Part shown: in pieces, positions 1-64,000 of the stretch
Position numbering within the stretch: position 1 is the stretch's first letter
Layout: each line of letters begins with the position of its first letter
Source of the DNA: a virus
Strand: one strand, 5' to 3'
Length of the DNA stretch: 64,000 bases
Virus record (IMG/VR): IMGVR_UViG_3300030390_001024
Location: 1 to 64,000 of that record
Position numbers and translations under genes: made by a program
The notes under the pieces: generated by a model
What the model was told of the DNA's origin: nothing
Databases searched by the model: none
Seen by the model: only the letters and a program-made list of their open reading frames with translations

Positions 1-37
1 ACTAACATGCCCTCCGCCTGATTAAAAAAATTTCATT

Positions 38-123
38 CCCCCCACCAAAGTTATGTATTTTACGTGCTGTGTAGGTCCCCACGTTTTGCTCCCCACCGTA
101 TAACTGTGGTTGGGTTACCCCCC
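38..123. repeat. C-rich motif cluster (CCCCAC x3 plus GGGTTACCC palindrome), possible terminus/packaging region
   Basis: CCCCAC at 40-45, 77-82 and 91-96; GGGTTACCC at 112-120; unusually C-rich in an AT-rich genome; lies upstream of the first early gene. Confidence 0.45.
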
Positions 124-144
124 GTAATATATCCACAACAATTT

Positions 145-240
145 TTGTTGCTCAATTATGCTACTATCCTTAACAGGTGAGGTAGGATAAAGTGTTGCGT
201 AAATCCGGAACAGAGCAGGAGTGAAAGCCTGTAGTAACAA
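145..240 (+). ncRNA. Putative structured leader RNA
   Basis: TTGTTGCT(145-152)/AGTAACAA(233-240) closes two inner stems, TATCCT/AGGATA and GCAGG/CCTGT; ends 18 nt before ATG 259. Confidence 0.35.
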
Positions 241-258
241 ATTAAAACTTTATTAACT

Positions 259-654
259 ATGTTATATTTTTATTCCTTAAATCAAGGACAACGTTCAGAT
301 GGAACTCAATTCCGTTCTATCATTGCAACTGACAAACCAGTTGCAAAAACTAAGACAGTATCAATAGGTACACAATCTGCAGGTGCAGGTGCTAACCTAA
401 GAGCTGTCAAATATGGTGCATTTAACCCACAAGATGATAATGGTAATCAGTTATCAGCTGACAATCCATGGTGGGATAGCTTCATAGAAGATTTCTCTAT
501 TGATATGGAGAATCCTACTAGATCTACTGAAACTTTTAAAACATACCAAGGTAGCTTTGCTATGTTATCAGAAGATTTAGAACTGACAGATACTAATGTG
601 ATTAAATCAGATGGTAGTACTGCAGATAATCTTTACTATGTGAAAACTAAGTAG
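259..654 (+). CDS. Hypothetical early protein (131 aa)
   Basis: Clean ORF with A-rich start context; no recognisable motif. Confidence 0.8.
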   Translation: MLYFYSLNQGQRSDGTQFRSIIATDKPVAKTKTVSIGTQSAGAGANLRAVKYGAFNPQDDNGNQLSADNPWWDSFIEDFSIDMENPTRSTETFKTYQGSFAMLSEDLELTDTNVIKSDGSTADNLYYVKTK

Positions 655-661
655 AGTAAAT

Positions 662-732
662 AGAGAAAGGTTTATCAAAGGATTTAATTGGTTTCAGGTA
701 GCACCTGTGTAAAACACACCAAGCCTTTCTTT
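662..732 (+). ncRNA. Multi-branch hairpin/terminator after first ORF
   Basis: AGAGAAAGGTTT(662-673)/AAGCCTTTCTTT(721-732) outer stem; inner CAGGT-AGC-ACCTG and TGTGT-AAA-ACACA. Confidence 0.5.
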
Positions 733-967
733 TATATCAGAATATAAGAGAAAGTAAAATGGCCTCAAAATCATTTTATAGTAAGAGAGAGTGTAATCAT
801 GCAATCTAAAATGTAAGCAGGCAACTCCAGAAATTTATAGGCCATAGATTTTATACCAAATGGAACCACTTACTTGGAGCTTGAGATAAGCTGCTCTCTT
901 CTCTTATTTTCTCGTCTTACTGTAACAAGTTTTGAGTTTTGCCTTACATACTGCAACAACTTTCCAC

Positions 968-1169
968 TTTGCTCTCCCTTTCCCCTTGTTTGCTCCCTTT
1001 CTGTTGATTGTGAGCACAACAAGTACATTAAAGTGTGTGTTAAACTGTATGTACCACATCACATATCCACATATTACCACTATTTACCACATCAAAATAA
1101 TTATTACAACCTAAAGTATATATATAGCTAACAACAATACAAGTGTAGCTATTACTCACAACAATACAA
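968..1169. repeat. Iteron-like direct repeats in non-coding region
   Basis: TTTGCTC(TC)CCTTTC x2 (968, 989); TACCACATCA x2 (1052, 1085) with CCAC at 1054/1067/1077/1087; ACAACAATACAA x2 (1131, 1158). Confidence 0.5.
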
Positions 1170-1261
1170 CAAGGGTATTCTATGTCTCTCTCTCTATAGG
1201 ATAATAGGCATAGTACCCGGAATCTTAATCAAATAATCTCTAACAAATAACAAAAACTATT

Positions 1262-2041
1262 ATGAAACAACTAGAAAAAGAACAAGCAAAAGTCAATAAA
1301 GGAATACCTGTATCTAAGGGATACTATGTAGAATCATCAGGATACAAGGATAATTATACTTATACAGCAGTAAAAATTGATAAGAAACAGGCTGAAAAGA
1401 ATTATAATACATACAAAGGGTTGTTTTATCTTATCTTATTCATGCCATTAATATCTATGGCACAACAACAAACCTATGTACCAGATGATAACTTTGAGGC
1501 TGCCTTAGAGTATATGGGTATAGGTAACGGAATACCAAATGATGACTTTGTTCACACATATAACGTAAGTGATGTAACAAGTCTATCTATAAACTTTGAG
1601 GATATATCTGACCTAACAGGTATAGAAGACTTCCTTAGCTTAAGAAGCCTACATGTTCAGGGTAACCAATTAACAAGTATAGATCTCAGTAATAATACTG
1701 CTTTAAAGATTTTTTATGTTGATGACAACCAGCTCACACAACTTGATCTAAGTAATAACCCTTTGATAGAATCGCTACATGTATTTAATAATCCAGGCTT
1801 AGAATGTATAAATGTGTATGATATAAATCAAGCAAATAATTGGCCTACTAGTCATGCTCAGCTTGATAACAATCAATACTTCAGTGAATCGTGCATGTTA
1901 ACAGATGTACTAGAGATAGAACAATATAGAAAACTCGTAAAGATAATAGATCTATGGGGTAATGAAGTAATCAAATATAATCAAGCTGTCTTCTTCATAT
2001 ATGATGATGGAAGCGTAGAAAGAAAAGTAATAATCCAATAA
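1262..2041 (+). CDS. Leucine-rich-repeat (internalin-like) protein with internal signal-like segment and T9SS-like C-terminal domain
   Basis: QTYVPDDNFEAAL cap; LRRs (ISDLTGIEDFLSLRSLHVQGNQLTSIDLSNNTALK, DNQLTQLDLSNNPLIESL); C-terminus KLVKIIDLWG...FFIYDDGSVERKVII. Confidence 0.8.
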   Translation: MKQLEKEQAKVNKGIPVSKGYYVESSGYKDNYTYTAVKIDKKQAEKNYNTYKGLFYLILFMPLISMAQQQTYVPDDNFEAALEYMGIGNGIPNDDFVHTYNVSDVTSLSINFEDISDLTGIEDFLSLRSLHVQGNQLTSIDLSNNTALKIFYVDDNQLTQLDLSNNPLIESLHVFNNPGLECINVYDINQANNWPTSHAQLDNNQYFSESCMLTDVLEIEQYRKLVKIIDLWGNEVIKYNQAVFFIYDDGSVERKVIIQ

Positions 2042-2051
2042 ATCTGTTATC

Positions 2052-2285
2052 ATGAATAAAACACAATATGAATCTTTACTAACATTTCTTAGTGAAGAAA
2101 GAGCACACCTCAAATTTGGGGATGATGCAATAGAATTCAACTCGCATACAGGTGACCTTGAGTTTACCTATCATGCAAATAAATATATCAGAGCTGAAGA
2201 AGGCGTATTAGAAATAACCTTTGAACAGTTCGGATTCAAACCCAAACAAAGCTTATTAGATAGACTTAAGAATCTATTTAATTAA
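2052..2285 (+). CDS. Hypothetical protein (77 aa)
   Basis: In-operon ORF. Confidence 0.7.
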   Translation: MNKTQYESLLTFLSEERAHLKFGDDAIEFNSHTGDLEFTYHANKYIRAEEGVLEITFEQFGFKPKQSLLDRLKNLFN

Positions 2286-2317
2286 AAACCTATTAGTGAT
2301 AATAGACTAACAACACC

Positions 2318-2434
2318 AGCTATTTATGTTAGATAATAACATGAGTAGTTAGGTCTTGTTTTTGTTTTTGTTAATTGTGGTTAGTTGATATGGCACCTGA
2401 TACCTTTTCTTAACTTGTTTGGGTGTTGGGTGCC
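2318..2434 (+). ncRNA. Tandem hairpins with U-rich spacer and loop
   Basis: AGCTATTTATGTTA/TAACATGAGTAGTT (2318-2350) followed by a U tract; GGCACCTGATACC/GGTGTTGGGTGCC (2392-2434); mismatches are G-U on the + strand. Confidence 0.55.
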
Positions 2435-2474
2435 CTCTATCATAAATCAAATTACTAATACTAAATTAAATTAT

Positions 2475-2972
2475 ATGCCAAACAATTATAACATATCAAC
2501 ACAAGCACTCGTAAAGTTGCTTAAAAATATACTAAATGTACAGGGTCACATGAACACTGATCACATATTCTCTATTTTAATGACTGATCTATCTGATCAC
2601 GCTAAAGAATCTATATTACATCTTGCATACATGGATAATGAGTATGCACCACTACAAATAGGAGACTATTGTATTGTTAAACCAAGATCATACCATGCAG
2701 GATCTGAATTTGAGTGGGATATATTAGATGATCTCAAGCTTAACCCAGGTAATGGTAATGTCTATGCTCAAGTTATAGGAGATGGAAGCTGGAGTAGCAG
2801 TGAACCATACAATCCATTTCATTCAACATTAGAAGTTGAACTACTATATCATGACACTGATGGATTGCTTAAAAAAGTTAAAGATACAATCAATCCAATG
2901 GAGTTAACATACGTTGACGTAGATGAGATTAAATACTTTGACATATTAGATACAGATAAACCAATAATATAA
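2475..2972 (+). CDS. Hypothetical protein (start revised to ATG 2475)
   Basis: ATG preceded by A-rich AAATTAAATTAT; the listed TTG start overlaps the hairpin. Confidence 0.75.
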   Translation: MPNNYNISTQALVKLLKNILNVQGHMNTDHIFSILMTDLSDHAKESILHLAYMDNEYAPLQIGDYCIVKPRSYHAGSEFEWDILDDLKLNPGNGNVYAQVIGDGSWSSSEPYNPFHSTLEVELLYHDTDGLLKKVKDTINPMELTYVDVDEIKYFDILDTDKPII

Positions 2973-2973
2973 T

Positions 2974-3168
2974 ATGCCTAGACTATCACCTGAACTCATA
3001 AAAGATGAGTATAACAAGTGGAGACACTCAGATAAAGACACAGGCTTTGGGCCTTACATGAATGAAAAGTATTTTCTTAAAGATGTTGAACTCATTAAAG
3101 AATTAGATACTAACATGGCTTTACTTAGACTATTAAAAGATCATGCTAAAGAAGAAGATACATTTTAA
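2974..3168 (+). CDS. Hypothetical protein (64 aa)
   Basis: Tightly coupled ORF. Confidence 0.7.
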   Translation: MPRLSPELIKDEYNKWRHSDKDTGFGPYMNEKYFLKDVELIKELDTNMALLRLLKDHAKEEDTF

Positions 3169-3400
3169 GTTTGGAATAGTAAACCATAAGGTTATATCTG
3201 ATCCAAGCTTAACTATACAAGCAAAAGGATTGTATTCATTACTATCCTGTTACGCAGACAAAGAAAGAAGTTGCTTTCCTTCCTTGTCCACACTAGCTGA
3301 TACTCTCAACGTTACACCTGACACAGTCAGTAGGTACATTAGAGAGTTAAAAGCACATAATTACATAAAAAGAGTAGGCAGAAAGCTATACATAATTTAA
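3143..3400 (+). CDS. Winged helix-turn-helix DNA-binding protein (HTH_36-like)
   Basis: LTIQAKGLYSLLSCYAD...CFPSLSTLADTLNVTPDTVSRYIRELKAHNYI. Confidence 0.85.
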   Translation: MLKKKIHFKFGIVNHKVISDPSLTIQAKGLYSLLSCYADKERSCFPSLSTLADTLNVTPDTVSRYIRELKAHNYIKRVGRKLYII

Positions 3401-3482
3401 GCGTTAGCTATTATACTGCACTTTTATTTTGAATTTGAACCAAGATATTTAATTATTATTGTCTCAGAGCAATTTATTATTT

Positions 3483-3490
3483 TACTTTTG
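3483..3490 (+). promoter_or_regulatory. Bacteroidota sigma -7 element (TAnnTTTG)
   Basis: TACTTTTG 19 nt upstream of ATG 3510. Confidence 0.5.
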
Positions 3491-3509
3491 TTAGTATTAA
3501 ATTAGTAAA

Positions 3510-3782
3510 ATGATAGTACAATTGCCCAATGGTAGAATAATTGAATGTTCTTTAGAACAGTATCTCTCTCTTTCAGATCAAGAGGTACAAGATCTAAACG
3601 GATTAAGTTCAGCGTATACCAAAGAAGTGGGTAATCCTTTTTATAATAGCTTCTCCAGTACAACAACACCTAAGGAAATCAAAGAATCTATAGAGTTTAT
3701 AGAAGAGTTTGAGCCAGCCTTAGATGAGATGGAGGCTTTTGAAAAGTTGGAAGACCCGTATTTCCATTCAGATGATGTCTAA
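3510..3782 (+). CDS. Hypothetical acidic protein (90 aa)
   Basis: ORF starting MIVQLPNGRII with acidic C-terminus. Confidence 0.8.
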   Translation: MIVQLPNGRIIECSLEQYLSLSDQEVQDLNGLSSAYTKEVGNPFYNSFSSTTTPKEIKESIEFIEEFEPALDEMEAFEKLEDPYFHSDDV

Positions 3783-3825
3783 TAGTTAGACACATTAATC
3801 ATTTATTAATTTAATAATCCAAAAA

Positions 3826-4401
3826 ATGCAAAATTTAAATCAAGAAGTTACAATCGTAGCTGATGACATGGGTAATGTTATCAGACAATCACAAAACAAT
3901 CCAGAGTATGGTCACATTAGGCTAGTACAAGACAGAATCACAATAAACAATGGTTTTGTTAATAAGAAGCCTGTATCTACACTGTTACAGGGTCAGATGG
4001 AAGTATTACAATCACTAGGTTGGAATGCTGATACTAAGCCAGGAGGCAGAATAGTAGTTCTAGAGTCTTTCACAGGTGATGACCGTAATCTTAAAGTTGC
4101 TGGTCAGACAGGTGTAATCTGCAAGAGTGTAGATCGTGAGACAGGTGAAGAAAGAAACATCTATAGAACAACAAAGTTCAAGTCAGATCCAAATGCACAA
4201 GATACATTCATAGATCATACTAATGCTGATGAAATCAGAACAGCAAATGGTGTCACTGTTACTAATGAAACAATGACACAGACTCCAGACCAAGCGTTTG
4301 TAGAAAGTGTGGAAGATGAAGTAGAAGAAGAAGTAGTTGATGTAGTTGATGATAGCAAAGAAGTTGAAGTAGAAGACCTTAAGAAGGAATTCGCACTATA
4401 A
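3826..4401 (+). CDS. Putative ssDNA-binding protein (beta-rich, acidic tail)
   Basis: Beta-rich core plus very acidic tail ending in FAL; followed by a terminator; function inferred. Confidence 0.5.
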   Translation: MQNLNQEVTIVADDMGNVIRQSQNNPEYGHIRLVQDRITINNGFVNKKPVSTLLQGQMEVLQSLGWNADTKPGGRIVVLESFTGDDRNLKVAGQTGVICKSVDRETGEERNIYRTTKFKSDPNAQDTFIDHTNADEIRTANGVTVTNETMTQTPDQAFVESVEDEVEEEVVDVVDDSKEVEVEDLKKEFAL

Positions 4402-4424
4402 CTTAATTTGTTGGAGATACAATA

Positions 4425-4456
4425 GGGCTGGGGTAGGGTAATACCTCAGCTCTTTT
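4425..4456 (+). terminator. Intrinsic terminator
   Basis: GGGCTGGGGTA-GGGTAA-TACCTCAGCTC followed by TTTT. Confidence 0.75.
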
Positions 4457-4496
4457 GTATTATTAAAAAAATCATTAACTAAAAAACACTACTAAA

Positions 4497-5018
4497 ATGC
4501 TATCACAAAAACAATTACAAAAACTAAATCAAGAACAACAAGTAAATCTCTTAAAACTAAGAGAAGAACGTTATCAATACTATGGATTACTCAGTGAGTA
4601 TCAGTTACACCCTGAATCTATAGTCAACACACTAAATTATTCAAAGTTAAACAAGTATCAAGTGTTCCTATTTAAGAGAGTGCTTCATGGTCTTAATGTT
4701 TATAAACCTGAGGAAGTTAAGAAGCTTCATTGGGATAAGAAACGTAGAATAAGTAGGGTATGGAGAAGAGCACAGAGAGAAATCAATGCTTGGAAACAAA
4801 CCATTTGCAATAAGAAAATAAATAACTATCTTCGTAAGACTTTTACAGGTAAGACAGTAGAATATATACTATCTGTACCAGCAGAAGAAACGTTAGAGGA
4901 TTACAATAACACTATGACTTTCAAAGAGTTAGGTATTAACTATGAAGATGTTATACTTAAGTTCTTATCATTAGGATTATTGCCTAGAAATTTCTTTACA
5001 ATAACAAATGGGAATTAA
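4497..5018 (+). CDS. Hypothetical basic protein (173 aa)
   Basis: Clean ORF. Confidence 0.8.
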   Translation: MLSQKQLQKLNQEQQVNLLKLREERYQYYGLLSEYQLHPESIVNTLNYSKLNKYQVFLFKRVLHGLNVYKPEEVKKLHWDKKRRISRVWRRAQREINAWKQTICNKKINNYLRKTFTGKTVEYILSVPAEETLEDYNNTMTFKELGINYEDVILKFLSLGLLPRNFFTITNGN

Positions 5019-5289
5019 TAATTATTCAAAAAAAATGTCTAAGTTGAATGCGGCATACACCAAGATGCGTGTGCCGTATTTAACAGACAATCCAGTCTGT
5101 CATGCTAACATACACAACTGTAGTATAAAGGCCACAGACATACATCACAAACAAGGCAGAGGTTTAAACCATCTAAATGTAGACACATGGTTACCTGTCT
5201 GTAGAAATTGTCACATGTGGATAGAAGAAAACACAGTTGAAGCAATTGAACTGGGATTTTCTCTACCAAGAACACAAGAAAATAAATGA
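5008..5289 (+). CDS. Small HNH-like Zn-binding endonuclease
   Basis: C-x6-C...DIHHKQGRG...WLPVCRNCHMWI. Confidence 0.7.
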   Translation: MGINNYSKKMSKLNAAYTKMRVPYLTDNPVCHANIHNCSIKATDIHHKQGRGLNHLNVDTWLPVCRNCHMWIEENTVEAIELGFSLPRTQENK

Positions 5290-6389
5290 CCAACAGAGAA
5301 ATAGTACAAGAAGATGCATTAGACATTGCATTAAAAAATAAAAGATGTGGATTAGGTATATCTATGGGTGTAGGCAAGACAAGAATTGCTATACAACATC
5401 TGATGGTTAACTTTAATCCGTTAATAGAGGCCTTGGTAGTGATACCAAAACACTCAGTATCCCAATCATGGGTTGATGAGTTAGGCAAGATGAATCTAGA
5501 GAAGTTAGTAAAGCATATAACATTTACTACATATCTATCACTAAAGAAACATAATCCAAACAACTATGATATAGTATACCTGGATGAATGTCATTCATTG
5601 TTACCATCTCATGAAATGTTCTTAAGTTTATTTAAAGGTAAGGTACTGGGTCTAACCGGTACACCACCAAGAGATAAACAATCAGAGAAGGGCAGGCTAG
5701 TACATAAGTATTGTCCAATCAAATATGAATTTAGTGTTGATGATGCAACAGACTCTAAGATATTAAATGATTATCAGATCATTATACATGAGTTAGAGTT
5801 GTCTAAGCTACCAACATTAAAGAAGAAAAATAAAACAACAGGTGGTACATGGTGGACCACTGAAGTAAAAGACTATGGTTATGTTACCAATAGAGTTGCT
5901 GAAGCTCAGACTCAAAAGCAAAAACAATTTGCTGCTATAATGAGGATGAGGGCGCTAATGGAATATACAACTAAAGAAGACTATACTAAATCATTACTAA
6001 AGAACTTAGGTTCCAAGTGTATTATATTTGCAAACACACAGAAACAAGCAGATAGAATATGTAAGTATAGCTATCACTCTACCAACAAGAAGTCAGAAGA
6101 TAACCTGGAAATGTTTATTGATGGAAGAATTGATCAGTTATCCTGCGTGTTACAATTATCAGAAGGTGTTACAATAAAAAACCTGAAACAAGGTATTATT
6201 ATGCATGCATATGGTAATGAAAAGAAAACTGCACAGAGAATTGGTAGGTTATTAAGGTTAAATCCTACTGAGACAGCAACATGTCACATACTGTGTTACA
6301 AAGGAACACAAGATGCATCATGGGTCAAGTCAGCACTAAAAGGATTTGATCAGAATAAAATTAAATACTATAACCCCTTAAAAAGATAA
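5286..6389 (+). CDS. Superfamily 2 DExH helicase
   Basis: MGVGKT, DECH, LTGT, QRIGRLLR motifs. Confidence 0.92.
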   Translation: MTNREIVQEDALDIALKNKRCGLGISMGVGKTRIAIQHLMVNFNPLIEALVVIPKHSVSQSWVDELGKMNLEKLVKHITFTTYLSLKKHNPNNYDIVYLDECHSLLPSHEMFLSLFKGKVLGLTGTPPRDKQSEKGRLVHKYCPIKYEFSVDDATDSKILNDYQIIIHELELSKLPTLKKKNKTTGGTWWTTEVKDYGYVTNRVAEAQTQKQKQFAAIMRMRALMEYTTKEDYTKSLLKNLGSKCIIFANTQKQADRICKYSYHSTNKKSEDNLEMFIDGRIDQLSCVLQLSEGVTIKNLKQGIIMHAYGNEKKTAQRIGRLLRLNPTETATCHILCYKGTQDASWVKSALKGFDQNKIKYYNPLKR

Positions 6390-6392
6390 TCA

Positions 6393-6560
6393 ATGGAATT
6401 AATATATATAATACTTGCAATAGCTACAAATCTGCTAGTACTTAGAGTGGCTTATTATATAGGCCAAAGAACAGGAAGAGTCAGATTTATAAATAAAATT
6501 AACAAACTAACAGTAAGCCAGATCATTGAACATAAGATGTCTTGCTTTAAAAAATTATAA
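6393..6560 (+). CDS. Small membrane protein (55 aa, not in ORF track)
   Basis: Manual translation MELIYIILAIATNLLVLRVAYYIG...; fills the intergenic gap. Confidence 0.65.
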   Translation: MELIYIILAIATNLLVLRVAYYIGQRTGRVRFINKINKLTVSQIIEHKMSCFKKL

Positions 6561-6562
6561 CT

Positions 6563-6811
6563 ATGGGAAGAATGAAAGAAATATTTATGGCTCAAATGGA
6601 AGAGCAATACCAAGGTGATCATGATGCAATGATACAAGACATGGCACGTGTAACATGTGAAGAGTTAGTTCCTGATATGGATCACGTTTGCCCTAACTGT
6701 TATGGAAAAAATAAAATACACAGCATGGTACGTAATGAAACAGAGGCTGGTTGTTTAGATTGTGGACAAGAGTATGTCATAGTAGATGATAACGTATTAA
6801 GATTTAAATAA
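6563..6811 (+). CDS. Zn-ribbon protein
   Basis: CPNC...CLDC. Confidence 0.75.
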   Translation: MGRMKEIFMAQMEEQYQGDHDAMIQDMARVTCEELVPDMDHVCPNCYGKNKIHSMVRNETEAGCLDCGQEYVIVDDNVLRFK

Positions 6812-7080
6812 TGGCTAGACATACAATTGACATAGATAAAACATTATATTGTGAAGTAGAGTATACATATCATAAGAAAGAAGATCAAGTGTGGTCAGAA
6901 AGTAATGGAGATCCTGGTACGCCAGGTTATCCTGCTTATGTAGAAGTGCATGCAGTTTATATGCCTTTAAAAGATGAGAATGGAAATACTGTTGGTGCAG
7001 ATATTTTACCTATCTTAGATGATATGATTGACATAGATTTAGATAACATAGAAGATAAAATATTAAGATACAATGAGTGA
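6811..7080 (+). CDS. Hypothetical protein (89 aa)
   Basis: Coupled ORF; GDPGTPGYPA motif. Confidence 0.75.
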   Translation: MARHTIDIDKTLYCEVEYTYHKKEDQVWSESNGDPGTPGYPAYVEVHAVYMPLKDENGNTVGADILPILDDMIDIDLDNIEDKILRYNE

Positions 7081-7252
7081 AGAAATAGAAAAAGACATGC
7101 AAGACATGCAAACAAATAGTATAGAAGAGGATATAAAGTATAGACAAGGCAGATCAAAATACAGAGTAGAACAAACTGAGATAGCTGCCGGTGTTTGTTT
7201 TGCAATATATATAATACTCTTAACAATAATTTGGTACATATCACATATATGA
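7073..7252 (+). CDS. Small tail-anchored membrane protein (59 aa, not in ORF track)
   Basis: MSEEIEK...YRQGRSK...AAGVCFAIYIILLTIIWYISHI; ATGA overlap with next gene. Confidence 0.7.
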   Translation: MSEEIEKDMQDMQTNSIEEDIKYRQGRSKYRVEQTEIAAGVCFAIYIILLTIIWYISHI

Positions 7253-7632
7253 AAGATCAACTATTTATAAAAGCAACAATCAAGGAAGGTAAGCTACACT
7301 TCCCTATAAAAGCCTTTGAAACTAAGTATAATAATTTCTTTAAGAAGCAGCCAGATGGCGCTAAGATAGAATTATTTATTGGAGTTCAAGATGGCAAAGG
7401 TAGTAATCCTCAATTGGCTAGGCTACATGTCATGATAAGAGAGATTGCAAATGAGATAGGATATACATTTGAAGAGATAAAACTACAAGTAAAGCGTAAA
7501 GCTGGCCTATGTTTTAATAAGAATAATGTTGAGTACTGTAAATCCTTTGGGGATTGTGATAAAGAAGAACTAAACTTAGCTATACAAGCTTGTATAGAAA
7601 TAGGAGACTTTAATAATATGCAGTTAAGATAG
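7249..7632 (+). CDS. NinB/YbcN-like recombination-associated protein
   Basis: GSNPQLARLHVMIREIANEIGYTFEEIK...KSFGDCDKEELNLAIQ resembles NinB; start revised to ATG 7249. Confidence 0.55.
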   Translation: MKDQLFIKATIKEGKLHFPIKAFETKYNNFFKKQPDGAKIELFIGVQDGKGSNPQLARLHVMIREIANEIGYTFEEIKLQVKRKAGLCFNKNNVEYCKSFGDCDKEELNLAIQACIEIGDFNNMQLR

Positions 7633-8046
7633 CTTGGCTATCTCTTGTGCTAAGTATGCTAATCCTTCACCGGCAGTCTTCTTAGTCTTAGCTTCTTCAG
7701 CTAATTCAGCAAGCTTCTTATCATCAACAGGTAACTCTTCTTCAATTTCTAAGTTCTGTTGTTTAGCAAAAGCTTTAAGTAAGTGTGTTAAAGAGTATAT
7801 AGTATATAACTCATGCTCTATAGGTGTTAAAGCTGCATCATCACCTTTAAGCTTACTAGTAATAATGTTATGAAACTTATCAGTTAGCTCACCTATCTTA
7901 CTATAATCATCATAAAATTCAGAAATGTATCTATAATATACATTTTGTAAACCAGGAATAAAAGCAGGAGACACTTCAATATTTTTAATGACCTTAGTAA
8001 AGTCATATGTAACTATTTTACGTACAGGTTGTTTCTTGTCTTCCAT
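7624..8046 (-). CDS. Hypothetical protein on the opposite strand with its own promoter
   Basis: Fills the gap between + genes; start MEDKKQ at 8046; TATATTTG upstream. Confidence 0.75.
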   Translation of the reverse strand: MEDKKQPVRKIVTYDFTKVIKNIEVSPAFIPGLQNVYYRYISEFYDDYSKIGELTDKFHNIITSKLKGDDAALTPIEHELYTIYSLTHLLKAFAKQQNLEIEEELPVDDKKLAELAEEAKTKKTAGEGLAYLAQEIAKLS

Positions 8047-8065
8047 AATAATTAGATTTATTAAA

Positions 8066-8073
8066 CAAATATA
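8066..8073 (-). promoter_or_regulatory. Bacteroidota -7 element
   Basis: TATATTTG on the - strand, 19 nt before ATG 8046. Confidence 0.55.
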
Positions 8074-8082
8074 CAATAATAT

Positions 8083-8772
8083 ATGAAAAAATCAGAAATA
8101 GACATCAATAATTTAAGAGAAAGAATTAATAATGCACTAGAGGAATCAGGTTGGACACCTGCACTAGCTCCTTTTATAAATGGATTAAGCTTTGACATAA
8201 TACTAAACAGTCTAATCAGTATGTATGAGTCTGGTAAAAGATTTACGCCAAGGTTCAAAGATATATTTAATGCATTTAGAGAATGCCCATACAAAGAGAT
8301 TAAAGTTATTGTCATAGGTCAAGACCCATATCCACAGCTTGGATCAGCTGACGGAATAGCTTTTAGTTGCTCAAAGAAAGGTAAAGCAGAAAAATCCCTG
8401 CAGTATATTCTTAAAGCATTAAATGATGAAAATGGTGACGTTGACTTAAGGCGTTGGTCTAACCAGGGTGTGCTATTACTTAACACAGCATTCACATGTG
8501 AGATTAATTCAATAGGCTCACATATAAACCTATGGAAACCATTTGCTGTGTATTTATTTGAGTTATTAAATAGACATCATAAAAATATACCTATTATAAT
8601 GATGGGTAAAAAAGCAGAAGACTGGCAAGTATACCTATCAAATCAAAAATTATATAAAGTAGCACACCCGGCCTCAGCTGCATATAGAGGAGGACAATGG
8701 GATTGTAAAGATGTGTTTAATCAAGTAAATATAGAACTTGAAAAGCAAGGAAAGGCTTGTATAAAATGGTAA
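8083..8772 (+). CDS. ung: Uracil-DNA glycosylase, family 1
   Basis: GQDPYP, GIAFS, GVLLLN, AHPAS motifs. Confidence 0.95.
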   Translation: MKKSEIDINNLRERINNALEESGWTPALAPFINGLSFDIILNSLISMYESGKRFTPRFKDIFNAFRECPYKEIKVIVIGQDPYPQLGSADGIAFSCSKKGKAEKSLQYILKALNDENGDVDLRRWSNQGVLLLNTAFTCEINSIGSHINLWKPFAVYLFELLNRHHKNIPIIMMGKKAEDWQVYLSNQKLYKVAHPASAAYRGGQWDCKDVFNQVNIELEKQGKACIKW

Positions 8773-8810
8773 AATTACTTATATTTATAAACTCAAAAAA
8801 CCAATAAAAT

Positions 8811-9407
8811 ATGTGGGATTTATTCCAAGTGATGTTAAAAAAAAACGTCACACCTAATCAAGTACTTCTTATGTTTGGTATCAAGAATGGTGTAACTACA
8901 CCACCAAAAGATACTAGACCAGCAGATAAAAACCATTTAGTTTCAATAGGATTTCTAGAACATAAGAATGGTGTATACCTTATGACTGCAGAAGCTAAAG
9001 GTTTCTGTGTTAGACTTGATAATTACTTTATTAAAGCAAAAAAGAAAACAGATATAGAACTTATGGGTAAGAACTTTGTAGATAAGATAAATAAATACAG
9101 AGAGATATTCCCAGCTAAGAAATTACCAAGCGGTAAACCAGCAAGAAATAATGTAAAAGCATTAGGAGAAGCATTTAGGTGGTTATTTCAGACTTATGAG
9201 TACACCTGGGATGAAGTACTTAAAGCTACTAGAATGTACGTAAATGAGTACAGAGATGCAGAATACTTATATATGCAAACAAGTCAGTACTTTATATGTA
9301 AACAGGACAAGCATAGAGTAAAGCACTCTACACTGGCTGATTACTGTGATATGATTAGAGAAGGTATTAGTACTGAAGATGATCATTTTAAAGAAAATGT
9401 AGTATGA
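8811..9407 (+). CDS. Putative replication initiator/helicase loader
   Basis: wHTH-like N-terminus; overlaps dnaB; function inferred from position. Confidence 0.45.
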   Translation: MWDLFQVMLKKNVTPNQVLLMFGIKNGVTTPPKDTRPADKNHLVSIGFLEHKNGVYLMTAEAKGFCVRLDNYFIKAKKKTDIELMGKNFVDKINKYREIFPAKKLPSGKPARNNVKALGEAFRWLFQTYEYTWDEVLKATRMYVNEYRDAEYLYMQTSQYFICKQDKHRVKHSTLADYCDMIREGISTEDDHFKENVV

Positions 9408-10357
9408 AAACAAAAGAATCTTGGGTTGGACAATATGCTGCCTTTAATGAGGCACTTAAATATATGTATGCCAGATCAACTGGTGAAGAGAAGTCAATAT
9501 ATACTCCGTGGCCTAAGTTCAATGACGCAGCTACTGATGGTATAGAATGGAATACATTGACTGTAATTGGTGGTAGACCTGGCTCAGGTAAAACACTAAT
9601 CAAAGATCAAATAATAAGAGAGTCATTTGCTTTAAATCCAAATGATAAATTTAGAGTGTTAGAGTTTCAGTTTGAGATGGTAGGTAGAACCTCAGCTATT
9701 AGAGAATTTAGTTCTATAACTGGTAAGACATATAAAGAATTATGTAGTGCTGGTTCAACATTAAATACTGACACGCTTAACCAGTGTCATCAATATGCTA
9801 AGGAAAGAGTTAAACATCCGGTGGACATCATTAGTACACCTATGACTGTTAACCAAATGCGTGAGCAGATAGATGCATACATGAATTTACATAAAGGTAC
9901 AAACACAATGATTACACTTGATCATACAATGTTAGTAAAGAGAGCACCATACCAGAACAGCACATTAGATATGTTGTTTGAATTAGGTGAGTTCTTTACA
10001 CAGTGTAAGAGAGATTATCCTTGTTTGTTTCTGGCCTTATCTCAACTTAATAGAAATATAGATAATCCAGATAGAGCTATAGATGGTAAGTATGGTAACT
10101 ATATACTTGAGTCAGATATATTTGGCTCAGATGCAATGCTACAACATGCAGATATGTTAATAGGTATTAACAGACCAGCTAAGCAGAAGATTAGGTTCTA
10201 TGGGCCTGATAGATATATAATAGAAAATGATAGGACATTAGTTTTACATTTTCTGAAAGCAAGAAATGGTGATGCAAGAATGAGTTTCTTCAGAGCAAAG
10301 TTTGAACAAATGCAAATTGAAGAGATGGATACACCTGGACAACAAGAACGTAGATGA
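9404..10357 (+). CDS. dnaB: DnaB-like replicative helicase (ATPase domain only)
   Basis: GGRPGSGKT, LSQLNR, KARNG motifs. Confidence 0.92.
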   Translation: MKTKESWVGQYAAFNEALKYMYARSTGEEKSIYTPWPKFNDAATDGIEWNTLTVIGGRPGSGKTLIKDQIIRESFALNPNDKFRVLEFQFEMVGRTSAIREFSSITGKTYKELCSAGSTLNTDTLNQCHQYAKERVKHPVDIISTPMTVNQMREQIDAYMNLHKGTNTMITLDHTMLVKRAPYQNSTLDMLFELGEFFTQCKRDYPCLFLALSQLNRNIDNPDRAIDGKYGNYILESDIFGSDAMLQHADMLIGINRPAKQKIRFYGPDRYIIENDRTLVLHFLKARNGDARMSFFRAKFEQMQIEEMDTPGQQERR

Positions 10358-10929
10358 TAAATACTAAAAATATAAACAATAAAGATATGGGACTAACACC
10401 CGCACAACGTAAAGAAAAAGTTGCAAAACTTAGAGAAGAGCATCAAGATTATTTTGATACTAGCAATCTAAAGAATGCATTATATATTCCTAAGATGGCT
10501 TATAGACCATCTGGTAAGGATGATCTACATGTTAGTTTCTTTCCTAGTGAACTAGAGAAAGAATCAGACATATATACAGAGTTTGTAAGTATTGACTATG
10601 ACTCAGAAGATCCTAAGAGAACATTATATTTATTAAAATATAATCCTCATTGGAAAGAAGAATATGAAATGATTACTAGTAACTCTGGATTTCAAAGACA
10701 TATGATACCAGCTAGTGAGCTTAAAGTTATCAGTGACGTGGTTAGTAGGACTAACAACAATTTAACTGCTATGGAAGAAGGTTTAGACCATAAAGGTGAA
10801 ATTGATTTTGCTAATCCAAGCATACCAAATCCTGATGATGTGGTTGTAAACCCATTGATAGAAAAACTAGAAGAAATTAATCAAACATTAATAACATTAA
10901 CTAAAGTAATAAATAAAATAGTAAAATAA
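10354..10929 (+). CDS. Hypothetical protein with C-terminal coiled coil
   Basis: Coupled ORF. Confidence 0.8.
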   Translation: MINTKNINNKDMGLTPAQRKEKVAKLREEHQDYFDTSNLKNALYIPKMAYRPSGKDDLHVSFFPSELEKESDIYTEFVSIDYDSEDPKRTLYLLKYNPHWKEEYEMITSNSGFQRHMIPASELKVISDVVSRTNNNLTAMEEGLDHKGEIDFANPSIPNPDDVVVNPLIEKLEEINQTLITLTKVINKIVK

Positions 10930-11613
10930 ATGGCACAAAGCGTATTAGTAATTGCAGATTCAGGTACAGGAAAGTCTACCTCAATCAGGACACTAGATCC
11001 TAAAGAGACTTTCATAATAAACATAGCAAATAAACCTTTACCTTTTAAGGGTTATAAGAGTAAGTATACTCAAATAACTAAAGACAACCCCAAAGGTAAT
11101 ATAACATCTGCAGCATCAGCAGCAGGTATTATTAAGGCTATAAAACATGTTGATGAGAAAATGTCACACATTAAAACTCTAGTAGTTGATGACTGGCAAT
11201 ATATGAGCTCCTTTGAATACTTTGATAGAGCTAATGAGAAAGGTTATGATAAGTTTACGCAAATAGCAGCTAACTTAGCAATGGTAGCTAAGATGCCTAA
11301 AGACTTAAGAGAAGACCTTACTGTTATATTTCTGACACATTCAGAAGATTCAACAGATATAAATGGAAATAGAAAAATAAAAGCTAAGACTATTGGTAAA
11401 ATGATAGATAATACTTTAACTTTGGAAGGTCTATTTTCAATTGTTCTTTTTGGAAAAGTAAATAAAAATGATGATGGTGAACTTGAATATGGTTTTGAAA
11501 CTCAGAACTCAGGAGAGAACACATGTAAATCACCTATGGGTATGTTTGAGGATAAGTTTATCCCCAATGACCTTAAGTATGTAAAGGAATGCATACAAAA
11601 ATATGAAGAGTAA
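10930..11613 (+). CDS. AAA_24/Sak4-like ATPase (putative recombinase)
   Basis: ADSGTGKS, VVDD, LTHSE, KSPMGMF. Confidence 0.85.
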   Translation: MAQSVLVIADSGTGKSTSIRTLDPKETFIINIANKPLPFKGYKSKYTQITKDNPKGNITSAASAAGIIKAIKHVDEKMSHIKTLVVDDWQYMSSFEYFDRANEKGYDKFTQIAANLAMVAKMPKDLREDLTVIFLTHSEDSTDINGNRKIKAKTIGKMIDNTLTLEGLFSIVLFGKVNKNDDGELEYGFETQNSGENTCKSPMGMFEDKFIPNDLKYVKECIQKYEE

Positions 11614-11639
11614 TAATAAATTAATTAAAAAGAAAAATT

Positions 11640-12314
11640 ATGTTAAGTACTAAAGACATGTCTGTTGGATCAGGCACAATCAAACCAGTAATTGGAACAG
11701 GTAATCACAAGTTAAAAATCAATTCAATTACTTTTGATCAAACGCCTTATGATGCAGATGCATTTAATATTATGTTACACGTAGAAGGTGAACCAGTAAC
11801 TGGAGAATTTAATGGGTTCTTAAAAGATATGAATAACCCTAATGGAGACCGTTATACTGGTCAGGTAGGTAGAGTTAGATTCTCTCCTTATCCTTATAAA
11901 GATGCTACATTAAATAATGGTAATGAAATCAAAAGAGACACAGAAGTTCTAAAAGCTATGGTGTTTTTATCTGAAGTTGTAGGTAAAAGAAATGAGCTAG
12001 ATGCTATTGAGGCTAATACAATTGAAGACTTTATGGTAAAGGCTGCAGTTGTATGTTCAGAGACTGGATACATCAACGCATGCTTAGGTGCACGTGAATG
12101 GGAAAACAAAGAAGGTTATGTAAATAATGACTTGTTCTTACCAAAGATGAACAAAGAAGGTGTACCTTTAGAAGCTTTAGAAATAGATAACTCTAGAATG
12201 TTGACGTTTGATAAAACAAACACACAGCACTTTAGACCATTACTAAAGAAAGAATCACCATCTGCTGCTAGTTTTGAACCAGCAAAAGCAAAAGGTGATG
12301 ACTTTGATCTATAG
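11640..12314 (+). CDS. Putative SSB partner of the Sak4-like ATPase
   Basis: GNHKLKINSI OB-like start; acidic-aromatic tail DDFDL; gene position. Confidence 0.6.
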   Translation: MLSTKDMSVGSGTIKPVIGTGNHKLKINSITFDQTPYDADAFNIMLHVEGEPVTGEFNGFLKDMNNPNGDRYTGQVGRVRFSPYPYKDATLNNGNEIKRDTEVLKAMVFLSEVVGKRNELDAIEANTIEDFMVKAAVVCSETGYINACLGAREWENKEGYVNNDLFLPKMNKEGVPLEALEIDNSRMLTFDKTNTQHFRPLLKKESPSAASFEPAKAKGDDFDL

Positions 12315-12323
12315 ATGATAAAT

Positions 12324-12429
12324 TATGAGGAGAGAGATGGACGAACGGCACATTGCCAACCAACATTAACAGGGTGTTTAAGAGCATCCAGTTTTTAATT
12401 AAATTTTTATATCCACCTCTCTCCTTATA
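12324..12429 (+). ncRNA. Structured RNA element, family copy 1
   Basis: GAGGAGAGAGATGGA/TCCACCTCTCTCCTT outer stem; inner GGCA-CAT-TGCC and AACATT/GGTGTT. Confidence 0.6.
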
Positions 12430-12443
12430 TTAATATAAACAAT

Positions 12444-13418
12444 ATGATAAGCACTAAGAACTTAGTATTACAACCTGCTGATGTTCCAAGTTATTGGGTG
12501 TTTCAATATTATTTATCTCTACCAGAAACCTTAACAGGACAAGATGTAAAGATTAAGTCTGTCTTTAATCCTAATGAGAAAACTCCTAGTTTTTGTATTT
12601 ATGTTGATAAATCTATAATGCAATATAAATTCAAGGATTTCTCCACCGGTAAGAGTGGTAACAAAGTTGATCTAGTTAAACACATGTTTGATATAGATTT
12701 TCCTAAAGCATCAATGAAAATAATAAATGATTACAATCAATACGTAAAGAGCACAGATTATAAAAAACAAACCTTCAAGCCCGTAGCTAAGTGGGAAGTT
12801 GACTTTATTAAAAATAGAGAATGGACAACTGATGATAGCGGGTTTTGGTTAGACTTTAATATAGGCAAGACTATGTTAGATAAGTTTAACGTTAGGCCAA
12901 TTGAGTATTACAACTTAGTTAAAGAAGAGAACTTCAAAGTCAAATCTATGAAGATAGAGGGTAAGTATATGTACGGATACTATGATAAGAATGGTAAGGC
13001 CTATAAATTATACCAACCTCATAGTAAACACAAGTTTCATAAGATTAATCCACATCTACAAGGTTATGACCAGCTTAAATATAATAAACCATATTTAGTA
13101 ATCTGCTCATCTCTTAAAGATGCAATGTGTTTAGCTAGCATTGGCTATAATATAGAAGTTATAGCTCCTGACTCAGAGAATACTATGATTAAACCACATA
13201 TAATAGAGTATCTTAAGAAGAAGTATAAAAAAGTAATAACACTTTTTGACAATGATGATGCAGGTAAAGCTGCTATCATGAAGTATGGAGATATGTATAA
13301 ATTAGATGGCCTAATATTTCCTACTGCTAAAGATATTTCTGATGGTATGAAAGAAAATGGTCTTGATTATGTGCATGCTATTATACAACCAATACTAAAA
13401 AAAGTAATAAATAAATAA
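12444..13418 (+). CDS. DNA primase (DnaG/TOPRIM, crAss type)
   Basis: EKTPSF...FKDFSTG Zn-finger-like domain; ICSSLKDAM, FDNDDAG, AKDISD. Confidence 0.9.
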   Translation: MISTKNLVLQPADVPSYWVFQYYLSLPETLTGQDVKIKSVFNPNEKTPSFCIYVDKSIMQYKFKDFSTGKSGNKVDLVKHMFDIDFPKASMKIINDYNQYVKSTDYKKQTFKPVAKWEVDFIKNREWTTDDSGFWLDFNIGKTMLDKFNVRPIEYYNLVKEENFKVKSMKIEGKYMYGYYDKNGKAYKLYQPHSKHKFHKINPHLQGYDQLKYNKPYLVICSSLKDAMCLASIGYNIEVIAPDSENTMIKPHIIEYLKKKYKKVITLFDNDDAGKAAIMKYGDMYKLDGLIFPTAKDISDGMKENGLDYVHAIIQPILKKVINK

Positions 13419-13419
13419 T

Positions 13420-13815
13420 ATGAGAAAAATAAGATGGTGGATACCAGGTAACGTACCCTCTAGTAAAAATGGAAGACGTTGGACAGGTAAATACTTTATT
13501 GCTAGCAAAGCTGTAATGAATTATAGAAAAGCTACTAAAGATATATACTTAGAATATGCTGAAGATTTTAAACAAGAATTAGAAAAGGTAAAGTTACCAG
13601 TAAAAATTTCTTTTTATTTTATTAGAGGTAGTCGTCACAAGTTTGATTATATAAATCCTGCACAAACTGTGCAAGATGATATGGTTAAATATGGATGGAT
13701 TGAAGATGATAATGCTGAGTTTATAATTCCTGGCTTTGAACAATATACATATGATAAAGAAAACCCCGGTGTATGGATAGAACTAATTTTAGATGAAGAA
13801 GACAATAACAATTGA
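13420..13815 (+). CDS. RusA-like Holliday junction resolvase
   Basis: IPGNVPSSKN...FDYINPAQTVQDDMVKYGWIEDDN. Confidence 0.75.
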   Translation: MRKIRWWIPGNVPSSKNGRRWTGKYFIASKAVMNYRKATKDIYLEYAEDFKQELEKVKLPVKISFYFIRGSRHKFDYINPAQTVQDDMVKYGWIEDDNAEFIIPGFEQYTYDKENPGVWIELILDEEDNNN

Positions 13816-14095
13816 TGAGTTCTTTAGAATTAAACAAATGCTTCAGGGTCTCCCAGAAGATCAAGCTTTAGGATGTGTAATCTATAATAATTTAGATTAT
13901 GCTGATAAAGATATACTAGATAGATTAATGTGTAAAGCATTAATGTTTGATGCTAGAGTACAATTTTGTATAGCCGTAAAGTATGGTTTTAAAATGGGTT
14001 CACTCAAGTCTTCAAGAATATATCAGTCCTTAACAGAAAATAAATCAGATGAAGTATATACTAATATATTAAGAAAAATAAAAAACTATGATTAA
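13793..14095 (+). CDS. Small helical-domain protein related to 16531 and 17570
   Basis: ITIDEFFRIKQMLQGLPEDQALG...NLDY aligns by eye with ITLDEQLLKDLKSQLNS...EDKALA...TIDY. Confidence 0.7.
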   Translation: MKKTITIDEFFRIKQMLQGLPEDQALGCVIYNNLDYADKDILDRLMCKALMFDARVQFCIAVKYGFKMGSLKSSRIYQSLTENKSDEVYTNILRKIKNYD

Positions 14096-15251
14096 TATAC
14101 AAGATCAGGTTGCTAGAACAACTAAAACTCTAATATTTGATGAGCCCTTTTATGGGCTCTTTTTGATTGGTATCAATAAGAAGTATAGTTTACATATACC
14201 TACTGCAGGTGTAAGTAAACAAGGTATTGGTATGCAATTGACTATAAACCCTGAGTTCTATTTAGAACTGAAAGAAGAGCATAGATATGGGCTTATAAAA
14301 CATGAGCTATTACATATAGCTTTCGGACACTTAATTTTAAGGGACAGGTATTCTAATCACAAGCTATTTAATATAGCTGCAGATTTAGAAATCAACCAAT
14401 ACATATTGGAAAGTAATCTTCCAGAAGGAGGATTATTATTGTCAAGTTTTCCAGAGCTTAATCTACCAAGAAAAGCGGGTACAGATAAATACTATGAGCT
14501 CTTAGACAATGCTCAAGAGGATGGTACATCTCCTACATTAGATTCATTGATGAGTCAAATGGACGGAACTACACCTCACTGTCATGCTACATGGGAAGAG
14601 TTTAATGATTTATCTGAAGCTGATAAGAAACTAGTTGAAAAACAAATTGAACATCAGTTAAAAGAATCTGCTGAACAAACTGTAAAAAGACAAGGTACTG
14701 TTCCAGGAGAGCTAGCTGATCTTATACATAGGCTTACACATATAGAGCCTGCAAAATTTGATTGGAAAGGTTATTTAAGAAGATTTGTTGGTAACTCTAG
14801 TATAGTATATACAAAGAAGTTAAGACGTAAATACAACAAACGTTATGCTGCAAATCCAGGTCTTAAGATTAAGTTTAAGAATCATATACTTGTTGGTGTA
14901 GATACTAGCGGTTCTGTTAATAATGATGAGTTAACAGAGTTCTTTAGTGAGCTGGCACATATGCATAAGACAGGTCACAAGATTACAGTAGCACAGTGTG
15001 ATACTCGGCTAGGTAGCGTGAAAGAGTTTAGTCCTAATAGAGATTGGGAAATACATGGTCGTGGTGGGACAAGCTTCCAACCAGTGATTGACCACTATAA
15101 TGAAAAGAAAGGGCAATATACAGCTCTAATATATTTAACAGATGGTGAAGCTTATCCGCCTGAAGATTGTCCAAAGAATACCTTATGGTGTTTGAGTAGT
15201 ATATCTCAGATGAATGATAACTTACCAGGAAAAGTAATAAAATTTAATTAA
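14088..15251 (+). CDS. DUF2201-type metallopeptidase fused to a VWA domain
   Basis: KHELLH (HExxH), NIAADLEINQ, MIDAS VDTSGS, GRGGTSF, YLTDGE. Confidence 0.9.
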   Translation: MINIQDQVARTTKTLIFDEPFYGLFLIGINKKYSLHIPTAGVSKQGIGMQLTINPEFYLELKEEHRYGLIKHELLHIAFGHLILRDRYSNHKLFNIAADLEINQYILESNLPEGGLLLSSFPELNLPRKAGTDKYYELLDNAQEDGTSPTLDSLMSQMDGTTPHCHATWEEFNDLSEADKKLVEKQIEHQLKESAEQTVKRQGTVPGELADLIHRLTHIEPAKFDWKGYLRRFVGNSSIVYTKKLRRKYNKRYAANPGLKIKFKNHILVGVDTSGSVNNDELTEFFSELAHMHKTGHKITVAQCDTRLGSVKEFSPNRDWEIHGRGGTSFQPVIDHYNEKKGQYTALIYLTDGEAYPPEDCPKNTLWCLSSISQMNDNLPGKVIKFN

Positions 15252-15260
15252 TAAAATAAA

Positions 15261-16529
15261 ATGGCACAAGTAAATTTAAATGTAACAGAACTAAAAGGAT
15301 TTGTAAATCACATAATAGAAAACAACAGATTTCTACAGAATGAAGGAAAGCATCCTGTATCCGTAGAAGTAGTAGGTGAATCAGGTATTGGTAAAACGTC
15401 AAGTATTGTAGAGCTAGCATCAGATAATAATCTAAAATTTGTAAAGTTAAACTTAGCTCAGATAGAAGAGCTTGGTGATCTAGTTGGCTTCCCTGTACGT
15501 CAATTCCAAATGTATAAAGAAAAGATAGTAAAATCAAATAACAATAATATAAACATGGTAACTGCAACACAAAGAGCAGCGGGTGCCAGTTTAGCTAATC
15601 TAAACTCTCAAGTTACTAAAAAAGTAGGCATGTGGGTTGATGAGCTAGCAGTACAAGAGTATCTAAAGAATGGATACAAGATGACTGGTAAGAATAGAAT
15701 GTCTTATTGTGCTCCTGAATGGATTGCTGATGCAAAGGCCGGTGGTATATTATTACTAGATGACTGGAACCGTGCAGATACAAGATTCATTCAAGCAGTT
15801 ATGGAATTGATAGACCGTCAGACTTATATCTCATGGACTCTTCCAAAAGACTGGCATATTATATTAACAGCTAACCCGGACAATGGAGACTATATGGTTA
15901 ATACTGTAGACAGTGCACAGAAGACAAGATATATTACTGCAAACTTAAAGTTTGATGTAAATGTATGGGCGAAGTGGGCAGAGGAAGCAGGTATTGACAC
16001 AAGATGTATTAACTTTCTATTGCTTCATCCTGAACTGGTAACACAAGAGACCAATGCAAGATCTATTACAACCTTCTTTAATGCTATATCTAGCTTTGAT
16101 AACTTTGAAGATAACTTAAGCATTATTCAAATGATTGGTGAAGGTAGTGTAGGTGATGCATTTGCTTCTATGTTTACAACATTTATTAATAATAAACTAG
16201 ACAAACTGGTTACTCCTAAAGATTTATTGACACATGATAATGAGTCTTATATATTAGGAGAGTTGCGTGGGTGTATTGGTAAAGATGATGACTACCGTGC
16301 AGATATTGCATCAACACTATCTACAAGACTTGCTAATTATGCAGTTGTATATTCAAAAGAAAATACAATAAATCAAAAGATTACTGAGAGACTTATAGCA
16401 TTATGTACAAGAGATTACTTTACTAATGATCTTAAGTACTTAATAGTTAGAACAATCTTTAGCGGTAACAAGCAGAAGTTTAATAAGATGATGATGAATC
16501 CAGAAATAATTAAAATGACAATAAAATAA
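15261..16529 (+). CDS. MoxR-like AAA+ ATPase
   Basis: GESGIGKT, LLLDDWNRA, TANP; adjacent to the VWA gene. Confidence 0.9.
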   Translation: MAQVNLNVTELKGFVNHIIENNRFLQNEGKHPVSVEVVGESGIGKTSSIVELASDNNLKFVKLNLAQIEELGDLVGFPVRQFQMYKEKIVKSNNNNINMVTATQRAAGASLANLNSQVTKKVGMWVDELAVQEYLKNGYKMTGKNRMSYCAPEWIADAKAGGILLLDDWNRADTRFIQAVMELIDRQTYISWTLPKDWHIILTANPDNGDYMVNTVDSAQKTRYITANLKFDVNVWAKWAEEAGIDTRCINFLLLHPELVTQETNARSITTFFNAISSFDNFEDNLSIIQMIGEGSVGDAFASMFTTFINNKLDKLVTPKDLLTHDNESYILGELRGCIGKDDDYRADIASTLSTRLANYAVVYSKENTINQKITERLIALCTRDYFTNDLKYLIVRTIFSGNKQKFNKMMMNPEIIKMTIK

Positions 16530-16530
16530 A

Positions 16531-17568
16531 ATGGCAAATAAATCAGTATATCAGGTTTATGATGCTGATGCTTTAATACACTTTGATCTAGCCGGTGACC
16601 CTAAATATGGGTTACTGGTTGGTGATAAGTTTGAAGAAGTATTATGTACTCAAGACCAAACAACATATGAAAAAGTAGAGAGTTTATTAACTACACCTAC
16701 TGAAGATGCACAAACATTTAGAAATAAAAAGAAAGCTTTTATATTACCTAAGTGTGCAGTGTCTCAAGATAGATTAAAAGCAGCTCTAAGAGAGCATAGT
16801 ATAACTGTAACTAATGATTATGAAAAAGCAGATCTAGTTATAGGACATGATAATATAAAGTGTGCTTCTAATAATGGTGAAAATGTACCATCTACAGCCA
16901 TGATGACAAAGCTATGGAACTATGAGCTTACAGCTGGTTCAAGCAGTAATACATCTTCGCTAGCAACTAGGATTAAAAACTTGAATTGTTATGCTATAAT
17001 TACAGAAAAGATAACTGAGAAAATTAACTACTATAATTTAGATACCGGAGATGCTAGTCTATATGATAGTTGGATGTTAACAGGTATGGCTATAAACATA
17101 GCACATCTAATTGAAACAACTGACTTAAGTGTAATTGATACTGAAACTGTCTTGCGTAGTTCAGCAAATATGATTACTTTAGATGAACAATTATTGAAAG
17201 ATCTTAAGTCTCAATTAAATAGTGGTTATCACTCAGAAGATAAAGCTTTAGCAGCTAAAATTATACCTACTATAGATTATAAAACTAACTATCATTTATT
17301 GTGGGAGCTTGGTAGAGAATGTTCTAATATATTCCATGACTTCAATAGAGATAAAGACTTATGGTTTTGGATTGAAGAATCTAAACTGCGTAAATTTAGC
17401 AATAAAACTGCACAGGATATGATACTGTGGTTAGAAGTAAATGAATTACTTAACAAAAAAAACTTCAAACATTTAGAACCTATAGTAAGACAAGAAATCA
17501 CTATACATAATAGAGACCTTTATACATTTAAAGTGGCAGTAAAAAAAGAATACTTAAAATATTTATAA
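16531..17568 (+). CDS. BRCT-like plus helical-domain protein, paralog A
   Basis: KKAFILPKCAVSQDRL...ITVTNDYEKADLVIG. Confidence 0.65.
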   Translation: MANKSVYQVYDADALIHFDLAGDPKYGLLVGDKFEEVLCTQDQTTYEKVESLLTTPTEDAQTFRNKKKAFILPKCAVSQDRLKAALREHSITVTNDYEKADLVIGHDNIKCASNNGENVPSTAMMTKLWNYELTAGSSSNTSSLATRIKNLNCYAIITEKITEKINYYNLDTGDASLYDSWMLTGMAINIAHLIETTDLSVIDTETVLRSSANMITLDEQLLKDLKSQLNSGYHSEDKALAAKIIPTIDYKTNYHLLWELGRECSNIFHDFNRDKDLWFWIEESKLRKFSNKTAQDMILWLEVNELLNKKNFKHLEPIVRQEITIHNRDLYTFKVAVKKEYLKYL

Positions 17569-17569
17569 A

Positions 17570-18727
17570 ATGAAAGAAAATCAAAATTATATAATAAAGT
17601 TTAGAACAGATACAAAATTCTGGTCTAGCGGACACCTACAGAAAGATGGTGTGGAGTTTGAAGAAGACGGCATATTCTTATTGGATGGTGCAAGTTGGCA
17701 AATATCACATGAAGACTTAAGCTTCTTAGGTATAACAAAGTTACCAGATGATTTTGACATCACTAATAAAAAATTATACAGATATCCTAAATTAAATTTA
17801 CCTAGACAAAAGGTAGATTTATTAAAAGAAAAGTATAATGTAAAAGTAATAAGAGATGTAGAAAAATCTGATATGCAAATTGTATCATTAAAGTTATTTA
17901 ATACTATTGCTAGTAGCAGCTGGAATAAATCATACACTAAGAAAAATTTCTATGAGATATGTAAAGAGCTAGTTAAAAGACATCTTTTATCTGATGATGC
18001 AAGAAAAAGAATTGGTGAAATATTACAAGATACACATTCAACTTCTAGATTTGATATTCGTTGTAACAAAGAAGATTGGAATGCTACAACAGCAACTAAG
18101 AGTAAAACTTTAGAAGAGGTTGTGCATGCAATGAAAAAAGAATTTGAAGGTGAATATCATAAGACATATGTAATTAAAGAGACTAAACACATTGATACAT
18201 ATAATCAACTTATGAAAGGTAAGATGATTGTTCTTGATAGAGATATAGCTAAGATATGTTCAGAGGGTCTTGCTATAATTGGTAAGGATGATTATCCGCA
18301 ATTAAAAAAGATGATAGTAAGCAATGACATAGAAAATAGAACAATTGCTTTAGAAACTTTAGCTAATTGTAATCTTGAAGCTTCCTTTGATGTGGTGGCC
18401 TTATTATTTTATTATTTCTTTGAGTGGTGTAAATCAACAAATAACTGGAATACAGTTAATGTTAAAACTTTAAGAAATAGATTTAGTGATATGTCAACCT
18501 ATGGAAATGAGAGTAATGGTAATTATCATACGCAGATAGTTAAATATTTATATGATGAAGGTTACTTAACTGAATTTGCTATAGAGACTATAAAGAAAAA
18601 GATCTTTGATAAAGTTATAACATCTGCAGGTATAAACCAAGAACGCTCAGCATTTGAAATATCTCTTGAAGATATAAAAATTAAAACACCATTTAAAGAA
18701 TCAATAATAGAAAACATATGTTTATAA
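17570..18727 (+). CDS. BRCT-like plus helical-domain protein, paralog B
   Basis: KKLYRYPKLNLPRQKV...VKVIRDVEKSDMQIVS. Confidence 0.65.
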   Translation: MKENQNYIIKFRTDTKFWSSGHLQKDGVEFEEDGIFLLDGASWQISHEDLSFLGITKLPDDFDITNKKLYRYPKLNLPRQKVDLLKEKYNVKVIRDVEKSDMQIVSLKLFNTIASSSWNKSYTKKNFYEICKELVKRHLLSDDARKRIGEILQDTHSTSRFDIRCNKEDWNATTATKSKTLEEVVHAMKKEFEGEYHKTYVIKETKHIDTYNQLMKGKMIVLDRDIAKICSEGLAIIGKDDYPQLKKMIVSNDIENRTIALETLANCNLEASFDVVALLFYYFFEWCKSTNNWNTVNVKTLRNRFSDMSTYGNESNGNYHTQIVKYLYDEGYLTEFAIETIKKKIFDKVITSAGINQERSAFEISLEDIKIKTPFKESIIENICL

Positions 18728-19710
18728 CAAATACTGAAAAGGAAGAGCAGTTCTATGCAAATAAAGATTTTTGCTTTAGCTATTCTTCCTTAAATAAATT
18801 ATTATTTTCACCATCTTTATTCTATAAAGATTATATACTATTTGACCGTGAGGTTAGAACAGATAAACATCTGATTGAAGGAAAGCTTATACACTGCCTG
18901 CTATTTGAAGCAGAGAACGTTGACAAAAAGTTCAGCGTTGTTCCAGGTAAGAGCCCAAGTGATAACATTAGGAAAGTGTTAAAGGACATGTCTATACATA
19001 CTGATTCAGATACACTAGCAAGTTGTGAAGACTTTGTAATTTTAGATTCACTTAAGAATCTAAACCTGTATCAGTCTTTAAAAGCTGATGAGTCAAGGAT
19101 TGCTAAGATAAGAACTACAGATAATGAACCATACTGGAAATTCTTAGGTAATAGTAATGTAGATGTTGTTGACCAAGATACTTTATCAAGATGTACAGAA
19201 AGAGTAGAGGTACTAAAGCAGAATAAAGATGTGATGTCTTTGTTTAGTGAAGTAAAAACAGACTTTGATTTAGACCCTATTGAAACATTTAGTGAGAAGT
19301 ACCTTAAGTCTGAACTAATTGATTGTGATTTTGGCCTTCATGGTTACATAGATTATTATTCAGTAGACACAGATAAAAAAGAAGTTGTTATATGTGATCT
19401 TAAAACAACCGGGAAGACAGTCTCTGAGTTCAAAGACACTGTAGACTTTTATAACTATTGGCTTCAAGCAGCTATTTATATGAAGCTTGTCTATGATACT
19501 TTAGGTGATGATAAGGAACAATATAATATAGACTTTAAGTTTATTGTAATAGATAAATATGATCAAGTTTACGTATTTGATGTGTCAAATAACACAGTAA
19601 ATGACTGGGCGGATGGTCTTGGTGGTGCAATAAATACTGCAAAATTCCATTATAATAGTAGAAATTACTCATTACCTATTGAATTCTTAACAAATAAGAT
19701 TAAATTATAG
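18718..19710 (+). CDS. PD-(D/E)XK exonuclease (RecB/Cas4-like fold)
   Basis: FSYSSL, HGYIDY, ICDLKTT, YWLQAAIY. Confidence 0.88.
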   Translation: MFITNTEKEEQFYANKDFCFSYSSLNKLLFSPSLFYKDYILFDREVRTDKHLIEGKLIHCLLFEAENVDKKFSVVPGKSPSDNIRKVLKDMSIHTDSDTLASCEDFVILDSLKNLNLYQSLKADESRIAKIRTTDNEPYWKFLGNSNVDVVDQDTLSRCTERVEVLKQNKDVMSLFSEVKTDFDLDPIETFSEKYLKSELIDCDFGLHGYIDYYSVDTDKKEVVICDLKTTGKTVSEFKDTVDFYNYWLQAAIYMKLVYDTLGDDKEQYNIDFKFIVIDKYDQVYVFDVSNNTVNDWADGLGGAINTAKFHYNSRNYSLPIEFLTNKIKL

Positions 19711-19711
19711 T

Positions 19712-20296
19712 ATGGGTAATGTATACACAGAATATTTTCAGAAGAGTAAAGTCTTCCTGTATCCTTTACTAGCTTTAGGCAGGGGTATAAAGTATGTACC
19801 TAGGGAAACCTATTGTGCATGGGAAGATGTATACTCTACTGATGATATGATGTTATTATGTGTATATAAATGTAAACTGACTGCTGATTTTAAAAAGTTT
19901 GCAAATAGACATTTAATAGCACACCCATTATTCAGGGATCATATATCATTAGATGACAAAAGACAAATGTTTATATTCAACTTTGATAAACATTCTCATG
20001 ATTATAAAAATTTTATAAAGGGTAAGTACTCTCAATACTCAATTAACGCAAAGATTTCAATACTTGAATTCTTTGAAACAGCTGAGGAAGAGCAGATACA
20101 ATATATACAAGGGTTTTTGCAGCCAGATGAAGTACATGAAGCATACGCTGAAGACTTAAATGTAAACATAGAAATACTAGAAGATGTTTATGAAGTCTGT
20201 TCTGCACCAAACATGGAAAAGGAAATATTAATTGATAATAATGTTATTTTGACTCAATTATTAAAAGAAAGTTCCATATATTTGACATCTAAATAA
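19712..20296 (+). CDS. Hypothetical protein (194 aa)
   Basis: Coupled ORF. Confidence 0.8.
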   Translation: MGNVYTEYFQKSKVFLYPLLALGRGIKYVPRETYCAWEDVYSTDDMMLLCVYKCKLTADFKKFANRHLIAHPLFRDHISLDDKRQMFIFNFDKHSHDYKNFIKGKYSQYSINAKISILEFFETAEEEQIQYIQGFLQPDEVHEAYAEDLNVNIEILEDVYEVCSAPNMEKEILIDNNVILTQLLKESSIYLTSK

Positions 20297-20304
20297 TAAA
20301 TAAA

Positions 20305-20721
20305 ATGGCACAAATAGGACAAAATATGATGTTAGTAAATTCTACATTTAGAAATGCTAAATCATTTACATTAATCCCAGTGAGTATGGACTCACCGTAT
20401 ACAGAAGCTATGTTTGACCCTGCGTCAGGCATCTTAGCAGTCATCAGTAAGGTAATGAAACAATCATATCATATGGTTCCAAAACTAGATGATGATGGAC
20501 AGCCCCTGAGACTTAAGAAACCTAATCCACAAACAGGAAAGACACACAAGGAAGAGAGAAGATTGGTAGACACCTTCTCTGAGTTTTATTTAAGTGATAG
20601 AGCAGATATTGAAACATTTATTCATATGTTTGCTGTTAATGCAGAAAACTTCTCAGTAGAAGAATTCTTTGTTGACTTAAAGAAAACGGAACCTTCTAAA
20701 ATTATATTACCTGGTCAGTAG
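20305..20721 (+). CDS. Hypothetical protein (138 aa)
   Basis: ORF preceded by TATATTTG (20277-20284) and followed by a terminator. Confidence 0.8.
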   Translation: MAQIGQNMMLVNSTFRNAKSFTLIPVSMDSPYTEAMFDPASGILAVISKVMKQSYHMVPKLDDDGQPLRLKKPNPQTGKTHKEERRLVDTFSEFYLSDRADIETFIHMFAVNAENFSVEEFFVDLKKTEPSKIILPGQ

Positions 20722-20750
20722 TGTTGAGTTGAGTAATATCCTTATTGACT

Positions 20751-20785
20751 AAAAAAAAGAAAGCTCATTGATTTGGGCTTTTTTT
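20751..20785. terminator. Bidirectional intrinsic terminator
   Basis: A8-G-AAAGCTCA...TGGGCTTT-T tract. Confidence 0.7.
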
Positions 20786-20805
20786 GGCTCTATTAAATAA
20801 ATACT

Positions 20806-21093
20806 ATGCCTGAAGAAATAACAAGAGAACAAATAATGGATGTCAACATACTATTAGCAATGAATAGATGTATGGCTGAAATTGCACATAATTTACAATA
20901 TATACATACTCAACAAGTCAAACAGAGAATAAAGCACGTTATAAAAACTGTAGACTTATATGATAGAGAAGTTAAGAAGAAACTAACAGATGATCAGTCA
21001 GCAGCTATAGAAGACATATATGACTGTATAATGGATCTAGTTTTAGAAGCTAAAGAAGTTACTATAAAAAATACTAAAGATGAAAGAATATAA
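20806..21093 (+). CDS. Hypothetical helical protein (95 aa)
   Basis: Clean ORF. Confidence 0.75.
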   Translation: MPEEITREQIMDVNILLAMNRCMAEIAHNLQYIHTQQVKQRIKHVIKTVDLYDREVKKKLTDDQSAAIEDIYDCIMDLVLEAKEVTIKNTKDERI

Positions 21094-21253
21094 TCCTTAT
21101 GCAATGTTAGTTGGCTATAGTATGGCCGGAGCTAATACACCTTTGGAAAAGAAAAAATATATAAGAATAGATAAGAGGACCAAAAAATATGGTAATCCTA
21201 GAAAACATAGGCCTGATTGGCAAGGTATAACTTATAAAACTAAAAAAACATGA
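21080..21253 (+). CDS. Small basic protein (57 aa, not in ORF track)
   Basis: MKEYNPYAML...RKHRPDWQGITYKTKKT; ATGA overlap with the polymerase gene. Confidence 0.6.
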   Translation: MKEYNPYAMLVGYSMAGANTPLEKKKYIRIDKRTKKYGNPRKHRPDWQGITYKTKKT

Positions 21254-23244
21254 AGAAGCACTGGGTGATGGACTATGAAACTTTATTTGATTGTTTTACT
21301 GCAGTGTTTGAGCATTATAAAACTAATGAAACAAAAATCTTTGTAGTATGCAGGCTAAAAAATGATCTAACTGAGTTTATACAGTTCCTAAAACAAAACA
21401 TAGAAAATAAAGAATGGCATATATCATACAATGGTTTAGGATTTGATGCACAAGTAACACATTATATCTTAGATCATTATGAAAGTTTTGAAAACATAGA
21501 CGGTAATGATGTTGCATATAATATATATAAATACGCACAGAGAACAATTGAGAAGAGTAATAATAGAGAGTTTAGTGATTATCCTCAATGGAAAATGGTA
21601 ATAGGTCAAATAGATCTGTTTAAGTTACATCATTGGGACAACCCTGCTAAACGTTCTAGTCTGAAATGGATACAGTATAGCATGGATTGGGAGAATATTC
21701 TAGATATGCCTATTCACCATACATCTAAGATAGATAATCAAGAAGACTTAGATACTATTCTAGAGTATTGTGTCAATGACGTAAGGTCAACTAAAGAAAT
21801 ATTTAATAGGTCTACTGATTTAATAAAGCTAAGGAAAGAACTAACTAATACATATGGTATTAATATGTTTAGTGCATCAGAGCCAAGAATTAGTAAAGAA
21901 GTATTTGGTTATTTCTTAACAAATATGTTAAATATACAGAAGAGAGATCTAAGGAATATGAAAACATATCGTGATACTATAAAGGTTAAAGATATTATAT
22001 TACCTTATGTGAAGTTTACATCTGCTGATTTTAATCTATTACTACAAAGGTTTAAATCTTTAGAAGTCAGTGGAGATAAACTTAAAGGAAGTTTTAAATA
22101 TAGTGTAAACTATAAAAATGTCAAGACTGACTTTGGTACAGGTGGTGTACATGGTGCAGCCAAGAAAGGTGTATATGAAAGTACAGAAGACATGGTTATA
22201 ATGTCTTCAGATGTTACTAGTTATTATCCTAATCTAGCTATAAAGAATCAATGGTCACCTGGTCATTTTCCAAAGAAAGAATTCTGTGATCAATATGAAT
22301 GGTTCTTTACTGAGAGAAAGAAGATACCTAAAAGTAACCCTATGAATTATGTATATAAAATTATACTTAACTCAACCTTTGGTCTTAGTAATGATGAAAA
22401 TAGTTTCTTCTATGATCCTGAGCTCTTTTGTAGAATAACTATTAATGGTCAATTGACTCTTATGATGCTATATGAGATGATAATGGAAAGAATTCCTGGA
22501 GCTATAGCTTTACTACAGAATACAGATGGCGTAGAAACCTTAATACCAAGGCCTTATATAGATGAGTATATGGAAATATGTAAAGAATGGGAAGATATAA
22601 CTAACCTTAATCTAGAACATGATGAATATCAAAAGCTAGTATTATCTGATGTCAACAATTATATTGGTGTGAATAACTTTATAGATGTTGACATTACTAA
22701 GTGGAGAGAAGTTAAACAGAGTCAGCCTCACTATCTATTTAAGGTAGAGAATGATAAGTTTAGCTTTGCTCCAGTTAAATTAAAGGGACGTTTTGATTTT
22801 CATAACTTACAATTGCATAAGAATAAGTCCAAATTAGTTATACCAAAAGCTATATATCAATACTTTGTTAACAATGTACTACCTGAAGACTATCTAGAAG
22901 AAAACAAAAACATTCTAGATTACTGTATAGGTGGTAAATCCAAAGGTGATTGGCAACAGGTAGCTAGATATATTAAGGATGGCGCATTTGCTGAAGATAA
23001 ATTACAAAAGATAAATAGATATTTTATCTCTAATGATGGAGTAAAGATCATCAAAGTAAATAAGAAAGACAACAGAGAGATACAACTGGAGTCTGGTAGA
23101 TGGGTTCAAACTATCTTTAATGTATTAAAGGTAGAGCCTAAATGGGAAAACTATAATATTAATAAAGCATACTACATGCAAGCAATAGAGACAGAGATCA
23201 ATAGTATCTTAACAGTCTCTACTAATCAATTAAAACTATTTTAA
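21250..23244 (+). CDS. Family B DNA polymerase (crAss type)
   Basis: Exo motifs DYET, YNGLGFD, YCVND; Pol motifs SDVTSYYPN, KIILNSTFG, NTDG. Confidence 0.95.
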   Translation: MKKHWVMDYETLFDCFTAVFEHYKTNETKIFVVCRLKNDLTEFIQFLKQNIENKEWHISYNGLGFDAQVTHYILDHYESFENIDGNDVAYNIYKYAQRTIEKSNNREFSDYPQWKMVIGQIDLFKLHHWDNPAKRSSLKWIQYSMDWENILDMPIHHTSKIDNQEDLDTILEYCVNDVRSTKEIFNRSTDLIKLRKELTNTYGINMFSASEPRISKEVFGYFLTNMLNIQKRDLRNMKTYRDTIKVKDIILPYVKFTSADFNLLLQRFKSLEVSGDKLKGSFKYSVNYKNVKTDFGTGGVHGAAKKGVYESTEDMVIMSSDVTSYYPNLAIKNQWSPGHFPKKEFCDQYEWFFTERKKIPKSNPMNYVYKIILNSTFGLSNDENSFFYDPELFCRITINGQLTLMMLYEMIMERIPGAIALLQNTDGVETLIPRPYIDEYMEICKEWEDITNLNLEHDEYQKLVLSDVNNYIGVNNFIDVDITKWREVKQSQPHYLFKVENDKFSFAPVKLKGRFDFHNLQLHKNKSKLVIPKAIYQYFVNNVLPEDYLEENKNILDYCIGGKSKGDWQQVARYIKDGAFAEDKLQKINRYFISNDGVKIIKVNKKDNREIQLESGRWVQTIFNVLKVEPKWENYNINKAYYMQAIETEINSILTVSTNQLKLF

Positions 23245-23245
23245 A

Positions 23246-23563
23246 ATGACGTACAGACCATTGCCAGAAGGGACCACAATTAAAGAGTCCCTTCTTCATG
23301 GCCTTGGATTGCATTCTACTAAATCTATTAGTAAGGATACTGTCCTAGGCATATCACATATCAAGAACACAAATTATGAAGATAATTATATTAGAACTCC
23401 TTTAGGTGGGTTTATAAACCATAGTGACACACCTAACTTAAGAAAGATTGGTAGTGCTGAATCAAGAGACATAGAAACAGGAACTTTAATGATTATAACT
23501 ATTAGAGATATATCACCTGGAGAAGAGTTAACACTTAAATATGATTTATATGCATTTGAATGA
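23246..23563 (+). CDS. SET-domain methyltransferase
   Basis: HGLGL, GFINHSDTPN, RDISPGEELTLKY. Confidence 0.9.
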   Translation: MTYRPLPEGTTIKESLLHGLGLHSTKSISKDTVLGISHIKNTNYEDNYIRTPLGGFINHSDTPNLRKIGSAESRDIETGTLMIITIRDISPGEELTLKYDLYAFE

Positions 23564-23777
23564 AGTCAAGAAAGGGACCAAATTAAAATTAATTAAAAGA
23601 AAGCATTACATAGGCAACAAGCCTGAGACAATGAATATATTAGATGATGAGGTTTTAATATATGAAGCTAATGATGGTCTTATTTCTATTTGTACAGATA
23701 AGGAAGGTAACCAATATAACATTCCTGGCTGGTATAAAGTAGAAATAATTGAAGAACCCTTGTCTGACTCAGAATAA
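23541..23777 (+). CDS. Hypothetical protein
   Basis: In-operon ORF. Confidence 0.65.
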   Translation: MIYMHLNEVKKGTKLKLIKRKHYIGNKPETMNILDDEVLIYEANDGLISICTDKEGNQYNIPGWYKVEIIEEPLSDSE

Positions 23778-23812
23778 TTTATTATATTTACACTTTAAAA
23801 GTTTAAACAATT

Positions 23813-24667
23813 ATGGGATACAAAAAACCAAAGGAAACAACCAGATGGCATTTAGAAAATGCACCCTTACCTAACCACGGTGAGTCATATACAGTTATAT
23901 CACATGGAGAAGTGATAGAAAACACATATAAATTATTATCAAAAAGTGGATTTATGGTCTCTAGAGAGATGTATAGATCTAGTAAGAATGCTAACATAGC
24001 TCAAGGAGTATATCATATATACCCAACCAATCCAACAGATGGAGACATTATAATGGAAAAAGAACTTGGAATGATGTTTGCTTGGACCAATTCATATGAT
24101 AAAACAAAAAGCTTTGCTTCAGCAATTGGAGCTTATGTTGCAGTATGTAACAACGGTATGATAGCCGGAGACATGATGAACTATAAAAGAAAACATAGAT
24201 GGTCTGCTTCACATGATATACATGTTCACATGAGTGATCAGATGAAGTCAGCAGAAAAGTACTACAAGAGATTAATAAAAGATAAAGAGGCGCTTAAGAA
24301 TGTAACAGTTACAGCAAAAGAAGCAGCTGAACTAGCTGGCCGTTTATTTATTGAAGAGGATTTGCTTGATTCACAACAGTTGTCTTGTGTAAAGCAAGAA
24401 CTAATTAAACCTTCTTATAACTATTCAGTAGGTAAAGAGTCAGGGTGGGCCTTTTATAATCATGTAACACATGCATTAAAGAAAGCACATCCACGGGACT
24501 GGGTAAATGACCAGCAGAACTTTCATGATTTTATAACAGTAGAATTATTAGGATCACCTGCATCTAAACCTATGTTTGAAAAACCTGTAGAGTATGTAGA
24601 CATGGGTCAACTTAGTATTGATGTGGATTTAGTAGAGCAAGATAAGTTTACATTTGATATATCATAG
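23813..24667 (+). CDS. DUF932-family protein
   Basis: YTVISH, NSYDKT...VCNNG...KH, WAFYNHVTHALK. Confidence 0.85.
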   Translation: MGYKKPKETTRWHLENAPLPNHGESYTVISHGEVIENTYKLLSKSGFMVSREMYRSSKNANIAQGVYHIYPTNPTDGDIIMEKELGMMFAWTNSYDKTKSFASAIGAYVAVCNNGMIAGDMMNYKRKHRWSASHDIHVHMSDQMKSAEKYYKRLIKDKEALKNVTVTAKEAAELAGRLFIEEDLLDSQQLSCVKQELIKPSYNYSVGKESGWAFYNHVTHALKKAHPRDWVNDQQNFHDFITVELLGSPASKPMFEKPVEYVDMGQLSIDVDLVEQDKFTFDIS

Positions 24668-24670
24668 GGT

Positions 24671-24748
24671 ATGCTAGAGGACATGTTATTATTTTTTTTA
24701 TTTATATTCCTCTTATGGTTTGCTTTAACAGATCAAATGGACAAATAG
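24671..24748 (+). CDS. 25 aa hydrophobic micro-protein
   Basis: MLEDMLLFFLFIFLLWFALTDQMDK directly after the DUF932 stop. Confidence 0.4.
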   Translation: MLEDMLLFFLFIFLLWFALTDQMDK

Positions 24749-24760
24749 GGAGAAACCAAT

Positions 24761-24792
24761 CAGGGTCTGAGTTTTTGCATTCTTGGGCCCTG
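24761..24792 (+). ncRNA. GC-rich hairpin with TTTTTGCATT loop
   Basis: CAGGGTCTGAG/CTTGGGCCCTG with G-U pairs. Confidence 0.55.
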
Positions 24793-24803
24793 CTCTCTCA
24801 AGT

Positions 24804-24869
24804 TATTACGGGGAGGGCATAAAGGCATATGCCAACAATAAGTTAATACTGTTGCCCTCCTTTGTAATA
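24804..24869 (+). ncRNA. Structured RNA element, family copy 2
   Basis: TATTACGGGGAGGGCA/TGCCCTCCTTTGTAATA outer stem; inner GGCATATGCC and AACA...TGTT. Confidence 0.6.
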
Positions 24870-24907
24870 TTTAAAACAAATTAATATCTGTAAAGATTTA
24901 GTAACAC

Positions 24908-25099
24908 ATGAAAAAATTTATTGAGTTTGCTCTGATCTGGTACAGTCAACAGATGGCCATACCGTTTTGGATCGTTGGACATATACATCTAAGCGTAAAT
25001 ATATATCAAGACATACATGAAATACTAGCTAGCATGGGGTTAAATCTAATCGTACTAATTGGTTTTATCATAGACTACAAAAAAAATAAAGACAAATGA
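24908..25099 (+). CDS. Two-TM small membrane protein
   Basis: Two hydrophobic segments and a basic tail. Confidence 0.7.
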   Translation: MKKFIEFALIWYSQQMAIPFWIVGHIHLSVNIYQDIHEILASMGLNLIVLIGFIIDYKKNKDK

Positions 25100-25377
25100 A
25101 TTCTAAACAAAGAAAAGAAACACCTGTATACTCTGGTGTACTAAAATATTTTCCTGATGCAATCATGGAAGTAGCAAGAGTATCGTTAGCTGGGAATAAA
25201 CAACATCATCCTGATAAGCCTTTACACTGGGATCGTAGTAAGTCAACTGATGAACTAGATGCTTTATCTAGACATCTTATTGATGCTGGTAAAATTGACT
25301 CAGATGGTATACGCCACTCTGCTAAAGTAGCATGGAGAGCGTTAGCCAACTTACAAAAAGAAATAGAAAAATTATGA
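25096..25377 (+). CDS. dATP/dGTP diphosphohydrolase-like protein (DUF5664 family)
   Basis: FPDAIMEVARVSLAGNKQH...DALSRHL...DSDGIRHSAKVAWRAL. Confidence 0.75.
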   Translation: MNSKQRKETPVYSGVLKYFPDAIMEVARVSLAGNKQHHPDKPLHWDRSKSTDELDALSRHLIDAGKIDSDGIRHSAKVAWRALANLQKEIEKL

Positions 25378-25556
25378 TATACTGGGACATATACTATATA
25401 CCATGGGATAAAATGTTATTAGAAGATCCTGCTCGTCATACTAAATGGATGGTAATAATGGCACATGATAAAGGAAGTGCTAAAGAAGCAGGAAAGAAAG
25501 AAGGTATGGTAACTAGAGTAACTCATTTAAATAAAAATAGAGATACAAGATTCTAA
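25374..25556 (+). CDS. Hypothetical protein (start revised to 25374)
   Basis: ATGA overlap with the upstream gene. Confidence 0.6.
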   Translation: MIYWDIYYIPWDKMLLEDPARHTKWMVIMAHDKGSAKEAGKKEGMVTRVTHLNKNRDTRF

Positions 25557-25557
25557 T

Positions 25558-25636
25558 AAATGAGGAGGGGGGTGGACACAACGTCCAAAAAATAATAATG
25601 TTAAATGTTTTTAATTTGTAACTCTCCTCCTTATTT
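25558..25636 (+). ncRNA. Structured RNA element, family copy 3, at the convergence of early and late arms
   Basis: ATGAGGAGGGGGGT/ACTCTCCTCCTTAT outer stem; inner GGAC-ACAAC-GTCC and AAAAATA...TGTTTTT. Confidence 0.55.
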
Positions 25637-25648
25637 TATTTTTAATTA

Positions 25649-28600
25649 TTATACATTAAACCCTATAGATATTAGCTCTGATTTTACAAGACCGTAGTAA
25701 TATGTTTGTGCCTGTGTAGCTGAACCAAAACTTGCACCATCTGATACATTACCAACATAAGTTATTCTTTTTGGTGCTCCATTTGAAAATGATTTGAAAC
25801 TTCTTTCTGGACTATTTTCACTATACGCAAATGCTTGTGGTGCAAAGCTATTACTATAAGGTGTTGTTCCAGGAGGAGATGGACTAAAACGTCCTCCTGT
25901 TTGAGCAAAACCACCTGGACCCATTATTTCTTCTAAGTCATTATTTGCAGTACTACCATCAGCATTAACTTTTGTTACCCTAAAGGCTATACCTCTATAC
26001 ATATCTGATGAAGAGAGTCCTGCATTTGCAGCTTGTGCTTCTATTATAGTAATAAAAGATCTTGTTTTACTTATATCGTCAAGTAATGTTGCATTTGTAG
26101 TGTTTACTCTATCATTCCAAGTACCAGAACCAGATTCACTAGGACTGGCTTCATAAGTAGTACCTCCACCTGCAGATACACCACCTGATTCATCAGCCCA
26201 TGCCATTACAACAATATTTTTTGCACTTGGAAAAAAAGGATTAGGATAGGTTCCTGCACCTATTGTTGCTACAAGAGCACCACCTTGTGCTTGGAAACCT
26301 AAATAACCAAGAGGTCTTTCTTGACCATTGTGGAACCAATATAAATGATTATCATAATCATCTTGACCATTAGTTGCTGTATTTGTATTATTGTTAGCAG
26401 CTGTACCACCTGTTGCATAGAAATCTTGAAGTAAGTTTCTAAAGCTAGTAGTATTAGTATAGTCTGCTGTTTTTTGAGCTTGAGTTCTAGTAAATGTTAT
26501 AATATCACCAGTTTGTGAAGTTAGTGTAGTACCTGAAGGGAGACTTAACGTTAGCGCCCTTAGCCCACTAGAAGGAGCTCCATCATTAAGTACTGTAGTA
26601 CCCACAGGAACTCCAGGTCCTGAAACTAACATATCATCTACAATACATAAATGGGCTTGATCTGTTTCTCCATTTGCATCATTAACTCTTCCTGCTTGAT
26701 TTCCCCTAGCCATTACCATAGTAACACCCGAAGCATTTTGATGGAGTTTAGCTTTTACTTCAGGTACACTACTCATTATTGCTGTCGTTATAATTGTACT
26801 ATTCATAGATCCTGAAGTATCACTATAGAAACAAAAGTATGTATCTTTTGATACTAGTATTCCACCAATAGTAAAAGTTTGTGAATTAAAATTAGGATCT
26901 GGATCCTCAACTGTCATTACAACTTCAAAGTTACCACCAGTAGCTGGATAAGTTCCTGATAAAGTTCCTGTACAGTTATTGTTTGGATCAGGAGTAAAAG
27001 TTAACCAACTTACTCCAGCTACAGGTCCATTTTGTGTAGTAAATATTGTAACAGGTCCGGTGTTATTTTCATTTACTGTAATAGTATACTTCAAGTCACT
27101 ACATGGATGATCTGCATCAGATGTAGTCCAAGTATATGTCCAAGCATCTCCACCTGTTAAGGCTGGATATGTGTTTAAAGTTACTGGATCATCTGAAGTC
27201 CATATTGGAGCTTCAGCTACTGGTAAAACATTTATAGTAATTGTAGCTGGATCACTCTCACAGTAACCATCATTATAAGTAAATGTAAATGTTATACTTC
27301 CATAAAAATTTAGAGCAGGTATAAATAACCATGTACCTGTACCTGTATCAAAAGTAAATGTCCCTGCTGCAGGGTTAGATAATGCACTTGCTGTAAATAC
27401 TCCTGTATAATTTCCATAACCATCATCTACGAAAGTAACAGTATCACCTACACCTCCTGCATCATCTTCATTGACATTATAGTTTCCACCACTAACAGTT
27501 GGACATGTATTTAAAGAAAATAATTTACAACAAGACTCCCAGTATAATATATACTTATATGTAAAACCTCCTCCAGCAACCTCGTAGTTATGATATTTGA
27601 ATTTAAGTGACTCACCATATTTAAGTGTTGATGTAGGATAACCGTTATCAACTCCTGCTGCCCAGCTTATTTTACTATCATATAGATTACCAGGAGTACC
27701 CCATCCAATAGGAAATCTTAGTACATTATCTGCTAGAAATGTTGTTTGCTTTACATTTTCTACTATAACAACTCCTGTCTGACCATCAGTTAGTGTAGTC
27801 ATGCCTTTAATTGATCTATACGGTACTGTAGTATCATCTAGTGATATGTATGCGTTTAAAAATGTCTGATTCCAATCTGCTGTAGTACTCATTGGAAGAG
27901 TATCAAATCCTACAGGAGGAACAATTGTAGCAACATCTCTAAATTTAACTTCATTAGCAGCACTTGGATGTCTTACTAATACTTCAGTAAGTGTGTCATC
28001 TTGTGCTACAGTATCTAGATATAGTTCTTTTGTTTGTTGTAGACTACCATCATTAGTAAGTTTTTGTTCAGTAAAATTAGGATCAGCTGCTGGATAATTT
28101 GCAGGAGGTTGAATTATATCACTTTGTATTAATAGTGAATTTTGTATATTATCTCCATCTGGAGACCATAAAGGCACTCTCCTAAGTGTACCACTACCTT
28201 GAACACCCATGCTATTTGCAAATCTAAATTTAACTAAACCTGTACTTGCATCTAGTACAAGAACCTTTTCTTGTGTAGCATCCTGAGCTACATCTAGTAA
28301 TTTCATTGTACCTGTATTTATCCACTTACCATCATTTGTAACTGTAGTAGCTGGAGTAAATGCGTTTCCATCTTGAATCATTAATGAGTTTGCTATAGTA
28401 ACACCATCTGGTGTAAACATAGATATTCTAAAATTTGTACCACTACCATTAATTCCTGGATTGGGAGCCCAGCTAGGGAAACCACTTGGTCCTCCAGATG
28501 TTAAAACATCATTATTATTACCTGTTCCAAGTGCTCCAGAAGTAAAAGATCCAACTGCTGGAACAATAGTACCAGGAGCTGGCTGAGGATTTTGATATCC

Positions 28601-29350
28601 TATAACTAATTCACCAAATTGTAAATCTGGTAATGATTTCTGCTCTTCCCATCTAAGTCTTCCACAAGTTGTTTGTACCATTATTTGTCCTTGTGCTCCA
28701 TCAGAATTTGGTCCTTGAAAGTGTACACTTCCATATAAATTTAGTCTTGACCACATTGTGAAACTCTGTTGTGGAGGAAAACATGGTGATCCTATAGTTG
28801 TGTTCTGTGTACCAAAGATTGCATCTTGCCTGTTTTCTAAAAAGGTTCCAGCAGTACCAAATTTTGGGCCATATGTTAAGTCTTCAGTACCACTTAGTAA
28901 ACCATCCTGTCCCGCAATCATTACTTGTCTGTCAGTTAAGCTAGTAACATAAGCTTTACCATAAGTAATAAACTCTGCTTGTTTATTAGGTTGTCCTATA
29001 AATATTAAAGGTGAGGCTGTATCTTGAGTTATTATAGAATCTTTTAATGAGTGCCATGAACATTGTCCTTGCTTAAGCCAAAACATAGGAATTACACCAA
29101 CCTCATCTCCACTGTTTTTTACTGTACTAACAAATCTACCAAGACCTTGGGGTCCTGTTTGACTACACAACCAGCTTCCAGCACTAATTGATAATGCTTG
29201 ACCTTGAGGAGCAAACCCTCCTGCTGAAGTTTTTGCTCTAGACAAAGCACCTTTTCTAACAAACTGAAAATAGTCATCAGTTGGATTTAATGTTTTCTTA
29301 ACAAAATTCCTTTTTAGTAGACCTAATACCTCTTGTACAAATATGCTCAT
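25649..29350 (-). CDS. Tail fibre/adhesin with cadherin (Big_9-like), Ig-like and MIDAS VWA-like domains
   Basis: VNEDD...PALNFYGSITFTFTYNDG...VLPVAEAP; SWLTF...GTLSGT; YSDTSGSM...MAWADES; internal duplication. Confidence 0.75.
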   Translation of the reverse strand: MSIFVQEVLGLLKRNFVKKTLNPTDDYFQFVRKGALSRAKTSAGGFAPQGQALSISAGSWLCSQTGPQGLGRFVSTVKNSGDEVGVIPMFWLKQGQCSWHSLKDSIITQDTASPLIFIGQPNKQAEFITYGKAYVTSLTDRQVMIAGQDGLLSGTEDLTYGPKFGTAGTFLENRQDAIFGTQNTTIGSPCFPPQQSFTMWSRLNLYGSVHFQGPNSDGAQGQIMVQTTCGRLRWEEQKSLPDLQFGELVIGYQNPQPAPGTIVPAVGSFTSGALGTGNNNDVLTSGGPSGFPSWAPNPGINGSGTNFRISMFTPDGVTIANSLMIQDGNAFTPATTVTNDGKWINTGTMKLLDVAQDATQEKVLVLDASTGLVKFRFANSMGVQGSGTLRRVPLWSPDGDNIQNSLLIQSDIIQPPANYPAADPNFTEQKLTNDGSLQQTKELYLDTVAQDDTLTEVLVRHPSAANEVKFRDVATIVPPVGFDTLPMSTTADWNQTFLNAYISLDDTTVPYRSIKGMTTLTDGQTGVVIVENVKQTTFLADNVLRFPIGWGTPGNLYDSKISWAAGVDNGYPTSTLKYGESLKFKYHNYEVAGGGFTYKYILYWESCCKLFSLNTCPTVSGGNYNVNEDDAGGVGDTVTFVDDGYGNYTGVFTASALSNPAAGTFTFDTGTGTWLFIPALNFYGSITFTFTYNDGYCESDPATITINVLPVAEAPIWTSDDPVTLNTYPALTGGDAWTYTWTTSDADHPCSDLKYTITVNENNTGPVTIFTTQNGPVAGVSWLTFTPDPNNNCTGTLSGTYPATGGNFEVVMTVEDPDPNFNSQTFTIGGILVSKDTYFCFYSDTSGSMNSTIITTAIMSSVPEVKAKLHQNASGVTMVMARGNQAGRVNDANGETDQAHLCIVDDMLVSGPGVPVGTTVLNDGAPSSGLRALTLSLPSGTTLTSQTGDIITFTRTQAQKTADYTNTTSFRNLLQDFYATGGTAANNNTNTATNGQDDYDNHLYWFHNGQERPLGYLGFQAQGGALVATIGAGTYPNPFFPSAKNIVVMAWADESGGVSAGGGTTYEASPSESGSGTWNDRVNTTNATLLDDISKTRSFITIIEAQAANAGLSSSDMYRGIAFRVTKVNADGSTANNDLEEIMGPGGFAQTGGRFSPSPPGTTPYSNSFAPQAFAYSENSPERSFKSFSNGAPKRITYVGNVSDGASFGSATQAQTYYYGLVKSELISIGFNV

Positions 29351-29378
29351 AATGTTTTTTTAACAAATATATTAAATT

Positions 29379-32300
29379 CTATGCATATATTGTGCAGTTG
29401 ATAGTTGGGTTCTTTCCGGTTGGTACACCATTAGCACAAGTTTTTAATTCTACAACAAAACCTGTTGTAGCTTTACTTCTTACTTCACAATACATACATC
29501 CATCTCCTGATCCTATCTCAGGTACAACCATAGCTAAATAATCAGTATTAGCTCTTGTAGTATTAAAAACTACATCATACACAAAACCACTATTAGATAC
29601 ACTATTGTTTCCTGCAGTTGCAGATTGTCCTTGATTTACAATACCACCCTGTCTAAAAGAAAAATAATCAGTTGGTTGTCTATTAACTGCTACTGCAGCT
29701 CCACTTGATGCAGCAGTAAGTCTTCCTTGTTGGTCTACTGTAAGAGTAGTATTAGTATAAGTACCTGGTGTTACAGCTGTATCAGCTAACTTAACTGTTA
29801 CTATATCTGTAGCAGATGCTTCAGTACCAATACCTGTTCCTCCTAATAAAGATAATGTGTTTCCGTCTGTAACTGAAAATCCTGAACCACTAGATGCAGC
29901 AACATTAAATGAAGTTGTTGATACATCTGTCCAAGGAACATTAACTACTAATTGTTCAGCAGCGTTAAGTTGTAATCCATATGTTCTACCAGCTGTACCA
30001 CTTATTGCATTTGCTGCAACAGATTGAGGATCACTTGAAAAAAGCTCAGCACCACCACGTACAGTAGATGTCATTAAAGGTAATGTGTAAGCTGTCCATG
30101 GTACGTTAACTACCATCTGACCTGCAGGATTTAATTGAATACCATATGTTCTAAGTGCAGTAGTACTTACTGAAACAGAAGCAACTGTTTGCACTGTATC
30201 TGAGAATAACTCAACTCCACCAAGTACGGTTGATGTTGCAACTGGTAGCGTATAAGCTCCAGCATACTGTGGTATATTAAGAACACCACCACTTAACGTA
30301 GCTGCACCTGAAGTTCCTGTTGTAGTTAAACTCACAAATGTTGGTGCTGATCCTGCTACAATGCTAGTAACATGTCCTTGTGCATCTGTAATTACTGAAC
30401 TTGGATAAGCAAATGTACCTGCTGTACCAAACGCATCATGATTTATTGTAATTGTATCTGGAGCTGAAGTAACTGAAGTTAATGCAGTTCCTCCTAATAC
30501 CTTAACAGCATTTCCACTTGCAACAGTTTGTGCAAGCCCTGAATCTCCTTGTATAGTAAAGCCTTCATAGTAACCAGGCATAGTATTAATTGCAACCTTA
30601 TAAACATTAGTATCAGTTATATCACTAAATGCTATAAAGTCTCCAGCTGCTGCTACTACTGTAGATCTTAAGTTAATGTAGTTATCAGGGCCTAAATAAT
30701 CCAAGTTAAAATTAATTCCGGTTGCTGCATTTCCTGTTGTTATACCTGCTCCTCCTGCAAAATCTACTATGTCACCACTATTTATAGTAACATTTGATCC
30801 TGCATCTGCTTGACTTATCCAAGTATAACCACCTGCAGAACCATTTGCTGCCAAGGTAATTCTACCTTGTGCGTCAACTGTTATATTAGCATTTGTATAT
30901 GAACCAGCTGTTACTGCTGTGTTATCTAAATCAAGTGTAAGATTTCTTGTACCTGATAAAGTTGATGTTAAACCAACCCCTCCTAAAACTTCTAATATTT
31001 CACCATTAGCTACTGTTTGATTTGTTCCTACATCAGAACCAACAGTCCATGATGTCATTCCAGCACCACCACTACTTGCTGTAGTTATTCTTCCATATAT
31101 ATCAACAGTTACATTTGCATTTGTATAAGATCCTGCTACTACACCACTTGCTGTACTATTTATATTAATTGTGTCTCCTCCTGAATTAACAGTAGTTAAG
31201 GTACCTGTTGTATTTCTAAATTTGATTATTTCATCACCTAAAACCTCTATATTAGTACCTGTTACTGAATCTGCAAACCATCTATAGTTAGTTGGAAAGC
31301 TTGATAGTAATGATTTTTTAATAGTGCTGTCTGTTGCATCACTAAACCAAAAGAAATCATCTTTATCTGGTGCAGCTGTTTGTGCATATAATATTGCATT
31401 AGTTGCACTAGCATATGTTATATTTACTGTAGGAGTTACCGCTGGTGCTCCCGTTACAGTTATCCCATTTCCACCTGATACTGAAGTTACTGTACCAGCA
31501 GATGCATAGTTAGGAACATTTAATACTCCTGAAACTAATGTTGCAGCTCCGGTTGTTCCTGTAGTTGTTAAACTTGTAAAAGGAATTGTTGGGAATGTAG
31601 CTAAATTACCTTGACCTGTTATATATTGAGCTGCAGTTCCTGCCCAAGTAAATCCTAAAGCTGGGGTAGTTGTTGGGTTTACAACAGCTACATCAAAAGC
31701 ATCTCCTGCAATTGTTGCACTTACTGTAGTCACACTACCAGATCCTGCTGGTACCGCCCATGTATTATCTCCTCTTAAGAATGTAGTATTACCTGGAGAA
31801 CCTGTAGCTGATAGATCTCCTGTAATTGTACCTGTAGCTGTTATTGTTCCACCAGTTACATTTACAAATGTCCCATTAGATGTTGCTACAGAAGTAACTC
31901 CATCAACTGGTAATGCTGCTAATGATAAATTTCCTAAGATTACTTGTGAAGCTGTACCTGCTCCTGCTATATTAAAAGTTCCTGACCCAGTTATTGGAGA
32001 ACCTGTTATTGTTAATGCAGTTCCTGTTTCTGTTAATGCAACAGAAGTTACTGTTCCTACATTAAGAGTTGGGAAAGTAACTAAATCACCCTCTCCATTT
32101 ATATATTGGGAAGTTGTACCTGCCATTGTAAAAGATACATTTCCTGCAGTTGTTACAGCATTGCCATCAATAAACGCATTACCATCAGTTTGTAAACCAA
32201 CGCTTGTTACTGTTCCTCCACCACTAGTAGCAGCAATTGTAACTTGACCTGATCCATTATCTGTTAAACTAATAAATGCACCAGCAACTAACTTTACTGT

Positions 32301-32585
32301 ATCTACACTAGCATCTGATCCTGTAAGTTTTAAATCTACATTAGCTCCAACCTGTATGCTACTTAAATCATAAGTAGTATTTACACTTACTACAATAGCA
32401 TCCGCAAATTGTTTAGCTGAAATTAAATTTTGATCCACTTTTGGTAAGTAGGCCATTGTGTTTAGTGAACTATCCCCTTTATTAGATAGTACAAAGTAAT
32501 CGTCCTCACTTAGTACGTAAGGTAAAGGTTTTACAAATTTTTTCTTAGCAAATAATCCTAAGACATCTTGAAGTAGTGAGCCCAT
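29379..32585 (-). CDS. Long G/T/S/A-rich tail fibre with repeated shaft modules
   Basis: GSYTNANITVDxxGRIT repeats; GTVTSV repeats; tandem YTLP...VVNVPWT; gp53-like C-terminus. Confidence 0.85.
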   Translation of the reverse strand: MGSLLQDVLGLFAKKKFVKPLPYVLSEDDYFVLSNKGDSSLNTMAYLPKVDQNLISAKQFADAIVVSVNTTYDLSSIQVGANVDLKLTGSDASVDTVKLVAGAFISLTDNGSGQVTIAATSGGGTVTSVGLQTDGNAFIDGNAVTTAGNVSFTMAGTTSQYINGEGDLVTFPTLNVGTVTSVALTETGTALTITGSPITGSGTFNIAGAGTASQVILGNLSLAALPVDGVTSVATSNGTFVNVTGGTITATGTITGDLSATGSPGNTTFLRGDNTWAVPAGSGSVTTVSATIAGDAFDVAVVNPTTTPALGFTWAGTAAQYITGQGNLATFPTIPFTSLTTTGTTGAATLVSGVLNVPNYASAGTVTSVSGGNGITVTGAPAVTPTVNITYASATNAILYAQTAAPDKDDFFWFSDATDSTIKKSLLSSFPTNYRWFADSVTGTNIEVLGDEIIKFRNTTGTLTTVNSGGDTININSTASGVVAGSYTNANVTVDIYGRITTASSGGAGMTSWTVGSDVGTNQTVANGEILEVLGGVGLTSTLSGTRNLTLDLDNTAVTAGSYTNANITVDAQGRITLAANGSAGGYTWISQADAGSNVTINSGDIVDFAGGAGITTGNAATGINFNLDYLGPDNYINLRSTVVAAAGDFIAFSDITDTNVYKVAINTMPGYYEGFTIQGDSGLAQTVASGNAVKVLGGTALTSVTSAPDTITINHDAFGTAGTFAYPSSVITDAQGHVTSIVAGSAPTFVSLTTTGTSGAATLSGGVLNIPQYAGAYTLPVATSTVLGGVELFSDTVQTVASVSVSTTALRTYGIQLNPAGQMVVNVPWTAYTLPLMTSTVRGGAELFSSDPQSVAANAISGTAGRTYGLQLNAAEQLVVNVPWTDVSTTSFNVAASSGSGFSVTDGNTLSLLGGTGIGTEASATDIVTVKLADTAVTPGTYTNTTLTVDQQGRLTAASSGAAVAVNRQPTDYFSFRQGGIVNQGQSATAGNNSVSNSGFVYDVVFNTTRANTDYLAMVVPEIGSGDGCMYCEVRSKATTGFVVELKTCANGVPTGKNPTINCTIYA

Positions 32586-32595
32586 TTTTTATTTT

Positions 32596-32940
32596 TTATA
32601 AGAACAGAGCAGATAGCTTTACGCTTGTCTGTGCTGAACATGTTATTGTTATATTACCACTAGCATCATTAAAAGCATCAACTTCAAAAGGTCCTAAAAA
32701 ACCTTCCTCACCAGCCGCTAAGCTAAGTACTGCATTTTCTTTTTTAAGTGTACCCAATAAAGGATCTACTACTGTTGTAACAACTGGAACTACTGTAGCC
32801 GTGATAGCTACACCTCCACCATTAACAACATGAAAAAATTGGATTGCTGTATTTGCAAGTGTATCACCACTTGCAGCTGGAGTAACCGTTGTAGGTTCCA
32901 AACCAGCTTGAGTTATTTGTTGTGCTGTTAATACTGCCAT
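32596..32940 (-). CDS. Small beta-rich virion protein
   Basis: Beta-sandwich-like 114 aa ORF in the structural block. Confidence 0.65.
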   Translation of the reverse strand: MAVLTAQQITQAGLEPTTVTPAASGDTLANTAIQFFHVVNGGGVAITATVVPVVTTVVDPLLGTLKKENAVLSLAAGEEGFLGPFEVDAFNDASGNITITCSAQTSVKLSALFL

Positions 32941-32950
32941 AATATTTTAT

Positions 32951-33196
32951 TTATTTTCCGTTTCTATATCCACTTCTAAAAGCAGCTGACTGAACTGGTT
33001 CTGCAGCTCTAGTAGACTTTTGTGGTGGATTTAAATTTGTTTTCTTTGCTAGCTTAATTCTAGCTGCAACCTTTTTCTTGTTCTCAGCATTCTGCAATGC
33101 TTGTTGAACAGAGGTAGGATTATAATATCCATTAGTTGTTTCTCTTTTAAAAGCCTCTCCCTGCATAGGAAAAGATGCTTTATTTGCTTTACCCAT
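32951..33196 (-). CDS. Small basic protein (81 aa)
   Basis: In-operon ORF. Confidence 0.7.
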   Translation of the reverse strand: MGKANKASFPMQGEAFKRETTNGYYNPTSVQQALQNAENKKKVAARIKLAKKTNLNPPQKSTRAAEPVQSAAFRSGYRNGK

Positions 33197-33201
33197 AATT
33201 T

Positions 33202-33288
33202 TTATTTTTTAAGTGCATGGGAACCATCACAGCTTCCATCAGAATTCTGCGTGTTACCACATACACATTGTTGTCTATTATTATTCAT
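33202..33288 (-). CDS. 28 aa CDGSH iron-sulfur micro-protein (not in ORF track)
   Basis: MNNNRQQCVCGNTQNSDGSCDGSHALKK; fits between neighbours with 5 nt gaps. Confidence 0.8.
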   Translation of the reverse strand: MNNNRQQCVCGNTQNSDGSCDGSHALKK

Positions 33289-33293
33289 ATCTT

Positions 33294-33635
33294 TTATTTT
33301 TTATAAGCTCTACGTGCAGTTTTTCTCATCATTCCTTTCTTAGTACCACCACCTTTTTTCATCTTATTCATCATAGGATCTAATACTGAACCACTACCAT
33401 TACTAAACATTTCTAAACCACCTGCTGCAGCCATTGTTTCCATAGCCATTGCTTGTGGAGTAAGATCTCTCATTCCATCATCTGATGATGTAAAACCTCC
33501 AGCTCCAGTCGCCATTAAGGTATCTCCTCCCATATTATATCTTTTCATTTTATTTTCTTTTTTCTTTTTTTTCTTTGCTGAGGAGCTTCCTCCTATTTTG
33601 TAATTCATTCCAGCTCTTGACATATTGTTTGGCAT
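33294..33635 (-). CDS. Met/Lys/Gly-rich disordered protein with repeated xxxGG motifs
   Basis: YKIGG, YNMGG, AAAGG, MKKGG. Confidence 0.7.
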   Translation of the reverse strand: MPNNMSRAGMNYKIGGSSSAKKKKKKENKMKRYNMGGDTLMATGAGGFTSSDDGMRDLTPQAMAMETMAAAGGLEMFSNGSGSVLDPMMNKMKKGGGTKKGMMRKTARRAYKK

Positions 33636-33647
33636 AATTTCTAATTT

Positions 33648-34049
33648 TTATTTGTTATTGTTTTTTACTTTTTCTAATGAACGTCCTCCAAAGTATGCAC
33701 CTATTACTGTAATTAAAACTAATTGTAATAGATCAACCCAGGAAGCTTTGACATCAAATGCTATAAAGCCTGCATCAACAAATACTAACAATACTGTTGA
33801 TACTACTAAAAATATTAATGTCATTGGTCTTACGTTTTTACTTAACCAACTATCTGAATTCATATCTGAACTCCATCTTGTTGTTATTTCTTTCTCCATG
33901 TTTGCTTCATGCTTGGAGATTAATTCTTTTATCTTTAACTCAGCAGCTAGCTTTTCTTCATCAGAAGTATGTAGCCCATCTATAACACTACCAATACCAA
34001 CAACTAATTCTTTAGCTCCACTTGAAAATATTTTACTTAGTATACTCAT
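33648..34049 (-). CDS. Holin (GTA 3TM-like)
   Basis: RWSSDMNSDSWLSKNVRP, two TM helices, AYFGGRSLEK. Confidence 0.85.
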   Translation of the reverse strand: MSILSKIFSSGAKELVVGIGSVIDGLHTSDEEKLAAELKIKELISKHEANMEKEITTRWSSDMNSDSWLSKNVRPMTLIFLVVSTVLLVFVDAGFIAFDVKASWVDLLQLVLITVIGAYFGGRSLEKVKNNNK

Positions 34050-34053
34050 AACT

Positions 34054-35415
34054 TTATGTTTGTTGAACTGCTACACTCCAAATTACATTTAACTCATCTG
34101 ATTTTACTACCCCATCAAAATTGAAACCAAACATAGCATATCCAACACCTGAAATTGCTGATGACAGTGTAACAACCACTGCACCACATTCAAGCTGTCT
34201 TTGATTACCAGATGGCCCTACAGGACCATTGGGAGCTGCACTTAATGCTACATCTCTTAAATTTACTGGCCAGTTGCTTGTACCAGTGTCACTACAAGTA
34301 TACCATCCTAATACAGCTTTATAAGTTTGTCCACCAGAAGCCCTTTTATTAGTAATCCTATAAGAAAGCGTTATTGTATCACCAATTTTTAAGTCTTTTT
34401 CTATAGGTATACCAGCACTAAATACTGCATCTGTAGGTACTTGCCAGGATGCTGCTGCATTCATAGATTGTGTTACATTTGTCCAATCAAGTAAATATGG
34501 TGAGTATTGAGTTGTAGTACCTGCTAAATTAGCTACAACTTCTTGACCCATCATTTTAAAATTATCACCGGTCATAGCTAAAGTATAAGCATCATTAGTT
34601 AGATCACCCATCATCATAAAAGCTCTACCAGAACCTACAATACTATCTATAGTACCACCACCTCCACCTGATCCACTACTTGCTGCAGTTAATCTACCCT
34701 GTTGATCTACAGTAATATTTGCATTAGTGTAAGATCCCGGTGTAACAACAGTGTCATCTAAGTCAATTTCTAACGTACCATTTAGACCTGATGCAGCCAT
34801 ACTAGTTGTAATTCCTGTATCTCCACTAATCAATAAATTAAATCCTGACCCTACACTTATACTAGGATTTAATCCAGCATCTGATTTTACTACCCAATTA
34901 TATGTGTTGGTAATTGTTAGCTCATTAGCAGTTTGCCCAATAGTAATATTAGTACCCTCAACTAATGTTCTAAAGTTAAGTGTCTCACCAACTTTATCTT
35001 TCCACACTTCTTTACCTGTTCCTACATTAGCTGCAAGATTAGGCTCTCCTAATGTTGTTATTTCTATATAATCATCATCAGATGAAACAGCAAGAGTAAG
35101 ATTACTACTCATTGATTTAAGAGATCTATAAAATATAGTACATACTTGTGTAGTTGGATCAACTACAGTTTTTTGATACACCCCTACTGTACCAGCAGCT
35201 GGTTTAGCTGGAGAGTTTGCATGGTCACAATGTTCTGCAGCAACATTTAAATCTCTTACCTTTATTACTTTTATACTTTTATAAGGAATAGGTGAGGCAA
35301 CACCAGTCATGTCTGGTTCTTCGTTTACACCTAGAACCAATACATCATCAAGGCCTGCTTTCTTTGCATATACAGATCTTCTTATTAAACTTAATACATC
35401 AGTTAAAATGTTCAT
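34054..35415 (-). CDS. Short tail fibre-like protein
   Basis: LNFRTLVEGTNITI, GSYTNANITVDQQGRLTAASSG; N-terminal module shared with the other fibres. Confidence 0.75.
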   Translation of the reverse strand: MNILTDVLSLIRRSVYAKKAGLDDVLVLGVNEEPDMTGVASPIPYKSIKVIKVRDLNVAAEHCDHANSPAKPAAGTVGVYQKTVVDPTTQVCTIFYRSLKSMSSNLTLAVSSDDDYIEITTLGEPNLAANVGTGKEVWKDKVGETLNFRTLVEGTNITIGQTANELTITNTYNWVVKSDAGLNPSISVGSGFNLLISGDTGITTSMAASGLNGTLEIDLDDTVVTPGSYTNANITVDQQGRLTAASSGSGGGGGTIDSIVGSGRAFMMMGDLTNDAYTLAMTGDNFKMMGQEVVANLAGTTTQYSPYLLDWTNVTQSMNAAASWQVPTDAVFSAGIPIEKDLKIGDTITLSYRITNKRASGGQTYKAVLGWYTCSDTGTSNWPVNLRDVALSAAPNGPVGPSGNQRQLECGAVVVTLSSAISGVGYAMFGFNFDGVVKSDELNVIWSVAVQQT

Positions 35416-35546
35416 CGTCCTTGTCCTCTATATTTTTTATTATAATTCTTACTGCTAGTTAAGTTTGAGCTTTTAGATTTGGAGTGTACTCCTGGTCTTT
35501 TAGCTCTCCTAGGTTTTACATAAGTACTATGTAATATTCTAGCCAT
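35412..35546 (-). CDS. 44 aa basic micro-protein ending KKYRGQGR (not in ORF track)
   Basis: MARILHSTYVKPRRAKRPGVHSKSKSSNLTSSKNYNKKYRGQGR; overlaps both neighbours. Confidence 0.8.
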   Translation of the reverse strand: MARILHSTYVKPRRAKRPGVHSKSKSSNLTSSKNYNKKYRGQGR

Positions 35547-35800
35547 TACTTAACTTCTTTCTTTTTTCTACCTTTTCTAGCTTTACCTTTTACTGCTCCG
35601 CCTACATCACCTATTTGATTAGCTACTTCTTTTAATGCTTTAGTTACATCTTTAATTTCTTCAACTGTTAAACCATATCTATACTGCAAATCAGAAGCTA
35701 ATGCTTTTGCTTTTTCATCTACAGAAGTCTTTGACCATAGCTTTAGCCAATAGTCTTGTGGACTAAATGTCCATAATATACTCACAAATTTTTTAAACAT
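35546..35800 (-). CDS. Hypothetical coiled-coil protein with basic tail
   Basis: First gene of the - strand operon. Confidence 0.75.
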   Translation of the reverse strand: MFKKFVSILWTFSPQDYWLKLWSKTSVDEKAKALASDLQYRYGLTVEEIKDVTKALKEVANQIGDVGGAVKGKARKGRKKKEVK

Positions 35801-35825
35801 AATAATTTATTTTAATACACTATAT

Positions 35826-35916
35826 TAATAATATACAAAATTTGAAGCACCCAGTCAAATATTATATTATATTTGTTCTATCTGGATGATTAGTGTATAA
35901 TAATAATATACAAAAT
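35826..35916 (-). promoter_or_regulatory. Duplicated 16-mer ATTTTGTATATTATTA, candidate late promoter
   Basis: Exact copies at 35826-35841 and 35901-35916; core TATATTATTA also at 40872-40881. Confidence 0.5.
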
Positions 35917-36021
35917 ATATTGCAATTATAAAATCATTAAGTAAGTAAATACAAAATATGAAAATATCATCCGTAAGGTTTTTTTGTCTTACCAATTTTT
36001 ATTAAATTATAATTACTCAAT

Positions 36022-36054
36022 GGCTACATTTCTTACTCAGAAGGTGTGGCTTTT
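36022..36054 (+). terminator. Terminator-like hairpin in the nrdB leader
   Basis: GGCTACATTTCT-TACTC-AGAAGGTGTGGC followed by TTTT. Confidence 0.5.
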
Positions 36055-36085
36055 GTGTCCTTAACAACTAAATACATATAAAAAC

Positions 36086-37063
36086 ATGAAAGACATTTTT
36101 AAGCCTAGACTAAATATACTACCTTATCAATACCCACAACTATTAGCATACAAAGATGCAATCAGACATTCTTATTGGATAGATACAGAATTTAATTTTA
36201 CAGAAGACATACAAGACTTTAAAATTACTATTACACCTGAACAAAAAGATGTAATCAAAAAAACAATGTTGGCCATTGCTCAGATAGAAGTAAATGTAAA
36301 AACATTCTGGGGTGATTTATATAAACGTATGCCCATTACAGAAATTGGTGATGTGGGTTTTACATTTGCAGAATCTGAAGTAAGACATAAAGATGCTTAT
36401 GCTAGACTGCTGAGAATCTTAGGGTTAGAAAAAGAATTTGAAACAGTTGTTGAGGTACCAGCTATTAAAGGAAGGATTAAATACTTAAAAAAATACTTAG
36501 ATGGAACAAGAAGTAGTGATGATAAAATGTATACTAAGTCTGTTCTTTTGTTCTCTCTATTTATAGAACACGTTAGTTTATTTAGTCAGTTTCTTATAAT
36601 GATGTCATTTAATAAAGAACTTAATTTATTTAAAGGCATTTCAAATGTTGTTGAAGCCACCAGTAAAGAAGAAGAAATACATGGAAACTTTGGTGCTGAA
36701 CTAATAAATATAATAAAAAAAGAAAATCCACACTGGTTTAACTCTCAGTTCAAACAATTGATTTATTCTGCATGTCAAAAGGCCTATGAAGCAGAATGTA
36801 AAATATTAGATTGGATATTTGAGAAAGGTGAACTATCTTTTCTTTCTAAAGAAGTAATTGAAAACTTTATAATGAATAGGTTTAACAACTCATTACAAAA
36901 AATAGGGATGAAAAGTATATTTGAGGTTGATAAAACAATGTTAAAACAAGTAGAGTGGTTTGATATAGAAATAACAGCCACTAAAGAAGGAGACTTCTTT
37001 TATAAAAAAAGTGTAGACTATAATAAAAAAAGTAAAAGTATAACTGAAGATGATCTCTTCTAA
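36086..37063 (+). CDS. nrdB: Ribonucleotide reductase class Ia, beta subunit
   Basis: ESEVRH...Y, IEHVSLFSQF, EEEIH, DFF motifs. Confidence 0.95.
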   Translation: MKDIFKPRLNILPYQYPQLLAYKDAIRHSYWIDTEFNFTEDIQDFKITITPEQKDVIKKTMLAIAQIEVNVKTFWGDLYKRMPITEIGDVGFTFAESEVRHKDAYARLLRILGLEKEFETVVEVPAIKGRIKYLKKYLDGTRSSDDKMYTKSVLLFSLFIEHVSLFSQFLIMMSFNKELNLFKGISNVVEATSKEEEIHGNFGAELINIIKKENPHWFNSQFKQLIYSACQKAYEAECKILDWIFEKGELSFLSKEVIENFIMNRFNNSLQKIGMKSIFEVDKTMLKQVEWFDIEITATKEGDFFYKKSVDYNKKSKSITEDDLF

Positions 37064-37073
37064 AAAACCAAAC

Positions 37074-38699
37074 ATGGAATACAAAAAATATTACTGGCTT
37101 AATAATGATAGCAGAACGTTTCTGTCTAGAGGATATATAACTGAAACACCAGAACAAAGAATAAAAGACATTGCTATTAAGGCAGAAAAATATTTAAATA
37201 TTAAAGGGTTTGCAGAAAAGTTTGAAGACTATATGGCACGTGGGTTTTACTCTCTATCTACACCTGTATGGATTAACTTTGGTAAACAAAAGGGGTTACC
37301 TATTAGTTGTTATGGTTCTAATATAGATGATAACTTAGATAGTATACTTAACGCAGGCCGTGAAATAGGAATGATGAGTAAGTATGGTGGAGGCACAAGT
37401 GCTTTCCTAGGAAACATCAGGCCAAGAGGTAGTGAAATATCTACAGGTGGTCATGCTGATGGGCCTATTCACTATGCTAGAATGTATGACACAGTAGTTG
37501 ATGTATGTAAACAATCAGAAGCTAGACGTGGTGCTTGTGCAGTGTACTTACCTGTAGAGCATGCAGATATACTAGAGTTCTTAGATATAGGTACTGAAGG
37601 TAACCCTATACAAAACTTGCAGTATGGTGTTACCGTTACTGACCAATGGATGGAAGAGATGAAAACAGGAGACAGGAAGAAGCGTAAAGTATGGGCTAAG
37701 ATCATACAACGTAGGTCTGAGTTTGGTTATCCTTATATAATGTTTAAAGATAATAGTAATAATAACTCTCCATACAAAGATATAGGGCTTGAAATTACAG
37801 CATCAAATCTATGCTCAGAGATTCAGCTACCAACAGATAGTTATAATTCTTTTGTGTGTTGCTTAGGATCTATTAACCTGTTACACTGGGATGAAATTAA
37901 AGAGACGGATGCAGTACAAACCTATGTTTACTTTTTGAATGCTGTTATGGATGAGTTCATTATCAAGTCAGAAACAATGCCTGGGATGAAGAGAGCCTAT
38001 AATTTTGCTGAAAAACATAGAGCAATTGGTTTAGGTGTATTAGGATACCATTCTTTATTTCAATCAAAGCTTATTGACTTTGAATCATTAGAAGCTAAAC
38101 AACTTAACTCAGAAATATTTAGAACAATAAAAGATAGAAGTGAGATAGCCTCAAGAAAACTAAATTCAGAATATGGATATAGATCTTTAAGAGAAGGTTA
38201 TGCTAATACTACACTCATGGCTATAGCTCCTACTAAGTCTAGTTCATTTATACATGGTGCTGTATCTATGGGTATTGAGCCTATTAAGTCTAACTACTTT
38301 ATCAAAGATCTTGCTAAGTCTAAAACAGTTTATAAAAATCCTTTTTTAGAGTGTGAGTTAGAAAAGCATGGTATAAACAATGATAAAACATGGAAGTCTA
38401 TACTTAAAAAAGATGGGAGTGTACAACACTTAGACTTTCCTACTAAGACTGTCTTTAAGTCATTTGTAGAAATAACACCAAAGGAGTTAGTATTACAAGC
38501 TGCACAAAGACAAAAGTATATTGATCAATCACAATCACTTAACTTAATGATAGATCCCTCTGTATCAGCTAAACAAATCAATCAGTTATATTTGTATGCA
38601 CATGAAGAAGGAGTAAAAACTTTATACTATCAGTTTAGTAAAAGTTCTGCACAGGACTTTGCAAGAAACATTCTAGAGTGTACTAGCTGTGAGGGTTAG
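37074..38699 (+). CDS. nrdA: Ribonucleotide reductase class Ia, alpha subunit (no ATP cone)
   Basis: PISC, SNLCSEI, IAPTKSSS, KTLYY, C-terminal CTSCEG; start likely 37074. Confidence 0.95.
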   Translation: MEYKKYYWLNNDSRTFLSRGYITETPEQRIKDIAIKAEKYLNIKGFAEKFEDYMARGFYSLSTPVWINFGKQKGLPISCYGSNIDDNLDSILNAGREIGMMSKYGGGTSAFLGNIRPRGSEISTGGHADGPIHYARMYDTVVDVCKQSEARRGACAVYLPVEHADILEFLDIGTEGNPIQNLQYGVTVTDQWMEEMKTGDRKKRKVWAKIIQRRSEFGYPYIMFKDNSNNNSPYKDIGLEITASNLCSEIQLPTDSYNSFVCCLGSINLLHWDEIKETDAVQTYVYFLNAVMDEFIIKSETMPGMKRAYNFAEKHRAIGLGVLGYHSLFQSKLIDFESLEAKQLNSEIFRTIKDRSEIASRKLNSEYGYRSLREGYANTTLMAIAPTKSSSFIHGAVSMGIEPIKSNYFIKDLAKSKTVYKNPFLECELEKHGINNDKTWKSILKKDGSVQHLDFPTKTVFKSFVEITPKELVLQAAQRQKYIDQSQSLNLMIDPSVSAKQINQLYLYAHEEGVKTLYYQFSKSSAQDFARNILECTSCEG

Positions 38700-38803
38700 T
38701 CTTTAATAAAGACTACAATATCACAACTATGACAAAAGTAATATTTGTCATCACCTGCACCAGAATAATAAGTCATTGCTGAATTGCATTTTTTACATCT
38801 CAT
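38696..38803 (-). CDS. 35 aa Zn-ribbon micro-protein (not in ORF track)
   Basis: MRCKKCNSAMTYYSGAGDDKYYFCHSCDIVVFIKD; two CxxC motifs. Confidence 0.65.
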   Translation of the reverse strand: MRCKKCNSAMTYYSGAGDDKYYFCHSCDIVVFIKD

Positions 38804-38805
38804 AT

Positions 38806-38892
38806 TTACTTTTGCTTTAAATCATCTATTAATAGTTGACAAACTGTAAAAATAATAAATATATAAAATACTAAAAGTGTATATTTTTCCAC
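38806..38892 (-). CDS. 28 aa single-TM peptide (GTG start)
   Basis: MEKYTLLVFYIFIIFTVCQLLIDDLKQK; abuts both neighbours. Confidence 0.4.
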   Translation of the reverse strand: MEKYTLLVFYIFIIFTVCQLLIDDLKQK

Positions 38893-39312
38893 CTAGTAAC
38901 TTGCTTCACGCCTAACCACCTCTATAGCCCTGACCATTTTGTTATAGTCTACAGGACATAATAGATCAAGCTTTGCTCTTGCTGTAAATTTAATGTATGC
39001 ATCACCCTTTAAATATAACAGTAAAGTTGGTGCCATTCTAATTCTAAGTTCTTTTTTTAATTTTGGTGAGGTAGCAATATCACATCTATAATATGTGACT
39101 CCCTCAAGATTGTTGATTTTTTTCCAGTCTGGAAATGCATTGTCTTTATTAAAGTCTGCCCAAAACTCTACTACAATAACATTATCTTCTCCATCTTCGT
39201 CAAATGCAGATGCTCCTGTAACCTTCTCCTCAAAGTCTTTATCTGTGATCCATTCCTGAGACAGTACAGTTGTTGTTGTTAAAAGCAATAATACTGTAAG
39301 AATGTACTTCAT
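38893..39312 (-). CDS. Exported thioredoxin-fold protein lacking CxxC
   Basis: Signal peptide; ITDKDFEEKV, VVEFWADFN, RIRMAPTLLL (cis-Pro loop). Confidence 0.75.
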   Translation of the reverse strand: MKYILTVLLLLTTTTVLSQEWITDKDFEEKVTGASAFDEDGEDNVIVVEFWADFNKDNAFPDWKKINNLEGVTYYRCDIATSPKLKKELRIRMAPTLLLYLKGDAYIKFTARAKLDLLCPVDYNKMVRAIEVVRREASY

Positions 39313-39313
39313 C

Positions 39314-39604
39314 TTATTTCTTTTTAGTTAACTCGTAGATTCTCTCTTCCATTTTGTCAAACTTTTCTAATAATGATTCTACATCTTCTTGAGTATCCAT
39401 AATGGTTTGTCTAATTAACTCATCTTTTAAATCATACTCTACTCTTTCTATTGGAGGTTTTGGGTTCTCCATTGCAGTAGCTATATCTGCTTTTAATGTA
39501 AACCACATTGTTGATAATGAAATTACAAATCCCACAATCATTCCAATTGTCTTAAGGTCTAAGGTTACTTGTGTTTTTTCTCCTATCTCTGGTACTCCCG
39601 CCAT
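39314..39604 (-). CDS. Single-TM coiled-coil protein
   Basis: TM segment TIGMIVGFVISLSTMWFTL followed by heptads. Confidence 0.8.
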   Translation of the reverse strand: MAGVPEIGEKTQVTLDLKTIGMIVGFVISLSTMWFTLKADIATAMENPKPPIERVEYDLKDELIRQTIMDTQEDVESLLEKFDKMEERIYELTKKK

Positions 39605-39616
39605 TGTTTTATTTTT

Positions 39617-40834
39617 TTACTTGAATGTATAATTTAATCCTAATGTTGTTTGAAACAACTCACTGTCCCACATCTTTGAGTATTCTCCTTCCATAAACAC
39701 TCCTATATTTTTATTTATCTTCCAACCTAAGTTAGCACCAAAAGAATAGTCTGCCCATTGTTCTGGATCATTATCTAAAATTAAGCCACCCTTACCCCAG
39801 TTATTTCTATTTAAATAAGAAACAACCTCATCTCCTTTTAAGTATCTGTGGTATGGTAGTATATAGTTAGCATATGCATGTATCCAAAAGTTTCTTTTGT
39901 AATGATAGAAGTCCATTCCTAGTATAGGTGCTACCTCACCAAATGCAGGTATCTCTGATAATGATTCTCTATTAAAGCGGTTCATCAAATCTGTAAATAC
40001 AGTTTCTCTGAAATCAATATCAGAATAAGCTACAATAGTTCCATCTTGATCTTTCCATATCCAGTCTTGCATCTCTTCTCCTGTATTTGCATCTGTATAT
40101 GTAGTAAGATGATCAGTATAACCGTATTCAAATCCTAAAGTATACCATGGATGTACAGGAAACTCAAACTCATTCCCGTCTTGATCCATATATATTTCTG
40201 TTTCATTAAGCCATATCTCAACTGGGTTATAACCATATGCACGGCTATGAGTTCTATAGATTGCACCTGCAGAGATACTAAACTTTTCTCCTAAAGGTAA
40301 CCTTAATCTTGCTTCTGCTGATTCATAGGCTAAATTTATCTTTCCTACCTCTCTTGACTCAACTTTAAAGATGTGATGATCTCCTGTATGCTTTATAAAG
40401 AACCTGTGGTTTCTAAACATCTCACCTCTCCAACGTTCTTTTTCCCAATGTAATTGATATTCTAAACCTTTTAATGCAGAACTTGGGGCACTAAATGCAA
40501 GCTGTTCTTCTGTACCATCATAAAAATTTCTTGGCTTTCTCTCATAACTAAACCTTGCTAGCTTTCTAATACCAAAACCAATTCTATAATCAAATGGGTA
40601 GTCAGGCGTATTATCTACTACAACAGGTATATCATAAAGACCATCGCCATCCCCTGTTCTTACAAAATAGGTTGACACATCTTCTTCTATAGAGTTGTTT
40701 AGATCAGCAGCTCCATATATAGTACCATATTTAATAAAGTCTTTATATAAGGATTTAAAAAATGGTGAACTATCTTGAGCAGAAGCACCATTTATAACCA
40801 ATATACATACTAATAAACTTACATATCTTTTCAT
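39617..40834 (-). CDS. Putative outer-membrane beta-barrel protein
   Basis: Signal peptide; aromatic amphipathic strands; C-terminal TTLGLNYTFK resembling a beta-signal. Confidence 0.65.
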   Translation of the reverse strand: MKRYVSLLVCILVINGASAQDSSPFFKSLYKDFIKYGTIYGAADLNNSIEEDVSTYFVRTGDGDGLYDIPVVVDNTPDYPFDYRIGFGIRKLARFSYERKPRNFYDGTEEQLAFSAPSSALKGLEYQLHWEKERWRGEMFRNHRFFIKHTGDHHIFKVESREVGKINLAYESAEARLRLPLGEKFSISAGAIYRTHSRAYGYNPVEIWLNETEIYMDQDGNEFEFPVHPWYTLGFEYGYTDHLTTYTDANTGEEMQDWIWKDQDGTIVAYSDIDFRETVFTDLMNRFNRESLSEIPAFGEVAPILGMDFYHYKRNFWIHAYANYILPYHRYLKGDEVVSYLNRNNWGKGGLILDNDPEQWADYSFGANLGWKINKNIGVFMEGEYSKMWDSELFQTTLGLNYTFK

Positions 40835-40928
40835 AGTGTAGTTTTGTTATGTTAATACGTATTGGTTTATATAATAATATAAGAACTTTTTATGAATCTA
40901 AGAAGAACTTAACCTGAAAATTTGACAT

Positions 40929-43900
40929 TTAATCAGAAATACGGAAAGTCTTAAGTTTCTCAAAGTTTTTCCATTTATTAAATGTTGATAAAATTGGCAT
41001 TGCATCAGCCATGTTTTTATAAAACTTTAACTGTCCTTTTCTTGGTTTATTCTGATATACAAGATCACTATCTCCTCTAAATTCTGCACTATCAAAACCA
41101 TAAAGTCCTCCATATAGTAGAGTACTTAGACCTACAGAAAATGCTTCTGCCAACTCACCAAGCGTTCTTGTAGAAGCTATTGGACTACCTATCATAGCAA
41201 AGAGTTCTTGTACACCAGCAGGAGATACTGGAACAAACATTACCATTTCTTTATATGTTCTTTCTGTTTGATATCTAGCAAAGTTCTTTACTTTCCTAAC
41301 CCACATTGCTTCATCACTTTCATCATCACCCCATGCAGCATCTAGTAATGACATCATCATCATACTAAGTATAATCATAGATAGTTCACCAACAGTTCTG
41401 TTTATATTACCAACTTTATTTTGTACTAAAGCCTCCATATCTGATGCAGCAATCTCTCCACCACTATCCGTTTGGTTGTTATCCCTAATAGATTGTTTGT
41501 ATTCTGATACTATCTCACCCATCTTTACCTTACCTGTTGCTACTGTTTTAGTTGCATGTATTAAAAACTGCATAGTTGATCTATATCTTCCTTCCATCCA
41601 ACCTAAATTCTGGTCATAGTACTGCTTTTGACCTCTGGCTCTCATAGCAGGCGGAAACCATTTATGAAATTGAAATACTAATTGACCTAACCAATGGTTC
41701 TGAGCAACAGTTCTATCTATTCTAGCATAGTTACCATGCGTCTGTTTATTTACTTCTCTTATTTCATTTCTTATATCAGCAAAAGCTTTACTACTTTGTG
41801 TAAGTGGTCCGTTTAGAGGAACTTTTATTCCTGTTACTTTATTAGGAACATACCTTGTCCATTTTTTTGGATATGTAATTTCTTTTTTAACAGTATCCCA
41901 TACTCCAGCATCATATATGGTTGTGCTTTCCCCACCATCTTCTGTAAAAAGCATAGTATCAAGCAATACAGCAGTTCCAATTTTAGTTTGTACAGCATAT
42001 TCAAATCCATCCTGTAATGTATAACCTATTGCTTTAAATCTTTCCCATATAGTTTTTCCTCCAGATGATTCTTTACCTGATTCTCTTATGTCTATATCGT
42101 CATCCATCATTCTCCAAAACTCATTGGTTCCTTCATACTTATTTGTAGGCTTATTTGGGTTGTATGATCTTCCTGTGAATTTTGTTCCTCCTAAAGTAAC
42201 TACATCAGTAACTTCAGGGATACCAAACATAGCTGTTCTTTTAATAATTCCAGCCATTCCTTCTGTGTTAAACTCTTTTTCTGCCCGTAAATATGCTCTT
42301 CTTGAAAAGAATCTACCTCCTATACCTTCTATTGTATTGTTAATTTGACCTAGCACAACGTTGTTTATATTACCAAAAGGGTTGAAGGCAACATAAGATA
42401 ATGATGACCATGAAATTAAAAAGCTAGCAAATTTATCTACAAAGCCTTTACTATCTTTAGCATTATCATATAACACCATCTTTTGCCACATTCTTGCTCT
42501 ACGTACTACATTTTTTTGAAGACCCTCGTTACCAGCCTCACCTTTAATATTCCATTTTTCTGGTGTAACTTTATCTAACATTCCTGTAATTAAATTTCCT
42601 CCTGGTGCAATGTATGATCTTTTTTCTAGTACTTTAATCAGTGCATTGATTGTATCTTCTACAGCACCCATAGTCTCAAAATGTTCAGCCATTCTGTTAA
42701 ACTGTAATAAACTATCTGTTAAATCAGTGCTTACCTCTCCTATTGTAGGTTGGCTTCTTTGTTTTTGTACTTCAGCTTCTAATATATTTCTTTTTTTATT
42801 ATACTCATTTAGCTTTATCTTTTTGTTTTTATAGTCTTCTTTAAGCTCTGTAATTTTATTTTCTAACTCAGTAAGTTTCTTTTCTACTCTAGGGCTACCA
42901 GTAAAAAATATTGGCAGGCTATCCATTCTTTCTCCTAATTCATTAACAACTACAGTTTTTTGTTGCGTAGTAGATGTAAATAAGTTTTTCAGACTCCTGC
43001 TTGATCTAGCCCATAGTCTAGTAAGTAATCCTCCATAAGAATTTTTTCTCAAATCAGCTGCAATATTACTTCTTACTAAAGGAACCTGTCCACTCATTTT
43101 CTGTCTTTGCTGTGGAGGTATTTTACCAAGCATATCTTGTACATATACTTTCTGAACCATATCGTAGTATTCTCTACGTGCTACAGCTAATGCATCATTT
43201 ACCTTAGGCTCCATTATATCTATATACTTTTGACTTCTCATATCCTCTGGCTTACCTGTTTTTGGATCTATAGGCCTAGCTATTAATCTAGGTTCAACGT
43301 ATTCATTTTTTACAGATGAAAAAATTTCATCTCTTTTTATTTGACCTGTAGGTACAAACACACCATTTACTTTTTTCTTAAAAGCTTTTACATAATCTGT
43401 AGTTCTATAGTATTTAGATTTGTATTTGATATAATCATTTTTTGATACACCACTACGTTGTTCCCAACTAAAAGTCCTAGGATTCCACTCTTCATAAACA
43501 TTACGCACATCTTTAAACTCTTGTGTATATCTATGATAATCACCATCTATTGGTTGATTCTTATCATTTAACATCTCACCTCTCATGAAATTTCTTACCT
43601 CAGTTTTCTTTTTAGATAACTCTTTATTCCATTTTATATTTTCTCTTCCCTCCTCTGTCTTTTTTGCTTCTTCTATATCTGTAACATCTGCATATAAAAA
43701 AGGTACACCTCCCTCATCTTGTGTAGAACGAAATAAATCTCTACGTCTTTTACGGAACTTTAAACCTAATGGCTGTACTAATGAATCTTCAGACAATACA
43801 CCATTCTCATCATAATTTAACATATAGTCATAAAGCCTATCTTTAGATACACCAGGTTGAAGTAATCTAAGTTTTTCAGCTGCAGCTATAAGTACCTGAT

Positions 43901-46727
43901 CACGTGCAGCAATATTACTTAATACCTTTTGTAACTGAGCTTTATAAACCTTATCTATTGTTGATAGTATAGCATCTTTACTTGTTGCCATATCTTTTGT
44001 AAATAAAGCTGATAAACTTATATCAGGAACTGTAGTCAAGAGATCTTGAAAATCAGCTAAAGTAAATGTCATACCTGAATGATCTTGAATAATTCTTTTG
44101 TCACTTGGATCACCACCCTCTCTCATATTTACCCTAACAATTTCTTCAGCAAAATCAAACAGTGCTCTATTTACTAACCCTTGTCTATCAATCTTTTTAT
44201 TAATTACTGACGCAGGCCCATTTAGTTCAATCAGTGTTGCATTGATATTATTTATTAAATATCTTTGTGTAGCATTTAATTGTTCTATTAGTCCTTCATT
44301 ATTTTTAAAGTTATATAGACCTTCAAAGGTTGACATAAACCTATCAAAACCTAATACTTTATTTATAAACTCCATCTCTTTAACATTATCTGGGTTAGTA
44401 ATGTAATCTTTGTATTCTTTCATTTGTCTTAAAGAATCCTGTAAGAGCTTTGTAAATGCCTGAGAAATATCTTTATTATTATCAGGATCAAGCAATGCTG
44501 TATCTATAAGAGCTAAAGTATTCTCTATTTGTTCTTTAGCTTCTGCCTTACTTCTCTCCATATAGACGTTGCTCTTTAGCTTATCTAACATTTCTTGTTT
44601 AGTAATAATAGCCAACCTATAGTCTTTAATTGCACCAAATACAGCTCCTAATGCTACATTTTCATATGGATCTATAATATCTTCCATCAATGCATCTTCT
44701 ACCTCTTCTTTTCTTGAATCATATACAATTCCATCAGCACCACCCTCCTCTAATTTTTTGTCTAGCATTTCTCCTTCAACATTATAAACTGTTTCAGGAA
44801 TTAAAAAGTCTACGTTCTCACCATTATCCATTTCATTATGTGGAACTATACTTGTATATTCTAGTTTAGGGAGTGTTGATATATCATCATTTATTTCAAT
44901 ATTTATAGTTGATCTAGCAAACCTATCCATATCCATTTTATATCCCATGTTGGTAGCCATTCTAGCTATAAGATTTATCTGAATTGCATCTTGCACTCTT
45001 ATTGGTAACTCAGTTATGTTATTATTTTTTAATCTGTTTCCTGATTCTAAAGGAACCAAAACATCATCATATCCAGATGCTTGATCAGAATTAATTATAT
45101 TAATTTTTATAATTTTTAAATTACCAAACTTATCAATCAATACTATCTCTGCCTTTTCTGCAATATCTTTTTTAGGGTCAGAAAAAATAACATTACTTAA
45201 TGTAACATCAGTATCATTTTTAATTGTTATGATATCAGCTTTAATATTATCAAATGTTTCTTTTGCTGTTTCTTTGTTCAATGACAAACTTTCAGATATT
45301 TCTTCAAAAGTTTTATATGATACAATTGCATCAACTATTGTGCTAATATCATTTTTAATTTTTGAAGAAAATTTATCAGCTTTACCTATTACCTCACCAG
45401 ATGATGGATATGCTTTTCTAGTATTTATATCATAAAAAGTATTATTATCTTTATTAAGAACCACCAAGTTGTTTATAAAGTTATTAGGTGTATTAGCAGA
45501 TAATGAATCTGATAAAGCAGCCGTTTCTTTTATATTATGAGTCATCTCATTAATGACTGTTTTTTGTTGATCTGTTCTAGAAGACTTTAAAGCTTGATTT
45601 ACTAAACTTTGTTTTTCCGGTGTAAGATTATATCTTACTCTACCGTTTATAGACTTACCTGTTTCAAAAGATATACCTGAAGTATTTAATAACTTAGCTA
45701 CGTCAGACAAAGTTAGATCAGATCTTATTGCTTGTACTGGTAATTTTCTACCAGTTATATATTGATTAAGGTTTTCAATTATATTTTTAAACCACTTAAG
45801 CAATTCTTCTATACTACTTAAGAAAGACTGCGTAGGACTTTCTTCATACTCTTTATTAAAATGTCTTGACAAAGCCTGAGTAATTACTTCCATTTCTCTT
45901 TCCTCTGCAGTTATATTTCTTTTCTTATTATATGCATCTTCTATTTGTTGGGTCATCTCAGGAAACATACGTCTAGATTCATCTAATAAAGTTTCGTACA
46001 GTGGTATGTTATCTACCTTTACTGCATCTATAAAAGGATGTAGCATCTCCTCAATTAGTATTTCATCAGTGACCCTACCCTTAATTAAAATAGCATTATT
46101 AGCAACATAAAAAGAATTAACCTCTGCAAAAGGCACTTTAGCTTTTCTCCACTGTGGTAATAAATCATACCTTTTTTTTGCTTCTGTAGGTGTAAGTAAT
46201 TTTACACTTACATCAGGAAACATCCTCATTAAATGTTTTACTACTTGTCTTGCTCTAGGAGTGTCCCAAGATCTTGATTGAGGAAGCATGTCTTTTGCCG
46301 TAAATAAATTACTATTAACTGACACTGCAAATGTTTTAGGAGTCTTATCTATATTTAATGAGTTTGCTGGTAAATTATTAGCCTCTAAATATCTTTTTGC
46401 TCTTCTAACATTTGAATCTATTAATGAATCACTTATCTGTAATGTATCTTGATCAGTGTTATTTATATAATAAGAACCTTGATGACTATGAATAATCTTT
46501 TCTCTACTTAGATTATTTAATAAGGCTTGTCCAAATTCTTTTTGCTTTAAATTGTTCAAAGCTCTTTTATCTTTAACATATGAAGCAGCTTCTACTACAG
46601 TAGGAATTGCATCACTGTCAGTTGAATCTTGCCAACTATTAATAACGTTAGTAGTTATAAGATCTGTTTTATAAACTTCTAATAATGCTATATACTCTGC
46701 TGTATTTTTATTGGGACATTTTGCCAT
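40929..46727 (-). CDS. Giant virion cargo/ejection protein (1932 aa)
   Basis: Adjacent to the vRNAP gene; zincin-like EEMLH; degenerate nuclease segment; HGNY...QFHKW C-terminal region. Confidence 0.75.
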   Translation of the reverse strand: MAKCPNKNTAEYIALLEVYKTDLITTNVINSWQDSTDSDAIPTVVEAASYVKDKRALNNLKQKEFGQALLNNLSREKIIHSHQGSYYINNTDQDTLQISDSLIDSNVRRAKRYLEANNLPANSLNIDKTPKTFAVSVNSNLFTAKDMLPQSRSWDTPRARQVVKHLMRMFPDVSVKLLTPTEAKKRYDLLPQWRKAKVPFAEVNSFYVANNAILIKGRVTDEILIEEMLHPFIDAVKVDNIPLYETLLDESRRMFPEMTQQIEDAYNKKRNITAEEREMEVITQALSRHFNKEYEESPTQSFLSSIEELLKWFKNIIENLNQYITGRKLPVQAIRSDLTLSDVAKLLNTSGISFETGKSINGRVRYNLTPEKQSLVNQALKSSRTDQQKTVINEMTHNIKETAALSDSLSANTPNNFINNLVVLNKDNNTFYDINTRKAYPSSGEVIGKADKFSSKIKNDISTIVDAIVSYKTFEEISESLSLNKETAKETFDNIKADIITIKNDTDVTLSNVIFSDPKKDIAEKAEIVLIDKFGNLKIIKINIINSDQASGYDDVLVPLESGNRLKNNNITELPIRVQDAIQINLIARMATNMGYKMDMDRFARSTINIEINDDISTLPKLEYTSIVPHNEMDNGENVDFLIPETVYNVEGEMLDKKLEEGGADGIVYDSRKEEVEDALMEDIIDPYENVALGAVFGAIKDYRLAIITKQEMLDKLKSNVYMERSKAEAKEQIENTLALIDTALLDPDNNKDISQAFTKLLQDSLRQMKEYKDYITNPDNVKEMEFINKVLGFDRFMSTFEGLYNFKNNEGLIEQLNATQRYLINNINATLIELNGPASVINKKIDRQGLVNRALFDFAEEIVRVNMREGGDPSDKRIIQDHSGMTFTLADFQDLLTTVPDISLSALFTKDMATSKDAILSTIDKVYKAQLQKVLSNIAARDQVLIAAAEKLRLLQPGVSKDRLYDYMLNYDENGVLSEDSLVQPLGLKFRKRRRDLFRSTQDEGGVPFLYADVTDIEEAKKTEEGRENIKWNKELSKKKTEVRNFMRGEMLNDKNQPIDGDYHRYTQEFKDVRNVYEEWNPRTFSWEQRSGVSKNDYIKYKSKYYRTTDYVKAFKKKVNGVFVPTGQIKRDEIFSSVKNEYVEPRLIARPIDPKTGKPEDMRSQKYIDIMEPKVNDALAVARREYYDMVQKVYVQDMLGKIPPQQRQKMSGQVPLVRSNIAADLRKNSYGGLLTRLWARSSRSLKNLFTSTTQQKTVVVNELGERMDSLPIFFTGSPRVEKKLTELENKITELKEDYKNKKIKLNEYNKKRNILEAEVQKQRSQPTIGEVSTDLTDSLLQFNRMAEHFETMGAVEDTINALIKVLEKRSYIAPGGNLITGMLDKVTPEKWNIKGEAGNEGLQKNVVRRARMWQKMVLYDNAKDSKGFVDKFASFLISWSSLSYVAFNPFGNINNVVLGQINNTIEGIGGRFFSRRAYLRAEKEFNTEGMAGIIKRTAMFGIPEVTDVVTLGGTKFTGRSYNPNKPTNKYEGTNEFWRMMDDDIDIRESGKESSGGKTIWERFKAIGYTLQDGFEYAVQTKIGTAVLLDTMLFTEDGGESTTIYDAGVWDTVKKEITYPKKWTRYVPNKVTGIKVPLNGPLTQSSKAFADIRNEIREVNKQTHGNYARIDRTVAQNHWLGQLVFQFHKWFPPAMRARGQKQYYDQNLGWMEGRYRSTMQFLIHATKTVATGKVKMGEIVSEYKQSIRDNNQTDSGGEIAASDMEALVQNKVGNINRTVGELSMIILSMMMMSLLDAAWGDDESDEAMWVRKVKNFARYQTERTYKEMVMFVPVSPAGVQELFAMIGSPIASTRTLGELAEAFSVGLSTLLYGGLYGFDSAEFRGDSDLVYQNKPRKGQLKFYKNMADAMPILSTFNKWKNFEKLKTFRISD

Positions 46728-46729
46728 AA

Positions 46730-49700
46730 CTATAAATTACATTTTTTAATTTGATCAATTAAATCTTGAGGACTACTCCACATAGAATTAGGGTTGGTAT
46801 CATACAAATCTAATAAATCTTCTAAACTATTAATATTATTTTCTCTTTTAAAGTTCTTAACTTCTGTTTTAAATGAACCATCTTCTATATTGTTATCCCA
46901 AAACTCTGTTATTTCAGGATGGCTAATAGAAGGATCAAACATATCTAATTGACCTATTAACTCTTGTCTTTGCTCACTAATGTTAAACTCTTCTGTTTCT
47001 AATATACCTAATTCTTCAGAAGTAATATTTTCTGTTGCCTCTGCAATTGATGCTTGAGCAGCATCTAATTCTTTAGTGTCTTTTATATTTATACTGTTAA
47101 AAGATATCTCTTCATTTGTTATATCCATATTAACAGATTGATTACGGAATATTTCTGGTACCTTAGTAGTTTGTTCTATTGGTTTATCACTTTCAACAAC
47201 CTCTGAATTTTTTTCAGACACTTCAGGCTTAGCTAACATTTGATTAAAAGTAGGTCTGTTTCCAAACATAAATCCTGCACCAAACTGCAGAGGAGAACCC
47301 TTCAACTCAGCTGGTGTCTTTTCTGCATCATTTCTTTCAAACACTGTTGTTATCCTGCCTGTCTGTTCATCAGTAATATCTATCCTTCTTATTGCTATCT
47401 CTTTATCAGATGCTTCTGAAAACTTTGCTGGCAGCAACTTAGCATTAGATGCAGATAGTAAATAATTTTGTACAAAACCTCTATTAGCTCCTGAATCTAT
47501 ATATGCTTGAGATGCCAAATATTTTTCTGTAGAATTAATTGCTGATAAATAATCTCCTAAAACATAAGGACTCATTGATTCTAATAAACTTCCTGTTGCT
47601 AACTGTAAACCATCTTTAACCATTATATAATCTATAATAGTTTTTGCATATCCTCTTGTATCAGGATCGTTATATAATTTATTAAATGAAGTTTGTAAAT
47701 CATATTTTTGTAATCTATTTAATCTTCTCCATGTATTTGCTAGAGCTAAATATAAACCTGATGCATTACCTTTATCATTTGGTTTATATGTTGTAACAAA
47801 ATTAAACAAAAAGAAATTACCAGGATCACTTATTCTAAGCTGTTGCACTGCATTCCATACACTGCCTTGTTCATTGTCCTGTCCAGGATATAATACACCA
47901 TTGCTTAATGGATTATTTTCATCTATATTTTGATATGCACCAAAGGTTATAAAAGCCAAAATATCTTTTTTAACTTTTGATCTAGCATACTCACTATTCT
48001 TATATGTTTCTGGGTCTAAATTTCTAACTAAAGCTGTTGTAATTAACTTTACTCTTGGTGTCTGTGATAAAAACATTTTTGGTAATATGTTTTTATTTAG
48101 GTCTTCTAGTTGCTCACCTAAACCAGATACATAAGAATTACTTAACATATTTCTAACCTTTATATAATAAGGGTTGTTTACAAATTCATCCATGGTTTCT
48201 ACTCTCAAAGATATAGAATCAATGTTTTTTCCTAACCCATTATTAAGACTCACCCAACTATTTAACTTAACAGTAAAGTCAGATATATTCATTATAGTAC
48301 TAAAAGTTTGTACAACCCCCTGTAACTCAGCTCCTTCTAAGTTTACACCTACTCCTCTTTTTAAAATTTCATAATTAGGAACTTGACCTTTTACTATTTT
48401 CCCTTTATCATCTCTTTCTATAAGGTTGTTTATAGATTTTTTGATACCTTGAATAGATTGGCTATCATCATTTTCAATTTTTGTATATATATCTTGTATA
48501 ACTTTTTGATTTAAAAGTAATATAGAAGTCTCTAATGGTACACCAATCTGAATCATGTTTGACAACATACGTGTAGCATGAGCATTTAAACCTAACTTGC
48601 TTACCAAAAACTCTTTAGCATTGTCTGTCATAGCAACTATTAAAGAAGACATTAAATCTTGTTTTCTTTTTCCTTCTTTATTTAAAGTCCCACCAAAAGT
48701 AGTATAACTTTCATTATCAAGTTCAAACTTTAAAGTACCTAAGCTTATTTTATATTCTTTAAATAAAGATAAATATAAATTTGGTGAAACTACTGAACCA
48801 ATTGAAGCACCTTTGTTGTTTGTAAAAGCAATAGTTTGTCCTGTAAGTGTATCTATATCTTTTCCTAGTTGATTAATTCTTTCTGAAAAACCAGCAAAAC
48901 CTTGTACACTAGCCCAAACATCATTTAATAAATCTAAGTTAGATGGTCTATAAGCTATAGGCTCTGTACCTGATGTTAAATAATCATTACTTACTAAATA
49001 ACGTTTTTGATCTACTAATTCATTGCTTACAGGAGCTTCATAAGGAGCTTGTTTATTCTTTTTTATATACTTATTAAAATCATTTTGAGTAATAGGCATT
49101 CCTAATACTTTTAAAGCACCAATAGCATTCTTACTAAAACCTGCATTTTCAGCAGGTGTTTGATCTATATCAACCAATGAATCAGATATAATTACTCCTT
49201 GTAATTTATATAACTTTATAGCCTCAGAATATTGATTTCCTGTTTCATTAACTTTTTTATTTACATAATTAATATAGCTAGAATAATTTTTTTCATATGC
49301 TTTAAACTCACCGTTTTCTACATAAAACTCTTTCATGTGAATGTATGCTTGATCTATATCAAAATCTGCACCGGATACTTCTATTAGTTCATTAGAAAAC
49401 ATTGCTGATCCACCCATAAAGTTTGGTAAAAAATCAACAACCTTTACATTAAAAGCAGAATGATAGTCCTCACTAGGTATACGTACAGCATACATCTCAC
49501 TAACTACATCAGGTATATTATTTTTATATCTTCTAGATTTACTCTTATAAGCTAATAAGTCATTTACTTCTTTTGATTGAGGAGGCATAATTGCTTCAGA
49601 ATATCTTTGACCTTGATATTTACCATCTTTATATTCTTTTAGATTATATCTTAAACGGTCTAATATAATAACTCCTCCTGCCGGTAAAGGATCACCAGTA

Positions 49701-52700
49701 TTTAAATCATCCAAGTTTCTATTATCTAATACAAAGTTCCCATTAAGAAATTCATTTTCTCTTATTACTTCTTGTCTATCAGGAGTAACCTTACCATTAA
49801 CTTCTTCTATACTAAATACTCTTCTATATATATTCTTTCCTAAAGATGAAACTAATGCAACACTAGTTCCGTTTACTTTTTCTTGAAATACCCCTTGACT
49901 AAAATATGTTAAGAATAACTGTTCATACTTAACTATTGTATATGGGTTGTCTAAGTTATATTTAAGTTGGTTGTTTTCATCAGAACTAAAAAATTCAATT
50001 AAATTGCTGTTTGATTGACTAGCCTGTAAAGAATTAACTGCATACTTAGAAAACAACGCTAAATTAGGACTTACTATATTATTTAATTTTGATGCATCTA
50101 TTTCTGATTTTATATCTTCTACATTAAATGTTAATCTAACCTTAGCATTGTATTTTAATCTTGATCTATGTTTTAGATTCTTGTTATAACTTGTAATTAT
50201 TTTTTGACTAACAGGATTATTAGGATCTTGTTCAGATGTATTTATAGTTTTCATCTGACTTTGTAACGTAATTTGCTTTTTGTTTGATGGGTTAATTTGT
50301 TGTAACCCAAAGTACTTAGCATAGATAGTTGTAGCATCCTGTGTAAAGCCATCTGGTTGACCATTTAAATCACTAATAGGATTTAAGTTCTTTCTCATCA
50401 TTTTCAATGCTGACTCAGGTGCTGCTATACTTATACTTTCATTTTCTTTGTCTAATGCTTCTAGATTAACTCTTAAATTGTGTAATTTTTCTTGACCTGT
50501 TTTAGCAACCCACATTCCATCAGAGTCCTGCATTGATGTTAACTCTTTGGTCAAAGTTGTATAAGACATTTTTATATATGTTTCACCATCAAAGTAAGCA
50601 TACTTTTTAGAGTTTAACATATTGCCTTGAGATACAAGCCCGTCAATTTCATCCCACTGTAAAACTTCACCTGCTTCAATCTTGTTTAATGCAGAAGCTA
50701 ATGCTGGTGTCATATTACCAATACCAAATTCAATGTGTCTTGTTGTTTTTACTGTACCATATGCTTGTGCATCTGCAATCTTAATATTTTTAGGACTCAA
50801 CGCAGACTCTAGTGTTGGTTCATAAAAAGATACTAGATTTATTTTGTTTGTCTCATGCATTACACCAGAAGAAGGATCAGTTAAATATGTTTCAGCAGGT
50901 AAAAAAGAGTTGTTGTTACCTTTTGCTCTCTTGCTTTTATTAGTAAAGCCTTCTAAAACCTTAGCCTGATCACTTAAATAAAGTTCATTCAATGATTTAA
51001 CATTTAAATAATTGCTTAAGAATACTTGTTTAAGATTATAAAGAGAATCTGAACTAATTAAATTATACATAGCTGCAGTTGACTCAGCAGTTTCTTTAAC
51101 AGCTCCAACGGCACCTGCAGTTAATCCACGTATAATTTTTTTATTTATTCTATTTCTGATATTTAGTTTATCAATTAAACTATTAAAATCCTTAAACTTT
51201 GCATCTAAATTAATTTCAAGTGACCTCTTAAATGACTTTTTATTTAGCTTAGCTGCTCTCAAAGCTTGTTCAAATGCAGCTGGTTCTTCTGAAAGTGCCT
51301 CTTGTATTAGTGCACTTCTAATATCTATCCTTAAAAGAGTTTCATTATTAGCAAATGTTTTTGCTCTATACTCTCCAGTATTATATCCTTCTATTACATC
51401 AGTAGTTCTATCTGGACCATTCTCTCTTACTATTCTATTGTACTCATTCTCAACAAAATTATAAAAGGCCTCTAATACTTCATCAGTAATAACGTCTCTT
51501 CCTTGTACTTTTTCCACTGCTTTTATAATAGGTAGTGTTGTTTGATCACCAGTATTTGAAGACTCCATAACTCTAATTAAATTTGCAGATATAACAACTT
51601 CATTATCTACACCACTTACAGGATCCTTAACTACTATAGATTTTAAAGGTTTTCTGTTAAGAGTATTATAATAACCCAAGTAGTTATTAATATTATGAAG
51701 TAAAAACTCAGCAGGAGTATATTTCCCATAGTCTGTACTCTTTAATGTTAAACTAGATTTTACATCTAAGTCAGCAGATAAACTTCTTAAAACTTTTGTT
51801 CCAGATATTCTAGATGTCTTTACTTGATTATTATTTGCTAAAACATTAAATGCAGGTGAGTTCAATAAAAAGTTATTAGTTAAATAATCATCCTGTAATA
51901 ATCTTGCTCTCTCACTTGTAGAGTTTAATGCTCTTGTCTTTCTTAGATTAAATGTTGGTTGTTGATGTGAATTAACTAAATCATTATTTGAATTCTTAAA
52001 TACTGTAGCCCCAATTGTTTCATCAAATGATGCATTAGCTAAAGCTAATTTTTTTAATTTGCTTTCTGTACCTTGAGGTGAAAATATATCTACTTCCTTA
52101 TCAACTAATTCATAAAATACATTTATATCATTGACCGTCATTGGTTGTACATCAGGATAAAAAGATAGATATTGTCTTTGTGCTTTACTAATATTTGTTC
52201 TAGCCATAAGTCTACTAAAAGATATATAACCTGGACTAATAGAAATACCTAAATTGTCAAATAAAAGTTTAGATAGTTCACCAGAACGTTCACTTAATAC
52301 ATCAGCTTCTATTAATGTATCTTTAGGTGTTAAGTCTGCTTTTATTGTAACAAGTGCATTTAATGCATTCTTTCTTATATTTGAATCATCTTGCCATAAC
52401 TGTAGCTTAGATGAATATCCTTCTGACCATGAATTTAATTGATTGTTAGAATCATCTCTTTGAGATGCTGAATGAATAATTGTATTACCCATCATATCTC
52501 TTTGAGTAAAAAACCACTCTACTCTAAAGTTTGTAAATGAATTAAGTATCTTAATTAAAAAATTTGGATTAGTAATACCTAGAGGAAACTGCTCAAAAGT
52601 AAAGTCTTCTACATAACTCTCTGGCATATTGATCCCTGAGTTTTCAAATATTTGATTTACAACAGCCTCAGTCTGTGGATTAGTTTGGGAAAAAGCATAC

Positions 52701-55700
52701 ATAGCTTGTAACATTTCTACAGGGTCTTCTAAACCTTCCACTGATTTAAGAATTCCGTTGTATACTGTATTAGCATTAACTGGTACTGTAATAGGTGTAC
52801 CATTAACTAAAGTAGTATTACCAAAATAATCTTTTTCAATATATGTTATAGTTCCTATATACTTTCTTACTGCAGCAGGTAAATTATCTAAACCACCACT
52901 AAGATATGTTTCTTTACCATACTGCTGTACAGTTCTTAATCCTTCATTATTTATAAAGTCATCATTTCTTTCAACCTGTTGTGCTGATTGTAAATCTATT
53001 ATATCTAAAATATCTGTAACAGATTCTTTTATTTGTGGAACAAAATCTTCAAACGCTCTTGTAAGTAATGTAAGCATATCATGCTCTTTACTTCCTGCTA
53101 TAAATTGTGAGTTAGCATCACTGTATACATCATATGTCTCAGCAAACTCATCTACTATAATATCTAATTCTTCATCTTGATCAAACTTTAACTTTTCTTC
53201 TGTAGGTATAAAATCAAATTTTCTATCTATTAATACACCAGCCATAGAAGATACTATACCATTTGCTACAAAACTTGGTACATATAACTCACCTATACCA
53301 GCATCTCTATCTACAGTTTGATATGGAATAAGCTTGTTAGCTTCAACAGATGACCCTAAAGTTGTAAATTCGTTTGTTGCTATAGGAGCAGATTGAAATT
53401 TACCTGCATCTATATTTTTGAATAATGAAGTTAGCTCATTCTTATGGAATTGATTTAATATACTCTTAATCCAATCTAATATTCTTGTAAACAAAGATTT
53501 TACTTCTGAAGAAGTCTTAGTATTTTTTGGTCCAGTTTTAAACAACTCAAACTGATCTGCCATATATTCTTCAAAGTATTCTCTTTCTAATCTCTCTTGA
53601 CTCATATTAGTATATGTATCAGCAGAGTTTCTAAATTTTTGTAATTCAGATGCTAGACTTTTACCTTCCTTTCTTAGGTTAGCTTTTTGTTCTTTTCTAG
53701 CTATTCTTAAATACTTAGCTTGTTCTTGTGGTGTAAGTATCATTCTGTATACACCGTGAAAAGCTTCATGATATCTAAATGGGCTATTTGCTCCTGTGTA
53801 TATAGTTCCTGAAACATCAAGTCCGCCAGCTATATCATTTATGTTTAAAACAAATGATCCTACACGTGTACCTGTAGTTATTAAGTTACTTCTTAGGGTA
53901 GTAATATCAGCTATACCTATATAATCAGGTAATGTTTGTGAAGCCCATACAGAAAAAGAATCAATAGTTTCTATATTAGTAGAGTTAAAAGATCCTTCAA
54001 CAATCTTATTAGCACCTCTTAATTCATCTCTTTCCTTTAATAGGTCTTGATATTCTTTACTATCTTTAAGTGCTTTTCTTCTATTTTTATTGCCAACCCT
54101 CTGAGCTATTTCTTCTCTTAATGCTTCTATCTTATTTAAAACAAACTTTAAACTTCTTACTTCTTCTAAAACTTCTACCTCTTCTGCTATATCTGGTAAT
54201 ACTTCTATATTCTCTGGTGCACTTTCTTCTATTAAAGGTGTGACAGATATGTTACCTTTAGACAATTCTCTTTGAATTGCTTTAGGACTAGCTGTTGTTA
54301 AAAGTCTATATCCTTTTCTTAATTGATTAGGATCTATAGCTGTTTCTAAGTCTGTTAGAAAATCATCTATATTAGCACCTTCATCTATAGATGTTGTAAA
54401 ATTTTTGAAAGAAATTATTCCGTCTCCTGTTTCTTTATCTTCATTAATTTTATTTAGTAAAGGTTGTATTAAATCTCTTGCTGATGATCTATTTTTTTCT
54501 GCAACACCTAACTCAAGATCTGCTGGAAACAAAAATTGTTCATCTCCTACATTCTTATATAATGTACCAGTTGACGTTCTATTTTCATTAGATATTTCAT
54601 CTTTAACTCTCATCCTAATCCTACCATTCTTATCTACATCTAAGAATACTTTTCTTCCAGTTCCAGGCTTAGCTGTTATAAATATTTTACTTTGAGTTTC
54701 TTTATTAAATATTTCATTAAAGTTTATATCCTTTACTTTATTATTTTTATCAAGATTTTCATTTACAGTTTTCTGAGCTCTATTAATAAGTCTTAAAAGC
54801 TCTATATCTAAATCTACCTTTTGTTGTACTTTTGTTTTTGAAGTAACAACTGAATAAACCCCATTAGGCTGCTTAAGAACAACCATGTATCTATTAGTTC
54901 CTCCTTCTACTTTTTCTTTCCATAGACCTTTTTTTAATGCGGCTTTAGTCTCATCTCTTAATATATCTAATGCTTTACCATCTAGATTACTAATGACTCC
55001 TGGTGCTGCATTATTTCCTCCTACACTAATATCATAAATTATATAGTTTCCTAAATTATCAGAGCTAAATTTTAAATCTTTTAATTGAGTAAAAGTATTT
55101 GGTTTTGTATAGTTATCATAACCCTCAAAGAAATTTATTCTTATACTATCTGGTAATTGACCAAACAACACCTGACCTCTACCGTCTTCATTAACTACTT
55201 TTTGTATTGCTTGATTTAAAATTGCAGCCTTTGCAAAATTTTCTCGTATATATTGTAGAGTCTGTACACCAGATGATAAATTAGATTGAGAATCTATATC
55301 TATTCCGGTTAAGTCTTTATCAAATTTAATTACACTCTTCATATACTCTACATCAAAGTCTTGTGACATAACTGCTTTGCCATCTTTATCTTTAAAATTA
55401 AACCTTTGACTTGGTAAATATGCAAATACATTATTAGCCTCTTCTTCAAGTGGAGTTATATCCTTGTTTGCCTCATATAAGTCATTGATCTTTGTTATAA
55501 CATCAGGATCAATAATTTGTATACCTATATTATAAGTGTTGCTGTTCTCTTGTATATATGGGTTTGGTTTTAATCCATTAGCAGGTACAACATAATTTTT
55601 TGATGGTAATTGTTCTACTGGTTTTATAAATAAATTTAATCCCTTTAATTCTTCTGTAGATAGGTTGTTAATAATTAAATCTGTTCTAGCATTAGCACTT

Positions 55701-58700
55701 TCTTTAGGCTCAGTATAAGCATTTTTATGTGACCAAGCTTCTATCATTTCATTAGGACGCATTTTAGAATACGTATTACCTAAGACATTAAAATTAATTG
55801 GTGCTGCTAAAACAAAATTATTTATAAAGTCTTGTTCTGAAATAGATATTGAGTTCTCTAGGTTAGTATAAAAGTCATCACTAAACTTTTTCATAGGAAT
55901 AATAAATATACTTTGTTGAGCACCTTTATCAAATGATGTTTTGCCTGTATTAACTACAAATACTTCTCCTTGTTTATTAATTATTCTTTCATTCTTACTT
56001 ATAGATAGACCATTTACTCCACCAAATCTATATACCCCTCCTGTATCAACCTCTTTTTCTAATGTTTCAGCAGCTTGAAGTGCATCAGCCTTTTGGCTGT
56101 ATACGCCCAAACTATTAGCACCAATAATTTGTCTATACTCTGCAGATATCTTATTGCCTTTCTTATCTAATATTGTATAAGTAGATGTATTTTCTCTATC
56201 TCTTTTATTTATAACCTTTTCTTCTACATCAACCACTGCACCCTCAAAAATAACATTTGAAGGTTTTTGTCTTACTGTTTTAAAAATAGAAAGATTTAAA
56301 TTTAATTGATCAAGCACGTCTAATATAGCAGGGTTCTCTTGTGCGGGTCCGTTTATAAAATTTTGAAAGCCTGTCTCATTTTTTACTTCACTTTCTGTTG
56401 GAACATTTTGTACTATGTCACCACTTGGCAACGCTACTGGATAACCACCTGACCATATTTTTTTGATAGCATCATAAGCTGTTTCTATGTTAATTCCAGC
56501 AGAACTCTCCTTCCATTCTTCTATACCTAAAGAATCTCTATTAGGTATAGCTTGATATTGTCTAAACTGTTCTTCTAATGTTCTATTTAATATAACAGAA
56601 TTAATTGTTGGTGTTACTTCTGTATTTTTTATACCAGCATTATCTAAAATTTGTTCTACATCTTTTGCACCCTCTTTTGCAACTTCTTCTTGTGACTTGT
56701 CTGCTTCTTCAGTTATTTCTATAAGTTTATTATATCTATTTAATACTGGATTAATTAAATTATCAATAATTATATTATCTTCTAATACGTCTGGGTCTAA
56801 TAATCTACCTGCATATAGATATGAATTTGATTGATCTATTGAAGCTGTATCTCCTGTTTCTAAAAATACTTCTGTTGCTTCTGGTGTTAAGTAAACATCT
56901 CTTGAACCTAAGGCATTTAGCATTTGGTTTTGTTTACTTAATTTTAATTGTGATTTAATTTGTGCTGTTATTATCTGTCTTTGATTAGCCTCTAACATTT
57001 TAAAATACTCTGCAGATCTATTTATTAAGTCTTCCATTTTATTAGGATCCAATAAATAATCTATAGTATTGTTAAACAAAAATGCATCTTGAGATAAAGC
57101 TGCATAGTCTACTATTTCATTAATGGCTTTGTCTACTGCGTCAGCATCAACAAATGTTCCTTTATCAACTGCTAATGACTTTAAATAATTATCTATTGGG
57201 CCCTTTAACTTAGTCTTTTTACGCTGATCAAAAAATCCTTTTTCTGTTAGATTATCATTATATACTTTATTAATTCTATCTAGATTCTTTTTTTTCCTTT
57301 TCTTTTCCTGGAGAGATTTTTTATTTCTTTTGATTGCAACCTTATCTAACCCAGATTGATTATTAGTGTTTTGTTCTAGTAGTGCTATCTCTTCTTGTAA
57401 TCTATCTATTTCAATTTGTAAAGATTCTTTATCTAATAAAGGTGTAACATCACTAGCAGCCATATTACCATACAATGGAGTTGACTCTAATGATTGAGCA
57501 ATTTTTATTTTTCTATTTAGTGCATCTTTAAATGCACTCTGAGTAAACATATAAAACATCTCTTGATGTTCATGTGCTCTTTTTAATCTCTGTTCATCTC
57601 TATATTTTCTTGTTCCAGGTGTAAACATTTCTGGCTTGTATCTAGGTTTAAATATGGTTTGCTTGTTGTTAAACATATCACCATACTCAGAAATAAGATC
57701 TAATTGTTTCTGTATTTTAGATCTTACTTTTTGTATACTGCCAAATTCATTAGCTGGAAAAGCTTGACCTAATGTTTTATCATCTAGTTGAGAATACCCT
57801 TCCATATCTTGCTTATAAAAACCTATTGAACCCTGTTTATATAACTCATGTATATTTTTAAATTCTAAAAAAAGATTTTCATTAAAATAATCATACTTAT
57901 CATTTCTTGAAATAGCATCATCCATAGCATTGGATGCTTGTTTCATAGCAGACATTTGTAATTGTTTCTTGTTTAATAGACCATCTATACCAGTTCTACC
58001 TTTTTCAGATAAATCTTCTGTATTACGTATAATATCTGATATTACTTTTTCTTCTGCTTGTTTTGCCTGTACATAATCAGCTCTAGAAACTTTACCTCTC
58101 ATTGCAAATATTTTAGGAACCTGTTGAAATAAAACATTTTGATAAGGTCCAGCTAAACCACCCATCAAAAATCCTGATAAAAATGTATTTAACCCTTGTG
58201 CTGTAAACTGATCCTTTACACCATCCATTGCAAATGAACCATATAAATTTTTAGTAGCTGAACCGGGCTCTCTAAGCAAGGCACCATAGTAACCTTCATT
58301 AGTTGCAGCAATTGCTTCTTGTGAAACTTCTTGTAATCCCTCTGCTATTCCTGATGCTCCATATCTTAACATCACACTTCCTAAAGCCCTTGGAGCACTT
58401 TTCCACCCAGCAGCTGCAAATGCTCCACCAATAGCTTGATAAGGTACACCTAAAGCTGTTTTACCCTTTTTATAAATTCCTTTTAAAGCTCTACCTGAAA
58501 CAGCATCTACTAGTGGATTTGTTCTAAATACTTTATCAGCTAAATTTTTATATCCTCTTCTCCAACTTCCAAAAGCTCCTTTTAAAACAAACTTGTTTGA
58601 TAAATATATTATACCAAAGTTTTGCATTTGTGTTCTAAATGCAGCTTGAGCAGCTTTTACTTTTGTATCAGATAGTTGGACTGCTGTAAGATCCTTACCA

Positions 58701-59893
58701 GGATTTTGTTGTGATAAATATTTTAAATGATTTTGTTCTACTCTATTGCTAACCATACCAGATTCAAGTTTAGCTTCAGATAAAGCAATATTAAATTGTC
58801 TTATATCTCTATAGAAACCACCAAAAACATTATGGCTTTTAGTAATATTAAATAAATTTTGTGCAGCATTACCTGATGTTTGCCAATTCTTTATAGCAAA
58901 AGTAGTTTCTGGTGCAACAAATCTTCCAAAAGCTTCTGCACCACCAAAAAATAATTGTTTAGCATTATCAGCATCATTAAGTGATCTTGCTATAGTCTCA
59001 CCGGCACTTGCATATCTTTTAACATCAAATAAATTAGCAATAGATTTCCCTCCTTGGTATAAGATTCTACCTGTACCTGCTACAAAAGCAGCAAAACCTG
59101 CTGGTGCTCCTACACCTGTGGATGCTAATGCAGCTGACCCCATTGCCAACACTAACTCTTCTACTGCTATAGATGCAATAATACCTGCTGTATAACCAAA
59201 GCTTAAACCAGTATTAGTCAATAAACCAATAGCTCCACCTTTACTTGTTGAACCTATTCTCATAGCATCTTCCATAGTATTTGCTGCTACTAAATCTGGA
59301 GCTGAAAAATAACCATCTCCATCAATTAGATCTGCTATAGATCTATAGGAAGATCCAGCACCAATCCAAAATTGACTACCTAATTGATCCCAAGCTCTAC
59401 CTAAATCATCAACCTTACTACTATTAGCATTATAATTACTTTCATTATTTGCATAAACATTAAAACCTAACTTATTATAATTAGGACTAGCATAAAATCT
59501 ATCAAAATTACTATTTTTAATATTACCATAATCTGGTGAAGTAGCTACTAAATCATTTCCTGATGGTTGAATTGCTGCTGCTTTTAGTTGTTCAATTGGA
59601 CCAAGATCAGATATTTGAGTTTTAGTGGGATTGTATCCTATGTCTAACAATCCCGGGTCATTACTTGAAACATTACCAATTACTTCAGGACCATACTTAA
59701 ACATATCACTTTGATACCTGTCTACGTTTAATAACGCAGCTGGGTCAGCCATGTTCAGAAAGTCTGGACCATACTGTTCTGTATCCATCAATGACTGAAT
59801 TGTTTTATATGGTTTAGCATTATTTATTAAATCAACCTGAGGATTGTTATCTTTAATATTTTCCTGTAAAGATTGTGGATCTTGGTTTTCCAT
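46730..59893 (-). CDS. Virion-packaged DNA-dependent RNA polymerase polyprotein (phi14:2 gp66-like) with zincin domain
   Basis: GADFDIDQ catalytic motif (49352-49366); AVRIP; HEAFH (53756-53770) with downstream EEYMADQF. Confidence 0.92.
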   Translation of the reverse strand: MENQDPQSLQENIKDNNPQVDLINNAKPYKTIQSLMDTEQYGPDFLNMADPAALLNVDRYQSDMFKYGPEVIGNVSSNDPGLLDIGYNPTKTQISDLGPIEQLKAAAIQPSGNDLVATSPDYGNIKNSNFDRFYASPNYNKLGFNVYANNESNYNANSSKVDDLGRAWDQLGSQFWIGAGSSYRSIADLIDGDGYFSAPDLVAANTMEDAMRIGSTSKGGAIGLLTNTGLSFGYTAGIIASIAVEELVLAMGSAALASTGVGAPAGFAAFVAGTGRILYQGGKSIANLFDVKRYASAGETIARSLNDADNAKQLFFGGAEAFGRFVAPETTFAIKNWQTSGNAAQNLFNITKSHNVFGGFYRDIRQFNIALSEAKLESGMVSNRVEQNHLKYLSQQNPGKDLTAVQLSDTKVKAAQAAFRTQMQNFGIIYLSNKFVLKGAFGSWRRGYKNLADKVFRTNPLVDAVSGRALKGIYKKGKTALGVPYQAIGGAFAAAGWKSAPRALGSVMLRYGASGIAEGLQEVSQEAIAATNEGYYGALLREPGSATKNLYGSFAMDGVKDQFTAQGLNTFLSGFLMGGLAGPYQNVLFQQVPKIFAMRGKVSRADYVQAKQAEEKVISDIIRNTEDLSEKGRTGIDGLLNKKQLQMSAMKQASNAMDDAISRNDKYDYFNENLFLEFKNIHELYKQGSIGFYKQDMEGYSQLDDKTLGQAFPANEFGSIQKVRSKIQKQLDLISEYGDMFNNKQTIFKPRYKPEMFTPGTRKYRDEQRLKRAHEHQEMFYMFTQSAFKDALNRKIKIAQSLESTPLYGNMAASDVTPLLDKESLQIEIDRLQEEIALLEQNTNNQSGLDKVAIKRNKKSLQEKKRKKKNLDRINKVYNDNLTEKGFFDQRKKTKLKGPIDNYLKSLAVDKGTFVDADAVDKAINEIVDYAALSQDAFLFNNTIDYLLDPNKMEDLINRSAEYFKMLEANQRQIITAQIKSQLKLSKQNQMLNALGSRDVYLTPEATEVFLETGDTASIDQSNSYLYAGRLLDPDVLEDNIIIDNLINPVLNRYNKLIEITEEADKSQEEVAKEGAKDVEQILDNAGIKNTEVTPTINSVILNRTLEEQFRQYQAIPNRDSLGIEEWKESSAGINIETAYDAIKKIWSGGYPVALPSGDIVQNVPTESEVKNETGFQNFINGPAQENPAILDVLDQLNLNLSIFKTVRQKPSNVIFEGAVVDVEEKVINKRDRENTSTYTILDKKGNKISAEYRQIIGANSLGVYSQKADALQAAETLEKEVDTGGVYRFGGVNGLSISKNERIINKQGEVFVVNTGKTSFDKGAQQSIFIIPMKKFSDDFYTNLENSISISEQDFINNFVLAAPINFNVLGNTYSKMRPNEMIEAWSHKNAYTEPKESANARTDLIINNLSTEELKGLNLFIKPVEQLPSKNYVVPANGLKPNPYIQENSNTYNIGIQIIDPDVITKINDLYEANKDITPLEEEANNVFAYLPSQRFNFKDKDGKAVMSQDFDVEYMKSVIKFDKDLTGIDIDSQSNLSSGVQTLQYIRENFAKAAILNQAIQKVVNEDGRGQVLFGQLPDSIRINFFEGYDNYTKPNTFTQLKDLKFSSDNLGNYIIYDISVGGNNAAPGVISNLDGKALDILRDETKAALKKGLWKEKVEGGTNRYMVVLKQPNGVYSVVTSKTKVQQKVDLDIELLRLINRAQKTVNENLDKNNKVKDINFNEIFNKETQSKIFITAKPGTGRKVFLDVDKNGRIRMRVKDEISNENRTSTGTLYKNVGDEQFLFPADLELGVAEKNRSSARDLIQPLLNKINEDKETGDGIISFKNFTTSIDEGANIDDFLTDLETAIDPNQLRKGYRLLTTASPKAIQRELSKGNISVTPLIEESAPENIEVLPDIAEEVEVLEEVRSLKFVLNKIEALREEIAQRVGNKNRRKALKDSKEYQDLLKERDELRGANKIVEGSFNSTNIETIDSFSVWASQTLPDYIGIADITTLRSNLITTGTRVGSFVLNINDIAGGLDVSGTIYTGANSPFRYHEAFHGVYRMILTPQEQAKYLRIARKEQKANLRKEGKSLASELQKFRNSADTYTNMSQERLEREYFEEYMADQFELFKTGPKNTKTSSEVKSLFTRILDWIKSILNQFHKNELTSLFKNIDAGKFQSAPIATNEFTTLGSSVEANKLIPYQTVDRDAGIGELYVPSFVANGIVSSMAGVLIDRKFDFIPTEEKLKFDQDEELDIIVDEFAETYDVYSDANSQFIAGSKEHDMLTLLTRAFEDFVPQIKESVTDILDIIDLQSAQQVERNDDFINNEGLRTVQQYGKETYLSGGLDNLPAAVRKYIGTITYIEKDYFGNTTLVNGTPITVPVNANTVYNGILKSVEGLEDPVEMLQAMYAFSQTNPQTEAVVNQIFENSGINMPESYVEDFTFEQFPLGITNPNFLIKILNSFTNFRVEWFFTQRDMMGNTIIHSASQRDDSNNQLNSWSEGYSSKLQLWQDDSNIRKNALNALVTIKADLTPKDTLIEADVLSERSGELSKLLFDNLGISISPGYISFSRLMARTNISKAQRQYLSFYPDVQPMTVNDINVFYELVDKEVDIFSPQGTESKLKKLALANASFDETIGATVFKNSNNDLVNSHQQPTFNLRKTRALNSTSERARLLQDDYLTNNFLLNSPAFNVLANNNQVKTSRISGTKVLRSLSADLDVKSSLTLKSTDYGKYTPAEFLLHNINNYLGYYNTLNRKPLKSIVVKDPVSGVDNEVVISANLIRVMESSNTGDQTTLPIIKAVEKVQGRDVITDEVLEAFYNFVENEYNRIVRENGPDRTTDVIEGYNTGEYRAKTFANNETLLRIDIRSALIQEALSEEPAAFEQALRAAKLNKKSFKRSLEINLDAKFKDFNSLIDKLNIRNRINKKIIRGLTAGAVGAVKETAESTAAMYNLISSDSLYNLKQVFLSNYLNVKSLNELYLSDQAKVLEGFTNKSKRAKGNNNSFLPAETYLTDPSSGVMHETNKINLVSFYEPTLESALSPKNIKIADAQAYGTVKTTRHIEFGIGNMTPALASALNKIEAGEVLQWDEIDGLVSQGNMLNSKKYAYFDGETYIKMSYTTLTKELTSMQDSDGMWVAKTGQEKLHNLRVNLEALDKENESISIAAPESALKMMRKNLNPISDLNGQPDGFTQDATTIYAKYFGLQQINPSNKKQITLQSQMKTINTSEQDPNNPVSQKIITSYNKNLKHRSRLKYNAKVRLTFNVEDIKSEIDASKLNNIVSPNLALFSKYAVNSLQASQSNSNLIEFFSSDENNQLKYNLDNPYTIVKYEQLFLTYFSQGVFQEKVNGTSVALVSSLGKNIYRRVFSIEEVNGKVTPDRQEVIRENEFLNGNFVLDNRNLDDLNTGDPLPAGGVIILDRLRYNLKEYKDGKYQGQRYSEAIMPPQSKEVNDLLAYKSKSRRYKNNIPDVVSEMYAVRIPSEDYHSAFNVKVVDFLPNFMGGSAMFSNELIEVSGADFDIDQAYIHMKEFYVENGEFKAYEKNYSSYINYVNKKVNETGNQYSEAIKLYKLQGVIISDSLVDIDQTPAENAGFSKNAIGALKVLGMPITQNDFNKYIKKNKQAPYEAPVSNELVDQKRYLVSNDYLTSGTEPIAYRPSNLDLLNDVWASVQGFAGFSERINQLGKDIDTLTGQTIAFTNNKGASIGSVVSPNLYLSLFKEYKISLGTLKFELDNESYTTFGGTLNKEGKRKQDLMSSLIVAMTDNAKEFLVSKLGLNAHATRMLSNMIQIGVPLETSILLLNQKVIQDIYTKIENDDSQSIQGIKKSINNLIERDDKGKIVKGQVPNYEILKRGVGVNLEGAELQGVVQTFSTIMNISDFTVKLNSWVSLNNGLGKNIDSISLRVETMDEFVNNPYYIKVRNMLSNSYVSGLGEQLEDLNKNILPKMFLSQTPRVKLITTALVRNLDPETYKNSEYARSKVKKDILAFITFGAYQNIDENNPLSNGVLYPGQDNEQGSVWNAVQQLRISDPGNFFLFNFVTTYKPNDKGNASGLYLALANTWRRLNRLQKYDLQTSFNKLYNDPDTRGYAKTIIDYIMVKDGLQLATGSLLESMSPYVLGDYLSAINSTEKYLASQAYIDSGANRGFVQNYLLSASNAKLLPAKFSEASDKEIAIRRIDITDEQTGRITTVFERNDAEKTPAELKGSPLQFGAGFMFGNRPTFNQMLAKPEVSEKNSEVVESDKPIEQTTKVPEIFRNQSVNMDITNEEISFNSINIKDTKELDAAQASIAEATENITSEELGILETEEFNISEQRQELIGQLDMFDPSISHPEITEFWDNNIEDGSFKTEVKNFKRENNINSLEDLLDLYDTNPNSMWSSPQDLIDQIKKCNL

Positions 59894-59909
59894 ACTTAAC
59901 TATTAATTA

Positions 59910-62900
59910 TTATTTTGATTCTTTGCTTTTTGCATCATAAGCTGCATCATTATTTATTTTCTGATTAGCTATTGTAGCTAGTACAAAATCATAATATTCA
60001 TCATAGCCCATTGTGTTTTGATCTTCACCACCTAATATTGTTGAAAGTGATTCTTGTCTATAACCATTAGGAAATTTAGTAACATCAGATTCATAAAAAT
60101 TTAAATAACCATCTACATTTATTTTACCACCAACTTTTTGAAAACTAACAGATCCATGCCCAGCATTATCTTTAAAATATGGTGCAGGATAAGCTGTTGG
60201 TTCAATTGTAAGTATGTTATTATTTGTACTAGCAATTCTTTTTTCTAATGTAGTATTGCTTTGAGTAACTTCATAACCTAAAGGGTTTTCCTGTATAGTA
60301 GAATTTCTAGGAAATATATATGTAATCCCTGATCTTATAACTGATTGAATATCAGATAATGTAACATTGTCAGGGTAAACACTATTGTCTGTATCTATTA
60401 GTGCTTTTACTAAATCATTATTAAAGTTGCTTAATTGATATGCTGCATAAGGTTCGTTTTGTAGTTTACCTGTATTATCTCTAATCTCTGGTCCAAAGCT
60501 ATCAAAGAAAGTTAAGTTCATTGCTAACTTATCTGCACCTATGGTTTGTTGATTTGCTATTCTATCATAAACATATCTAGCAGCTTTATTTTGCCTACTT
60601 GTTATATCTATAGCATCTGCAGATAAAATGTCCACCAAATCATCATTCTCTTCTGCGCTTATTGTTGTGCCTATAAAACCAAAATTACCTGCTCCACTCT
60701 TATTATTAGCATTAATTTGTGCATAAAAATCACCTAAAAATTTATCTTGTGATGTACCTGCGGTTGGTTGTAATGACAAGTTTGATGAGTTAGCTACATT
60801 AAATCTTATATTACTAGCTTCTACAGAACCAATTCCAGAACGGTTATTCATAAATGTTCTTGAAGGGGTGTTTTTCATTAAGGTATTTATTCCACTTAAA
60901 AATCTATCATATATTAAATTTACATTCTTTTCAAGTTGGTCTTCATCTAAAGCAGGTACTGACTTATATGGACTAATATTTTTGCCACCAGAATACTTAT
61001 ACAGCATTTCCAATTCATCTTTTGGCCTCAATTCTTCTTTAGTAGTCATTAGATTACTATTATTCAAAGGACCAAAAAAGTCAATTTGTTTATTTTTATC
61101 TATCTCCCCTGAATTGATTTTTGACATATGAAGCTTTAAAAAATCATCCCTACTTATAATAGATTTAGTTTCATCATCTATTGGAAAAACATATCCATTA
61201 TCTAATAATAACTGGATATTTTTTTCTGTTTGACTCATGTCTTCTTTCTTAGTATTTGATAAAGAAAGCTCCTCTAATTTTCCTTTCTTATACTGATCTT
61301 TCATAGCTAAGTCTACAGCAGTATTATAAAGTTCAATCTGCGTTGCTAATCCAGGAGTTGATATACTTGTTCCACTATTAAATAGTTTATTGCTTATATT
61401 CATAAAAGGACTCCTAGGAGATGTATCAATACCATTCTTATGTGCTTGAGATGCATCAGAATAATATTTTTGTAATTCTGCAAATAGACTTTCTATACCA
61501 GCTGCATATTCATAGTTATCAGTTGGTAATTGTTCTTCATCTAATTTTTTATTACTAATCTTTTTAACAACATCTTGTAAATTACCTGTGTAATAATCTT
61601 TTGGTTCATTTGGATCAGGGTTTTCAACTAAGGGAATCTTATAATATCCTGCTCCTTTTGCAGCATCTTTATATAGCCCTGAAGTTGCTATCATCTCTTC
61701 TAACATATCAAGTCTGGAAGTCAATAAAACATTTTTATCTTCATTCATTGCAATCATATCCATTTCATACGGAGTGTCTGATCCAACTATTTGATTCTTC
61801 TTGTTTACAAAAAAAGTTGCACTTTTGCCTTTTATTGGATTTACTTGTTGATTAACATAATTTGTATAATTTCCTCCTCCTGCCTCTATCAGTTTTAACT
61901 CTTTATCCCTAGCAGCCTTTTTGCCTGCTGCAATATCTTCTAATCTATACTTTTCTACTTGTAAATTCCAATCATGTTTATACTTTAAATTTTCTAATTC
62001 AAAGTTATTTTGTTCTTGAGTAACTTCCATTTCTCTCATACTAAATTGTCTAGCAGCTGTACGTACATCTGTATCAATATTGTAATTAGACAAAAGAGCC
62101 ATTGCTTTATTAAACAATGCTGCATCATCTGGATCTGAAGTAGCAGCAAACTGATTAATTTTAAATAATCTATCTAAATCAGCTTTCATTATTTCTGCGT
62201 CACTCAAGTTTTCATTTCTAATATTTTCATCTAAACTATTAGGAACTACACCATGATTAGCTGCATAGTTATCCCAATTTACATTTACTTGATTTTTCTT
62301 TCTTAATTCATATTCTTTTTTTGATTGAAACTCTAGATTCTTATTTTCTATTCTAGAAATTTGTTCACTAGCCCAAGCATTTAATCCTTCTTGTTCTGTT
62401 GCAAATACACCTTTGCCTACCATAGTTTCAGCAAAATCATAAGCTTGTACATAAGACTTAGCATTATAAAACTTCTGTACTCTAGGGTCATCTATTAAAG
62501 CAGACATAATTTGTTCATATGCAGCTCCTTCTATTATGCTTCCATTCTTTTGTGTTATTAAAAAATTCCTATCTTCCATAAAAATTGGAGCTCCTGTTGT
62601 TGGATCTACTTTACCTGAATTTTTTATATTGGGCATAGGCATAGATATAGTTAAACCGGGATCTAATTCTGATAAATACTTTTGTGCATTTTGTACTAGA
62701 TCAGCATCTAAAATCAATTCAGGAAGTGGTTGACTTTGTAAATCACCTCTTTCAGATTCTATAAACTTTCTTCTGTCTATTTCAAGTTTACGTAAACTTA
62801 CTTCACTATTTGCTAACTCTCTTGTTTCTTGATTTCTACTTGAAGCTAGATTCTGGTATTCTTTTATAGCATCATTATATGCTCCAGTCCATACCATATC

Positions 62901-63221
62901 ATATACTACTTCATCATCCTCAAAAAATGGTGCAAATGCTGACTTAGCAGCTTGTACATTTTGTTCTAAAGAAAGATCCATACCAGATATTTTTTCTAGT
63001 GATGGTCCTAATTTTTCAGCATATTGTCTTTGATACTCTAAGCTGTTTGGGTTAGTAAGTGGTGAATACACAACTTTATTATATAAATCATTCTGTGCTT
63101 TCCATCCTGCATTATATTTAGCCTGACGTGCATCTAATGTAGCAGACAAAAACTTATAGTCTGGTGTAAATGCTTTAATGTCTGGATAAAAATTCTTTTG
63201 TCCTTTAATGTATGTTGCCAT
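59910..63221 (-). CDS. Large virion cargo protein (1103 aa)
   Basis: Helical protein immediately upstream of the vRNAP gene, as in crAss-like phages. Confidence 0.7.
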   Translation of the reverse strand: MATYIKGQKNFYPDIKAFTPDYKFLSATLDARQAKYNAGWKAQNDLYNKVVYSPLTNPNSLEYQRQYAEKLGPSLEKISGMDLSLEQNVQAAKSAFAPFFEDDEVVYDMVWTGAYNDAIKEYQNLASSRNQETRELANSEVSLRKLEIDRRKFIESERGDLQSQPLPELILDADLVQNAQKYLSELDPGLTISMPMPNIKNSGKVDPTTGAPIFMEDRNFLITQKNGSIIEGAAYEQIMSALIDDPRVQKFYNAKSYVQAYDFAETMVGKGVFATEQEGLNAWASEQISRIENKNLEFQSKKEYELRKKNQVNVNWDNYAANHGVVPNSLDENIRNENLSDAEIMKADLDRLFKINQFAATSDPDDAALFNKAMALLSNYNIDTDVRTAARQFSMREMEVTQEQNNFELENLKYKHDWNLQVEKYRLEDIAAGKKAARDKELKLIEAGGGNYTNYVNQQVNPIKGKSATFFVNKKNQIVGSDTPYEMDMIAMNEDKNVLLTSRLDMLEEMIATSGLYKDAAKGAGYYKIPLVENPDPNEPKDYYTGNLQDVVKKISNKKLDEEQLPTDNYEYAAGIESLFAELQKYYSDASQAHKNGIDTSPRSPFMNISNKLFNSGTSISTPGLATQIELYNTAVDLAMKDQYKKGKLEELSLSNTKKEDMSQTEKNIQLLLDNGYVFPIDDETKSIISRDDFLKLHMSKINSGEIDKNKQIDFFGPLNNSNLMTTKEELRPKDELEMLYKYSGGKNISPYKSVPALDEDQLEKNVNLIYDRFLSGINTLMKNTPSRTFMNNRSGIGSVEASNIRFNVANSSNLSLQPTAGTSQDKFLGDFYAQINANNKSGAGNFGFIGTTISAEENDDLVDILSADAIDITSRQNKAARYVYDRIANQQTIGADKLAMNLTFFDSFGPEIRDNTGKLQNEPYAAYQLSNFNNDLVKALIDTDNSVYPDNVTLSDIQSVIRSGITYIFPRNSTIQENPLGYEVTQSNTTLEKRIASTNNNILTIEPTAYPAPYFKDNAGHGSVSFQKVGGKINVDGYLNFYESDVTKFPNGYRQESLSTILGGEDQNTMGYDEYYDFVLATIANQKINNDAAYDAKSKESK

Positions 63222-63280
63222 AATTCAAAATTAATATAATTTATTAAGTTTACTAATATTAAATAATAAACCTTTATTGT

Positions 63281-64000
63281 TTATCTTCCCATCTTTCCTA
63301 CTGTCATCCAATATGGGTATGCTGTACGTTTAAGCTTACTCATTTCTCTACCTTTTTTACTGTTTGTTGGTGGATTTACTACACTAGGCACAGTATTATT
63401 ATATTGCTCATAAGGACTATCATCATTATTTGCAGTCTTATTACTGTTCTCTCCCATAATAAGTTCTATATACTTCATTCTATCCTTTTCATCTTTTGGT
63501 CCTTTTGGATCTTGAAATAATCTAAGCACCTCCGCTTCTCTTTTCTCCATATCACTTCTTTGATCTGTTTCCATATTTGGATTATTAGTAGAATCAGTAA
63601 ATGTATTTAAACCATATAGTTCAGGTCTAACTTGGAACTCAGGAGATTTAGTTTTATTAAGATTAGAAGTGTTAGCCATATTAGTTTGCATAGTATTCCA
63701 TAACTCATTACTCTTAACAGTATCCCAATTTTGGAAATCAGTAAATCTTTGTAATGCTAAATTAGTTCCTTCATCTTGCAATTCTCTTTGCTTCATGTTA
63801 AACTGATTGTTTCTCATGTTTAAATCAGCATTTACTCTTCCTGCTTGATTAATAATATTAATATTATTTGTATTAGTTCTATTAATAGCATCTTCACTTA
63901 ATTGTACTGCTTTACCAAAGTCTGATCCAGCTACTGCACCTTTACCAAAAGATTTCATAGCATCTAGCTTAGAGGTTAAAGCAGCATTAATGTTATTTAC
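63281..64000 (-). CDS. Virion cargo protein, 5' end outside the window
   Basis: Frame stays open to the window edge; N/Q-rich helical sequence. Confidence 0.65.
   Translation of the reverse strand, partial: VNNINAALTSKLDAMKSFGKGAVAGSDFGKAVQLSEDAINRTNTNNINIINQAGRVNADLNMRNNQFNMKQRELQDEGTNLALQRFTDFQNWDTVKSNELWNTMQTNMANTSNLNKTKSPEFQVRPELYGLNTFTDSTNNPNMETDQRSDMEKREAEVLRLFQDPKGPKDEKDRMKYIELIMGENSNKTANNDDSPYEQYNNTVPSVVNPPTNSKKGREMSKLKRTAYPYWMTVGKMGR

What the first reader, a model, noticed from the sequence alone, without database searches (positions are those of the whole stretch)
13793..18727. Five-gene MoxR/VWA-peptidase system with three genes sharing an unnamed helical domain
Seen: the VWA-metallopeptidase and MoxR ATPase are flanked by three 'hypothetical' genes that share a motif. 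13793 has ITIDEFFRIKQMLQG-LPEDQALG..YNNLDY, 16531 has ITLDEQLLKDLKSQLNSGYHSEDKALA..IPTIDY, and 17570 has IIGKDDYPQLKKMIVSNDIENRTIAL..LANCNL. The two larger proteins also share an N-terminal BRCT-like segment (K..F/Y..PK..V/L....T/RD.EKA/SD..I). All five genes overlap or lie <=9 nt apart. Known: MoxR ATPases use VWA adaptors to remodel substrates. Inference: a phage-encoded ATP-dependent remodelling or proteolysis machine with interchangeable adaptors, for host takeover or counter-defence.
Basis: partly seen in the sequence, partly recalled or inferred. Interest (0 to 1): 0.8.

Follow-up and report, generated by a model that had tools for sequence, protein, structure and literature searches.

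The report
Phage MoxR-protease pair with BRCT/ARM partners
An uncultured marine phage of about 115 kb carries, among its DNA-replication genes, an ATPase plus protease/vWA gene pair that is known from N4-like phages but has no known function, and here the pair is flanked by three fast-evolving members of one undescribed protein family that may be its targeting subunits, though this is untested.

Summary

**The three 'hypotheticals' are related.** The 345-aa (g4) and 385-aa (g5) proteins are full-length paralogues (hhalign 92.8%, E 4e-7, 267 columns). Their AlphaFold models have the same architecture: a variable N-terminal domain, a BRCT-like domain with a large insert, and an ARM/HEAT-like helical domain. 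Both models hit the same four uncharacterised viral proteins and nothing else. The 100-aa protein (g1) shares only a ~45-residue two-helix ARM-like unit (hhalign 89%, E 2e-6). Six neighbouring gene families used as controls give P 0.03-0.6.

**The engine is already known.** The zincin-vWA protein and the MoxR-like ATPase are homologues of N4 gp25/gp24, core genes of N4-like phages with unknown function.

**The link between partners and engine is not shown.**
- The block is syntenic in every related contig long enough to show it, but all those contigs belong to one phage lineage.
- Four other phage lineages and four bacterial loci have the pair without these partners.
- Tight gene packing also continues into the flanking RusA and nuclease genes.

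An adaptor role is therefore plausible but unproven, and 'interchangeable adaptors' is not supported. The scan has already noted this module in at least ten related phage genomes. I rate it a new variant of a known kind, of moderate interest.

The parts
13793..14095 (+). g1: 100-aa helical mini-protein of the partner family. It overlaps the RusA gene by 23 nt and g2 by 8 nt.
   Evidence: ORF. No Pfam or PHROG hit. Orthologues in 69 of 80 loci by tblastn, and more diverged copies by HMM. dN/dS 0.36.
13796..13930 (+). Shared ~45-aa two-helix ARM-like unit of g1 (aa 2-46)
   Evidence: hhalign against the g5 family: prob 89.3%, E 2.1e-6. Against g4: E 1.7e-3. This is the most conserved part of g1.
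14088..15251 (+). g2: zincin metallopeptidase (DUF2201_N, aa 48-253) fused to a vWA domain (DUF2201, aa 268-384). Homologue of N4 gp25.
   Evidence: Pfam hits above the curated cut-offs. phrog_1314, E 4e-64. tblastn finds 393 phage records, including 'gp25' of N4-like phages.
14301..14315 (+). HELLH zinc-binding/catalytic motif of g2 (aa 72-76)
   Evidence: Read from the translation. HE[LI]LH is present in 79 of 79 orthologues.
14901..14915 (+). MIDAS DTSGS motif of the vWA domain (aa 272-276)
   Evidence: DxSxS at the MIDAS position in 78 of 79 orthologues (77 DTSGS, 1 DTSAS). GGT.F is in 79 of 79 and LTDG in 78 of 79.
15261..16529 (+). g3: MoxR-like AAA+ ATPase, homologue of N4 gp24. Walker A is GESGIGKT (aa 39-46). 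Walker B is LLLDDWNRA (aa 164-172), with D-D where D-E is usual.
   Evidence: phrog_1297, E 8.7e-34. Weak AAA_5/AAA_3 matches. Best PDB sequence match is the Midasin AAA domains, E 3e-8. Alignment with N4-type gp24 and the AD45-P4 COG0714 protein. Motifs invariant in 79 of 79 orthologues. dN/dS 0.085.
16531..17568 (+). g4: 345-aa partner-family paralogue, made of an N-terminal domain, a BRCT-like domain with an insert (aa ~61-214) and an ARM/HEAT-like helical domain (aa ~213-322).
   Evidence: AF2 model, pLDDT 87.3. VIA BRCT hits at Z 5.3-7.0 and ARM/HEAT hits at Z 5.3-6.4. BFVD hits at prob 1.00 to the same four proteins as g5. hhalign against the g5 family: 92.8%.
17170..17310 (+). Shared ARM-like unit in g4 (aa ~214-260)
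   Evidence: Aligned to g1 5-38 and to g5 234-280.
17570..18727 (+). g5: 385-aa partner-family paralogue with a hypervariable N-terminal beta domain, a BRCT-like domain with an insert (aa ~60-234) and an ARM/HEAT-like helical domain (aa ~235-352). It overlaps the downstream PD-(D/E)XK nuclease gene by 10 nt.
   Evidence: AF2 model, pLDDT 88.8. VIA BRCT hits at Z 5-6.7 and ARM hits at Z ~5-5.7. BFVD hits at E 3e-10 to 5e-6. 792 clusters in the 1.84-billion-protein library at E<=1e-3. dN/dS 0.53.
18269..18409 (+). Shared ARM-like unit in g5 (aa 234-280)
   Evidence: hhalign with g1 and g4. With BRCT-like part 1, it is the most conserved region of the g5 family: entropy 2.0 bits, against 3.1-3.3 in the N-terminal domain and the insert.

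Best explanation
**What it is (shown).** A conserved gene block lies inside the replication module of an uncultured marine phage. Around it are helicases, a Sak4-like protein, primase, RusA, a PD-(D/E)XK exonuclease and a DNA polymerase.

Its core is the N4 gp25/gp24-type pair: a zincin metallopeptidase fused to a vWA/MIDAS domain, and a MoxR-like AAA+ ATPase. Three members of one undescribed, phage-restricted protein family bracket the core:
- two full-length paralogues, each with a variable N-terminal domain, a BRCT-like domain split by a variable insert, and an ARM/HEAT-like helical domain;
- a 100-aa protein that keeps only the first ~45-residue two-helix unit of that helical domain.

**How it most likely works (inferred).**
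- The slowly evolving ATPase and vWA-peptidase are an ATP-driven remodelling or proteolysis engine, as in other MoxR-vWA pairs.
- The fast-evolving family members are its partner subunits, either adaptors or regulated substrates.
- The shared ARM-like unit, one of the two most conserved parts of the family, is the common docking element for the engine.
- The BRCT-like domain contacts DNA ends or replication/repair proteins. In many relatives, but not in this window, an SSB-like DDLPF C-terminal tip would do the same.
For: **Homology and architecture of the three proteins**
- hhalign comparisons with negative controls, and the HMM test with decoys.
- AF2 models of pLDDT 87-89.
- Fold matches, and the same four BFVD neighbours for both models.

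**Identity of the engine**
- Family matches and motifs.
- N4 gp24/gp25 are listed as conserved genes of unknown function in PMC2784036. The vWFA gene is listed among the 14 core genes of N4-like phages in PMC10783043.

**Linkage**
- g4 and g5 are present in all related loci with enough downstream sequence.
- The order is kept in loci where g5 is only 21-25% identical.
- Locus L083 gave no RusA, PD-(D/E)XK or g1 match but keeps vWA-peptidase, ATPase, g4 and g5 together.
- The family sits on both sides of the pair.

**Rate contrast.** dN/dS is 0.085 and 0.117 for the engine, against 0.23, 0.36 and 0.53 for the partners. Variability is concentrated in the N-terminal domain and the insert, while BRCT-like part 1 and the shared unit are conserved.

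**Replication link.** 60 of 133 g5-family representatives end in D(D)LPF. From my own knowledge, this resembles the bacterial SSB C-terminal tip.
Against: - No physical or genetic test links the partners to the engine.
- Every syntenic locus belongs to one phage lineage, in which the whole replication module is collinear. Synteny is therefore weak evidence.
- The gp24/gp25-type pair occurs without detectable g1, g4 or g5 relatives in an N4-like phage, Alteromonas phage AD45-P4, Moorella phage MTATph1, Planktothrix phage Pag-Yong1 and four bacterial loci.
- Tight gene packing continues beyond the five genes.
- The BRCT and ARM assignments rest on modest Z-scores (5-7), with no Pfam or PDB sequence match.
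- The ATPase has D-D instead of the catalytic D-E in Walker B, so its activity may be atypical.
- The window's own g5 lacks the SSB-like tip.
Confidence: 0.4

Rival explanations
1. Neighbours only. g1, g4 and g5 are replication or recombination scaffold proteins built from BRCT-like, ARM-like and sometimes SSB-tip modules. They work at the phage replisome independently of the MoxR-vWA pair. Adjacency reflects the frozen gene order of this lineage's replication module, and the shared unit reflects tandem duplication.
For: - The pair exists without them in four other phage lineages and four bacterial loci.
- Packing and synteny extend to RusA, primase, the nuclease and the following gene.
- 45% of g5-family representatives carry a DDLPF tip.
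- All fetched loci belong to one lineage.
Against: - L083 keeps the four-gene core although its flanking genes differ.
- The family brackets the pair on both sides.
- No locus with enough sequence separates them.
Confidence: 0.3
2. Arms-race proteins. The fast-evolving g5 and g1 (and g4) are host-takeover or counter-defence factors, for example decoys or inhibitors of host proteins that read SSB tails or DNA ends. They act alone rather than as subunits of the ATPase machine.
For: - High dN/dS, with a hypervariable N-terminal domain and insert.
- The family is restricted to phages: one hit in 185,579 species genomes, on a phage-sized contig.
- An early/replication operon location is typical of such genes.
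Against: - dN/dS stays below 1.
- No PADLOC or other family hit.
- Both paralogues are strictly retained in all related phages, whereas anti-defence genes are usually patchy.
Confidence: 0.15
3. Substrates, not adaptors. The vWA-peptidase and ATPase process or unfold g1, g4 and g5 themselves, for example by cleavage near the shared unit to activate or remove them.
For: A common conserved unit in three proteins next to a peptidase could be a recognition site. From my own knowledge of integrin and midasin MIDAS domains, these bind an acidic residue of the ligand. The unit has a conserved Asp: invariant in g1 and nearly invariant in g4 and g5.
Against: No cleavage evidence. The conserved Asp is equally explained as a helix cap of an ARM/HEAT hairpin.
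Confidence: 0.1
4. The shared motif is a chance resemblance between helical, low-complexity segments, and only g4 and g5 are related.
For: Pairwise BLASTP between the window's own proteins is marginal (E 0.07 and 3). The g1 HMM against the window's own g4 and g5 gives only E 0.16-0.17.
Against: - Profile-profile P is 2e-6, at mutually consistent positions in all three comparisons.
- Controls give P >= 0.03.
- Decoy ORFs start at E 0.58, while g5 orthologues reach 1.7e-4.
Confidence: 0.04

Closest known systems
Coliphage N4 gp24 (AAA ATPase) and gp25 (vWFA/DUF2201 protein), and their homologues in N4-like phages (Schitoviridae), jumbo phages (RaK2, PBECO4) and others
   Same: Both have an adjacent MoxR-like ATPase and zincin-vWA protein among DNA-metabolism genes. 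tblastn with g2 finds 393 phage records, including annotated 'gp25'. The function is unknown in both (PMC2784036, PMC10783043).
   Different: - Gene order is vWA-peptidase then ATPase here, but ATPase then vWA in N4.
- Walker B is D-D here and D-E in N4 gp24.
- N4-like phages show no g1, g4 or g5 relatives near the pair.
Bacterial MoxR-vWA chaperone pairs (RavA-ViaA, CbbQ-CbbO, NorQ-NorD) and COG0714 + COG3864 pairs
   Same: An AAA+ ATPase of the MoxR/dynein/midasin clade is encoded next to a MIDAS-containing vWA protein. Four sampled bacterial genomes have homologous adjacent pairs.
   Different: The vWA protein here carries an N-terminal HExxH peptidase domain. The known client enzymes of the bacterial pairs are absent. 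The setting is a phage replication module, and the BRCT/ARM partners were not found in the bacterial loci.
vWA-MoxR-VMAP ternary conflict systems (Kaur, Burroughs, Iyer, Aravind 2020, eLife; PMC7159879)
   Same: A MoxR ATPase and a vWA protein are combined with additional, rapidly diversifying partner proteins. That paper reports HEAT/TPR-type repeats and occasional metallopeptidase domains in such systems.
   Different: Those systems are cellular, mostly from multicellular bacteria, and are defined by a VMAP component and effector domains. I found no VMAP or effector here and did not test for them specifically. This block is phage-encoded and lies among replication genes.
BRCT domains of DNA-repair and replication proteins (XRCC1, PARP4, TopBP1, RFC p140, REV1, Dbf4)
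   Same: They are the best structural matches to residues ~60-234 of g5 and ~61-214 of g4: Z 5.3-7.0, ~70-80 aligned residues, rmsd ~3 Å.
   Different: There is no sequence-level match to BRCT families. The fold is interrupted by a ~70-90-residue variable insert. The phosphate-binding pocket was not examined.
Four uncharacterised viral proteins in BFVD: A0A8S5QMV2 (CrAss-like virus sp. ctYsL76), A0A6J5LXR8 (uncultured Caudovirales phage), and A0A8S5TL70 and A0A8S5TKB2 (both from Podoviridae sp. ctz6O13)
   Same: They are the only confident whole-protein structural neighbours of both g4 and g5 (prob 1.00, E 3e-10 to 5e-6). They are of similar length, and two come from one phage, which suggests a paralogue pair as here.
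   Different: Sequence identity is 9-14%. Their genomic context, including whether MoxR/vWA genes lie nearby, could not be examined with the tools available.

Membership tests
DUF2201 zincin-vWA protein (Pfam PF13203 + PF09967; COG3864; N4 gp25) | Both Pfam domains above the gathering cut-off | tested here: met
   PF13203 scores 69.5 bits (cut-off 23.2) and PF09967 58.4 bits (cut-off 26.4).
DUF2201 zincin-vWA protein (Pfam PF13203 + PF09967; COG3864; N4 gp25) | HExxH zinc site and MIDAS DxSxS...T...D motifs | tested here: met
   HELLH at aa 72-76. DTSGS, GGTSF and LTDG are conserved in 78-79 of 79 orthologues.
DUF2201 zincin-vWA protein (Pfam PF13203 + PF09967; COG3864; N4 gp25) | Homology to annotated N4 gp25 | tested here: met
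   tblastn to Escherichia phage vB_Eco_Jura 'gp25': 94% coverage, 23.9% identity, E 5e-11. phmmer gives 1.2e-17.
MoxR-type AAA+ ATPase (AAA_3/AAA_5; COG0714; N4 gp24) | Pfam AAA_3 or AAA_5 above the gathering cut-off | tested here: not met
   AAA_5 scores 18.8 bits (cut-off 22) and AAA_3 14.9 bits (cut-off 27). These are similarity-level matches only.
MoxR-type AAA+ ATPase (AAA_3/AAA_5; COG0714; N4 gp24) | Walker A GxxGxGK[ST], and Walker B hhhhDE followed by xNRA | tested here: inconclusive
   Walker A is GESGIGKT, and the xNRA after Walker B is present. Walker B reads LLLDD, not D-E, in 79 of 79 orthologues. N4 gp24 and the AD45-P4 protein have D-E.
MoxR-type AAA+ ATPase (AAA_3/AAA_5; COG0714; N4 gp24) | Homology to recognised members, and an adjacent vWA partner gene | tested here: met
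   phrog_1297, E 8.7e-34. phmmer to the AD45-P4 protein annotated COG0714 gives 6.8e-9. Midasin AAA domains match at E 3e-8. The vWA gene lies 9 nt upstream.
BRCT domain | Sequence match to BRCT families or to solved BRCT chains | tested here: not met
   No BRCT family at E<=1 in the 29 g5 orthologues. No PDB chain at E<=10 with profiles A1 and A6, and A2 gave only one unrelated chain at E 2.
BRCT domain | The beta-alpha-beta-beta-alpha-beta-alpha BRCT fold | tested here: inconclusive
   About half of the top 50 VIA matches of both models are BRCT domains, at Z 5.3-7.0, 68-83 aligned residues and rmsd 2.4-4 Å. These Z values are below the level at which the tool's notes advise trusting a match on its own.
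BRCT domain | Phosphate-binding pocket (S/T-G loop and a Lys) | not tested
   I only noted a conserved basic loop after strand 1: YRxPKLxLPRxK in g5 and KKKAFxLPK in g4.
ARM/HEAT repeat proteins | Stacked helical hairpins matching known repeat proteins | tested here: inconclusive
   Adaptins, beta-catenin, STAG1, USP9X and SmgGDS match at Z 4.6-6.4 over ~70 residues. No consistent Pfam repeat family matches: only isolated weak hits to repeat-type families (TPR_Edg1 0.0034, DNA_alkylation 0.024, ARM_TT21_N 0.017), each in one or two members.
vWA-MoxR-VMAP ternary conflict system | A VMAP component and an effector domain next to the vWA and MoxR genes | not tested
   No VMAP profile was available. 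No PADLOC hit for g1, g2, g4 or g5, and only weak BrxF and Cas13a matches for g3. No Pfam effector domain was found.
SSB C-terminal tip mimic (D-D-[IL]-P-F-COOH) | The protein ends in an acidic stretch followed by [IL]PF | tested here: not met
   The window's g5 ends ...ENICL. The tip is present in 60 of 133 family representatives and in 3 of 68 near orthologues.

The most novel reading that the evidence does not exclude
g1, g4 and g5 would be the missing targeting subunits of the widespread N4 gp24/gp25-type machine. In that reading the block encodes a phage ATP-driven protein extractor and protease. The BRCT-like and ARM-like adaptors (with SSB-tip mimics in many relatives) would direct it to proteins bound at DNA ends or replication forks, such as host SSB-interacting enzymes or DNA-bound blocks. 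This would be a functional analogue of the eukaryotic p97-SPRTN/Wss1 system, and it would give the first handle on what the gp24/gp25 pair does.
Probability: 0.2. Interest if true: 0.7.

Novelty: new variant of a known kind. Interest (0 to 1): 0.45.

Why it matters
The ATPase plus zincin-vWA pair is widespread. Its vWFA gene is listed among the core genes of N4-like phages, and g2 homologues occur in 393 phage records, including jumbo phages. Homologous pairs also occur in bacteria. No function has been assigned to it.

In this abundant marine phage lineage the ATPase search matched 567 viral contigs. In all of the 80 best that are long enough to show it, the pair is flanked by an undescribed protein family: 792 clusters at 50% identity matched the g5 profile. 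That family has protein-interaction folds typical of replication and repair hubs.

If these proteins are the pair's partners, they give concrete baits for finding its substrates. If they are not, they are still a large unannotated family of BRCT-like/ARM-like phage replication-module proteins. Many of them carry an SSB-like C-terminal tip, which would be worth testing for binding to host replication proteins.

Tried and rejected
**Searches that found nothing**
- DNA and protein searches of the INPHARED phage collection with the region, g4, g5 and a divergent family member gave no match. The ATPase found only a remote Bacillus phage hit.
- PDB sequence searches with profiles of g5 (A1, A6), g4 (A2) and with g2 found nothing useful.
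- Foldseek of the g5 model against PDB found nothing at E<=0.001, only weak RFC, UDP-glucose dehydrogenase and BRCA1-BRCT rows.
- Pfam scans of every g5 and g1 orthologue at E<=1 gave no consistent family. NCBIfam and PADLOC gave nothing significant, apart from a weak SprT hit around HExxH at E 0.027.
- ESM Atlas: the g1 model is of low confidence (pLDDT 0.58), with sub-0.5 TM hits to sigma-70 region 4/HTH proteins. g5 gave only sub-0.9 feature hits. I rejected both as uninformative.

**Attempts to reach other lineages**
- The search for related loci with a 36-sequence alignment of divergent family members failed because no stretch was conserved enough.
- Single divergent representatives (P0146, P0120, P0141) all led back to the same phage lineage.
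- The genome-contig scan gave one hit, a phage-sized contig in a MAG.
The context of the representatives and of the BFVD hits could therefore not be read.

**Other**
- The promoter and terminator scan gave counts at chance level and did not define an operon.
I did not reproduce this in four bacterial loci sampled from one phylum, which may not be the same loci.

Full report
**Anatomy**

The window is part of a 75,860-base IMG/VR virus record estimated to be 66% complete, so the whole genome is about 115 kb. Positions 1-24,700 form one + strand block of replication genes:
- DNA helicase and DnaB-like helicase
- Sak4-like protein, primase and RusA
- the five genes of the finding
- a PD-(D/E)XK exonuclease
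- a DNA polymerase

| Gene | Coordinates | Length |
|---|---|---|
| g1 | 13793-14095 | 100 aa |
| g2 | 14088-15251 | 387 aa |
| g3 | 15261-16529 | 422 aa |
| g4 | 16531-17568 | 345 aa |
| g5 | 17570-18727 | 385 aa |

The stated spacing (overlaps or gaps of at most 9 nt) is correct. The same packing continues outwards, however. RusA overlaps g1 by 23 nt, the nuclease overlaps g5 by 10 nt, and the next gene follows after 1 nt. Spacing therefore does not delimit a five-gene unit.

**The engine (g2 and g3)**

g2 matches both halves of the DUF2201 architecture above Pfam's cut-offs: the DUF2201_N metallopeptidase (E 4.5e-19) and the DUF2201 vWA domain (E 1e-15). Across 79 orthologues, HE[LI]LH is present in all. 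The MIDAS elements are present in 78-79: DxSxS in 78 (DTSGS in 77), GGT.F in 79 and LTDG in 78.

g3 is an AAA+ ATPase. The evidence is:
- phrog_1297, E 8.7e-34.
- Sub-threshold AAA_5 and AAA_3 hits.
- Best PDB sequence match to the AAA domains of Midasin, E 3e-8.
- Walker A is GESGIGKT. A MoxR-style NRA follows Walker B, but Walker B itself reads LLLDD, not D-E, in 79 of 79 orthologues.

tblastn with g2 finds 393 phage records. Many are N4-like phages in which the gene is annotated gp25, and others are jumbo phages such as RaK2. In Escherichia phage vB_Eco_Jura the neighbours are gp24 and gp25. In Alteromonas phage AD45-P4 the neighbours are annotated COG3864 and COG0714 'MoxR-like ATPases'.

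Published tables list N4 gp24 (AAA ATPase) and gp25 (vWFA) as conserved genes of unknown function (PMC2784036), and the vWFA gene is among the 14 core genes of N4-like phages (PMC10783043). The pair is therefore known, but its function is not.

**The three 'hypotheticals' (g1, g4 and g5)**

None of them hits Pfam, PHROGs, NCBIfam or PADLOC significantly.

A search of viral contigs with the ATPase gave 567 relatives. In the best 80, the ATPase is 86-97% identical to the window's, and all five genes are collinear. The partners are far more diverged: median identity is 62% for g4, 46% for g1 and 35% for g5.

*Profile comparisons.* With orthologue profiles only, the three pairwise comparisons all pick the same segment, at E 1e-3, 7e-5 and 1.7e-3.

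A profile search of 1.84 billion representative proteins with the g5 alignment found 792 clusters at E<=1e-3 and 168 at E<=1e-30. With a 133-sequence g5 profile built from those:
- g4 aligns over 267 columns, g4 64-345 on g5 64-383, at probability 92.8% and E 4.1e-7.
- g1 aligns over 45 columns, g1 2-46 on g5 234-280, at probability 89.3% and E 2.1e-6.

*Controls.*
- The same profiles against six neighbouring gene families give P 0.03-0.59.
- In 2731 stop-to-stop ORFs from all loci, the best non-self hits of the g1 HMM are g5 orthologues (E 1.7e-4) and then g4 orthologues (E 0.009). Decoy ORFs start at E 0.58.

g4 and g5 are full-length paralogues, and g1 shares one short unit with them.

**Folds**

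The AlphaFold2 models are confident: pLDDT 88.8 for g5 and 87.3 for g4. Their secondary-structure orders are nearly superposable.

Against 48,161 PDB representatives, both models give two classes of match:
- BRCT domains (XRCC1, PARP4, TopBP1, REV1, RFC p140, Dbf4, MCPH1), at Z 5.3-7.0 with about 75 aligned residues. The matches span residues ~60-234 of g5 and ~61-214 of g4, so the BRCT-like core is split by a 70-90-residue insert.
- ARM/HEAT repeat proteins (adaptins, beta-catenin, STAG1, USP9X, SmgGDS), at Z 4.6-6.4 over ~70 residues. The matches span residues ~235-312 of g5 and ~213-292 of g4.

These Z values are modest. I call the domains BRCT-like and ARM/HEAT-like rather than members of those families, and no sequence-level match exists. 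The shared unit is the first helical hairpin of the ARM-like domain.

Against BFVD, both models hit the same four uncharacterised viral proteins at probability 1.00 and nothing else. One is from a crAss-like virus, one from an uncultured Caudovirales phage, and two are from a single 'Podoviridae sp.' genome. This supports one structural family that tends to occur in pairs.

**Evolution**

Pairwise NG86 estimates over 810 locus pairs give the following dN/dS values. Synonymous sites are near saturation, so these are rough.

| Gene | dN/dS |
|---|---|
| ATPase (g3) | 0.085 |
| vWA-peptidase (g2) | 0.117 |
| g4 | 0.234 |
| g1 | 0.357 |
| g5 | 0.534 |

Within g5, the N-terminal domain and the insert are hypervariable (entropy 3.1-3.3 bits). 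BRCT-like part 1 (1.9 bits) and the shared unit (2.0 bits) are the most conserved parts. In g1 the shared unit is also the better conserved half.

The family appears to be restricted to phages. A scan of 185,579 species genomes gave a single hit, on a 114.7-kb phage-sized contig in a MAG.

**Is the family tied to the engine?**

*In favour.*
- g4 and g5 are found in every related locus that is not truncated.
- Loci reached from g5 representatives only 21-25% identical to the window's g5 keep the order primase, RusA, g1, vWA-peptidase, ATPase, g4, g5, nuclease.
- One locus (L083) gave no RusA, nuclease or g1 match but keeps vWA-peptidase, ATPase, g4 and g5.
- The family lies on both sides of the pair.

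*Against.*
- All these loci belong to one lineage with a collinear replication module.
- HMM scans found no g1, g4 or g5 relatives near the pair in an N4-like phage, AD45-P4, Moorella phage MTATph1, Planktothrix phage Pag-Yong1 or four bacterial loci from a 400-genome sample.

The contexts of the four BFVD proteins would be the key independent test.

**A functional clue from relatives**

Earlier scan notes gave me a lead on an SSB-like tail, and I checked it. 60 of 133 g5-family representatives end in ...D(D)LPF. To my knowledge this is the form of the bacterial SSB C-terminal tip that recruits replication and repair enzymes.

The window's g5 ends ...ENICL and lacks it, and only 3 of 68 near orthologues have it. 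This points the family towards replisome or repair contacts. It fits either an adaptor role or an independent scaffold role.

**Mechanism I commit to (confidence about 0.4)**

- *Shown:* the identities, motifs, homology, folds, synteny within the lineage and the rate contrast.
- *Inferred:* the conserved MoxR-like ATPase and zincin-vWA protein form an ATP-driven remodelling or proteolysis engine. g1, g4 and g5 are its partner subunits and dock through the shared ARM-like unit. Their BRCT-like domains (and SSB-like tips in many relatives) address DNA ends or replication/repair proteins.

The main rival, at about 0.3, is that the family works independently at the replisome and is merely adjacent to the pair. 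Lesser rivals are stand-alone arms-race proteins (0.15), substrates rather than adaptors (0.1) and a chance motif (0.04).

**Novelty and scoring**

The pair is known, and the partner family is undescribed in the libraries I searched. The scan has already noted and followed up this same module in at least ten related phage genomes, with concordant conclusions. Those notes are not independent evidence.

I rate this a new variant of a known kind, with interest 0.45.

Noticed in passing
L051, L052 and L062 (g5 orthologues); alignment A6; window 17570-18727 for comparison: 60 of 133 g5-family representatives end in ...D(D)LPF-COOH, which resembles the bacterial SSB C-terminal tip. The window's g5 ends ENICL, and only 3 of 68 near orthologues carry the tip.
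   Followed up: partly
window 15750-15776 (g3 aa 164-172): Walker B of the MoxR-like ATPase is LLLDDWNRA (D-D, not the catalytic D-E) in 79 of 79 orthologues. N4-type gp24 and the AD45-P4 homologue have D-E. ATP hydrolysis may be slow or regulated.
   Followed up: partly
window 11640-12314 (+): A 224-aa ORF directly after the Sak4-like gene ends in the acidic/aromatic tail ...KGDDFDL and has no PHROG hit. It could be the phage's own SSB-like protein.
   Followed up: no
window 46730-59893, 40929-46727 and 59910-63221 (- strand): Giant ORFs of 4387, 1932 and 1103 aa have no PHROG match at all. The 4387-aa size recalls the virion RNA polymerases of N4-like and crAss-like phages, but I did not test this.
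   Followed up: no
GenBank phage records hit: Many records annotate the DUF2201 zincin-vWA protein as 'HNH endonuclease', which is the label of phrog_1314. This looks like a propagated misannotation, because the protein has HExxH peptidase and vWA/MIDAS domains.
   Followed up: partly
window 14142-14159 (+): A terminator-like hairpin (GAGCCC-TTTTAT-GGGCTC followed by a T-run) lies just inside the 5' end of g2, 47 nt after the g1 stop. It overlaps codons of the N-terminal EPFYGLF segment of g2, so it may be a by-product of the coding sequence.
   Followed up: no
L038, L040, L043 and L044 (about 5568-6001): In a subgroup of relatives, about 430 nt are inserted between the vWA-peptidase and ATPase genes, and the interval between RusA and the vWA gene is longer. 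I did not examine the content.
   Followed up: no
L092 (WLWP01000004.1, 114,697-b contig of a 'Pseudomonadales bacterium' MAG): This contig carries the whole module with the same synteny and is the size of a complete phage genome of this lineage. It is probably a phage contig binned into a bacterial MAG.
   Followed up: partly

Follow-up and report, generated by a model that had tools for sequence, protein, structure and literature searches.

A conserved phage gene trio encoding a predicted outer-membrane barrel, a putative coiled-coil membrane protein and a thioredoxin fold without CxxC, with a candidate role in lysis

The window analysed here, a stretch of 64,000 nucleotides from the 76-kb IMG/VR virus record IMGVR_UViG_3300030390_001024, carries on its minus strand a group of genes for exported and membrane proteins. 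The genes described in the original prediction are present on this strand between 38696 and 40834, as open reading frames of 405, 96, 139 and 35 aa. They are listed here with the neighbouring features:

39617..40834, minus strand: p405, 405 aa, exported, modelled as a 12-stranded outer-membrane (OM) beta-barrel
39314..39604, minus strand: p96, 96 aa, predicted bitopic membrane protein with a coiled coil
38893..39312, minus strand: p139, 139 aa, exported thioredoxin fold without CxxC
38806..38892, minus strand: 28-aa hydrophobic micro-ORF with a GTG start, peptide VEKYTLLVFYIFIIFTVCQLLIDDLKQK; coding status uncertain
38696..38803, minus strand: p35, zinc-ribbon micro-protein (35 aa), CxxC...CxxC
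40863..40924, minus strand: conserved spacer 5' of the p405 gene, with two invariant blocks; candidate regulatory element
35546..35800, minus strand: 84-aa small basic protein of the 'WSKT.VDEK' family (hmmsearch E 9.7e-43 against a family built from relatives)
33648..34049, minus strand: holin candidate of the phrog_3427 / GTA_holin_3TM type (phrog_3427 E 1.3e-30)

The genes for p405, p96 and p139 (the trio) are separated by gaps of 12 nt (p405/p96) and 1 nt (p96/p139), and they follow giant virion-protein genes on the same strand, a position that suggests late expression. What had been described as a compact operon is indeed a conserved gene unit, but its tight core is the p96/p139 pair only, since other envelope genes often lie between this pair and the barrel gene; the micro-ORFs are lineage-specific. 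The two micro-ORFs noted earlier were found again, as a 35-aa zinc ribbon and a 28-aa hydrophobic ORF starting with GTG, the coding of the latter being uncertain. The p35 gene shares 4 nt at its stop with the convergent RNR alpha gene. p35 has weak zinc-ribbon Pfam matches and is kept only in the closest relatives (97% in L002-4; 44-50% in L006, L007 and L026); it is lineage-specific and outside the conserved core. The 28-aa ORF encodes the same peptide in L002, where the DNA differences spotted by eye are synonymous, and is absent from L006 and L007.

Upstream of the p405 gene lie two blocks, TATATTATTATATAAACCA (40863-40881) and CAAATTTTCAG (40914-40924), each of which occurs once in the window. 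Both are invariant in 7 orthologous spacers, including those of six relatives, although the flanking 1932-aa gene is just 37-40% identical in the relatives. The promoter-like motif that had been proposed at 40872 thus falls within a real conserved element, albeit one for which the spacer yields no sigma-70-type promoter match; its conservation makes it a candidate regulatory element.

Predicted folds and topology of the three proteins

p405 begins with MKRYVSLLVCILVINGASA, followed by QD, and by eye its first 19 residues form a signal peptide that ends in ASA before Q. Its AF2 model (pLDDT 72.5, pTM 0.65) contains 12 long strands, and the top Foldseek matches in the PDB are all OM barrels, with VIA Z scores of 13.8 for Tsx (over 193 residues), 12.1 for the EstA barrel, 11.7 for KdgM, 11.6 for NanC and 10.5 for OMPLA. 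There is no sequence match in Pfam, PHROG, NCBIfam or the PDB. In line with the original prediction, the signal peptide, the 12-strand model and the structural matches place p405 among the OM beta-barrels, with 12 predicted strands; a soluble non-barrel fold was not what the modelling returned. The protein ends in the beta-signal-like LGLNYTFK. Across 29 aligned homologues, F, I or Y usually occupies one of the last two positions; the window protein, with its final F-K, has no aromatic residue at the very end. The expected central insertion is also present, as an alpha/beta domain of ~100 aa (residues 197-297, DNA 39944-40246) that contains DQDG twice and lies between strands 7 and 8. Judging from the strand order of the model and the rule that the termini of OM proteins are periplasmic, this domain would be surface-exposed, while a long, conserved loop modelled at low confidence (residues 92-122, DNA 40469-40561, motif FYDG.E) would face the periplasm and could serve as a docking site. 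The family comprises 2273 matches at 90% clustering (252 representatives); apart from a few MAG contigs, its occurrences are all in phage contigs.

The single-TM coiled-coil protein that had been foreseen corresponds to p96, in which a short N-terminus precedes a hydrophobic helix read from the sequence at ~19-37 (DNA 39494-39550). The helical, heptad-rich C-terminal part of ~58 aa is kept across 31 aligned sequences, with K18, E56, K60 and R65 invariant and the motif E56..K60 D61..R65. There is a weak match to phrog_1009 (function unassigned). The charge distribution, by the positive-inside rule, predicts an N-in/C-out topology, which is an i-spanin-like build.

p139 bears out the proposal of an exported thioredoxin fold in which WADFN stands in place of WCxxC. 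It scores above the curated cut-off of Pfam Thioredoxin (PF00085, E 4.9e-6), its AF2 model has a pLDDT of 88.2, and Foldseek pairs it with TrxA-type structures at TM 0.77-0.84 and rmsd 2.1-2.9 A. Its signal peptide is of type I (residues 1-18, ending in VLS before Q); Q19 is present in 39 of 39 ungapped alignment rows. The signal region of the window protein contains no Cys, as is true of most of the 43 aligned homologues, among which no lipobox is conserved. In an alignment with PDB thioredoxin sequences, W51-A-D-F-N55 (DNA 39148-39162) falls on WCGPC. CxxC occurs in none of the 43 aligned family sequences, and with the motif replaced in every member the family would be devoid of thiol chemistry. 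N55, N58 and the cis-Pro P95 are invariant; the invariance of the substituted site together with the cis-Pro suggests a conserved binding surface. Some trio-bearing phages also encode separate, canonical WCGPC thioredoxins.

Conservation and genomic neighbourhood of the trio

The original prediction had staked itself on co-occurrence of the genes elsewhere, and this co-occurrence proved strict. A p96 gene followed by a p139 gene was found at 135 unique IMG/VR loci, where the two are translationally coupled (median gap -4 nt, usually an ATGA overlap), and the p405 gene lies upstream on the same strand in 130 of them. The trio is present in at least two phage lineages, p405 being ~32% identical in the second, and its gene order is kept across phages with contigs of 40 to more than 200 kb. 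A typical order is [2-TM protein]-p405-(variable envelope genes)-p96-p139-endolysin-holin, in which the p405-p96 interval holds variable exported genes for lipoproteins, Cys-rich secreted proteins and 2-TM proteins.

A search for three endolysin families and two holin families placed an endolysin no more than 1 kb, or a holin no more than 2.5 kb, from the trio in 49 of the 94 loci with enough flank; about half had no recognised lysis gene near it. This lysis-cassette position recurs with different partners: three unrelated families supply the adjoining endolysin (Peptidase_M15_3, phrog_3000/33083 or PG_binding_1+Amidase_2) and two the holin (phrog_3427 or Phage_holin_4_1-like). A holin orthologue comes one or two genes after p139 in many relatives; the orthologue in L081 matches PF11351 at 7e-5 and phrog_3427 at 3.7e-29. 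The 84-aa 'WSKT.VDEK' protein is encoded directly after the trio or before the endolysin in relatives and is parted from the trio in the window by inserted RNR genes. Behind these RNR genes and a fibre gene, the holin of the window lies 5 kb from the trio. RNR adjacency is confined to one lineage and absent from the whole of the second, whereas endolysin/holin adjacency occurs in both. No endolysin was recognised in the 76-kb record, and the trio is not endolysin-adjacent in the window. The record thus has a holin but no lipoprotein or spanin candidate: it contains no credible lipobox ORF of at least 40 aa and no homologue of the relatives' lipoproteins, which upholds the earlier statement that a lipoprotein spanin pair is missing.

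With at least 534 matches to the thioredoxin gene and 2273 barrel clusters in IMG/VR, the module is widespread in the ocean, and the trio described here is the local copy of this marine phage module. Its carriers are probably phages of Flavobacteriia.

A candidate role in the outer-membrane step of lysis

We tentatively propose that the trio works like a spanin, bridging the envelope to bring about the outer-membrane step of lysis, a candidate function that we hold with some reserve. p405 would be the 12-stranded barrel in the outer membrane of the host, p96 would be anchored in the inner membrane with its coiled coil in the periplasm, and p139 would be a periplasmic thioredoxin fold that has lost its redox chemistry and acts as a binding adaptor. 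Together they would form an envelope-spanning assembly, made late in infection; after holin triggering and removal of the peptidoglycan by the endolysin, the outer membrane would be destroyed by this assembly. The trio would then be a functional analogue of the two-component spanins, with barrel and soluble adaptor replacing the OM lipoprotein. This idea of a non-canonical spanin substitute, already voiced in the original prediction, gains support because the module in relatives lies between or beside endolysin and holin genes, a context from which a lytic role may be inferred. In addition, the p139 gene occupies the position of an o-spanin gene, overlapping or just after that of the i-spanin-like protein. 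Also in favour are the p96 paralogue that adjoins a Pro-rich lipoprotein in L014 and L015 and the holin of the 76-kb record, which comes without a spanin candidate. A bolder version, which we consider rather doubtful, is that the trio represents a third, previously undescribed class of phage OM disruptor, in which a barrel assembled by the host BAM serves as anchor, the dead thioredoxin couples it to the i-spanin-like p96, and the whole is the standard finish to lysis for a large fraction of marine Bacteroidota phages.

Several observations weigh against a lysis role. Gene context is guilt by association, and the place of the trio is also a boundary between modules (structural genes, RNR, fibres), of the kind that collects unrelated accessory genes. 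In the window the trio has no endolysin beside it, and about half of the loci with enough flank lack a nearby lysis gene of the families searched. Some loci carry pairs of a lipoprotein and a TM-coiled-coil protein; such pairs could be ordinary spanins, in which case the trio would be redundant in this role. At ~58 aa, the putatively periplasmic stretch of p96 is short for bridging the periplasm, and we know of no membrane-fusion or disruption device that uses a beta-barrel.

Other readings explain some of these features. The variable exported genes of the p405-p96 interval form a hotspot typical of host-surface or conflict genes, and a phage barrel with an acidic surface domain might remodel the host outer membrane for exclusion or receptor masking; p96 and p139 would assemble or regulate the barrel, and competitor adsorption or DNA entry would be blocked, or progeny kept from re-adsorbing to lysing cells. 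By strand order, the 100-aa insert of p405 would face outward, and OM barrels are known in other phages (porin- and OmpW-like proteins, uncultured phages). We nevertheless find this unlikely, since genes of this kind are usually variable and lineage-restricted while the order of the trio is conserved down to ~32% identity, and since neither the translationally coupled inner-membrane coiled coil and dead thioredoxin nor the recurrent endolysin/holin flanking would be explained. That the trio follows the giant virion-protein genes on its own strand also argues against it, since such a place would suit late expression. The same placement, which suggests late rather than early expression, argues, too, against p405 being a small substrate-specific OM channel (Tsx-, NanC- or KdgM-like) for nucleosides or another nutrient. 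Such a channel would agree with the best structural matches, which are 12-stranded specific channels (Tsx Z 13.8, KdgM 11.7, NanC 11.6), with the conserved charged residues R90, K91, E125, R176 and R194 in predicted strands, whether lumen-facing or not, and with the RNR genes that adjoin the trio in the window and many relatives, to which nucleoside import would be suited. It appears very improbable to us, however: p405 falls into no channel family by sequence, the second lineage retains the endolysin/holin neighbours without the RNR genes, and uptake needs neither the coiled-coil protein nor the dead thioredoxin. Neither superinfection exclusion nor nutrient or metal uptake, both of which had been put forward earlier, has gained support.

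The lysis-cassette position could also reflect control of timing, with p96 and p139 as a pair, one holin- or antiholin-like and one a periplasmic sensor, whose topology would resemble that of T4 holin T and its periplasmic antiholin RI; the barrel would relay an external or periplasmic signal to them. In favour are the single TM helix and periplasmic C-terminal domain predicted for p96, the overlapping gene from which its secreted partner p139 is made, and the place of both within the lysis cassettes of relatives. Yet those cassettes already hold one or two other holin-like genes (phrog_3427 or Phage_holin_4_1-like, plus the 2-TM 84-aa family), neither T, RI nor any holin family is related to the pair in sequence, and a barrel is without precedent in timing control, so that we regard this as quite improbable.

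For the question of how phages lacking recognisable spanins get through the outer membrane, the trio offers a concrete and testable candidate answer. No spanin was recognisable in 91 of 677 phages of Gram-negative hosts (~13%; PMC6139136), and spanins are annotated in only some flavobacterial phage isolates (PMC8776804). Should the proposed lysis role be true, a beta-barrel and an inactivated thioredoxin can stand in for the spanin lipoprotein, lysis cassettes in marine viromes could be better annotated, and the trio would exemplify a phage that relies on the host barrel-assembly machinery late in infection. Should the role differ, a conserved phage OM protein with a surface domain would still be relevant to how phages interact with their hosts and with one another in Flavobacteriia, a group with a major part in breaking down the carbon of algal blooms.

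Comparison with known systems

Among the two-component spanins (lambda Rz/Rz1, T7 gp18.5/18.7 and T4 PseT.3/PseT.2; surveyed in PMC6139136), the i-spanins have a build like that predicted for p96, with an N-terminal TM helix and a periplasmic coiled coil in roughly 100 aa. As in these systems, an exported protein comes from the next gene, which overlaps (ATGA) or follows after 1 nt, and the predicted locations of the products extend from the inner membrane through the periplasm to the outer membrane; the genes lie in a lysis cassette in 49 of 94 relatives with enough flank and not in the window. The trio differs in having no sequence relation to spanins, in the short periplasmic part of p96, and in its OM anchor, which would be a 405-aa beta-barrel from a third gene. 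p139 itself was rejected as an o-spanin: its type I signal peptide, its thioredoxin fold and the absence of a conserved lipobox (43 sequences) set it apart from small Pro-rich lipoproteins.

Compared with thioredoxin (PF00085, E. coli TrxA-type), p139 has the same fold (TM ~0.8, rmsd 2.1-2.9 A) and keeps the beta-alpha-beta core, the cis-Pro loop and the Trp that precedes the active-site position, but A-x-[FW]-N replaces CxxC in every member and the protein is exported via a signal peptide. p405, as modelled, matches the 12-stranded OM barrels (Tsx, NanC/KdgM, OMPLA, autotransporter beta-domains) in strand number and geometry (Z 10-14), in its signal peptide and in an aromatic-containing last C-terminal strand, and departs from them in lacking sequence similarity and in carrying the 100-aa insert and the long conserved loop, predicted to be periplasmic. 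Identification with Tsx was rejected, the resemblance being one of fold with no sequence match in Pfam, NCBIfam or the PDB, as was OMPLA, since no Ser or His occurs in the invariant or near-invariant columns and hence no His-Ser-Asn triad. Finally, the disruptin of phage phiKT (gp28; bioRxiv 10.1101/515445) provides a known spanin-independent route, and the trio would answer the same question by other means: disruptin is a single small cationic peptide, whereas the trio consists of three exported proteins with defined, predicted folds.

An outer-membrane barrel, a coiled-coil protein and a thioredoxin without CxxC

The window belongs to an IMG/VR record of 75.9 kb (an estimated ~66% complete, G+C ~32%). 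Its minus strand encodes giant ORFs (4387, 1932 and 1103 aa) and its plus strand a replication module. Directly after the 1932-aa gene, across a 94-nt spacer, lie four ORFs (p405, p96, p139 and a 35-aa ORF), with a fifth, very small one among them:

39617-40834, minus strand, p405, the modelled barrel protein
39314-39604, minus strand, p96, the single-helix coiled-coil protein
38893-39312, minus strand, p139, the exported thioredoxin fold
38806-38892, minus strand, hydrophobic ORF of 28 codons with a GTG start
38696-38803, minus strand, 35-aa zinc-ribbon ORF

Two blocks in the spacer before p405, each occurring once in the window, are unchanged in six relatives, a pattern that would fit a dedicated regulatory element of unassignable promoter type; a sigma-70 scan of the region returned fewer sites than shuffled sequences did, and a terminator was likewise not found. 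DNA near-identical to the region is present in marine metagenomes from several studies. Furthermore, marine metatranscriptome contigs from three studies fall on all three genes of the trio (p405, p96 and p139), two of them free of mismatches, and one 690-nt contig spans p405 into the upstream 1932-aa gene. As evidence of transcription these contigs are weak: they may stem from carried-over DNA, and they give neither strand nor level.

Searches of p405 against Pfam, PHROG, NCBIfam and PDB sequences gave no match. In a 90%-clustered collection its family comprises 2273 clusters (E < 1e-3), the listed rows of which include marine sequences from Tara, JGI and ENA; at 50% clustering it has 252 representatives. 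An AlphaFold2 model built from 29 diverse homologues (pLDDT 72.5, pTM 0.65) has twelve long antiparallel strands, and all leading Foldseek matches in the PDB are outer-membrane barrels. An all-against-representatives structure alignment, independent of Foldseek, placed p405 closest to Tsx (Z 13.8 over 193 residues), with further matches to the EstA barrel (12.1), KdgM (11.7), NanC (11.6), OMPLA (10.5) and PcoB (10.3). The original prediction of an envelope cassette had taken the 405-aa protein for a barrel; a soluble non-barrel fold was checked for, and both model and structure matches give an outer-membrane barrel. The sequence details quoted with that prediction (signal peptide, LGLNYTFK end, two DQDG motifs and WADFN) are likewise all found in the ORFs.

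The C-terminus of outer-membrane proteins is periplasmic by established topology. Counting strands back from it, the confidently modelled 100-aa insertion at residues 197-297, which includes both DQDG turns, would lie on the cell-surface side, and the 30-residue loop at 92-122 on the periplasmic side. This loop is conserved in sequence (FYDG.E, with G107 nearly invariant), yet is modelled with low confidence. In the model the DQDG motifs fall on hairpin turns within the inserted domain, and Pfam gives no support for calcium binding by them. An identity as an outer-membrane-degrading enzyme of the OMPLA, LpxR or OmpT kind was not adopted, the invariant columns containing neither Ser nor His; the nearest named ESM Atlas clusters (Lsa36, DUF6850 and Chlam_OMP; 0.93, ~150 shared features) fell in the chance range.

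The p96 protein consists of a short N-terminus, a single hydrophobic helix and a helical tail of ~58 residues, with E56, K60 and R65 invariant among 31 sequences. Three lines of evidence class p139 as a thioredoxin: a Pfam match (E 4.9e-6), sequence alignment to solved thioredoxins, and a model (pLDDT 88) with a TM-score of ~0.8 against TrxA-type structures. The CxxC motif is replaced (here by WADFN) in 43/43 aligned family members, all of which keep N55, N58 and the cis-proline P95; the old active-site face therefore appears to be conserved for a non-redox purpose. Short canonical thioredoxins (WCGPC or WCAPC) that lack a signal peptide are encoded by several of the phages with the trio (L027:9962-10216; L128, L130, L144, L145, L155 and L158). 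At L027 and L178 the canonical gene lies directly 3' of the dead exported copy, an adjacency that hints at derivation of the latter from a phage RNR-associated thioredoxin.

Linkage of the trio and its lysis-gene neighbourhood

The 35 IMG/VR loci retrieved with p405 all have p96 and p139 in unchanged order, even where the flanks differ, and the three genes are likewise present in a second lineage, reached via a barrel homologue ~32% identical to p405. Both sets combined give 106 loci with room for all three genes, and 99 of these have the complete trio. A further 78 loci were reached through p139; a barrel is present in 74, and the remaining four end at a contig edge. After removal of duplicates, p96 is followed by p139 in 135 loci (median gap -4 nt, an ATGA overlap), making this pair the tightly coupled core. 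A barrel lies upstream on the same strand in 130 of the 135, directly adjacent in 54; where there is an interval, it holds lipoproteins, a Cys-rich secreted protein or an 84-aa protein with two TM segments. Neither p96-p139 nor barrel fusions occur among the collected loci. The trio had been proposed to be a conserved unit, and the search for its co-occurrence elsewhere bears this out through the linkage in 130/135 loci.

In the second lineage (L038-L117) a secreted Cys-rich protein of 166-266 aa always stands between barrel and p96 (for example L081:7013-7513 and L047:7216-8016). It has a weak LDL-receptor class A-like match, and its C-terminus resembles a T9SS sorting tail by eye, one that Pfam and NCBIfam do not recognise.

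In many relatives the gene directly after p139 encodes an endolysin and the next one a holin; typical orders are tm2-p405-p96-p139-amidase-holin and p405-CysRich-(tm2)-p96-p139-M15-holin. The families found beside the trio are:

Endolysin, Peptidase_M15_3 / phrog_894
Endolysin, phrog_3000 / phrog_33083
Endolysin, PG_binding_1 + Amidase_2
Holin, phrog_3427 / GTA_holin_3TM
Holin, Phage_holin_4_1-like protein

Among 94 loci with enough flank, an endolysin lies within 1 kb in 38, a holin within 2.5 kb in 36, and either in 49. The three endolysin families are mutually unrelated. Swapping of the endolysin for non-orthologous enzymes while the trio stays constant is the behaviour of lysis cassettes. 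In addition, a lipoprotein of 136-146 aa with a Pro/Asn-rich tail adjoins a 111-aa p96 paralogue (phrog_20984) at L014:10443-11213 and at L015, and a lipoprotein with such a tail is placed between barrel and p96 at L007:9176-9586. These lipoproteins and p96-like proteins are candidates for classical o-spanin/i-spanin pairs alongside the trio.

A split cassette in the window and its probable host

In the window the cassette is split by RNR genes:

36086-38699, plus strand, class I RNR beta and alpha genes, convergent to the trio
35546-35800, minus strand, 84-aa basic protein (LWSKT.VDEK motif) that accompanies the trio elsewhere
25649-35415, minus strand, large fibre-like proteins (1233, 1068 and 453 aa)
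33648-34049, minus strand, phrog_3427 holin
33294-33635 and 32951-33196, minus strand, two small, strongly basic Gly/Lys/Met-rich proteins after the holin

The stops of RNR alpha and the 35-aa zinc-ribbon ORF overlap by 4 nt. RNR genes lie near the trio only within the window's own lineage, in varying orientation, and the pair resembles a mobile block sited at this module boundary. At L014-L027 (other lineages) the same RNR pair is upstream of the trio and co-directional. Past the 84-aa gene the window continues with a fibre-like gene and then the holin. In 45 loci a member of the LWSKT.VDEK family immediately follows the trio or immediately precedes the endolysin, and low-complexity basic ORFs similar to those after the holin (KKKGG and RRRWKC ends) lie past the lysis genes in L011, L012, L032-L034 and L042. 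The 1233-aa fibre-like protein combines Big_9 with cadherin-like domains; the 1068- and 453-aa proteins have repeated TVDxQGRxT segments in common. No endolysin was recognised across the 76-kb record. The record was also searched for lipobox ORFs of at least 40 aa; it has no credible one and therefore no o-spanin or u-spanin candidate, in keeping with the earlier remark that the window has no recognised lipoprotein spanin pair.

Gln directly follows the predicted signal-peptide cut in 22/25 and 39/39 homologue rows of the two exported proteins, a pattern described as Bacteroidetes-specific, the "Q-rule" (PMC5837995). Among 185,579 species genomes, p139 relatives occur on only seven short contigs from five MAGs, four of them Flavobacteriaceae or Bacteroidota. 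Taken together, these two weaker lines make a marine flavobacterium the probable host, and the family does not belong to the ordinary gene stock of bacteria. Three contigs with p139 relatives (L196, L198 and L201) come from a Red Sea MAG that bears the label Candidatus Woesearchaeota; they are probably mis-binned phage. Pfam and NCBIfam find LRRs in a 259-aa early protein, and no T9SS sorting domain in it or in the relatives' Cys-rich proteins.

Possible roles of the trio

On context and architecture, we tentatively propose a role for the trio in the last step of lysis as the most parsimonious reading. A role in surface remodelling or exclusion would draw on the outward-facing domain of p405 and on the variable envelope genes nearby, but the trio is broadly conserved and stands in a lysis context, and we regard such a role as unlikely. 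Control of timing, as by T4 T/RI, seems more doubtful again, and least probable to us is RNR-linked uptake through a Tsx-like channel, against which stands the lack of RNR in the second lineage.

We found no paper on a barrel or a thioredoxin within a lysis cassette. Among 50,697 deposited phage genomes, tblastn and blastn searches with p405, p96, p139, the whole stretch and the distant barrel homologue gave no match; by sequence, the three families are absent from this collection, from which no cultured carrier of the trio is known. For the lysis reading, p96 has the predicted build of an i-spanin, and the p139 gene stands where an o-spanin gene is expected, its product being a putative soluble exported adaptor; p405 would provide the outer-membrane anchor. 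The p96 paralogue that L014 and L015 encode beside a Pro-rich lipoprotein suggests that the p96 coiled-coil family can pair with a classical lipoprotein partner as well.
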